The notes below the pieces were generated by a model. That model was given only the letters and a program-made list of their open reading frames with translations, was not told the origin of the DNA and made no database searches. From a bacterium (lineage in GTDB: Bacteria; SZUA-182; DTGQ01): a stretch of DNA of 33,600 nucleotides. The DNA lies in assembly GCA_040752695.1 (NCBI GenBank), contig JBFMGO010000062.1, forward strand, positions 1 to 33,600. The letters run 5' to 3'. A program made the translations under genes and the position numbers. Shown one piece after another: positions 1-33,600 of the stretch (its first letter is position 1; each line of letters opens with the position of its first letter).

Positions 1-46
1 GGAAGCTGCCCTGGAAAAGGGCATATTTACAATGCAACAAACCTAA
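1..46 (+). pseudogene. 3' fragment of a second Rpn-family nuclease copy (EAALEKG), truncated
   Basis: Bases 2-24 (gaagctgccctggaaaagggcat) match 1258-1280 of the Rpn gene with one mismatch. The frame then reads IFTMQQT and stops at 44-46. The 5' part lies outside the window. Confidence 0.55.
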
Positions 47-105
47 AATATGGTTATCCAATGATAGAAATAAGGACGCCAGAGGCAATCATAGATGCAA
101 GCTAA
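25..105 (+). pseudogene. C-terminal remnant of a PIN-domain (VapC-like) toxin
   Basis: Frame 1 reads IYNATNLKYGYPMIEIRTPEAIIDAS*, resembling the typical 'N-x-x-N-L-x-x-GY-x-x-IEIRTP' tail of a PIN subfamily. Its end overlaps the start of a small antitoxin-like ORF. Confidence 0.5.
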
Positions 106-256
106 CCCAAGAGAAAAAAAGTTTGATGCTGTCAAAATGATGAGAGAAATTAGGGATAGGTTATCTGAAAAATATTTAGAAATGCCTGAACTTGAGGACA
201 AAGATTTGGAAGCAATAAGGAGAGAATACGGCATCAAACCCGAAGGGAAAAAATAA
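95..256 (+). CDS. small (53 aa) charged protein, putative antitoxin partner of a PIN toxin
   Basis: Hand-translated, below the ORF-track cutoff: MQANPREKKFDAVKMMREIRDRLSEKYLEMPELEDKDLEAIRREYGIKPEGKK. It overlaps the end of the PIN remnant. Confidence 0.55.
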   Translation: MQANPREKKFDAVKMMREIRDRLSEKYLEMPELEDKDLEAIRREYGIKPEGKK

Positions 257-303
257 AGTATCAGGGGCTGATCTTCGCGAAAACAAGGGCGAGGTGATTG
301 GTT

Positions 304-450
304 ATGAAGTTTAAAGTACTTGAGTGGATTCGCAAGGTCCGGGACGAGGAGTACAAAGAAACTAAGAACCTGCACCCAAAGGAAAAAATCGAACACACAA
401 AGAAAATGGCTAAGGTACTTTTAAGGAAATACTATAAAGGCATGCGTTAA
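304..450 (+). CDS. small (48 aa) charged protein, similar to the 95-256 product
   Basis: GAGGTG RBS upstream. Reads MKFKVLEWIRKVRDEEYKETKNLHPKEKIEHTKKMAKVLLRKYYKGMR and shares the K-F-x5-6-R-x-[IV]-R-D pattern with the upstream ORF. Confidence 0.5.
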   Translation: MKFKVLEWIRKVRDEEYKETKNLHPKEKIEHTKKMAKVLLRKYYKGMR

Positions 451-561
451 GGCCAAGGCATTAGATCAAGCAAGATACAGCAAGCGAATGCAAGCTATAA
501 CGAACGTGAGATTGAATAGGTATCTGGTGATGAAGAGACAAGAAAGGAGGGGATAGCAATT

Positions 562-1416
562 ATGCAGTTTACTGATCCTCGCTCTGATTATGCTTTCAAG
601 AGGATTTTTGGCAACGATCGTGCTCATGATATTCTGATCTCCTTTCTTAATGCGGTTATGGATCTTAAGGGTGAGAGGAGGATCAAGTCGGTGATCATCC
701 TGAATCCCTATGAGGCGCCCAAGATCAAAGAGCTCAAGCACAGCTTCCTGGATGTAAAGTGTACGGATCATCGTGGAGTGCACTATGTGGTTGAGATGCA
801 GGTTGAATATGTCAAGGGCTTCATCAAGAGGATTATCTATAATTCCTCAAAAGCTTATGTCAACCAGATCGAGCGGGGAGAGAATTATCCCAGACTCAAT
901 CAGGTCATCTCGATCAATATCCTTGACTTTATCATGTTTGAGGATTCATGTGTAGGGTATTTATCTCACCATGTGGTCAAGGAGGCAAAAACCAATCAGA
1001 GCTATATTGATGAGATCAGCTACTACTTTATTGAACTGCCCAAGTTTACCAGGAAAGAGGATGAACTGGAGAATGACCTTGAACGGTGGGTATTCTTCCT
1101 CAAGAATGCGGGCAGCCTTGATTATATCCCTCAAAGCCTTCAGGTCGAGGTCTTCAAAAAGGCCTTTGACATAGCCAGCAGATCCAACCTGAGCAGAGAG
1201 GAATGGGAACTCTACGATCAAAGCATGGTCTTGATTCAGGATCAGAAAGGAGCAGTAGAAGCTGCCCTGGAGAAGGGCATGGCTAAGGGTCTGGAAAAGG
1301 GCATGGCCGAGGGGGAGAAGCGTGGGAAACTTGAATCTGCCAGGAAGCTTTTTCAGCTTGGGGTTGATCCGGAAATTATCAGGAGTTCAACTGGAATATC
1401 GGAGGAGGAGCTTTGA
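562..1416 (+). CDS. Rpn family recombination-promoting nuclease / PD-(D/E)XK putative transposase
   Basis: DPRSDYAFKRIFG N-terminus, LDV...VEMQ catalytic motif, FIELPKF, and C-terminal EKGxxxG repeats with a helical tail. AAGGAGG RBS. Confidence 0.9.
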   Translation: MQFTDPRSDYAFKRIFGNDRAHDILISFLNAVMDLKGERRIKSVIILNPYEAPKIKELKHSFLDVKCTDHRGVHYVVEMQVEYVKGFIKRIIYNSSKAYVNQIERGENYPRLNQVISINILDFIMFEDSCVGYLSHHVVKEAKTNQSYIDEISYYFIELPKFTRKEDELENDLERWVFFLKNAGSLDYIPQSLQVEVFKKAFDIASRSNLSREEWELYDQSMVLIQDQKGAVEAALEKGMAKGLEKGMAEGEKRGKLESARKLFQLGVDPEIIRSSTGISEEEL

Positions 1417-1714
1417 TAGTTTGATAGCAGGAGTTAATCAACCGATCAAGGCATAAAATATATCACAAAAGCAACCAAAACCGTTGGGAAACGACAAGTT
1501 GATGTGGGAAAGAGCCAAATTTCAGGATACTGAAGGCAGAATTCAAAAAACCAGGATAAATACAGCAGCGCCTTTATAAATGCAGGTAAATGTAATCGGA
1601 AGGGCTGAAGGATCGGCTATCAGGAAAGCGCGCCGGATGGGACTTGGCGTCACCGTAAATTGAAGCAGAAGTACTTTGCGAAGAGACATCTTTGGTTAGG
1701 AGAGGAGAGCTAGT

Positions 1715-2020
1715 ATGGGTGGCATAAGGACGAGTGAAGGGCTTTCAAAAAATTATGCAGGTTCGGATGGTAGACGTATTGGTGGATTTTTAAGGCGCAG
1801 CTCTACATTAACCACACAAGAGAAAAAACGGAATCTCCAGATCGAAAGGCTTGAAATTCTTGCACGGTATAATGCTATGAACGTTGAAGAATTAAGAAGA
1901 AAAATCAGAGAGGGTGCAGTGCCGGGCCTCTCTGCGTGGGAAGATCTTATCGAGGTAAAGAATATCGAAGCTGAAATGAAGGAATTAGATAATAATCTAA
2001 GCATGTTACCACAAGTTTAA
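1715..2020 (+). CDS. small antitoxin-like hypothetical protein, 5' end possibly frameshifted
   Basis: The C-terminal part (LARYNAMNVEELRRKIREGAVPGLSAWEDLIEVKNIE) resembles small TA-associated proteins. An alternative start at 1755 (MQVRMVDVLVDF*) is in another frame. Confidence 0.4.
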   Translation: MGGIRTSEGLSKNYAGSDGRRIGGFLRRSSTLTTQEKKRNLQIERLEILARYNAMNVEELRRKIREGAVPGLSAWEDLIEVKNIEAEMKELDNNLSMLPQV

Positions 2021-2121
2021 TACGCGTAGTTAACACGTGCAGTTAACATGTGCAGTTCAGCATGTGCGGTTAACACGCGCAGTTCAGCATGCGCAGTCGA
2101 GCGCGCTTAGTTCGGCACGCC
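2013..2121. repeat. degenerate tandem repeat, about 8 copies of a 13-14 bp unit (consensus AGTTAACACGTGC)
   Basis: agtttaatacgcgt / agttaacacgtgc / agttaacatgtgc / agttcagcatgtgc / ggttaacacgcgc / agttcagcatgcgc / agtcgagcgcgctt / agttcggcacgcc. Confidence 0.8.
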
Positions 2122-2221
2122 CGACATAACTAAGTATAATTTTACCTGTGCATTTTACCATGAGCAATTTTTACATTTGCAACTCTCATGCATTGTTTAC
2201 AAAGGAGGGTAGGTAATATCG

Positions 2222-2761
2222 GTGTCGGAAGAAAAAGAAATTACTGCAACCGAGGAAAGGGAAAATTCCGCAATTAACGTTTTAGATCTGGATTCGAAGT
2301 TTAAGTATGAGGTTTCCGAGCAGCCAGGGGGTGAAAATCTGAAGATGTGCTTCTCGTGCGGCATTTGTACTGCCGGGTGCCCGGTGACAGAGGTTGAAAA
2401 TGAATATAATCCCCGCAGGTTGATCCGGATGATTTTATTGGGGATGAAGGAGGAAGTGCTTTCTTCCAATCTGATCTGGCTCTGCTCGCTTTGCTACACG
2501 TGCTATGCGCGCTGTCCCCAGAATGTAAAATTTACCGACATTATGGGAGTTTTGCGTGACATGGCAGTTCGGGAAAACTATGTTCACTCCTCCTTTGTCA
2601 AGCATATCAACGAGATTGACCGCCTATCGCAGCAGGTACGTCATCAAATGGTGCGGGCCATCTTTTCTCAAAAAAAAGAAGATCGCCCCATAGACCAGGG
2701 AAGTTTACTGAAGATGGCTGTCGAGAAACTACAGGATGGAGAGAAACTACAGAAGGAGTAA
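2222..2761 (+). CDS. hdrC: heterodisulfide reductase subunit C-like 2x[4Fe-4S] protein
   Basis: CFSCGICTAGCP and WLCSLCYTCYARCP motifs, NPRRLIRMILLG segment. GTG start with a GGAGG RBS. Confidence 0.88.
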   Translation: MSEEKEITATEERENSAINVLDLDSKFKYEVSEQPGGENLKMCFSCGICTAGCPVTEVENEYNPRRLIRMILLGMKEEVLSSNLIWLCSLCYTCYARCPQNVKFTDIMGVLRDMAVRENYVHSSFVKHINEIDRLSQQVRHQMVRAIFSQKKEDRPIDQGSLLKMAVEKLQDGEKLQKE

Positions 2762-2768
2762 AGGGATC

Positions 2769-5700
2769 ATGGGGCTTAATAATGGTCAAAAGAAGATCGG
2801 AGCGGTCATGGTCGTCGGTGGAGGCGTAGCCGGGGTCCAGTCGGCTCTGGATCTGGCGGATTCCGGATACAAGGTCTACCTGGTCGAGCGGGGGCTGAGC
2901 ATTGGTGGAGTAATGGCCCAGCTCGACAAGACCTTTCCGACGAATGACTGTTCAATGTGTATCTTAGCGCCCAAGCTGGTAGATACGGGTCGGCATCAGA
3001 ATATCGAGATTATCACCAATGCCGAAATCCAAAAAGTGGATGGCGATGCAGGAAACTTCCGGGTCAGGGTATTGAAGCATTCCCGGTACGTTGACGAGGC
3101 GAAGTGCACGGGCTGCGGCGACTGTGAAAAGCAATGCCCAGTGGAAGTTCCCAATGAATTCGAGCAGTGCCTGACGATGAGAAAGGCGATTTACAAGCCC
3201 TTTGCCCAGGCTATTCCCAACAGGTATTCCATTGATAAGCTGGGCAAATCCCCCTGCAAGCTCGTTTGTCCGCTGGAGCAGAATGCGCAAGGGTATATCG
3301 CCTTAATTAAAGATAAAAAATTTACCGAGGCATTTAACCTCATCAGAAAGAATAATCCGCTGCCGGCAATCTGCGGAAGAGTTTGCGCACATCCCTGCGA
3401 GGAGGTCTGCAAGCGAGGCGAGATCGATCAGCCTCTTTCCATTGCCGCACTCAAGCGCTTTGCTGCGGATTACGCTAAAACCCATGCGTCGGATGACGCA
3501 TGCGCTCAAAACCTTTCCGAAGAAGCTGGGCAGGGCAAAGAAGGTATACAGGGCAGGGAAGCAGAAAAACGCACGGAAAAGGTCGCCATTGTCGGCGCCG
3601 GGCCTGCCGGATTGGTAGCTGCCCACGATCTGGCCCTGAAAGGGTATCCGGTCACCATCTATGAGGCGCTGCCTGTGGCAGGGGGCATGCTGGCCGTGGG
3701 TATTCCCGAATACCGGCTGCCCAGGGATGTCTTGCAGGCCCAGATCGATGACATCAAGGCGCTGGGTGTGGAAATCAAACTCAATGCTCCCCTCGGTCCT
3801 CAGTTTACTTTGGACGACCTGAAGTCTGACGGATATCGAGCGATCTTACTGGCTACCGGCGCACACAAGAGCCTCAAACTGGAAGTTCCCGGTGAGGAGC
3901 AAAAGGGTGTGATCCACTGCACCGACTTTTTGCGCGAAGTGAATTTAGGCCGGCCGGTAGAGGTTGGCCAGCGGGTTGCGGTCATAGGCGGAGGGAACAC
4001 GGCCATCGATGCTGCCAGAACAGCCTGGCGGCTGGGCGCATCCGAAGTCACCATTGTCTACCGCAGAACCCGGACCGAGATGCCAGCTCTTGAAGATGAA
4101 ATCAATGCCGCCGAGTTCGAAGGAGTCAAGATCGAATATTTGACCGCGCCGGTTGAGATCATCGGAGAAGATACCGGAGAAAACGCCAGAGTGACCGGCT
4201 TAAAATGCATTCGCATGGAATTGGGCGAGCCTGACCAAAGAGGCCGCAGAAGGCCGGTACCCATCGCGGGGACGGAATTTATCATGCCTGTGGATACCGT
4301 GATTCCGGCTTTAAGCCAGGCACCTGACCTTTCCTTTTTGCCTGACGACACACCGTTGAAAAAAAGCCGCTGGGGTTCTCTGGAGGTAGATCCGGTTTCG
4401 GAGGCCACCAATATGGAGGGGATTTTTGCAGCCGGTGAGGTGGTGACCGGGCCTGGCATCGCAGTCGATGCCATGGCTAAGGGCCGTGAGGCAGCCATTT
4501 CCATTGACCGGTTTCTCAATGGCCAGGATATGAAAGAGGGCAGGACTGGTAAAGAGACTCCCGTCAAGGCAGACCCTGACATAAACCGCTGGGATGTCAA
4601 GCCGGCCCGGAGGGTCCATATGCCCATGCTCAGTCTTAAGGAGCGCACGGGGAATTTCAAGGAAGTGGACCTTGGGCTTACAGAGGAAATGGCCATAGCT
4701 GAGGCGCAGCGCTGCCTGAACTGCGGGATCTGCTCTGAGTGCATGGAGTGTGTGGCTACCTGCAAGGCCGGAGCTGTCAATCATGAGCTGAAAGATGAAA
4801 CCGTTGAGCTCGATGTCGGCAGCGTGATTCTTGCCCCGGGGTATGAGGAATTTGACGCCACGCTCAAGACCAGTTTTGGCTATGGACGCTTCCCGAACGT
4901 TGTGGCGAGCATTGAGTTTGAGCGTATCCTGAGCGCTTCCGGGCCTTATAAGGGCCACATCGTCCGGCCTTCCGACCACCGGGAGCCAAAGCGCATCGCC
5001 TTTATTCAGTGCGTAGGCTCGCGTGACACCTCCTGCGATAACGATTACTGTTCATCGGTCTGCTGTATGTATTCCATCAAGGAAGCGGTCATTGCCAGAG
5101 AACATGTGCGTACCATCGAGCCCACCATCTTTTACAACGATATGAGGGCGTATGGGAAGGATTTCGATAAATACGTGAACCGCGCGGAGAAAGAGTACGG
5201 GGTGAGATTCATCAAGTCCCTGGTAGCCAGGGTTGACGAAATCCCCGAGACGAATGACCTGGCCTTGAACTACATCCGCGAGGATGGCACGCTCATCAGC
5301 GAGCGGTTTGACCTGGTCGTTCTGGCCGTAGGTTTCGAGCCGCCCCGGAGTATTCAGGAGATGGCAGCCCGGCTGGATGTGGCTTTGAACCGGTACGGCT
5401 TTTGCCAGACTTCGACTCTGTCACCCTTGAAGACCTCACGGCCCGGTATCTATGTTTGCGGCGCTTTTGTCAGCCCGAAGGATATCCCCGAGACGGTCAT
5501 GCAGGCCAGCGGTGCGGCAGGCGAGGCATCGGCCATTCTATCTTCGGCGAGAAATACGCTCATTACGGAAAAAGTCTATCCTCAAGAGCGCAGCGTAGCA
5601 GGCGAGCCCCCCAGAATCGGCGTTTTTGTCTGTCACTGCGGCATCAACATCGGCGGCTTTGTCAATGTGCCTGAGGTGAGAGAGTATGCACTTACGCTTC

Positions 5701-7310
5701 CCTTTGTGTATTATGCTGCCGATAATCTCTATACCTGCTCGGAAGATACCCAGCAGAAGATGGTCGAGATAATCAAGGAATACCGGCTGAACCGGGTGAT
5801 TGTGGCTTCCTGCTCGCCGAGAACCCACGAGCCGCTTTTCCAGGCGACCATCCGGGAGGCGGGGCTTAATCCTTATCTTTTCGAGATGGCCAATATCCGT
5901 GATCAATGCTCCTGGGTGCATATGTTCGAGAAAGAGAAGGCCACGGCCAAGGCCAAAGACCTGGTCAGGATGGCGGTTTACAAGGCAGCTTTGATCGAGC
6001 CTTTAACCCGGATTTCCCTGCCGGTCAACTCTGCCGCCCTGGTCATCGGAGGCGGTCTGGCCGGTATGACTGCTGCCCTGTCCCTGGCCGATCAGGGCTT
6101 CGATGTCCATTTGGTGGAAAAAGACGGGCAATTGGGAGGAGTGGCCAGGGAAATTTACTACACACCGGAAACAGCGGGCAGAGTTACGGTTCCGAAGGAT
6201 CAGGATTTTCCTGCCTTCCTTCAGGGCGTCATCGAAAAGGTCAAAAACCACCCTATGATCCGGGTCAACCTGAATTCGCAAGTGACTGAAGTCAATGGAT
6301 TCGTCGGCAATTTCTCGTCCGTTATCCAGGCAAAGGGCAGGAAGTTTCCCGTTGATCACGGCGCCATTGTCGTGGCTACCGGCGCTTTAGAGCACTCACC
6401 CACCGAGTATTTATATGGAGAGAGCGCCAAGGTAGTGACGGGCCATGATCTCGAAGCACTGATCGCTCAGGAAGACCAAAGGGTAATGAACGCCAAGAAC
6501 GTGGTCATGATTCAATGCGTGGGCTCACGGGAAGAAGGGCGGATGTATTGCAGTCGCGTCTGCTGCACGCAAAGCGTGAAGAATGCCCTGGCTCTGAAAA
6601 AGGTCAATCCGAAGGCCAATGTATATATTCTCTACCGGGACATTCGAACCTATGGACTGAAAGAGGAATATTATCGGCAGGCCCGGTCCGAGGGCGTGGT
6701 TTTCATCCGCTACGATCTGGACGAAAAACCTCTTGTTTCATCACAATCTACCGGCAATGGGACAGGAAGTATTCAGGTCAGGACCAAAGATCCCATCTTG
6801 AACAGGCAGATTGTCCTGCCGGCGGACCTTTTGGTGCTTGCACCCGCGATCCTTGCTCCTTCAAGCAACAAGGATCTGGCTCAGATGCTCAAGGTGCCGG
6901 TGAACGAGGATGGGTTCTTTCTCGAAGCGCACATGAAATTGCGGCCCGTGGACTTTGCCACCGATGGCATTTTTGTCTGTGGCCTGGCCCATGCCCCGAA
7001 ATCGATGGATGAAAGTATTGCCCAGGCCAAGGCTGCCGCAGCCAGGGCTTCGGTAGTCTTGAGTAAAGCGGCCATCGAGACGCAGGGTCAGACTGCCAAA
7101 GTCGATAAGGCCCGGTGCGCTGCCTGCGGCCTGTGTGAACTGGTATGCGCCTACAAGGCAATCGCGCTGGATGTGCAGGAAGGATGTGCCAAGGTCAATG
7201 AGGCCCTCTGCAAAGGTTGCGGTGCCTGTGCTGCCACCTGCCGCTGTGGGGCGCTGGATGTGAAAGGATTTACCAACCAACAGATATTTCAGATGATGGA
7301 GGCCCTATGA
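2769..7310 (+). CDS. hdrA: large heterodisulfide reductase A-like flavoprotein (HdrL type): two fused HdrA units with an inserted GltD/NfnB-like FAD/NAD(P)H domain
   Basis: GGGVAG...AQLDKTFPTNDCSMC; ferredoxin motif CTGCGDCEKQCP; GltD-like block (PCKLVCP, ICGRVCAHPCEEVC, GAGPAG, GGGNTAID, VYRR, EAQRCLNC); two QCVGSR...YCSxVCC motifs; VCHCGINI/ASCSP/NIRDQCSWVH; C-terminal ferredoxin. Start placed at ATG 2769 rather than 2736. Confidence 0.92.
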   Translation: MGLNNGQKKIGAVMVVGGGVAGVQSALDLADSGYKVYLVERGLSIGGVMAQLDKTFPTNDCSMCILAPKLVDTGRHQNIEIITNAEIQKVDGDAGNFRVRVLKHSRYVDEAKCTGCGDCEKQCPVEVPNEFEQCLTMRKAIYKPFAQAIPNRYSIDKLGKSPCKLVCPLEQNAQGYIALIKDKKFTEAFNLIRKNNPLPAICGRVCAHPCEEVCKRGEIDQPLSIAALKRFAADYAKTHASDDACAQNLSEEAGQGKEGIQGREAEKRTEKVAIVGAGPAGLVAAHDLALKGYPVTIYEALPVAGGMLAVGIPEYRLPRDVLQAQIDDIKALGVEIKLNAPLGPQFTLDDLKSDGYRAILLATGAHKSLKLEVPGEEQKGVIHCTDFLREVNLGRPVEVGQRVAVIGGGNTAIDAARTAWRLGASEVTIVYRRTRTEMPALEDEINAAEFEGVKIEYLTAPVEIIGEDTGENARVTGLKCIRMELGEPDQRGRRRPVPIAGTEFIMPVDTVIPALSQAPDLSFLPDDTPLKKSRWGSLEVDPVSEATNMEGIFAAGEVVTGPGIAVDAMAKGREAAISIDRFLNGQDMKEGRTGKETPVKADPDINRWDVKPARRVHMPMLSLKERTGNFKEVDLGLTEEMAIAEAQRCLNCGICSECMECVATCKAGAVNHELKDETVELDVGSVILAPGYEEFDATLKTSFGYGRFPNVVASIEFERILSASGPYKGHIVRPSDHREPKRIAFIQCVGSRDTSCDNDYCSSVCCMYSIKEAVIAREHVRTIEPTIFYNDMRAYGKDFDKYVNRAEKEYGVRFIKSLVARVDEIPETNDLALNYIREDGTLISERFDLVVLAVGFEPPRSIQEMAARLDVALNRYGFCQTSTLSPLKTSRPGIYVCGAFVSPKDIPETVMQASGAAGEASAILSSARNTLITEKVYPQERSVAGEPPRIGVFVCHCGINIGGFVNVPEVREYALTLPFVYYAADNLYTCSEDTQQKMVEIIKEYRLNRVIVASCSPRTHEPLFQATIREAGLNPYLFEMANIRDQCSWVHMFEKEKATAKAKDLVRMAVYKAALIEPLTRISLPVNSAALVIGGGLAGMTAALSLADQGFDVHLVEKDGQLGGVAREIYYTPETAGRVTVPKDQDFPAFLQGVIEKVKNHPMIRVNLNSQVTEVNGFVGNFSSVIQAKGRKFPVDHGAIVVATGALEHSPTEYLYGESAKVVTGHDLEALIAQEDQRVMNAKNVVMIQCVGSREEGRMYCSRVCCTQSVKNALALKKVNPKANVYILYRDIRTYGLKEEYYRQARSEGVVFIRYDLDEKPLVSSQSTGNGTGSIQVRTKDPILNRQIVLPADLLVLAPAILAPSSNKDLAQMLKVPVNEDGFFLEAHMKLRPVDFATDGIFVCGLAHAPKSMDESIAQAKAAAARASVVLSKAAIETQGQTAKVDKARCAACGLCELVCAYKAIALDVQEGCAKVNEALCKGCGACAATCRCGALDVKGFTNQQIFQMMEAL

Positions 7311-7780
7311 CCGAGGGAAAATGCAGTCGAGTAGAGAGTCAGGAAGGCCAGGCGGCTCAGGGAGGACCCTGGCAGCCCAAAGTCGTGGCCTTCCTGTGCA
7401 ACTGGTGCAGCTACGCAGGGGCGGACCTGGCCGGTATCAGCAGGATTCAGTACCCCCCCAACATCCGTATCATCCGGGTGCCCTGCTCAGGAAGAATAAA
7501 CCCTGTTTTCATTTTAAAAGCCCTGCAGACCGGAGCGGACGCGGTACTAGTCTCCGGCTGTCATCCGGGGGATTGCCACTATGTCAGCGGCAATTACTAT
7601 GCCCGCCGGAAATTCGAGATGTTCAACCGGCTGCTGAATTTCATCGGCCTGGAACCGGGAAGGGTTTTTTTCTCCTGGGTTTCGGCTGCCGAAGGAGAGA
7701 ACTTTGGCCGCCTGATCAAGCATGTCGTGACTGAGGTGGAAAAACTCGGGCCAGCCAGCAAGTTGGTGAAAACAGTATGA
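7307..7780 (+). CDS. flxD: MvhD/FlxD-like [2Fe-2S] subunit
   Basis: FLCNWCSYAGAD, RVPCSGR, GCHPGDCHY motifs. ATGA overlap with the hdrA stop and a GGAGG RBS. Confidence 0.9.
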   Translation: MTEGKCSRVESQEGQAAQGGPWQPKVVAFLCNWCSYAGADLAGISRIQYPPNIRIIRVPCSGRINPVFILKALQTGADAVLVSGCHPGDCHYVSGNYYARRKFEMFNRLLNFIGLEPGRVFFSWVSAAEGENFGRLIKHVVTEVEKLGPASKLVKTV

Positions 7781-7864
7781 AGATGGCATAAAGACGTCAT
7801 GAAGATAGTATGAAGACAGTATGAAGCTTTATCGTCATAAAAAGCTTCATGATTGATATGAAGT
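7772..7864. repeat. degenerate approx. 11-bp tandem repeat (CAGTATGAAGA) starting at the flxD stop codon
   Basis: cagtatgaaga tggcataaaga cgtcatgaaga tagtatgaaga cagtatgaagc ... Confidence 0.65.
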
Positions 7865-7898
7865 TATATATAACCACGGTGGAATATTGACTGATGCT

Positions 7899-7963
7899 AA
7901 AAATCCCCCTTGCCCCTCCTTGAGAAAGGGGGGGTGAGGGCACCCTTGAGAAAAGGGGGGGAA
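7899..7963. repeat. REP-like CCCC-rich/GGGG-rich palindromic element
   Basis: aatcccccttgcccctccttgagaaagggggggtgagggcacccttgagaaaagggggggaa contains two CC(C)TTGAGAAA(A)GGGGGG hairpin units. Confidence 0.6.
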
Positions 7964-7975
7964 CGGAGTAAATTT

Positions 7976-8971
7976 ATGTGGTCAGAGGAAATAACCCGGA
8001 ACATCCGAACCACAGCGGAATCGCTGCTGCGGGAGGGGAAGGTGGATCTTATTATCGGCTATCAGGCCGGCACAACGCCCCTGCGGACGACTCCCGCATT
8101 TATCCGCTCTGCGGAGCAGGCACCTTCGCTGGTTTGGAATCCTTTTTGCGAGAATAACCTCAGTGTCTACCTGCCGAAGCGCAAAGAGAGAATCGGCCTC
8201 ATGGCCAAGGGCTGTGATGGCAGATCCGCTGTAGTGGCTTTGCAGGAGAAGCAAATCGATCGGGATCGCCTGACGATTATCGCGCTTCCCTGCTCAGGAA
8301 TTATTGACCGAAAGAAGCTGGCATCGGCTTTCGATATCGATAAAGTCAAAGGCTTCTCCCTTGAGCAAGACTCGCTGGTGCTGGATGTGGAAAGAGGAGA
8401 ACCGGTGAAGGTAAGCCTTGGGGAATTTTTGCATGCATCCTGCCAGACCTGTACAGAAAGGACCTCGTCCATAGCTGATATTTCCATTGGTCAGGAGGGA
8501 CAGGGGGAGTCAGGAAACGAGGCGAACGAGAGTATGCTCAGGGGGCAGGACGAATTTGCTGAAATCCGGGCATTTGAAGCCCTGAGCAGCCAGGAACGGT
8601 GGGACTATTTTACCGCTCTGGCGCAAAAATGCATCCGGTGCTATGCCTGCCGCAGCGCCTGCCCCTTGTGTTATTGCCAGGAATGTATCGTGGACCAGAC
8701 ACAGCCACAGTGGTTCGGCAAGACCACGGCGCAAGAGGATGTTCTGGTTTACCACATTATGCGCGCCTTTCATGCTGCGGGAAGATGCGTAGATTGTGGC
8801 GCTTGCAGCAGGGCCTGCCCCATGGGCATTGATTTGCGGATTCTCAACAAAAAGCTCCAGAAAGATGTAAAGGAACTTTATCATTATACACCGGGATTGA
8901 ATCCGGATGTAGCGCCAGCCATGGGTGACTATAAGCCTGATGATCCGCAAGAGTGCATCACCGAAAAATAG
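7976..8971 (+). CDS. flxC: FlxC-like iron-sulfur subunit (FrhB/FdhB-like N-terminus plus 2x[4Fe-4S])
   Basis: KVDLIIGY, KGCDGRS, CQTC, CIRCYACRSACPLCYCQEC, GRCVDCGACSRACP. Lies between flxD and flxB. Start at ATG 7976 after GGAG. Confidence 0.82.
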   Translation: MWSEEITRNIRTTAESLLREGKVDLIIGYQAGTTPLRTTPAFIRSAEQAPSLVWNPFCENNLSVYLPKRKERIGLMAKGCDGRSAVVALQEKQIDRDRLTIIALPCSGIIDRKKLASAFDIDKVKGFSLEQDSLVLDVERGEPVKVSLGEFLHASCQTCTERTSSIADISIGQEGQGESGNEANESMLRGQDEFAEIRAFEALSSQERWDYFTALAQKCIRCYACRSACPLCYCQECIVDQTQPQWFGKTTAQEDVLVYHIMRAFHAAGRCVDCGACSRACPMGIDLRILNKKLQKDVKELYHYTPGLNPDVAPAMGDYKPDDPQECITEK

Positions 8972-9105
8972 GTATAAAGAGTAGGTATAAAGAATAGAAA
9001 TAGGGGGCAAGAATCGGGAAGCCAGAGGAAAAACAGCTTTTTCTCCTGACTTTTTGACTTCTTCGACTCCTGAATTCTTCTTTTCAAAAGATAGGAATCA
9101 AAAGA

Positions 9106-10131
9106 ATGGATACAGGGATTATCAAAAAGACAAACGTAAAGGCTGTGATCGAGGGCCTGATGCAGATGGGTGAGGTTATTGCTCCAATCAGGAAGGAGGA
9201 TTACTATGCCTTCTCCCCCCTGTCCTCTGCCGGGGCTGCATGCCTTGATTACACCAACAGCAAACTCAGCCCCAAAAGCTGTTTCTTTCCCCAGACCGAG
9301 GTGCTCTTTTACTACGAAAAAAATGGCCATCAGACCTTCGATCAGCCAGATGAGGAGAGCAGGCCGGGCTATCTATTGGGGATCCGGCCCTGTGATGCCA
9401 GAGCACTGGCACTTTTGGACCCCATTTTCGACGAGCAGCGCTATCAGGACGTTTATTACCTGAAGAAGCGCCGCAACAAGGTAGTGATCGGCCTGGCCTG
9501 TAACGGGCTCCGGAACACCTGCTTTTGCACCTCCACCTGTGGAAGCCCTGTGGGAACCGAAGGAATGGACATGCTCTGGCAGGACCTCGGAGACCGGTAC
9601 CTGGTCAAACCGATAACGGACCGCGGCAGGGAACTGCTGACGAAGATTCCCCCCTCCTTAGGAGAACAGGCAGGGGAGAAAGATCTTGCAAAAGGCAGAG
9701 AGCTTGAGCAGGAGTTCCTCAAAGAGAACACCCCTTGTTTTGACCCGGACCAGATTGCAGACAAGCTGTCATCATCCTTCGATGACCCGGCCTGGCAGAC
9801 GCTCCATGAGAAATGCATCGGCTGTGCTACCTGTGCTTACGTCTGCCCCACCTGCCACTGCTTCGACATCCAGGATGAAAACAAGGCAAGCAAAGGCAGA
9901 CGGGTGAGGTTATGGGATTCCTGCCAGTTATGCCTGTTTACGCTCCATACCTCTGGCCATAATCCCCGGCCTTCGGGCAAAGAGCGCCTGAGGCAAAGAG
10001 TCATGCACAAGTTCAATTACTTTAAAGCTAACAACGGACAGATCGCCTGTGTCGGCTGTGGCAGATGCATCAAGGAGTGTCCGGTCAATGTGGATATCAG
10101 GCAAATCATATCGGCTTTCAGTTTGAGGTAA
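9106..10131 (+). CDS. flxB: FlxB-like (AsrA/HydB family) iron-sulfur subunit
   Basis: GIRPCD, TCFCTS, CIGCATCAYVCPTCHCF, RVRLWDSC, RLRQRVMHKF, CVGCGRCIKECP. Confidence 0.85.
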   Translation: MDTGIIKKTNVKAVIEGLMQMGEVIAPIRKEDYYAFSPLSSAGAACLDYTNSKLSPKSCFFPQTEVLFYYEKNGHQTFDQPDEESRPGYLLGIRPCDARALALLDPIFDEQRYQDVYYLKKRRNKVVIGLACNGLRNTCFCTSTCGSPVGTEGMDMLWQDLGDRYLVKPITDRGRELLTKIPPSLGEQAGEKDLAKGRELEQEFLKENTPCFDPDQIADKLSSSFDDPAWQTLHEKCIGCATCAYVCPTCHCFDIQDENKASKGRRVRLWDSCQLCLFTLHTSGHNPRPSGKERLRQRVMHKFNYFKANNGQIACVGCGRCIKECPVNVDIRQIISAFSLR

Positions 10132-10136
10132 AAAGC

Positions 10137-10970
10137 ATGGAGAATCCTTATCTGCCAAAGAGTGTTAAGATTGAAAAGATAATCGATGAAACCGTAGGGA
10201 AGGATATCAAGAGTTTTGTCCTCTCTTTCATTAACCCCCAGGACCGGAAGGCATTTGACTATCACCCAGGTCAATTCGCCGAAATTTCCGTCGCCGGAGC
10301 GGGGGAAATCCCCATTGGCATCGCTTCTTCGCCAACCGAAGGTGATCAGGTGATGTTTACGGTTAAAAGGATGGGAGTGGTGACCAAAGATCTTCATAAT
10401 TCCTCCCCCGGACGGATCATCGGCCTGCGGGGGCCGTACGGCAACGGGTTCCCCATGGAGGAACTGAAGGGAAAGCATATCTTCATCGTGGGAGGCGGAT
10501 TCGCCTTTACTACCCTGCGCGCTCTGGCCGTCTACCTGATGGGAGACAGAAAAGAGTATGGCGATATCACCATCGTTTATGGAGCGAGAACTCCCGGCGA
10601 CCTTATTTACCGGGAAGAATTGCAGGACTGGGCCAGCCGGAAAGATTTGAATGTCAATATTACGGTGGATAGAGGCGACGCCAACTGGAAGGGAAGAGAA
10701 GGGTTTGTCCCGGCAGTGGTCAAGCAGGTTGCCCCCAGCGCCAAAGATGCCATAGCCTTGGTCTGCGGTCCTCCGATCATGATTAAATTCACCATTCCTG
10801 TTCTCTTTGAGCTTGGCTTTGCAGCGGACAAGATCCTGAACTCCCTGGAGATGAGAATGAAATGCGGATTCGGCAAGTGCGGCCGATGCAATATTGGCAG
10901 CAAGTACGTCTGCAAGGACGGGCCGGTCTTTACCTATGCGGAATTGCAGACCATGCCTCAGGAGTATTGA
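10137..10970 (+). CDS. flxA: FlxA-like (AsrB/PyrK/NfnA family) FAD/NAD(H)-binding [2Fe-2S] subunit
   Basis: PGQF, GEIPIGIASSP, RGPYGNGF, GGGFAF, YGARTP, VCGPPIM, SLEMRMKCGFGKCGRCNIG...VCKDGPVF. Confidence 0.88.
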   Translation: MENPYLPKSVKIEKIIDETVGKDIKSFVLSFINPQDRKAFDYHPGQFAEISVAGAGEIPIGIASSPTEGDQVMFTVKRMGVVTKDLHNSSPGRIIGLRGPYGNGFPMEELKGKHIFIVGGGFAFTTLRALAVYLMGDRKEYGDITIVYGARTPGDLIYREELQDWASRKDLNVNITVDRGDANWKGREGFVPAVVKQVAPSAKDAIALVCGPPIMIKFTIPVLFELGFAADKILNSLEMRMKCGFGKCGRCNIGSKYVCKDGPVFTYAELQTMPQEY

Positions 10971-10992
10971 GGGGTTACTGAGCCGGGCACGA

Positions 10993-11080
10993 CTGTCATT
11001 CCGATGGCTATCGTGGCGATGGTTATCGTTTCGATGGCTGTCATTTCGACATCTGTTACCGAAAGCTGTCATTTTGGAAG
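10993..11080. repeat. degenerate 15-bp tandem repeat (CTGTCATTTCGATGG-like), about 6 copies
   Basis: ctgtcattccgatgg / ctatcgtggcgatgg / ttatcgtttcgatgg / ctgtcatttcgacat / ctgttaccgaaag / ctgtcattttggaag. Confidence 0.7.
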
Positions 11081-11489
11081 GTATGTTTTGGAAAGTATGT
11101 GAGGAATCCTATCCTCCTTGCCTTGCCCATAAATATATACACATGGAGGCAAGGTGAGGAGGGATTTTTTTCCGCTGCTGTGGGATTTACAGGGTTTCTC
11201 AAGCTTCCCCCAGGCTCTTTTCAGGTGGCTTTTGAGGGCGATGGCTCACCGGAATGACAAGTTTGCGGGCTTTTTCGCGAGTGTGTGCCTTGTCTTAGTC
11301 CATACGAAGATTTATACTTATAAGTGGTACGCATTATACATGTTATATACATGTAATTTGCGCTAATATTGTACGATAAATGTATAATATTGTGCTATAT
11401 TATATTATGCTGATGTAGACTAGGGTAAATGAGGGATGCATTATCATTTATAATCCCGATCTGAAAATAGAGGGGAGAATATTTTTAAC

Positions 11490-11732
11490 ATGAGTGAGGG
11501 TCAGGGGAAGAGGATTTGCCCAGTTTGTAAGGGGGAAATGAAAAAAACCAGCGTCAATTTTCCCGTTGATTTAAGGACCCATTTTATTCTGATCAAGGGA
11601 GTTCCCGCTCGTGTTTGTAAGCAGTGTGGCGAGTTTTATATTAATGATAAAATCCATAAACAGATTGAACGCATTGTAAAAAAAGTCGAAGAAACTACTC
11701 TCGAGCTGGAATCCATAAAATTTGCAACGTGA
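11490..11732 (+). CDS. YgiT-type zinc finger protein (MqsA-like antitoxin, orphan)
   Basis: CPVCKGEM...IKGVPARVCKQCGEFY; 80 aa. Confidence 0.85.
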   Translation: MSEGQGKRICPVCKGEMKKTSVNFPVDLRTHFILIKGVPARVCKQCGEFYINDKIHKQIERIVKKVEETTLELESIKFAT

Positions 11733-11797
11733 AGGAGAGACAGTATATCTCCTGCGGATGTCGCATGAAATGCAGGTATGAAAATAAAAAAGGGTAG

Positions 11798-12049
11798 ATG
11801 GAAATGATTGAGCTGGAATACTCCCTAATAATCGAGGCTACCAAGGAGCCTGATTTTTTTGGATCTTACTCTCCGGACTTAGAAGGGTTTACAGGTATAG
11901 GAAATTCTATTGAGGATTGTATTTACAAAGCTAAATGGGGAATGAGAGAACATGTAAATTTATTGAAAGAACAGGGGCTGCCAATTCCTCGAAAGAACCC
12001 CAATCCGAAAATTGTTATCCAAAACGAACAAGAGCTGGCGGCCAAGTGA
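11798..12049 (+). CDS. hicB: HicB family antitoxin (short form, no hicA adjacent)
   Basis: YSLIIE...YSPDLEGFTGIGNSIEDCI...LKEQGLPIP. Confidence 0.8.
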   Translation: MEMIELEYSLIIEATKEPDFFGSYSPDLEGFTGIGNSIEDCIYKAKWGMREHVNLLKEQGLPIPRKNPNPKIVIQNEQELAAK

Positions 12050-12133
12050 ATATTACTAAGTGGGTATTATTGCAGTGATATAGTAGTATGGTAATGTTTT
12101 TAGAAAACAAAGAAGAAAGGATAGTTGTACACC

Positions 12134-12892
12134 ATGAGTTATACAATTGCCGTAGCCGGGAAAGGCGGAACTGGAAAGACGACCTTGTGCGGTCTGATGA
12201 TCCGCTATTTCGTAACCAGGGGCCAGTCTCCGGTCCTGGCTGTTGATGCCGATGCCAATGCCAATCTTCACGAGGTTCTGGGAATAGAAAAGGGAGAATC
12301 AGTAGGCCAGCTTCGGGAAAAAGCCATGGATGAGGTCAAGGGGCTTCCGGTTGGAGTGACCAAGGAGCAGTATATCGAGCAGAGAATTCACGAGACCCTG
12401 GTAGAGGGGAAGGGGTATGATTTAATATCCATGGGCAGGCCCGAAGGCCCGGGCTGCTACTGTTATGCCAATCATCTGATCCGCAAGTACAGTGAGAAGA
12501 TAAGCCAGAGCTACCGGTATGTGATTATGGATAACGAAGCAGGACTCGAGCATTTGAGCAGGAGAACAACCCAGGATGTCGATGCCCTGGTCATTACCAC
12601 GGATGAAAGCCTGCGCGGCCTTCGGACGGTACAGCGGGTTTTGGATATTATCGAGGAATTGCAGCTTGCGATAAAGAAAAAGTTCATCCTGGTAAACCGC
12701 TCTGTCAGCGGGCTGACCGACGACTTCAATACGCAGATCGCCGGAATGAAAGCCCGATTTTTAGGTACGGTCCCATCTGATGAGATGATCGCCCGGTTTG
12801 ATCTCGAAGGCAAACCTCTCGTTACCCTGCCGGACGATTCCCTGGCTGTTCGAAGGGTATCGGAAATAATGGGGGAACTGGTGGGGGATTAA
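12134..12892 (+). CDS. cooC: CooC/AcsF nickel-insertion ATPase for CODH/ACS
   Basis: AGKGGTGKTT, AVDADANANL, GPGCYC nickel motif, DNEAGLEHLSR. Confidence 0.92.
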   Translation: MSYTIAVAGKGGTGKTTLCGLMIRYFVTRGQSPVLAVDADANANLHEVLGIEKGESVGQLREKAMDEVKGLPVGVTKEQYIEQRIHETLVEGKGYDLISMGRPEGPGCYCYANHLIRKYSEKISQSYRYVIMDNEAGLEHLSRRTTQDVDALVITTDESLRGLRTVQRVLDIIEELQLAIKKKFILVNRSVSGLTDDFNTQIAGMKARFLGTVPSDEMIARFDLEGKPLVTLPDDSLAVRRVSEIMGELVGD

Positions 12893-12900
12893 AATGTTCC

Positions 12901-13116
12901 ATGGAGAAAGTTGGTAAAATGCTGACAGAGGCAGATCGCAAAATCGCGAGTGAATTCCATCGCCGTCTTGCTGCGGTAGTACCGGTGTTCGACATGGTCG
13001 TTTTCGGCGCGCTGGCAAGAGGTGACGCTTCGGTAGAGTCAGACACGGATGTGTTTATCCTGATGGAAACTTTTACGTCTGATATACATCAGCGTATCCA
13101 CGAAAAAGATAGGTAA
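12901..13116 (+). pseudogene. truncated minimal nucleotidyltransferase (MNT)
   Basis: VFGALARGDASVESDTDVFI is a degenerate FGSxARG...SDxD motif. The ORF ends after about 70 aa and no HEPN partner follows. Confidence 0.65.
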
Positions 13117-13121
13117 TAACA

Positions 13122-13448
13122 ATGATATTACAAGCTAATGGAAAGATCTCTTCAACAGCAAAAAAAGATAGCTCTAGGATATATGCTGAAATCAGAATTG
13201 ATAAAGGCAAATATCCTAATTTCCCTCATAATAAGGAGGGCGAATTGCCTGTTTGTTTATTCATAGGCCAAGCTAGGCATCAAACTGTTATACGGGAACG
13301 TAATAAGGTTAAACGTTATTGGATATCGCAGAAAGAGGGATTGTGGGAATTATTAGAAAAACACGGATATTCTCTTAATGATGACATTTTATTGGATATC
13401 GAGACAGATGAAAATCCGATTATGATCAAAATCGGAACCAAAAAATGA
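13122..13448 (+). CDS. hypothetical protein (AT-rich)
   Basis: 108-aa ORF with an AGGT RBS-like site and no recognisable motif. Confidence 0.5.
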   Translation: MILQANGKISSTAKKDSSRIYAEIRIDKGKYPNFPHNKEGELPVCLFIGQARHQTVIRERNKVKRYWISQKEGLWELLEKHGYSLNDDILLDIETDENPIMIKIGTKK

Positions 13449-13537
13449 GAAGAAAAAATATACAAAACGATTCTACCTATCGAATCATTTTTTCTGAAAA
13501 AATAAAAAAACTATAAATAACCTAGAGGCAATTTTAG

Positions 13538-13750
13538 TGGTCCTCTCGCTAAGTAAGTAACATGGATAAGCCTATAAGTGTAGGTATTCTGGAAAACGGC
13601 CTTGATCACGTCATTCCCGCGGAGGCTTAGAATCCAGAAGCCCTTGAAATGCTGGATTCCCGCTTTCGCGGGAATGACACAGAGGATCGCGCTGATTGAT
13701 TCTCCATCTGGCCGCGTGTTTAATGTGTCACATATTTAGCGATAGGACCA
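13538..13750. mobile_element. MITE-like element, 213 bp, with 25-bp imperfect terminal inverted repeats
   Basis: Left arm 13538-13562 tggtcctctcgctaagtaagtaaca versus the reverse complement of 13726-13750 tggtcctatcgctaaatatgtgaca (21/25 identical). No ORF inside. Confidence 0.65.
13610..13678. repeat. GTCATTCCCGC...GCGGGAATGAC palindromic repeat (dRS3/REP-like)
   Basis: gtcattcccgcggaggcttagaatccag...ctggattcccgctttcgcgggaatgac. The right half has the ATTCCC-N8-GGGAAT core. Confidence 0.8.
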
Positions 13751-13788
13751 TTTAGAAAAAGCAAGAAAAGTACACACTCATAAAGAAG

Positions 13789-14115
13789 ATGGTTTTGATG
13801 TTGCAGAATAACCAGATCTTGAAAGAATTTAAAGCAGGAGTTGAAAAACTTTACGGCGAGAGGCTGAAAGGTGTCATTCTTTATGGTTCCTGGGCAAGGA
13901 ATGAAGCTACGGAAGATTCTGATATTGATCTGCTTGTCATCCTTGAAGGATGCGTACGACCAGGAAGAGAAATAGATCGAATGATAGATATTATCACAGA
14001 TCTGAATCTCGAATATATGGTATTGATATCAGTTTATCCGGTATCAGAAGAAGATTATCTTACCTTGAAAAGCCCATTATTGATGAACATCCGAAAAGAG
14101 GGCTTGCCGGTATGA
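13789..14115 (+). CDS. minimal nucleotidyltransferase (MntA-like antitoxin)
   Basis: ILYGSWARNEATEDSDIDLLVI; ATGA overlap with the HEPN gene. Confidence 0.88.
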   Translation: MVLMLQNNQILKEFKAGVEKLYGERLKGVILYGSWARNEATEDSDIDLLVILEGCVRPGREIDRMIDIITDLNLEYMVLISVYPVSEEDYLTLKSPLLMNIRKEGLPV

Positions 14116-14498
14116 AAGAGGTGAAATCCCTCATTGAGAGAGCAAAAAAATACCTTAAGAGCTCCAAGATGCTTATTGAAGAAGAAGACTATGAATCCTC
14201 AGTGTCCAGGGCTTATTATGCAATGTTTTATTCTGTTGAATCGCTGTTATTAACAAAGAACCTGTCGTTTTCATCTCACAGAGGTGTAATTTCAGCATTT
14301 GGCGAGCACTTTATCAAAGCTGGAATTTTTCCAAGAGAGATGGGCAGAGAACTCAATAGAGCATTTGAGAAAAGACAAATAGGAGATTACCAATTCAATT
14401 TCGTTATATCTGAAGAAGAAGCTAATGAGATACTTGAAAAAAGTAGAGATTTTGTAGAAAAGGTAATCTATTACCTCGTAGAGAATGAATTTTTATAA
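14112..14498 (+). CDS. HEPN domain protein (toxin partner of MNT)
   Basis: SVSRAYYAMFY, SSHRGVISAFG, FEKRQIGDY. True start is ATG 14112, coupled to the MNT stop. Confidence 0.88.
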   Translation: MKEVKSLIERAKKYLKSSKMLIEEEDYESSVSRAYYAMFYSVESLLLTKNLSFSSHRGVISAFGEHFIKAGIFPREMGRELNRAFEKRQIGDYQFNFVISEEEANEILEKSRDFVEKVIYYLVENEFL

Positions 14499-14590
14499 AA
14501 GGAAGTTCCTTAAAAAATGGGACCAGCTACAAGAAACGGCAAAGCCACTCATGGTTACCTTCAAGGTAAAGGTAGCGGAAAGAGCTTGAC

Positions 14591-14926
14591 ATGCAACCTG
14601 ACAGACCTGACTCTCGCTTCACCGATTCCATAGACCTGCTCGTGCAGCAGATTGTCGAGGCTGTTCACCCTCTGAGGATCATTCTTTTTGGCTCAGCCGC
14701 CCGTGGCCAGATGCATCCTGAGAGTGACATTGATCTATTGGTAGTGATGCCGGAAGGTGTTCACCGCCGAAGGACGGCTCAATTCCTTTACCGGCAGATA
14801 AAGAGTTTGAAAGTTTCCTTCGATATCCTGGTAGCTACACCCGGTGACCTTGAGCGGCATAAAGATAATATCGGGTTGATTTACCGGGTTATTTTACAGG
14901 AAGGGAAGGAGGTATATGCAGCCTGA
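14591..14926 (+). CDS. minimal nucleotidyltransferase (second MNT)
   Basis: PLRIILFGSAARGQMHPESDIDLLVVM...ILQEGKEVYAA. Confidence 0.85.
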   Translation: MQPDRPDSRFTDSIDLLVQQIVEAVHPLRIILFGSAARGQMHPESDIDLLVVMPEGVHRRRTAQFLYRQIKSLKVSFDILVATPGDLERHKDNIGLIYRVILQEGKEVYAA

Positions 14927-15315
14927 GGGCTGGCTTTTGAGGAAGTCCTGCTGATTGGCTGCGCTATGCTCAGAGCGACCTTGTGCTGGCCCGTGCGTGA
15001 GTCGAGCACCCGGAGTCTTGCTCGAAGAGCTTTGCTTTCACGCTCATCAGGCGGCAGAAGAAGGCGTTCAAAGCGGTATTAGTGGCTAAGGGGATCCCTT
15101 CCCCAGGGACTCACAATATCGGAATGTTGCTTGACTTATTGCCATAAGATCTTATCCTCCCGCAGAAGGTAGAGGATGCAGCGGGTCTTACAGGCTATTA
15201 TGCTGTCATGTGCCGCTATCCGGCTAATGTTGAGCCTATTGCCGAGGGAGGGTATCAGGAAGCGATGCGGATGGCGGCAGCCGTTGTCCAGTGGGCGGAA
15301 AACGTTATCCTGTAG
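14916..15315 (+). pseudogene. HEPN domain pseudogene (several frameshifts and stops)
   Basis: Pieces in different frames: SPADWLRYAQSDLVLARA*, GVLLEELCFHAHQAAE, KAFKAVL...PRTHNIGMLLDLLP*, YAVMCRYP...AVVQWAENVIL*. Confidence 0.8.
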
Positions 15316-15376
15316 GATACAAAAGTTCCAAACGTGATTTAACAGGCACTCTTAAAGAAAAAAGGAGGAAAAAAGC

Positions 15377-16162
15377 ATGCTGGTTATAGGGGAAAGAATT
15401 AATGTAAGGACAAAACTCTTCGCTGAGGCCTTTAAGGAAAAAAATTTCGAGCCGATAGAGGATATGGCCATCAAGCAGGTCAAGGCGGGTGCCAATATGC
15501 TGGACATCAATATCGGCCCGGCCAGAAAGAATGGGACAGAGCTGATGCCCTGGCTGGTGGAAAACATCCAGAAAGTGGTGGATGTGCCCCTGGCTCTCGA
15601 TACGAGCAATATCGAGGCTATCGAGGCAGGGCTAAAGGTCCACAAGGGGAAGGCTCTGATCAACTCTACTTCTGCTGACCCTGAGCGGCTGGCGCTTCTC
15701 ATGCCTCTTACGGCCAAGTATAACGCCATGATTATCGGTCTGACCCTGGCTACCGGCGGATTGCCCCGCGATGCCAACGAGCGGTGCGCTCTGGCTGCCG
15801 AAATTATGGCTTCTGCAGCAGAGCATGGCGTCCCCATGGAAGATATTTATCTTGATCCGATCATGGTTCCCATCAATGGCCAGCAGGAGCAGATAAAAGA
15901 GATCCTTGAGGCCATCAAGATGTTCAGGGAAATGAACGATCCTCCGATGAACAGCCTGATCGGGTTGAGCAATATTTCCAACAGCGCCCCTGAAGAAATG
16001 CGCAGTCTGATCAATCATACGTTCTTGACCATGGCTATTACCGTGGGTTTAACCGGAGCTATCGTCGACACCCTGGACCCTGGAATTATCAATGCCGTGA
16101 AGACAACCTCAGTGATTTTGAACCAGAGTCTGTATTGTCATTCATATTTAGAAACCTGCTAA
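15377..16162 (+). CDS. acsE: methyltetrahydrofolate:corrinoid Fe-S protein methyltransferase
   Basis: MLVIGERIN, LDINIG, PLALDTSN, ALINST, IYLDP, IGLSNISN pterin-binding barrel; acs cluster context. Confidence 0.92.
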   Translation: MLVIGERINVRTKLFAEAFKEKNFEPIEDMAIKQVKAGANMLDINIGPARKNGTELMPWLVENIQKVVDVPLALDTSNIEAIEAGLKVHKGKALINSTSADPERLALLMPLTAKYNAMIIGLTLATGGLPRDANERCALAAEIMASAAEHGVPMEDIYLDPIMVPINGQQEQIKEILEAIKMFREMNDPPMNSLIGLSNISNSAPEEMRSLINHTFLTMAITVGLTGAIVDTLDPGIINAVKTTSVILNQSLYCHSYLETC

Positions 16163-16225
16163 ATGCTAACAAAAGAGTGCCGTACTTTAGAGGCATACGA
16201 TGTGCGGCAGCTAAAGGAGAATGTT

Positions 16226-17161
16226 ATGGCCTTTACTGTGCCTAAAGAAGTATACAACGGAAAAATCAACCAGGTGGAAGTTGGGAAGGACCAACAAGTG
16301 ATCTTCGGAGGAGAGGAGGTTCTTCCTTTCCTTTCTTTTGAAGGGAAGGCTGTTTCGAATGTGCCTCTGGCCCTTGAGATCCAGGACATCGATCCGGGTG
16401 ACTGGGCTCCGTCATTGACTGACATTTACGGACCCGTCATGGGGAATCCGGCAGAGTGGGCCAAACTGTGTCAGGATGAGTTCAAGGCAGACATGATTTG
16501 CCTACGTCTGACCGGCACGCATCCGGACAATGGCGACAAGTCCCCTGAAGAGGCGGGCAAGGTAGTGGAAGCGGTACTTTCGGCCATCAAGGTTCCTTTG
16601 ATTATTTTCGGGAGCAACCATACGGAAAAGGATGCGGCGGTGATCAAGCATGTGGCCGAAGTGGCAGCCAATACCGGTTCGATTATCGGCAAGGCTCAGG
16701 AAAAGAATTACAAAACCTTTGCTGCCGTGGCTACGGCTTACAATCACAAACTGGTGGCACTGTCCGATCTTGATATCAATCTTTCCAAGCAACTGAATAT
16801 TCTGCTGACCCAGAGCGGTTTCGATGGTAAGAACATCATTATCGATGCCATGTCCAGTACACTTGGTTACGGACTGGAATATACCTATTCGGTAATGGAG
16901 AGGATCAGACTGTCTGCTTTGCAGCAAAATGATGCCATGATGCAGATGCCCATGATCAGTGACGTCGGTGAGGTAACCTGGAAGATTAAAGAGGCGAAGG
17001 CAACCGAAGAAGAGCAGCCTGGCTGGGGAGCGGTCGAGCCAAGGGGAATCCTCTGGGAATCTCTCGCTGCTTTGAGCTTCCTTATGGCTGGTGGAAACCT
17101 GGTCGTTTTGCGTCATCCCAAGGCATTGGCGACGATCCGCAAGACTGTGGCGGAATTTTGA
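16226..17161 (+). CDS. acsD: corrinoid iron-sulfur protein small subunit
   Basis: GGEEVLPFLSFEG, DINLSKQLN, LGYGLEYTYSVMERIRL, LRHP. Start at ATG 16226 after AAGGAG. Confidence 0.93.
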   Translation: MAFTVPKEVYNGKINQVEVGKDQQVIFGGEEVLPFLSFEGKAVSNVPLALEIQDIDPGDWAPSLTDIYGPVMGNPAEWAKLCQDEFKADMICLRLTGTHPDNGDKSPEEAGKVVEAVLSAIKVPLIIFGSNHTEKDAAVIKHVAEVAANTGSIIGKAQEKNYKTFAAVATAYNHKLVALSDLDINLSKQLNILLTQSGFDGKNIIIDAMSSTLGYGLEYTYSVMERIRLSALQQNDAMMQMPMISDVGEVTWKIKEAKATEEEQPGWGAVEPRGILWESLAALSFLMAGGNLVVLRHPKALATIRKTVAEF

Positions 17162-17242
17162 TCGATGGTGAAAAATCCCCTACGGGTCACGAGCGCAATG
17201 AACGGCCCAGGGTTGTAAAGAGAAAGAAAGGAGACTAAGATA

Positions 17243-18589
17243 ATGGGTCTGACTGGTATTCAGATTTTTAAATACCTCCCGAAAACCAATTGCGGGGACT
17301 GCAAGTTCCCTACCTGTTTAGCGTTTGCCATGAGACTGGCTGCTGCCCAGGTCCGCCTGGACGCCTGTCCGCATGTTTCGGAAGAAGGCAAGAAGATTTT
17401 GAATGAAGTATCTGCCCCTCCTGTCCGGCTGGTAAAAATAGGAGCAGGCGACCGGGTAATCGAAACAGGCGATGAAACCGTTTTGTTCCGTCACGAAAAG
17501 AAATTCAATCATCCTCCCGGACTGGCTCTGGCTATTGCAGATAATCTTTCCGACCAGGAGATTGAGCAAAAGGTTCAGGAAGTCAATAATTCAACTATGG
17601 AGCGCGTCGGTCAGCAGCTTCGGGTCGACTTGATCAGTCTTCAGGACAAATCGGGCGATGCTGCCAGGTTCTCACAGGTGGCCAAAAAGGTGGCCGGATT
17701 ATCATCGGCAGCTTTGATATTGCAATCCTTAAAGCCTGAAACCATGAAGGCGGCTCTTATCGAGACAGCGGCACGAAAGCCGCTTATTTACGCGGCCACG
17801 CAGGATAATTACAGCCAGATGGCAGCACTGGCCAAGGAATATCAAACACCCCTGACCGTTTACAGCGATCAGGGCCTTGAAGCGCTGTCGGATCTTGTAG
17901 ACAAGGTAACTGCCGCGGGCGTTGAGGATCTGGTTCTGGATTCTGGAGCCAGAAGTTCGGGCAAGATGCTTTCTGACCTCACGCAAATCCGGCGCGCTGC
18001 GATCAAGAAAAAATTCAAATCCTTAGGCTATCCTGCTATCGTTTTCCCCGGCGAGGGCGAGAGTGATCCTTTGATGGAGGCAGTCCGGGCAGGGATCGGC
18101 ATTGCCAAGTATGCTTCCCTGATCGTCTTGAACAGCATCAGGAAAGAAGCGCTTCTGCCTCTTTACACTCTGCGGCAGAATATTTACACCGATCCGCAGC
18201 AGCCGATGCAGGTTGCAGAAAATCTGTACAAAGTGGGTGAGCCTGCTGCAGATTCTCCTTTACTCATCACTACCAATTTCTCGCTGACCTACTTTATCGT
18301 CCTGGGAGAGGTCGAAAACAGCAAAGTACCTTCCTGGCTGCTGGTTGCAGATTCCGAAGGGCTGTCAGTACTGACCGCCTGGGCTGCCGATAAATTCAAC
18401 GCTCCTAAAATCGCCAAGCTGGTGAAGAAGCAAAATATCGAGGAGAAAATCAAGCACCGCAACCTGATCATCCCCGGCTACGTTTCAGTCCTATCCGGAG
18501 AGATCGAGGAGGAATTGCCCGGATGGAAAGTGCTGGTCGGTCCCCGTGAGGCGGCGAATCTTCCCAAGTACCTGAGAGATATGGCCTGA
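17243..18589 (+). CDS. acsC: corrinoid iron-sulfur protein large subunit
   Basis: LPKTNCGDCKFPTCLAFA...CP, GDETVLFRHEK, RQNIYTDPQ, TTNFSLTYF, GLSVLTAWAADKF, GPREA. Confidence 0.95.
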   Translation: MGLTGIQIFKYLPKTNCGDCKFPTCLAFAMRLAAAQVRLDACPHVSEEGKKILNEVSAPPVRLVKIGAGDRVIETGDETVLFRHEKKFNHPPGLALAIADNLSDQEIEQKVQEVNNSTMERVGQQLRVDLISLQDKSGDAARFSQVAKKVAGLSSAALILQSLKPETMKAALIETAARKPLIYAATQDNYSQMAALAKEYQTPLTVYSDQGLEALSDLVDKVTAAGVEDLVLDSGARSSGKMLSDLTQIRRAAIKKKFKSLGYPAIVFPGEGESDPLMEAVRAGIGIAKYASLIVLNSIRKEALLPLYTLRQNIYTDPQQPMQVAENLYKVGEPAADSPLLITTNFSLTYFIVLGEVENSKVPSWLLVADSEGLSVLTAWAADKFNAPKIAKLVKKQNIEEKIKHRNLIIPGYVSVLSGEIEEELPGWKVLVGPREAANLPKYLRDMA

Positions 18590-18754
18590 TGACACCATGA
18601 CATGGGTTTCAAGGACCAACCTCCATAGGAAAAACAGCATTAGGTTATACGTGATAGGATCGGTCATAACTATTAGGTTACATCCCCAGCAGTATTCGCA
18701 TAAGGTAAGTCACTAGGTACGACTACTCCAGACGTTTTTCAGCGGCATAAGGAG

Positions 18755-20704
18755 ATGATAATGGATCAAAAAGAGTTTTCATCGTGTAAAGCCTGTAACG
18801 AGATTTTCGAATTAGTAGAGCAGGGTCTCAACCTTACCGCCTTTCACAGGGCGGAAGAGCTGAAACCCTGTCCATTTGGAAGCCAGGGCCTGTGCTGCAA
18901 GAATTGTGCTATGGGACCTTGCCGTTTAAGCACCAAAGAGGGGGGAACCAAAAAGGGAGTGTGCGGTGCCACGGCAGCCACGATAGCTGCCCGCAATTTT
19001 GCCCGGATGATCGCTGCCGGCGCTGCATCACACTCTGATCATGGCCGGGATATTATTAAGACTTTTTCGATGGTGGCTGAGGGAAAAGCCGAAGGGTCGG
19101 GCTATGAAATCAAAGACATCAATAAACTGATGATGCTGGCCCAGGATTTTGGAGTCGAGACCGAAGGAAAGAGCTCGATGCAGGTTGCCAAAGAGCTGGC
19201 ACCAAAGCTCTCGGCGGAATTCGGCAAGCAGGAAGGTGAATTGCAGTTTATCCAGCGGGCACCGGAGAAGCGGCAGGCCCTCTGGCGGGAGCAGGGCATG
19301 GTTCCACGCGGTGTGGATCGTGAAATCGTGGAAATCATGCACCGCACCCATATGGGCGTGGACCAGGATGCGGAGAATATCCTGCGGCACGGCACCAGGG
19401 CAGCGCTGGCTGATGGCTGGGGCGGCTCCATGCTGGCCACCGAGGTGCAGGATATCCTGTTTGGCACTCCTATCCCCTTACGAGGAAAGGTAAACCTGGG
19501 AGTATTGAAAAAAGATCAGGTCAACATCATCGTTCATGGCCATGATCCTTTGCTTTCTGAAATGCTGGTTGTAGCGGCTCAAGACCCTGAAATGACAGCC
19601 AAAGCCAAAGCAAAGGGAGCGAACGGCATCAATCTGGCCGGTATCTGCTGTACAGCCAATGAAATTTTACTGCGCCACGGCATCCCGGTGGCGGGAAATT
19701 TCCTGCAGCAGGAAATAGCGATTTTAACCGGTGTAGTCGATGCCATGATCGTCGATGTACAATGCGTTATGCAATCTCTGGCCGACCTTGTCCAGTGCTA
19801 CCATACCGAGTTGATTACCACCTCCGAGAAGGCTAAGGTGTCAGACGCTACCCACATGCAATTTGAAGAGCATAGCGCTCTCACGATAGCCAAGGAGATT
19901 ATCGGACGGGGGATTGAAAACTTTGGAAAGCGAAATCCCGACAAGATCATCCTGCCCAAGGATGAAGTGGATCTGGTTGCAGGATTCAGCCACGAAACCA
20001 TTAACTATATGTTGGGAGGATCATTCAGGGCATCCTATCGCCCCTTGAACGATAATATCATGAATGGCAGGATCCTTGGTGTGGCAGGCGTGGTAGGGTG
20101 CAGTAATCCACGGGTGAAGCACGACTATGTGACCAATACCCTGGTGAAGGAATTGATTAAAAACAACGTGCTGGTGGTCCAGACCGGATGTGCTGCCATT
20201 GCCTGTGCCAAAGAGGGCCTTTTGACCCCTGAGGCTGCCCGGCTGGCCGGACCCGGACTGGCTGAAGTATGTGAGACCGTGGGTATGCCGCCGGTACTTC
20301 ACTGCGGATCGTGCGTGGATAACAGCCGGCTGTTGATGGCAGCTACGGCTATGGTTAAAGAGGGCGGCCTTGGAGACGATATCAGCGATCTTCCCCTGGC
20401 CGGATGTGCACCTGAATGGATGAGTGAGAAGGCGATTGCTATCGGACAGTATTTTGTCGGTTCCGGAGTTTTTACGGTCTTTGGAGCTGCCTTCCCCATT
20501 ATGGGAAGTGAAGAGGTTAAAGACCTCCTGTTCCAGAAATTCGAAAAGATCACCAAGGGAAAATGGGCTTTTGAGCTTGACCCGATCAAGATGGCTCACC
20601 TGATGATCGATCATATCAGGGCTAAACGCGTGGCGCTGGGGATCGAGAAAAAGCAGGAGCGCGTTCTGTATGATATGGCCATGAGAAGGTCCCTGGAGGT
20701 CTAA
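18755..20704 (+). CDS. cooS: anaerobic [NiFe] carbon monoxide dehydrogenase catalytic subunit
   Basis: D/B-cluster motif CPFGSQGLCCKNCAMGPC...CGA; SHSDH; C-cluster ligand motifs HGHD, GICCT, DVQC, VGCSN, TGCA, GSCVDN; WMSEKA. Confidence 0.96.
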   Translation: MIMDQKEFSSCKACNEIFELVEQGLNLTAFHRAEELKPCPFGSQGLCCKNCAMGPCRLSTKEGGTKKGVCGATAATIAARNFARMIAAGAASHSDHGRDIIKTFSMVAEGKAEGSGYEIKDINKLMMLAQDFGVETEGKSSMQVAKELAPKLSAEFGKQEGELQFIQRAPEKRQALWREQGMVPRGVDREIVEIMHRTHMGVDQDAENILRHGTRAALADGWGGSMLATEVQDILFGTPIPLRGKVNLGVLKKDQVNIIVHGHDPLLSEMLVVAAQDPEMTAKAKAKGANGINLAGICCTANEILLRHGIPVAGNFLQQEIAILTGVVDAMIVDVQCVMQSLADLVQCYHTELITTSEKAKVSDATHMQFEEHSALTIAKEIIGRGIENFGKRNPDKIILPKDEVDLVAGFSHETINYMLGGSFRASYRPLNDNIMNGRILGVAGVVGCSNPRVKHDYVTNTLVKELIKNNVLVVQTGCAAIACAKEGLLTPEAARLAGPGLAEVCETVGMPPVLHCGSCVDNSRLLMAATAMVKEGGLGDDISDLPLAGCAPEWMSEKAIAIGQYFVGSGVFTVFGAAFPIMGSEEVKDLLFQKFEKITKGKWAFELDPIKMAHLMIDHIRAKRVALGIEKKQERVLYDMAMRRSLEV

Positions 20705-20805
20705 ACGAATTTTTCAGTCTTCCAAGTCCCAAAGAGAAACTTTTTGCATGTATTGATAGAACCGAAGGCTGTCATGATGAGTAAAACGCATAAAAGGGGT
20801 AAACG

Positions 20806-23013
20806 ATGTCAAAAATAATCGCTTCCGCTGCCATTCGTGGAGCACATAAAATTGTCGAAAGAGCTGAAAACTCTCTCTCCCAGGCCCTGGCGCAATATGG
20901 CCCTGAGCAGGTGATTGAGTTTCCCAATACCGGCTACTACCTGCCGGTTATCTACGGTATGTCGGGCATGAAAGCCCAGAAACTGAGTGATCTTTCTCCC
21001 ATCTTGAGCAGGGCGAAATCTTTGCTGCCCCCTCATCCTACGGACAAGGTATGGCTTCCTTATCTGGGACATGCCCTGGATGCGGGAATGGCCACTCTCT
21101 TTGCCGATGAGATCATCGAAATTATCAAATATCTGCAAGCCCCTGTGCCTTACTCCGTAACGGAGAATTGCCCGGAGGATGGTGCCCCATGGCTGGGTGC
21201 GGCTGATGACGTGATTATGCGCAAGCGCGGCATTGAGTTCGTGGACGGGACCGCGCCCGGATTCGCCGCCTGTGTAGGGGCCTGCCCAACCAGCGAGATC
21301 GCGGTGAAGATTGCCCGTGAGCTTCAGGAGAAGAACCTGTACGTCTTTATGTCTGCCGATACCCACGGCAGGAGCATGGCTGAGCAGTTGAAGGAAGAGG
21401 GTGTCCAGATGGGATGGGAAACGCGGCTGGTCCCCTTTGGCAAGGATATCACTTCCACGGTATTTGCGCTTGGATTTGCCACCAGGGCGGCCATGTCGTT
21501 CGGAGGGGTAAAGCCGGGTGATTATAGTAAGATCTTAAAGTACAACAAGAATCGAATCTTCGCTTTCGTTCTGGCCCTGGGCGAGGTTGATGACGAGAAA
21601 TACGCTCAGGCAGCCGGGGCCATTAACTATGGCTTTCCGGTCATCGCCGATACCGACATCCCGCAGATTCTGCCCACCGGTGTCTGCACTTACGAGCACG
21701 TGGTTTCCCGTATCCCTCATGATAAGATCGTGGGCAAGGCAGTCGAGGTGCGGGGTTTGAAAGTGGCTATACACAAGGTTCCCGTACCGGTATCCTACGG
21801 CCCGGCTTTCGAGGGTGAGAGAGTGCGCAAAGAGGATACCTATGTTGAAATGGGTGGCAACAAAACACCGGCTTTCGAATTTGCCACCATGAGAGAGATG
21901 AACGAAATCGAGGATGGCCAGATCACGGTCGTAGGGCCGGAAATCGACGATATACCTGAAGGGTCCCAGTTGCCCCTGGGTATAGTCTGTGAAGTAGCTG
22001 GCCGGGAATTTCAATCTGACTTTGAGTCTATTATCGAGCGTCAGATTCACCGCTACCTGAACGAGGCTCAAGGGGTATTTCATATGGGCCAGCGCGACAT
22101 AAGCTGGGTCCGTATCAGTAAGGAAGCCAAGCAAAAAGGGTTCAAGCTGCACCACCTGGGGGACATTCTGCATGCCAAGCTGCATGCCGATTATTCGGCC
22201 ATTCTGGATAAGGTCAAGGTGACTGTCTACACCAAAGAGGAAGATGTGCTGGCCCAGAGGGAGACAGCCCGCAAGGCGTATCATTTCCGTGACGAGAGAA
22301 TCGGCTCTTTGACCGACGAGAGCGTGGATACGTATTACTCCTGCACGCTGTGCCAGTCCTTTGCTCCCAACCATATCTGCGTGATCACACCAGAGCGAAG
22401 CGGGCTGTGTGGGGCTTATAACTGGCTGGATGGTAAAGCTGCCTACCAGATTGATCCCACAGGCCCCAACCAGCCGATCGCCAAAGGGGATGTGACGGAT
22501 TCGGGCAAAGGGCAATGGACCGGAGTTAACGATTTTATTTTCAAAGGCTCCCGTCAGACCATCGAGCGGTTCAATGCCTACAGCATCATGGAAGATCCCA
22601 TGACCTCCTGCGGCTGCTTTGAGTGCATCTCCGGCGTTCTGCCCATGGCCAATGCCATTATGACCGTCAACCGTGAGTATGCTGGCATGACACCGGCAGG
22701 GATGAAGTTCTCGACTCTGGCCGGTACAGTAGGCGGCGGGCTGCAAACACCGGGCTTTACCGGACATAGCAAGCACTACATCGGCAGTGCCAAGTTCATC
22801 TCAGCCGAAGGCAGCATCTTACGGGTAGCCTGGATGCCGAAGGAATTGAAAAATGAGCTTCGGCCCATGATCGAAAGGCGGGGGAAAGAGCTGGGTGTAG
22901 AAAACCTGTACGATATGATCGCCGATGAGGAAACGGCCACGACGGAAGAGGAAGTGATGGAATTTATGGCCAGGGTGAACCATCCTGCCCTGAATTTACC
23001 GCCCCTGTTCTAG
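20806..23013 (+). CDS. acsB: acetyl-CoA synthase (bacterial-type ACS subunit)
   Basis: FPNTGYYLP, GPAFEGER, A-cluster ligands SCTLCQSFAPNHIC..GLCGA and PMTSCGCFE. Confidence 0.96.
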   Translation: MSKIIASAAIRGAHKIVERAENSLSQALAQYGPEQVIEFPNTGYYLPVIYGMSGMKAQKLSDLSPILSRAKSLLPPHPTDKVWLPYLGHALDAGMATLFADEIIEIIKYLQAPVPYSVTENCPEDGAPWLGAADDVIMRKRGIEFVDGTAPGFAACVGACPTSEIAVKIARELQEKNLYVFMSADTHGRSMAEQLKEEGVQMGWETRLVPFGKDITSTVFALGFATRAAMSFGGVKPGDYSKILKYNKNRIFAFVLALGEVDDEKYAQAAGAINYGFPVIADTDIPQILPTGVCTYEHVVSRIPHDKIVGKAVEVRGLKVAIHKVPVPVSYGPAFEGERVRKEDTYVEMGGNKTPAFEFATMREMNEIEDGQITVVGPEIDDIPEGSQLPLGIVCEVAGREFQSDFESIIERQIHRYLNEAQGVFHMGQRDISWVRISKEAKQKGFKLHHLGDILHAKLHADYSAILDKVKVTVYTKEEDVLAQRETARKAYHFRDERIGSLTDESVDTYYSCTLCQSFAPNHICVITPERSGLCGAYNWLDGKAAYQIDPTGPNQPIAKGDVTDSGKGQWTGVNDFIFKGSRQTIERFNAYSIMEDPMTSCGCFECISGVLPMANAIMTVNREYAGMTPAGMKFSTLAGTVGGGLQTPGFTGHSKHYIGSAKFISAEGSILRVAWMPKELKNELRPMIERRGKELGVENLYDMIADEETATTEEEVMEFMARVNHPALNLPPLF

Positions 23014-23067
23014 TCACAATAAGGTTGACTTAAGAGCAGGTAAATGGCAAGATAAGGAAAAGCAAAG

Positions 23068-23130
23068 ACTTTGAGGGCTGAACAATGGGCCTGAACGATT
23101 TTGGCTGATGTGTTCAGCCCTTAAGTTTTT
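23068..23130 (+). terminator. putative intrinsic terminator or stabilising hairpin after acsB
   Basis: 11-bp stem agggctgaaca (23074-23084) / tgttcagccct (23111-23121) followed by taagttttt. The loop is long (26 nt). Confidence 0.5.
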
Positions 23131-23228
23131 GGATCTTCAGGCAGAGAAGAAACTGCGAGTGAAAAAAATATAAAAAATACAAAAAACCACTGAAGACAAA
23201 ACAATTTTCTATTATCATCAAGGAGGAA

Positions 23229-24611
23229 ATGGATATGATCGGATGTCATGTGGGTAATTGTTTTCAGGTTACGGTAGCAGGCGGCTCCTACCAGGAGGGG
23301 CTGGTTGCTGTAGTGCAGGGAGTTCCGTCCGGCCTCCTTCTTGCGGAAAGTGAGATCTATGGGGACCTTCTGCTTAGAAAGCCAGGCACTGATGAGCTTT
23401 CCTCACCCCGGAAAGAGCCGGATCTTCCTGTCCTTTACACAGGTCTCAATGCTGCGGATACCATTGAAAATGCCGGGAATATGGGTTATACCAACGGTAC
23501 TCCCGTCACTGTCCTGATCCCCAACCTTGACCGGCACTTTATTCACATCAAACAGTATCAGGATACGAACCGCACACCACGGCCAGGCCATGCTTCCTAT
23601 GCGTCGTTCATGAAATATGGTCCTGCGGATGATGCCATCGGAGCAGGCTTGTTCAGTGGCCGCTATACCGCTCCCATCGTGGCTGCGGGCTCTATAGCAA
23701 GGAAAGTGCTCAGTATCTGCGGAATCGAGGTATTCTCCTATATCAAGGAGATAGCCGGGGTCAGATGCAGTGATATCGGCTATGACCGGATCCTTGCCTC
23801 TACCAGGGAATACAAAAGGATGCGCCGGGATTTCGATCCCTTCTACCAGGAAGTATATGTTAAAAATCGCATCACACCGAAGATGCACTTTCTTGAAAAG
23901 ATGAAGGTCCTGGCCGAGATCGAGCAGGAAATCGATCCCATTCGAGACCGGGGGCCGAAATTTCAGCAGGATGAAGTGCGGGCACGATATGGCGTACACC
24001 CTGTTGTCAATTGCCCGGATCTTGCGGCAGCGGATGCCATGGTGGAAGCATGCCGGAAAATTTCGGAAACCGGCGATTCCGCGGGCGGTGTCGTAGAGGT
24101 GATAGCCATGGGTGTCCCTGCCGGACTTGGCGAGCCTGTTTTCAATAAGCTGGACGCAGAACTTGGCCGGATGCTTGGCATCGGCGCGGTCAAGGGTGTG
24201 GAAGTCGGCGCAGGATTTGCAGTCAAGGACATGACAGGAAGCCAGAGCAATGATGCCATGAAGTCAGAAAATGGCAAGGTCGTATTTATGTCGAATAATG
24301 CCGGCGGCATTACGGGCGGCCTGGCTACAGGGCAGCCTATTGTGGCCCGGTTGGCTGTAAAGCCTACGCCAACCATCGATAAGCAGCAGCAGACTATTGA
24401 TAAGTATACACGGGAAAACAGGACACTGGCCGCAATCACGCGACGGGATGCCACTATTGCCGGACGGATATGGCCTGTGGCGGAAAGCTTTACTGCGCTG
24501 GTACTGTTGGATGCACTTATGGCACATTATGGCTATCAAACACTGATAGAAAAAGTCGCCTTATGCCAATCTTCAGCCAGCCGGGAGAAGAACAAAGTTC
24601 AGGCAGGGTAG
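23229..24611 (+). CDS. aroC: chorismate synthase family protein (divergent, 460 aa)
   Basis: PRKEPD, TNGTP, PRPGHA, DSAGGVVE, GVPAGLGEPVFNKLDA, AVKGVEVGAGF, SNNAGGITGG, AVKPTPTI. The N-terminal GESHG motif reads GGSYQ. Confidence 0.8.
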   Translation: MDMIGCHVGNCFQVTVAGGSYQEGLVAVVQGVPSGLLLAESEIYGDLLLRKPGTDELSSPRKEPDLPVLYTGLNAADTIENAGNMGYTNGTPVTVLIPNLDRHFIHIKQYQDTNRTPRPGHASYASFMKYGPADDAIGAGLFSGRYTAPIVAAGSIARKVLSICGIEVFSYIKEIAGVRCSDIGYDRILASTREYKRMRRDFDPFYQEVYVKNRITPKMHFLEKMKVLAEIEQEIDPIRDRGPKFQQDEVRARYGVHPVVNCPDLAAADAMVEACRKISETGDSAGGVVEVIAMGVPAGLGEPVFNKLDAELGRMLGIGAVKGVEVGAGFAVKDMTGSQSNDAMKSENGKVVFMSNNAGGITGGLATGQPIVARLAVKPTPTIDKQQQTIDKYTRENRTLAAITRRDATIAGRIWPVAESFTALVLLDALMAHYGYQTLIEKVALCQSSASREKNKVQAG

Positions 24612-24628
24612 CCTGTGAATGAAAATGA

Positions 24629-25285
24629 ATGAGAATGATAAAAGCTGTTCTATTTGATAGTGACGGGCTGCTCGTTGACACCGAGCAGATATACTTTGAA
24701 GTGACTCAGGAAGTATTTGCATCGTCAGGAGCACATCTGACTCCGCAACAGTGGGCTCGCTGGTATCTTGGCGAGGGGAAAGGTACTCAAAAGATAGCTG
24801 AGTATCTTGGCATTCCTTCCGGCTTACCAGAAGAAGTCATCCGGAAAAGAGATGACGAATTCTGGAATCGCATTACTACGGAAGGGACTCCCATGCTCAA
24901 GGGCGTGCCGGAGGTACTGGAGAGTCTTTGTCAAGAGTTTCGTCTGGCGATCGTGACCGGGGCATCGAAAGATCACTTCGAACGTATTCATTCATCAACC
25001 GCTCTTACCGGATATTTCGAAACCATCGTTACGCGTGACGATTATCAGGAGCCGAAACCAAGCCCTCAGGCATACCTGACAGCGTTGAGAAAACTGGACC
25101 TTTGCTCACACGAATGCATAGCTGTTGAGGACTCCCCACGAGGGGTAATTGCTGCGGTATCTGCCGATATCCAATGTGTCCTTGTACCAACAAGCATTAC
25201 AGACACTTCCCTGTGTCCCGATGAGTGCCTGACCATTCAGGATCTGACCTTCCTTCCTGAACTCATAAGGAGTATAGGATCGTGA
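24629..25285 (+). CDS. HAD superfamily phosphatase (CbbY/beta-PGM-like)
   Basis: FDSDGLLVDTE, IVTGA, KPSP, VEDSPRGV. Confidence 0.88.
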   Translation: MRMIKAVLFDSDGLLVDTEQIYFEVTQEVFASSGAHLTPQQWARWYLGEGKGTQKIAEYLGIPSGLPEEVIRKRDDEFWNRITTEGTPMLKGVPEVLESLCQEFRLAIVTGASKDHFERIHSSTALTGYFETIVTRDDYQEPKPSPQAYLTALRKLDLCSHECIAVEDSPRGVIAAVSADIQCVLVPTSITDTSLCPDECLTIQDLTFLPELIRSIGS

Positions 25286-25899
25286 AAGCGCTTTCATATC
25301 TTTTTGAAAACAACCGGAAATGGGCTGCCCGCATAACACAATCGGACGCAATGTTTTTCCAAAAACTTGCCAGGCAGCAATCACCTGAATTGCTGTGGAT
25401 CGGGTGCTCCGATAGCCGGGTTCCAGCGAATGAAATCGTGGATCTTCTCCCCGGCGAGTTGTTTGTTCACCGTAATGTCGCTAATCTGGTGATCCATACC
25501 GATATGAACTGCCTGTCCGTACTTCAGTATGCCGTAGAAATATTGAAAGTGAAACACATTATCGTTTGCGGTCATTATGGATGCGGAGGCGTGAGGGCCG
25601 CACTTGAAAGCCAACCCCACGGACTCGTCGATAACTGGCTTCGTCATATTCGGGATGTTTACCGAAGGCATGCGCAGGATTTGACTACAGTCGCGGATGA
25701 GCAAAAGAGGCTGGATCGCCTCTGTGAGTTGAATGTCATCGAACAAGTCACGAATGTCGGCAACACGACTATTGTACAGGAGGCGTGGCAAAGAGGACAG
25801 CTCCTTACGATTCATGGCTGGATTTACGGACTCGCCAACGGCCTGTTGAAAGACATGGGAGTAAGCATTTCGGCTTATGAGGACTTGAGCCGGGAATAA
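25282..25899 (+). CDS. can: beta-class carbonic anhydrase
   Basis: WIGCSDSRVP, GELFVHRNVAN, CGHYGCGG; GTGA overlap with the HAD gene. Confidence 0.93.
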   Translation: MKALSYLFENNRKWAARITQSDAMFFQKLARQQSPELLWIGCSDSRVPANEIVDLLPGELFVHRNVANLVIHTDMNCLSVLQYAVEILKVKHIIVCGHYGCGGVRAALESQPHGLVDNWLRHIRDVYRRHAQDLTTVADEQKRLDRLCELNVIEQVTNVGNTTIVQEAWQRGQLLTIHGWIYGLANGLLKDMGVSISAYEDLSRE

Positions 25900-25960
25900 A
25901 AGGTTTTTCTCTATATAGAGAATAGAGACTGAATAATAACACTGAAAATAGGAAAGAAAA

Positions 25961-27298
25961 ATGTTTTCCAAGATTTTAATTGCCAATCGGGGCGAAATTG
26001 CTTTAAGGATAATCCGGGCCTGTAAAGAGTTAGGCATACGAACAGTAGCCGTTTACTCAGAGGCTGACAGGGATTCTTTGCATGTTCGATTCGCAGATGA
26101 GGCCATTTGTATTGGTAAATCCCAGAGCAAAGAAAGTTACCTGAACATTCCATCGATCATCAGTGCGGCTGAAGTTACCGATGTTGAGGCGATTCACCCT
26201 GGTTATGGCTTTTTATCTGAGAATCCCCATTTCGTGGAAATCTGTGAATCCTATAAGATTGCTTTTATCGGCCCTCCATCCGAAGCCATCGTCAAGATGG
26301 GAGACAAATCCGTTGCCAAAGAAACCATGAGAATGGCGGATGTCCCGGTGGTGCTGGGAAGCGAGGGCGCTGTAAAAGATGAAGCAGAAGTAATCCAGAT
26401 AGCGGAAAGGGTAGGCTATCCGGTCATGATCAAGGCATCTGCCGGAGGCGGCGGCAGGGGGATGAGGATTGCCCATAATAAAGAGAGCCTGGTTTCAGGC
26501 CTGCATATGGCCCAGAACGAAGCGCAGTCGGCCTTTGGGAATGCCGAAGTATATGTCGAAAAGTATATCGAAGATGCCCGTCATATAGAGATCCAGGTTC
26601 TGGCCGATAAATTCGGCAATACCATTCATTTGAGGGAAAGGGAATGCTCGATTCAAAGGCGGCACCAGAAGCTCATCGAAGAGACCCCTTCATCGGTGAT
26701 CGATGATAACCTCAGGGAAAGCATGGGACAGGCAGCGATAAGAGCTGCCCAGGCAGTCGGTTATCATAGTGCAGGCACCGTGGAATATATCCTGGATCAG
26801 CAGGGTAATTTTTATTTCATGGAGATGAATACCCGAATTCAGGTTGAGCACCCTATCACCGAAATGATTACCGGCGTAGACCTGGTCAAGGAGCAGATCC
26901 TTATTGCGGCAGGCGAAAAGTTATCCTGCCGGCAGGAGGATGTCACCTGCAACAGCCATTCTATAGAATGCAGAATCAATGCCGAAGATCCTGCCAATAA
27001 CTTTTCCCCCTCACCAGGCAAGATTACCAGGTATCATCCACCTGGCGGACCGGGTGTGCGCGTGGATTCCCACCTCTATGAGGGGTATGTTATCCCCCCT
27101 TACTACGACTCGCTCATCGCCAAACTGGTCGTTCACGCCGAGGACCGTAAATCTGCTATTCTCAGAATGCAAAGGGCACTGGGAGAATATATTATCGAAG
27201 GGGTAAAAACAACTATTCCTTTCCATCTGAGGGTGTTGAATCACGGTGATTTTCAGAAAGGAAAATATTCAACTACCTTTATCGAAAAAAACCTGTAG
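25961..27298 (+). CDS. accC: biotin carboxylase subunit (AccC or PycA type)
   Basis: [61 protein letters not shown]. Confidence 0.9.
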
Positions 27299-27339
27299 GT
27301 TACGGCATTATGGATAAAGTGTATGTTACGGATTACGCC

Positions 27340-27375
27340 ATTGGCTGTGTCGCGGTGTAAACTACACCGGCCAAT
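27340..27375 (-). promoter_or_regulatory. putative bacterial SECIS hairpin
   Basis: Minus-strand RNA 10 nt after the UGA: AUUGGC-CGGUGUA-GUU-UACACCG-CGACACA-GCCAAU. The apical loop begins with G, 23 nt downstream of the UGA. Confidence 0.65.
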
Positions 27376-27874
27376 CTGAAACCCCTCACTCGGGGCATTG
27401 AATCTCGATAAATCGAAGCTGGCTGAATGTCTCATCAATCGCGGGAATTGAATCCCCATGACTGGTCCTGTAAACAGCAGAGATTTCATTGAAACGGTCA
27501 GTGATGTAGACGGCCATGGCTGGCCCGCCGTCCGAAGACAGAGCCCCGGCCATCAGATGAGCATGTCCATCCTCGTCGGCCAGAACTGGAAAAGGCAGGC
27601 CCCGCGTGCGCTTGACCCTATCAGCCTCCTGCACCGGCCCCTGGATTATGGCCAGCACCTCGGTATTTTCCTGTACCAGTTCGGCATAGTGCATGGTCAA
27701 CTCAGCCAGGAATTGCTGAACCGGCCCCATCTGAGCCAGGTCACCGGCAAAGACCATGATCAGGTTTTTACTACCGCGATAATCAGAAGGATGAATACTC
27801 TTTCCATCGAAAGAAGCCAGGTGGAAATCAGGGATAAGATTCCCCGGCTTCAGCCTGCATTGCTCTTCATGCAT
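27362..27874 (-). CDS. AhpC/TSA (redoxin)-fold protein, probable selenoprotein with C-terminal CxxU
   Basis: PDFHLASFDGKSIHPSDYRG, LPFPVLADEDG and VYITDRF redoxin signatures. Reading through the TGA at 27388-27386 gives IEIQCPE-U-GVSDWPV-TAG (170 aa). Confidence 0.78.
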
Positions 27875-27952
27875 GACACTACTATCCTCTTATAAGTGCC
27901 AGTTGTTTACTCCATTCTCCATACACATGGGATCGGCACATTTTTAAGAGAA

Positions 27953-30790
27953 TCACGAATGAATGCTGATAGTAATTACGGCCGAAGAGGCTAAAGAAGG
28001 TGATGGTCTGGAATGCAGTACCCACTCCTGAGGTTGCTGCTGGTTGGCGTCGAAAGAAACCTCGACTGCCAGAATATGTCTGTCTAATCGCTTCCACTTC
28101 TCATCAAGGGCAGGGGATGTGCCCTTCACTTCGAAGGCTTGCAGGTCTTCAGGAAAGGAGAAAAGCAAGGTTCCGTGACGATGGCCCAGGGGATGAAGGA
28201 GCACGGTAAGCTTCCCTACCCTCCCAGTCGTCAAGCCTGCCTTCTGCTTGTCTTTCTCGTCCTCGTCTTCGTTGTACCCGTATTCGTTATAATCATACTC
28301 TTTGTATCGCACATCGCTGACTTCGATCGCGCCCTGGGTGAAGTGCAGGTTACTGGCGAGAAGGAAAGGCTCTTTGCGGTCACTTCGGATGCCAAGAAGC
28401 CTGCAACCATGGGGAGGGATGGTGAGAGGAGGGAGCCCCGGCACCTGATCGAACCGGCTGGATTGGCCAGACCGGCTCAACCCCAGGCCGAAGCCGGAGC
28501 CGAGGCCAAGATACATTTCCTGCCAAAAGTCGTACGCATGATAGAGATGGCAGCCAGTACCGCTGTCTGCATCAACCCAGGGCTCTGCAGGAAACTCCAG
28601 GCAGTTAAAGTCCAGTGACAGGTCTTTTGGTTCATTCTCCCAGTTGAACAGACCAACCACGTGCCAGTGGTCAAAGCTGGTCTTTACCCCAAGATCGAGC
28701 ACCTGCGGCGGCCATGATGATCCGAAAAGGTCAAGGGGTACCGCAGCCTGCCCATAGGAAGGGATAATCCGGCTGAGGATAATGCGCGGGTCCCCCGGGC
28801 TATCCGCGTGGGCAAGATTATCTCCTATCGACAGATTATCTCCTATCGACAATAGTCCCCCTGACAGGGCAATGACCGTACTCAGGAAAAGCACTTCATC
28901 GCGGGTTAACCGAGTATCGTAATCGCGGACAATCAAAGAATCGGGATCATTGATCCACAGCCTGCCGTGGGTGAAATACCGGGCCAGGATATTGCGGATT
29001 GCATTGTCAGCCGCAGGCGCGCTCTTTTCCGGGTGGGTCCAGCCGGGGTAAACATCCGGACCGATGCGCATGGCATCGACCAACCCCGCTGACGGCCCAA
29101 GCGGCGCACCAGAGGCAATGATGAAGGCAGCAGCATCTTTCCCTGCACTACTACCCGAGACTGCATTTTCGCCAGAGCCTGCACCTGTGACAGCATTATC
29201 GTCTGAGCTCGCATCTTCGCCAGAGCCTGCACCTGAGTCTCTGCCTGAGTCTGCTCCTGCATCTGCGGCCTGCCGGATGGTCGAAAGCCCGAGGCGGTAG
29301 CCACTGGCCCTGGTCGCCTTGCGGTCATGGAAACAGCCCGGCAGGGTGGCACTGTAGAGAAAATCAAGCTTAAGGAGGCAAAAACCCCAATCGCGGGTTA
29401 CCTTTTCGATCAGTTCCTTCAACCACTTCAATACTCCAGGGTGGGTGGGATCAAGACCATAAAGCTCATCGTCCCAGTTCCGGCCTGCGGAGAGCAAATG
29501 GCCGCCCTGACCGCTGCCGCCCTTTTTACTGCCACGTTGGTTACTACCACCCTGACCGCTGTCACTATCCCAGCCATAGATCAGCCAATCAGGGTGCTCA
29601 CGGAAAAGCCTCGATTTTTCCTGTACCAGGAAAGGAGCAAGCCATAGGCCGGGCCAGAAACCTGCTTTTCGTATCTCCCTGGCCAGCATCCTCATTCCTC
29701 CGGGAAATTTCTTTTCATCAGCTTCCCAATCGCCAATGGCCACTTGGTACCCATCGTCAATCTGAAAGTAATCGAGGGGAAAGTTTTTTCTGTTCCGGGC
29801 TAACCAGGCCAGATTATCCAGGATAATCTGCTCGTTTATAGCACGAAAGTAACTCGACCATGAGCACCAGCCCATTGGCGGCCGCACGCCAATCCTGCCA
29901 ATACCCATCTCCAGCCTGATGTTTTCCACCCATGCAGTCAATCCTGCACCGGCAGCCAATGTTGCGCCAGCAGCAAATCCAGCGCCAGCAGCCAACCCTG
30001 CACCGGCAGCTAATTCTACATCGGCTGCCGGACCCGTGCTGGCAGAAAGGGCCGTGCCGGCAGAAAGATGTGCACCAGCAACCGGCCTTGCACCATAGAA
30101 GTCTGCGGGATTGCAGGAGAAGCCAATCATCAGCTTCTCGGAATGGAGTGTTTCTCCCGGATCGAGTTGGACATGATCCGCCATTGAGCGGGCACGAAAA
30201 AAGCGGTGCTGCTGGTCCGTATCTTCTCCCCAGCTGCATTCAATATGAGAAAATTGCTCTTTGCTGGTCACAAACCCCACGGTCAAAGCCTGACTGTTCT
30301 TTTCGTCTGTCAACACGCTGAGCCATTCGCTGATAAAGTGGCCGCGAGCCCTGGGAAGATCCTCCATCGACCAGGCGTGATTATAGCCTAAATGCAACTG
30401 GTTGCTGTTTATCGGCCTTATGGCTGCATCTGTTATCCCAAGAACATAGGCAGGGCTCCAGGACTGAAAGCCGTTGCACAGGCATCGCCAGTTACGCGTC
30501 CGGGTTGCAGGCAAAAGATCACCTCCAGAATCACCGGCCAGAGCCAGGGGCTCAAACCAGTCTACTGCTATGGTGCTGGCAGTTCGGTTGGTCAAAGAGA
30601 CCTGGAAAGTGGCAAGCGGCTGATCGTGATACAGGGTGATCTGCCAGCGGAGAAGCAGAAGTCCCGGACCGGCCGCGTTGCCTGTGACTGTATCTTGCTC
30701 CTGATCAGTGGCCTTGAGCAGAGTGATCTGAGTGCCCCGGCCATGCAGATCTTCGATCTGAGATTGGTTTTCCAGGGAAAGCTTTCCCAA
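27953..30790 (-). CDS. glycoside hydrolase family 36 (alpha-galactosidase-like); reading frame extends upstream to 31171
   Basis: NGFQSWS, PPMGWCSW, FQIDDGYQ, PGLWLAPF, LKLDF (nucleophile Asp), MRIGPD (acid/base Asp), WINDPD. Confidence 0.85.
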   Translation of the reverse strand: MGKLSLENQSQIEDLHGRGTQITLLKATDQEQDTVTGNAAGPGLLLLRWQITLYHDQPLATFQVSLTNRTASTIAVDWFEPLALAGDSGGDLLPATRTRNWRCLCNGFQSWSPAYVLGITDAAIRPINSNQLHLGYNHAWSMEDLPRARGHFISEWLSVLTDEKNSQALTVGFVTSKEQFSHIECSWGEDTDQQHRFFRARSMADHVQLDPGETLHSEKLMIGFSCNPADFYGARPVAGAHLSAGTALSASTGPAADVELAAGAGLAAGAGFAAGATLAAGAGLTAWVENIRLEMGIGRIGVRPPMGWCSWSSYFRAINEQIILDNLAWLARNRKNFPLDYFQIDDGYQVAIGDWEADEKKFPGGMRMLAREIRKAGFWPGLWLAPFLVQEKSRLFREHPDWLIYGWDSDSGQGGSNQRGSKKGGSGQGGHLLSAGRNWDDELYGLDPTHPGVLKWLKELIEKVTRDWGFCLLKLDFLYSATLPGCFHDRKATRASGYRLGLSTIRQAADAGADSGRDSGAGSGEDASSDDNAVTGAGSGENAVSGSSAGKDAAAFIIASGAPLGPSAGLVDAMRIGPDVYPGWTHPEKSAPAADNAIRNILARYFTHGRLWINDPDSLIVRDYDTRLTRDEVLFLSTVIALSGGLLSIGDNLSIGDNLAHADSPGDPRIILSRIIPSYGQAAVPLDLFGSSWPPQVLDLGVKTSFDHWHVVGLFNWENEPKDLSLDFNCLEFPAEPWVDADSGTGCHLYHAYDFWQEMYLGLGSGFGLGLSRSGQSSRFDQVPGLPPLTIPPHGCRLLGIRSDRKEPFLLASNLHFTQGAIEVSDVRYKEYDYNEYGYNEDEDEKDKQKAGLTTGRVGKLTVLLHPLGHRHGTLLFSFPEDLQAFEVKGTSPALDEKWKRLDRHILAVEVSFDANQQQPQEWVLHSRPSPSLASSAVITISIHS

Positions 30791-31208
30791 GTTGAGAGGG
30801 ATGCGGGTACTGGCAGGCTCGATAGGTCCGAGGGAATGAACGGTACCAAAAGGCTGGGTAGTTTCACGACACTGGATAGTTTCAAGGGGTTGGATTGTTT
30901 CGAGGGGTTGGACGGTTTCGGCGTGCTGGATAGTCTTCAGGATGTGCTGCTGCCCTTCCTGGCTGAAGGCTACCGCGCCAAAGATACCTTGCAGTATTGT
31001 TCGGCCCTGATCGAGGCTTTGACTGATTCTCCTCCTGAGGGATTGGCAGAGCTTGCGCTCCGCCGGGGTCGTGATATCGATCAGGCCGGTATTGAAGTTA
31101 ATTTTAAATGAAAGGAATCTGCCTATCAGGTAGATGCTTATGCCCTCCTTGACCTTATCGTTATTCGCCGGCTATGGAATCTTACCTTATCGAATCTGAA
31201 AGGTCTCT

Positions 31209-32501
31209 TTAATTTTGTGATCTGTGGTTACCGGCATGGAATATTCCCAGTCCGTGGCTGTCGGTTGATTTCAGGATAATTCCACGGAATAGCCAATATA
31301 TGATAAGGAATGGATTTAGGCAAGAATAAAGGTGGATTTTTTTAGAGTGCGGCGGGAGATTATAGCGGGCGGCGATCTCTTCTGCAGAAGGGAAGAGAAC
31401 CCGCAGGGAGGAGGTAATCGACCGGCTGAGCCGGTCATGAAGGAAAATACAGACCCCTTGCCTCAGGTCACGGTTATATCGTCCGCAAAGGATAGTCTGC
31501 CTGTTCAAGATATGACGAAGGAGATAAAAGCGCCAGGAATCCGGCATCGGCCTCACATGTTGATCGGGCTTGATGCGCCGGATTATTTTCTGTATATCGA
31601 TCTGCCTGTTACCCGGTATACCATTCTGTGTATCAAACAGATGTCCAATGATTGAAAGCACGAAGAGAAGATTATTCACCATCCCGATCTCCCTAGCTGT
31701 TTGATAGAGATAGGTATCATCCAGCCGATCACCCCATTGGATGAGCAACTGATAGAGGTCGACGAATTGTTTCAAGTAACAATACGATGAGGCATGAATC
31801 TGGATAGTCAGGTAGATAAGCAGATCCTCAGGGGCAAGCGAAAAAAAACTCCGATGGCGAAGGTCCTGGTCCTCAATCCTGATCTCTTTTGCCTGCTGCC
31901 ACCACCGCTCTTGAGGGAGAGCCGGGTAATTCCTTGCCTTGGCCAGTCTCCAATGAAGATCGACATAGATTCGGGTGTAGGGATAGTATCGATAAAATGA
32001 TATACTATATTCATTCTCTCGAGAAAAGCTTTCCTTCGAGGCAACTTTGAGCTCATAACCGATCTTTTGGAGAAGCTCTCCAGCCATCTCAGTATCCTTT
32101 GGTCTAATCCAGATGTCCAGGTCATTGAACGCTCGCAGAGTAACATCCGGATAAAGCAGTCTGGCCAGAAAAATCCCTTTGAGGGGAATCGCCTTTACTC
32201 CCCCTTCGGAAAAGGTCTCCAGGATACGGTTCATCTCATGAGACAGAATAAGATGACGGGCCAGATGCCGGTGCCAATTCTCACGAAATTTCCGGACCTC
32301 GTCTGCTGCAACCTCCGACCATCCGGTATTCTCCATAGAGCGGTAAACGGCTGGGAATACATCGTGAAAGAGGGCCAGTTCCAGTACCCTGCTCCACTTG
32401 ACCTGCCCTCGATATTTTGCTCCCACGACCAGTCGGGGGGTATCATCCTGGTCAGAACGGGGAATAGCATACTGTAAGACAATCGCCTCCTCTATGGTCA
32501 T
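31209..32501 (-). CDS. nucleotidyltransferase family protein (NTP_transf_5-like)
   Basis: IPLKGIFLARLLYP...RAFNDLDIWI, VDLHWRL, LAPEDLLIYL. Confidence 0.75.
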   Translation of the reverse strand: MTIEEAIVLQYAIPRSDQDDTPRLVVGAKYRGQVKWSRVLELALFHDVFPAVYRSMENTGWSEVAADEVRKFRENWHRHLARHLILSHEMNRILETFSEGGVKAIPLKGIFLARLLYPDVTLRAFNDLDIWIRPKDTEMAGELLQKIGYELKVASKESFSRENEYSISFYRYYPYTRIYVDLHWRLAKARNYPALPQERWWQQAKEIRIEDQDLRHRSFFSLAPEDLLIYLTIQIHASSYCYLKQFVDLYQLLIQWGDRLDDTYLYQTAREIGMVNNLLFVLSIIGHLFDTQNGIPGNRQIDIQKIIRRIKPDQHVRPMPDSWRFYLLRHILNRQTILCGRYNRDLRQGVCIFLHDRLSRSITSSLRVLFPSAEEIAARYNLPPHSKKIHLYSCLNPFLIIYWLFRGIILKSTDSHGLGIFHAGNHRSQN

Positions 32502-32623
32502 AGTATTGCATCACCAGTGGTTAGGGACAGTTGCCTGCCAAGCTGCATAGATAAAATGAAACAATAATGTCCCGATGAGAAATAAAAAGGAAGATGTATT
32601 TGGCAATTCACACGAAACATTCT

Positions 32624-33600
32624 CTAAACATTCCCTGCCCAAGTAGTGTCTTTATCCTTGAACAGTTGTTTCTCTCCCTCATCTTTCCCTGGCCTTTCAT
32701 CTTCATCCTCAAGATCAACAATTCGTTCAAATCGAAAGTGTGTATTTTCCCTCTGTAGTTGAGGCTTATATTCAGGCACAATTTCACATAATTTTAATTG
32801 TATTCCCCTGCTGTCATGTCTTTTGGCCAGGGCTAACAGTTCATCGATTTTTTCTTCCAGATTACGGGATGACGATCCATTCCCCTCGCCGTTGCTCCTC
32901 AAGACCATGAGCTTATCGTGAGAGGTGGGGACAATTCCTTCCCCTTCGGTAATAAGCTCTTCGTAGAGTTTTTCTCCAGGCCGCAGGCCGGTGATATGAA
33001 TACCGATATCTTTGTCAGGCTCAAGACCCGACAACCGGATCAGATCCCTGGCCATGTCCACGATCTTGACCGGTCTGCCCATTTTCAGGATATAGATATC
33101 TCCGCTCTCACCAATGGCTCCTGCTTGAAGGATGAGTTGCACAGCCTCACTGATAGTCATAAAGTAGCGGGTAACCTCAGGGTGAGTAACGGTTACCGGC
33201 CCGCCGTGAGCAATCTGCCACTTGAAGAGTGGAATAACGCTGCCCGCGCTTCCGATTACGTTCCCGAATCGAACGGCTATGATCTTGGTCATGGTAGTGG
33301 ATGTAGCCGATGTTCCTGATGCTGCTGATAGTGCTGATGTAATTGATGTGGCTGATGTTCCTGATGCCGCTGATAGTGCCGATATATTTGATGTGGTCGA
33401 AGAAGCTGGAGCGGTTGAGGATGCTTCATGCACAGGGCCGGCTTCTTTTAGCTTTAACGATGTTTCTTTGTGCTTGAGTTGCACGATAATTTCAGCCACC
33501 CTTTTGCTTGCACCCATTACATTGGTCGGCCTTACCGCTTTATCCGTAGAAACCAGGACAAATCTTTCGACTTTGGCCTCCAATGCTGCCTCAAGGACGT
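32624..33600 (-). CDS. polysaccharide biosynthesis nucleotide-sugar dehydratase (CapD/PglF/WbpM family), 3' part only
   Basis: VSTDKAVRPTNVMGASKR, AVRFGNVIGSAGSVIPLF, TRYFMTISEAVQL, GLRPGEKLYEEL. The 5' end lies beyond the window. Confidence 0.92.
   Translation of the reverse strand, partial: VLEAALEAKVERFVLVSTDKAVRPTNVMGASKRVAEIIVQLKHKETSLKLKEAGPVHEASSTAPASSTTSNISALSAASGTSATSITSALSAASGTSATSTTMTKIIAVRFGNVIGSAGSVIPLFKWQIAHGGPVTVTHPEVTRYFMTISEAVQLILQAGAIGESGDIYILKMGRPVKIVDMARDLIRLSGLEPDKDIGIHITGLRPGEKLYEELITEGEGIVPTSHDKLMVLRSNGEGNGSSSRNLEEKIDELLALAKRHDSRGIQLKLCEIVPEYKPQLQRENTHFRFERIVDLEDEDERPGKDEGEKQLFKDKDTTWAGNV

Follow-up and report, generated by a model that had tools for sequence, protein, structure and literature searches.

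An hdrB-less hdrC-hdrL-flxDCBA gene block as a candidate part of an Hdr-type methylene-THF reductase

Where would an Hdr-type complex deliver its electrons when hdrB is missing from its gene cluster? This question is raised by a 33,600-nucleotide stretch of bacterial DNA (contig JBFMGO010000062.1, C62 below; hereafter the window), in which hdrC, hdrL, flxD, flxC, flxB and flxA form a tight block of six genes on the + strand (Table 1). The flx genes adjoining the hdr genes were recognised by domain content and conserved synteny. A preliminary description had reported neither a CCG-domain hdrB nor a hydrogenase, formate dehydrogenase or metF gene in the window, and Pfam agrees: none of the 29 window ORFs matched a CCG, NiFe or FeFe hydrogenase, molybdopterin/formate dehydrogenase or MTHFR domain. 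It had also placed hdrC 7 bp before a large hdrA, with cooC-acsEDC-cooS-acsB downstream. Both points hold: 7 nt separate the hdrC TAA (2759-2761) from the hdrL ATG (2769), which has GAAGGAG just 5' of it, and cooC, acsE, acsD, acsC, cooS and acsB follow the block in this order. The flxD ATG overlaps the hdrL stop codon in a shared ATGA; a mechanically called ORF at 7321-7734 is in the wrong frame and was discarded as flxD. The longest ORFs of flxC and flxA start further 5' (7910 and 10065), and 7976 and 10137 are likely the true starts because the proteins of relatives begin aligning there, those matching the longest flxC product doing so only from residues 20-32 onward. Upstream of hdrC, 13-nt tandem repeats are possible regulator sites; their degenerate motif was absent from all 85 related loci fetched. 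The promoter consensus scan gave 12 sites against 9.3 expected in shuffles and the terminator scan 12 against 11.8, none convincing within the operon, and Rfam and tRNA scans of the window returned no matches.

Table 1. Features of the window, with positions counted from its first nucleotide
Feature	Position	Strand	Basis
PD-(D/E)XK family transposase gene, between contig start and hdrC	562..1416	+	Pfam PDDEXK_2 at 6e-57
Tandem repeat 5' of hdrC, about 5-6 copies of a 13-nt unit (3 copies at period 27)	2017..2097		TRF
Sigma-70-like promoter match before hdrC, 10/12 positions	2112..2140	+	Consensus scan only
hdrC, 179 aa, two CxxCxxCxxxCP [4Fe-4S] motifs, HdrB-less subtype	2222..2761	+	Fer4_8, partial TIGR03290
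hdrL, 1513 aa	2769-7310	+	
HdrL unit 1, N-terminal part: FAD Rossmann fold, Cys197-equivalent, first ferredoxin motif	2769..3245	+	Aligns with 5odc_A 146-290
HdrL GltD/NfnB-like insert: Fer4_20, FAD, NAD(P)H site, YRR 431-433	3246..4718	+	Pfam, NCBIfam, PDB chains of NfnB, Stn, NfnABC
HdrL, rest of unit 1: TrxR-like domain, E718 and K771	4719..5603	+	Aligns with HdrA residues 287-566; E356/K409 equivalents kept
HdrL unit 2: N-terminal domain, TrxR-like domain with E1229 and K1271, C-terminal 2x[4Fe-4S] domain	5604..7310	+	Aligns with 5odc_A 2-239 and 321-648
flxD, MvhD-type [2Fe-2S] protein, 157 aa	7307..7780	+	NF045873 VhuD at 4e-37
flxC, iron-sulfur protein, two 4Fe-4S motifs	7976..8971	+	Pfam (weak FrhB_FdhB_C match)
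flxB, AsrA/ShyB-like 4Fe-4S protein	9106..10131	+	Fer4_22 at 8e-33; NF040829
flxA, FAD / NAD(P)H / [2Fe-2S] protein, AsrB/HydG/PyrK type	10137..10970	+	NAD_binding_1, DHODB_Fe-S_bind; PRK08345
Context: cooC, two HEPN/nucleotidyltransferase pairs, acsE, acsD, acsC, cooS, acsB	12125..23013	+	Pfam, NCBIfam

In HdrL two HdrA units are fused, and a GltD/NfnB-like region is inserted into the ferredoxin domain. Unit 1 lacks the HdrA N-terminal domain, and unit 2 lacks both the inserted ferredoxin domain (5odc_A 240-320 is skipped) and Cys197, so that the losses of the N-terminal domain and of Cys197 are complementary between the two units. The glutamate/lysine signature of a bifurcating HdrA flavin (E356/K409 of 5odc_A) is present in both, as E718/K771 and E1229/K1271. 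The insert spans residues about 160-650, and its YRR sits in the same motif as in NfnB chains 5jca_L and 4ylf_B and Stn chain 8oh5_C; it is probably an NADP(H) site. Two pyridine-nucleotide modules, FlxA and this region of HdrL, were thus found, as had been proposed. MvhD and HdrC subunits are both represented in the block, FlxD showing 83-89% identity with its counterparts in the closest relatives. HdrC aligns with PDB HdrC chains over residues 12-121 only, and in its C-terminal part about 9 residues conserved among HdrB-linked HdrCs are missing. This deletion is common to the HdrB-less HdrCs as a group, which are placed outside the main HdrB-linked clade.

A six-frame search of the whole 6.05-Mb genome for the CCG domain (PF02754) gave two matches, in the same frame on contig C25, and none on C62. 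The genome's single HdrB sits on C25 in an hdrA-mvhD/hdrC/hdrB cluster of its own, with a fused HdrA-MvhD, and is therefore not an orphan. MetV was rejected as a hidden HdrB homologue (an hhalign comparison of a 12-row MetV with a 24-row HdrB profile gave a probability of 0.3%). FlxBA-like pairs on contigs C78 and C131 were likewise not counted as further Flx systems, as they adjoin NiFe hydrogenase large-subunit matches.

We surveyed 43 related HdrL loci in which the HdrL N-terminus was seen with at least 1500 bp of upstream DNA. Upstream of hdrL, 12 read metF-hdrC without hdrB (class A), 21 read hdrC-hdrB without metF (the two fused in seven of them), four had hdrC alone and six neither hdrC nor metF. 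A metF gene lay directly 5' of hdrC in 12 of the 16 hdrB-less hdrC-hdrL loci, whereas no metF was seen in any of the 21 hdrB-containing loci: metF adjacency and hdrB presence were mutually exclusive among the loci surveyed, suggesting that this position holds a substrate module. The five closest relatives with upstream DNA (L009-L012 and L014; HdrL 75-79% identical) all read metF-hdrC-hdrL. The absence of HdrB does not stem from a recent deletion, since 12 of the 43 related loci, these five among them, read metV-metF-hdrC-hdrL without hdrB. In L010 and L014 a single contig carries metV-metF-hdrA-mvhD-metV-metF-hdrC-hdrL-flxDCBA-cooC-acsEDC-cooS, with cooC 67 bp 3' of flxA in L014. Syntrophaceae and relatives commonly have the sister arrangement, hdrC-hdrB-hdrL-flxDCBA. 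The four remaining hdrB-less hdrC-hdrL loci (L047, L052, L068 and L075) have flxCBA instead of metF upstream; together with the six loci having neither hdrC nor metF, they indicate that HdrL-Flx can clearly serve other partners or none. One locus, L031, has no flx genes within 5.5 kb downstream. HdrL-FlxDCBA is thus a portable module of bacteria and archaea, with neighbours that range from HdrCB, in fused form in Asgard archaea, and MetVF-HdrC to genes for 2-oxoacid or aldehyde oxidoreductases.

In the genome studied here, metVF genes lie outside the window, a point against the reading proposed below, and were found on contig C87, which reads folD-gcvH-metV-metF-hdrAa-hdrAb-mvhD-metV-metF towards the contig end. 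Identity between its last metVF pair and the metVF genes next to hdrC in L010 and L014 is 82-90%. A fragment 81-87% identical to the PDDEXK_2 transposase of the window lies at the C87 end, beside metF, so that this transposase sequence is present at both contig ends; the transposase gene marks a break or insertion at the metF|hdrC junction. We infer that C87 and C62 adjoin in the genome at this junction, their gene sets being contiguous in L010 and L014. The window genes thus seem to form the 3' portion of a conserved set of about ten genes, hdrA-mvhD-metV-metF-hdrC-hdrL-flxD-flxC-flxB-flxA. MetV also occurs naturally joined to electron-input modules: among 60 MetV homologues with longer chains, 21 are fused to MetF, 30 are RnfC-like and two GltD-like, the fusion P0023 being upheld by Pfam. 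An apparent MetF-HdrC fusion, P0063, was rejected: its MetF alignment ends at residue 274 and Arg/Pro-rich sequence follows after 430, as in a frameshifted gene call, and we take it to reflect metF/hdrC adjacency, not fusion. The other five of the six longer matches in the HdrC fusion search were MvhD-HdrC (three), DUF3786-HdrC (one) and HdrC-flavoprotein (one). P0029, on a 3.9-kb contig, is an apparent chimera of the HdrL N-terminus and MetV and was not relied on. A complex prediction of MetV, MetF and HdrC (12-row alignments each, run without controls) scored 0.00 and counts neither for nor against a contact.

Because metVF occupies the place of hdrB in related genomes, we propose that the six genes encode the NAD(P)H/ferredoxin-linked part of an Hdr-type methylene-THF reductase in which MetVF replaces HdrB as the high-potential end and FlxCBA forms a second nucleotide input, a reading to which we give about an even chance. 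Here NAD(P)H would be oxidised by FlxA, and FlxB, FlxC and the [2Fe-2S] protein FlxD would conduct the electrons on to HdrL, whose GltD/NfnB-like insert would provide the second nucleotide site, probably for NADP(H). A flavin of HdrL carrying the E/K signature would divide electron pairs: the high-potential electron would pass through the two HdrC clusters to MetV and the MetF flavin, where methylene-THF would be reduced, and the low-potential one through the ferredoxin-like domains to ferredoxin, usable by the neighbouring CODH/ACS or by Rnf. For acetate or methyl oxidisers, oxidising methyl-THF by means of NAD+ is an uphill reaction; run in reverse, the complex might let reduced ferredoxin help drive this oxidation with NAD(P)+. 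Gene content, domain architecture, motifs and synteny are observed here, and from them every electron-transfer step, the HdrC-MetV contact, the nucleotide specificity and bifurcation itself are inferred. Of the two options offered in the preliminary description, docking of a partner encoded elsewhere (HdrB or MetVF) through HdrC is favoured, in its MetVF form, by metF lying 5' of hdrC in most hdrB-less loci and by the metVF orthologues on C87; the other, an Nfn/Stn-like transhydrogenase, is weakened as discussed below.

Most likely, what is new here is a metVF-hdrC-hdrL-flxDCBA variant of the already known Hdr-type methylene-THF reductase. The HdrCBA-MvhD-MetVF ('type IV') reductase of Moorella thermoacetica and Sporomusa ovata has the same giant two-unit HdrA with a GltD-type FAD/NAD(P)H insert and E/K in both units, the same grouping of MvhD, HdrC and MetVF in one cluster (here, in relatives of the window genome) and the same Wood-Ljungdahl context. 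M. thermoacetica HdrA, of 1487 aa, is described in the text of PMC9430772 and PMC9012536 as two fused HdrA units with a GltD/NfnB-like insert and a second unit without the inserted ferredoxin domain, and the likeness to HdrL is one of architecture as given there, not of aligned sequence. In contrast to this reductase, the window system lacks HdrB with its two CCG domains and has FlxCBA as an extra NAD(P)H module; the order in relatives is metVF-hdrC-hdrL-mvhD, and upstream (in relatives and on C87) lie a second HdrA, which is split, an MvhD and a second MetVF pair. The metVF-hdrC-hdrL-flxDCBA order without hdrB was found described nowhere in the text of the literature consulted; it may nevertheless be shown in figures or supplementary material, such as Fig. 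2 of PMC5736913 or S10 Fig of PMC10553843. Two published points count against the proposed reading: ferredoxin coupling was never demonstrated for the Moorella enzyme (PMC5861303), whose second acceptor is still given as unknown (PMC5861303, PMC9430772), and the Sporomusa enzyme is instead membrane-linked (PMC9430772).

Other systems share parts of this architecture. As in FlxABCD-HdrABC of Desulfovibrio vulgaris (NADH dehydrogenase/heterodisulfide reductase), flxDCBA adjoins hdrC and an HdrA-type flavoprotein, but here HdrB is absent and HdrA is of the large HdrL form. In Flx-Hdr, HdrB is proposed as the site reducing DsrC (text of PMC4759654 and PMC10553843); a DsrK-type sulfate-reduction set-up is unlikely in the window genome, which has a single CCG protein. 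HdrL of Desulfobacterium autotrophicum and Syntrophobacter fumaroxidans is also a large HdrA/glutamate-synthase-type fusion followed by MvhD (PMC2702500, PMC5947623), and in the HdrA-NfnB fusions of ANME-1 about 500 aa resembling NfnB are inserted into the ferredoxin domain, for which NADPH use and a second bifurcation site have been suggested (text of PMC9012536). These proteins are discussed for sulfite/DsrC or CoM-CoB chemistry, whereas the window HdrL has no selenocysteine and is linked to MetVF. From methanogen-type HdrABC the window block differs in lacking HdrB and its non-cubane clusters, the disulfide site. In the class II benzoyl-CoA reductase BamB-I, BamE is a fused HdrA dimer in which one FAD bifurcates and the other is structural; an MvhD-like subunit and an NADH module accompany it, and the output is not a disulfide. 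This enzyme retains BamD, which resembles HdrBC, and its substrate module differs; as described in the available text it is a precedent for HdrA modules feeding non-disulfide substrates (bioRxiv 10.64898/2026.04.10.717634).

Alternatively, two enzymes might lie side by side: an HdrB-less methylene-THF reductase encoded by hdrA-mvhD-metVF-hdrC, including the window HdrC, and an independent HdrL-FlxDCBA NAD(P)H/ferredoxin module. In 10 of the 12 class-A loci metF and hdrC are 30-137 bp apart, while in several class-A lineages inserted genes split hdrC from hdrL (IS200, AAA_14/DUF4143, GAF-HD or toxin-antitoxin ORFs, never CCG proteins), so that hdrC may belong with the upstream unit and not with HdrL. 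The order hdrA-mvhD-metVF-hdrCB is in print for Hakuba Actinobacteria (text of PMC7325909), and HdrL-flxDCBA stands without upstream hdrC in six of the 43 loci. However, hdrC and hdrL are only 7-20 bp apart in the window lineage, and hdrC-hdrB lies directly 5' of hdrL in 21 loci and hdrC alone in four more, which makes HdrC a habitual neighbour of HdrL; moreover, in the upstream HdrAa the signature K is replaced by R, and the CC…K motif is missing from HdrAb. We consider this arrangement rather unlikely.

That HdrC-HdrL-FlxDCBA is a stand-alone Nfn/Stn-like enzyme, swapping electrons among NADH (FlxA), NADP(H) (GltD-like insert) and ferredoxin with no third substrate, seems improbable to us. 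It would account for the two nucleotide modules, for the YRR motif common to NADPH-binding NfnB and Stn chains and for the 4 of 16 hdrB-less loci with no metF nearby, and the ANME-1 fusions are interpreted likewise (text of PMC9012536). As a domain of HdrL, the insert is an NfnB-type module: it aligns full-length with NfnB chains (E 1e-93 to 1e-124), shares the GGGNTA…YRR nucleotide motif and carries FAD, an NADP(H) motif and two [4Fe-4S] clusters. Unlike in NfnAB, Stn and NfnABC, however, it is inserted within HdrA and is not a free subunit paired with a PyrK-like NfnA, and FlxA is of the AsrB/HydG type, wired via FlxB, FlxC and FlxD where NfnA binds directly. The genome already encodes a separate fused NfnAB-like protein of 760 aa on contig C4 (PRK12778, 1091 bits against a cut-off of 1103), HdrC, with no known role beyond wiring HdrA to a terminal site, is retained, and the mutual exclusion of metF and hdrB points to a substrate module there. 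Least probable of all, and by our estimate very unlikely, is a classical Flx-Hdr using the C25 HdrB or another thiol/disulfide site in trans: although one HdrB is encoded in the genome, and CCG proteins elsewhere in four of the five class-A genomes tested, the C25 protein is grouped with partners of its own, the C-terminal residues that HdrB-linked HdrCs conserve are missing from the window HdrC, and the hdrB-less state is kept over 4-5 deep HdrL clades.

Methylene-THF reductase with MetVF in the place of HdrB therefore remains our preferred reading. A more far-reaching version, which we hold to be unlikely, would have the ten-gene block encode one supercomplex in which two HdrA-type flavoproteins, split HdrAab with MvhD and HdrL with FlxD, work in series. 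NADH would enter via FlxA and NADPH via the NfnB-like insert, and both would be coupled to ferredoxin and, by way of HdrC-MetVF, to methylene-THF/methyl-THF. Which electron partners serve methylene-THF reductase has long been a gap in the bioenergetics of the Wood-Ljungdahl pathway. A conserved natural variant in which HdrB is dropped, MetVF stands in its place and FlxCBA brings a second NAD(P)H module leaves fewer ways of wiring the enzyme, and it offers a defined gene set, contiguous in L010, for heterologous expression. If the supercomplex were real, nature itself would have shown HdrB to be dispensable for Hdr-type methylene-THF reductases, and ferredoxin, together with a second nucleotide, would be the long-sought co-substrate that makes this step energy-conserving and reversible.

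The hdrC, hdrL, flxD, flxC, flxB and flxA genes form a tight block on the plus strand of contig C62, which is the entire window. The preliminary description gave the hdrC-hdrL gap as 7 nt, which is exact, and its statement that the window has no hdrB stands: CCG, hydrogenase, molybdopterin and MTHFR domains are absent from all 29 window ORFs scanned. A shorter ORF offered as flxD by a mechanical ORF list (7321-7734) is in the wrong frame and was rejected. The block is followed by small antitoxin-like ORFs and cooC, after which come two HEPN/nucleotidyltransferase pairs and acsE-acsD-acsC-cooS-acsB. A promoter-like match precedes hdrC and, just 5' of it, there is a 13-nt tandem repeat (27-nt super-unit), found in none of the 85 loci examined, which may be a regulator-binding array. 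The flxD-flxC and flxC-flxB spacers, which are unusually long, are likewise filled by short tandem repeats. The Wood-Ljungdahl supercluster of this genome is peppered with mobile and toxin-antitoxin genes; in the related locus L014, flxA and cooC are 67 bp apart. The chorismate synthase gene of the window encodes 460 aa, and its Pfam match spans residues 12-431 against a 327-position profile, which suggests a putative insertion of ~100 residues.

Positions of the features discussed, in the window and in stretches of other contigs or genomes
Feature	Stretch	Position	Strand	Remark
PDDEXK_2 transposase	window	562-1416		before hdrC
13-nt tandem repeat	window	2017-2097		5' of promoter-like site
hdrC	window	2222-2761	+	179 aa; two CxxCxxCxxxCP motifs
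hdrL	window	2769-7310	+	1513 aa
flxD	window	7307-7780	+	MvhD-type; ATG overlaps hdrL stop
flxD-flxC spacer repeats	window	7772-7826		11/22 nt
flxC	window	7976-8971	+	longest ORF from 7910
flxC-flxB spacer repeats	window	8967-8997		13 nt
flxB	window	9106-10131	+	
flxA	window	10137-10970	+	longest ORF from 10065
MqsA/YokU-like ORFs	window	11490-12049		between flxA and cooC
two HEPN/nucleotidyltransferase pairs	window	13789-14926		between cooC and acsE
chorismate synthase	window	23229-24611		
hdrA-hdrA-mvhD, hdrC, hdrB	L003 (C25)	7590-15262		
hdrA-flxDCBA	L004 (C2)	5817-11419	-	
split hdrA	L005 (C87)	4333-7462		
insertion at metF-hdrC	L014	8224-9478		
2-oxoacid:ferredoxin oxidoreductase	L026	309-2822		upstream of HdrL
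2-oxoacid:ferredoxin oxidoreductase	L029	151-1217		upstream of HdrL
aldehyde:ferredoxin oxidoreductase	L056	7147-8985		upstream of HdrL
fused HdrC+CCG protein	L035	8729-9937		Asgard archaea; beside HdrL-flxDCBA

When the entire genome (6.05 Mb in 239 contigs, 96.6% complete) was searched in all six frames, a single CCG protein was found, encoded on contig C25; the gene contents of the other contigs were obtained by tblastn and Pfam. On C25, a fused hdrA-hdrA-mvhD gene (1249 aa) is followed by hdrC and by the only hdrB of the genome, and genes for cytochrome b and multihaem c7-type proteins diverge from this cluster, an arrangement reminiscent of the membrane-linked Hdr that has been proposed in Sporomusa ovata. 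A second hdrA-flxDCBA set, without hdrB or hdrC, is located on C2, where it adjoins response regulator and histidine kinase genes. Contig C87 reads folE-folD-gcvH-metV-metF-hdrAa-hdrAb-mvhD-metV-metF, and these genes point towards the end of the contig. C31 carries a third metF, which has no metV with it, C4 carries a fused NfnAB-like gene, and the genome also has two Rnf/Nqr-type clusters and several NiFe hydrogenases.

In L010 and L014, two loci whose HdrL is 77-79% identical to that of the window, the order metV-metF-hdrA-mvhD-metV-metF-hdrC-hdrL-flxDCBA-cooC-acsE-acsD-acsC-cooS is found on one contig and corresponds to C87 with the window placed after it. Compared with the metVF pair that adjoins hdrC in these loci, the last pair of C87 shows 82-90% identity and the first pair only ~40%. 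At its start, C87 has 178 bases that are similar (81-87%) to the PDDEXK_2 transposase gene of the window, and the orientation matches. The metF-hdrC junction of L014 bears a different insertion, of ~1.25 kb, which by eye looks like a toxin-antitoxin pair. From these comparisons we infer that metF, at position 2232 of C87, and hdrC would be neighbours in the window genome too, with mobile DNA between them and the assembly broken there.

A scan of one genome per species gave 540 stretches, 495 of which encode an HdrL relative; the best 80 of these were kept and yielded 77 loci (47-79% identity) from unclassified bacterial MAGs, Latescibacterota, Aerophobetes, Chloroflexota, Thermodesulfobacteriota/Syntrophaceae, Delongbacteria, Bathyarchaeia and Asgard archaea. 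Proteins of the window and of its own genome were mapped onto these loci by tblastn, and unassigned ORFs upstream of hdrL (n=39) were checked by Pfam. Thirty-four loci were left out of the count, either because the GltD part did not show as a continuous stretch (tandem HdrA of the Bathyarchaeia type, which has no insert, or broken HSPs, e.g., L063 and L069), because the N-terminus was missing or because less than 1500 bp was available upstream. The counts are descriptive, since the sample is the top-scoring fifth of the detected relatives and its members are interrelated. Among the 43 loci counted, metF-hdrC lies upstream without hdrB in 12, and hdrC and hdrB are present in 21, none of which shows a metF at any point of the locus. 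Of these 21, seven are Asgard loci, in which a fused HdrC+CCG protein was identified by Pfam (L035, L040 and L071) or assigned by likeness (the remaining four). Four further loci have hdrC only, preceded by flxCBA, and six have no hdrC, hdrB or metF upstream. Among these six, genes for 2-oxoacid:ferredoxin oxidoreductase are found upstream of HdrL in L026 and an aldehyde:ferredoxin oxidoreductase gene in L056. The 2-oxoacid:ferredoxin oxidoreductase genes also precede HdrL in L029, a locus outside the 43 because its upstream flank is shorter than 1500 bp. Such 2-oxoacid:ferredoxin oxidoreductase neighbours of HdrL-flxDCBA occur in Aerophobetes and Clostridia, and partner genes beside HdrL-flxDCBA differ widely among loci.

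Two loci with short flanks, L009 and L085, likewise read metF-hdrC-hdrL. Where hdrC and hdrL are not adjacent in these HdrB-less loci (class A), the intervening genes encode, by Pfam, IS200 transposase, AAA_14/DUF4143, GAF-HD or toxin-antitoxin proteins, and never a CCG protein. The flx genes are present in 13 of 14 class A loci as far as the contig reaches, L031 having none in 5.5 kb. The preliminary description had proposed a survey for hdrB-less synteny next to acs genes: acs or cooS is within 10 kb downstream in three (L010, L014 and L042) of the eight class A loci having 10 kb.

Aligned with solved structures, HdrL residues 13-157 match HdrA 146-290, residues ~160-650 match NfnB, GltD, Stn and NfnABC chains, residues 653-938 match HdrA about 288-566, and residues 946-1513 match a whole second HdrA (2-239 and 321-648), the inserted ferredoxin domain being skipped. 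Unit 1 keeps the Cys197 equivalent and lacks the N-terminal domain, whereas unit 2 has the N-terminal domain and lacks Cys197. The E356/K409 pair of 5ODC, a mark by which bifurcating HdrA flavins are recognised, is conserved in both units (E718/K771 and E1229/K1271), and the insert has the GGGNTA…YRR nucleotide motif common to NADPH-binding NfnB chains. This architecture is that described in the accessible text of Rosenbaum et al. (PMC9430772) for HdrA (1487 aa) in the HdrCBA-MvhD-MetVF complex of M. thermoacetica. The first TrxR-like domain of that HdrA is reported to be interrupted by a GltD domain, and the protein to have three FAD sites and a single NAD(P)H site, with E/K present in both domains and the inserted ferredoxin domain absent from the C-terminal unit. 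The protein type is thus already known, since the name HdrL originated with Desulfobacterium autotrophicum (PMC2702500, accessible text).

On the HdrL tree (44 rows, FastTree), class A is divided among four or five clades with good support, namely the lineage of the window (6 rows), a group of Latescibacterota, L031/L033/L053, Chloroflexota, and L085. As the backbone is poorly supported and does not settle the relations among these clades, one origin or several are both possible for the HdrB-less state. On the HdrC tree (51 rows, built without six that were fused, double or truncated), the HdrB-less HdrCs fall outside the main HdrB-linked clade (21 rows). Class-wise consensus sequences (15 class A, 6 flxA-hdrC and 19 HdrB-linked rows) showed that the C-terminal part of HdrB-less HdrCs is ~nine residues shorter and lacks several conserved positions, in a segment which we take to touch HdrB in solved complexes; the window HdrC aligns with solved HdrC chains over residues 12-121 only. 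One homologue, P0062, has an HdrC of the window subtype (44% identity, 89% of query covered) fused to DUF3786, presumably a domain of acetyl-CoA synthase gene clusters.

No relative of MetV was found among the PDB structures searched, and no structure therefore informs its docking. The 60 longer MetV homologues comprise 21 MetV-MetF, 30 RnfC-like-MetV and two GltD-like-MetV fusions, together with fusions to FolD (one), histidine kinase (two) and other kinds (four); in P0023, an 882-aa protein encoded on a 2.67-Mb contig, Fer4_20 and Pyr_redox_2 accompany the C-terminal domain of MetV. MetV has thus repeatedly been joined to nucleotide-linked electron-input modules, including the type embedded in HdrL.

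We consider the chances about evenly balanced that these genes specify an Hdr-type methylene-THF reductase, with electrons passing from FlxA through HdrL and HdrC to MetVF and a branch to ferredoxin. The parts list, motifs and synteny are observed; all electron transfers, the nucleotide specificity and the bifurcation are predictions from sequence. The main uncertainty is how the ten genes are partitioned into particles, as HdrC might belong with the upstream HdrA-MvhD-MetVF unit instead of with HdrL. An hdrA-like gene and mvhD precede metVF in all seven class A loci whose sequence extends 4 kb or more upstream of metV, and mvhD is visible upstream in two shorter ones (L011 and L031). On C87, two overlapping genes (441 and 603 aa) together encode this HdrA; the first has R at the signature K position of bifurcating HdrA and the second is without the motif. 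According to the accessible text of PMC9430772, pull-downs in S. ovata connected HdrA with both MetV and MetF, and HdrB with MetF, HdrC not being testable there. Ranked after this question are two other readings, a stand-alone transhydrogenase and an HdrB acting in trans.

HdrL, HdrA-NfnB fusions, Flx-Hdr, Hdr-type methylene-THF reductases and HdrA genes beside Wood-Ljungdahl genes are in print (accessible text of PMC2702500, PMC5947623, PMC9012536, PMC4759654, PMC9430772, PMC5736913, PMC7325909 and PMC10553843). Neither the conserved metVF-hdrC-hdrL-flxDCBA arrangement without HdrB and with added FlxCBA, nor the mutual exclusivity of metF and hdrB beside HdrL, was found in the text of the literature searched, the figures and supplements of which may show them.

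In the proposed methylene-THF reductase, NAD(P)H would deliver electrons to FlxA, from which they would pass via FlxB/FlxC and FlxD to HdrL, and a second nucleotide, probably NADP(H), would bind at the NfnB-like insert. A flavin of HdrL would split the electron pairs: the high-potential electron would travel through HdrC, MetV and MetF to methylene-THF (E0' = -200 mV, as quoted in the accessible text of PMC9430772), and the low-potential electron would reduce ferredoxin, for use by CODH/ACS or Rnf. The path would be reversible, for methyl-group oxidation.
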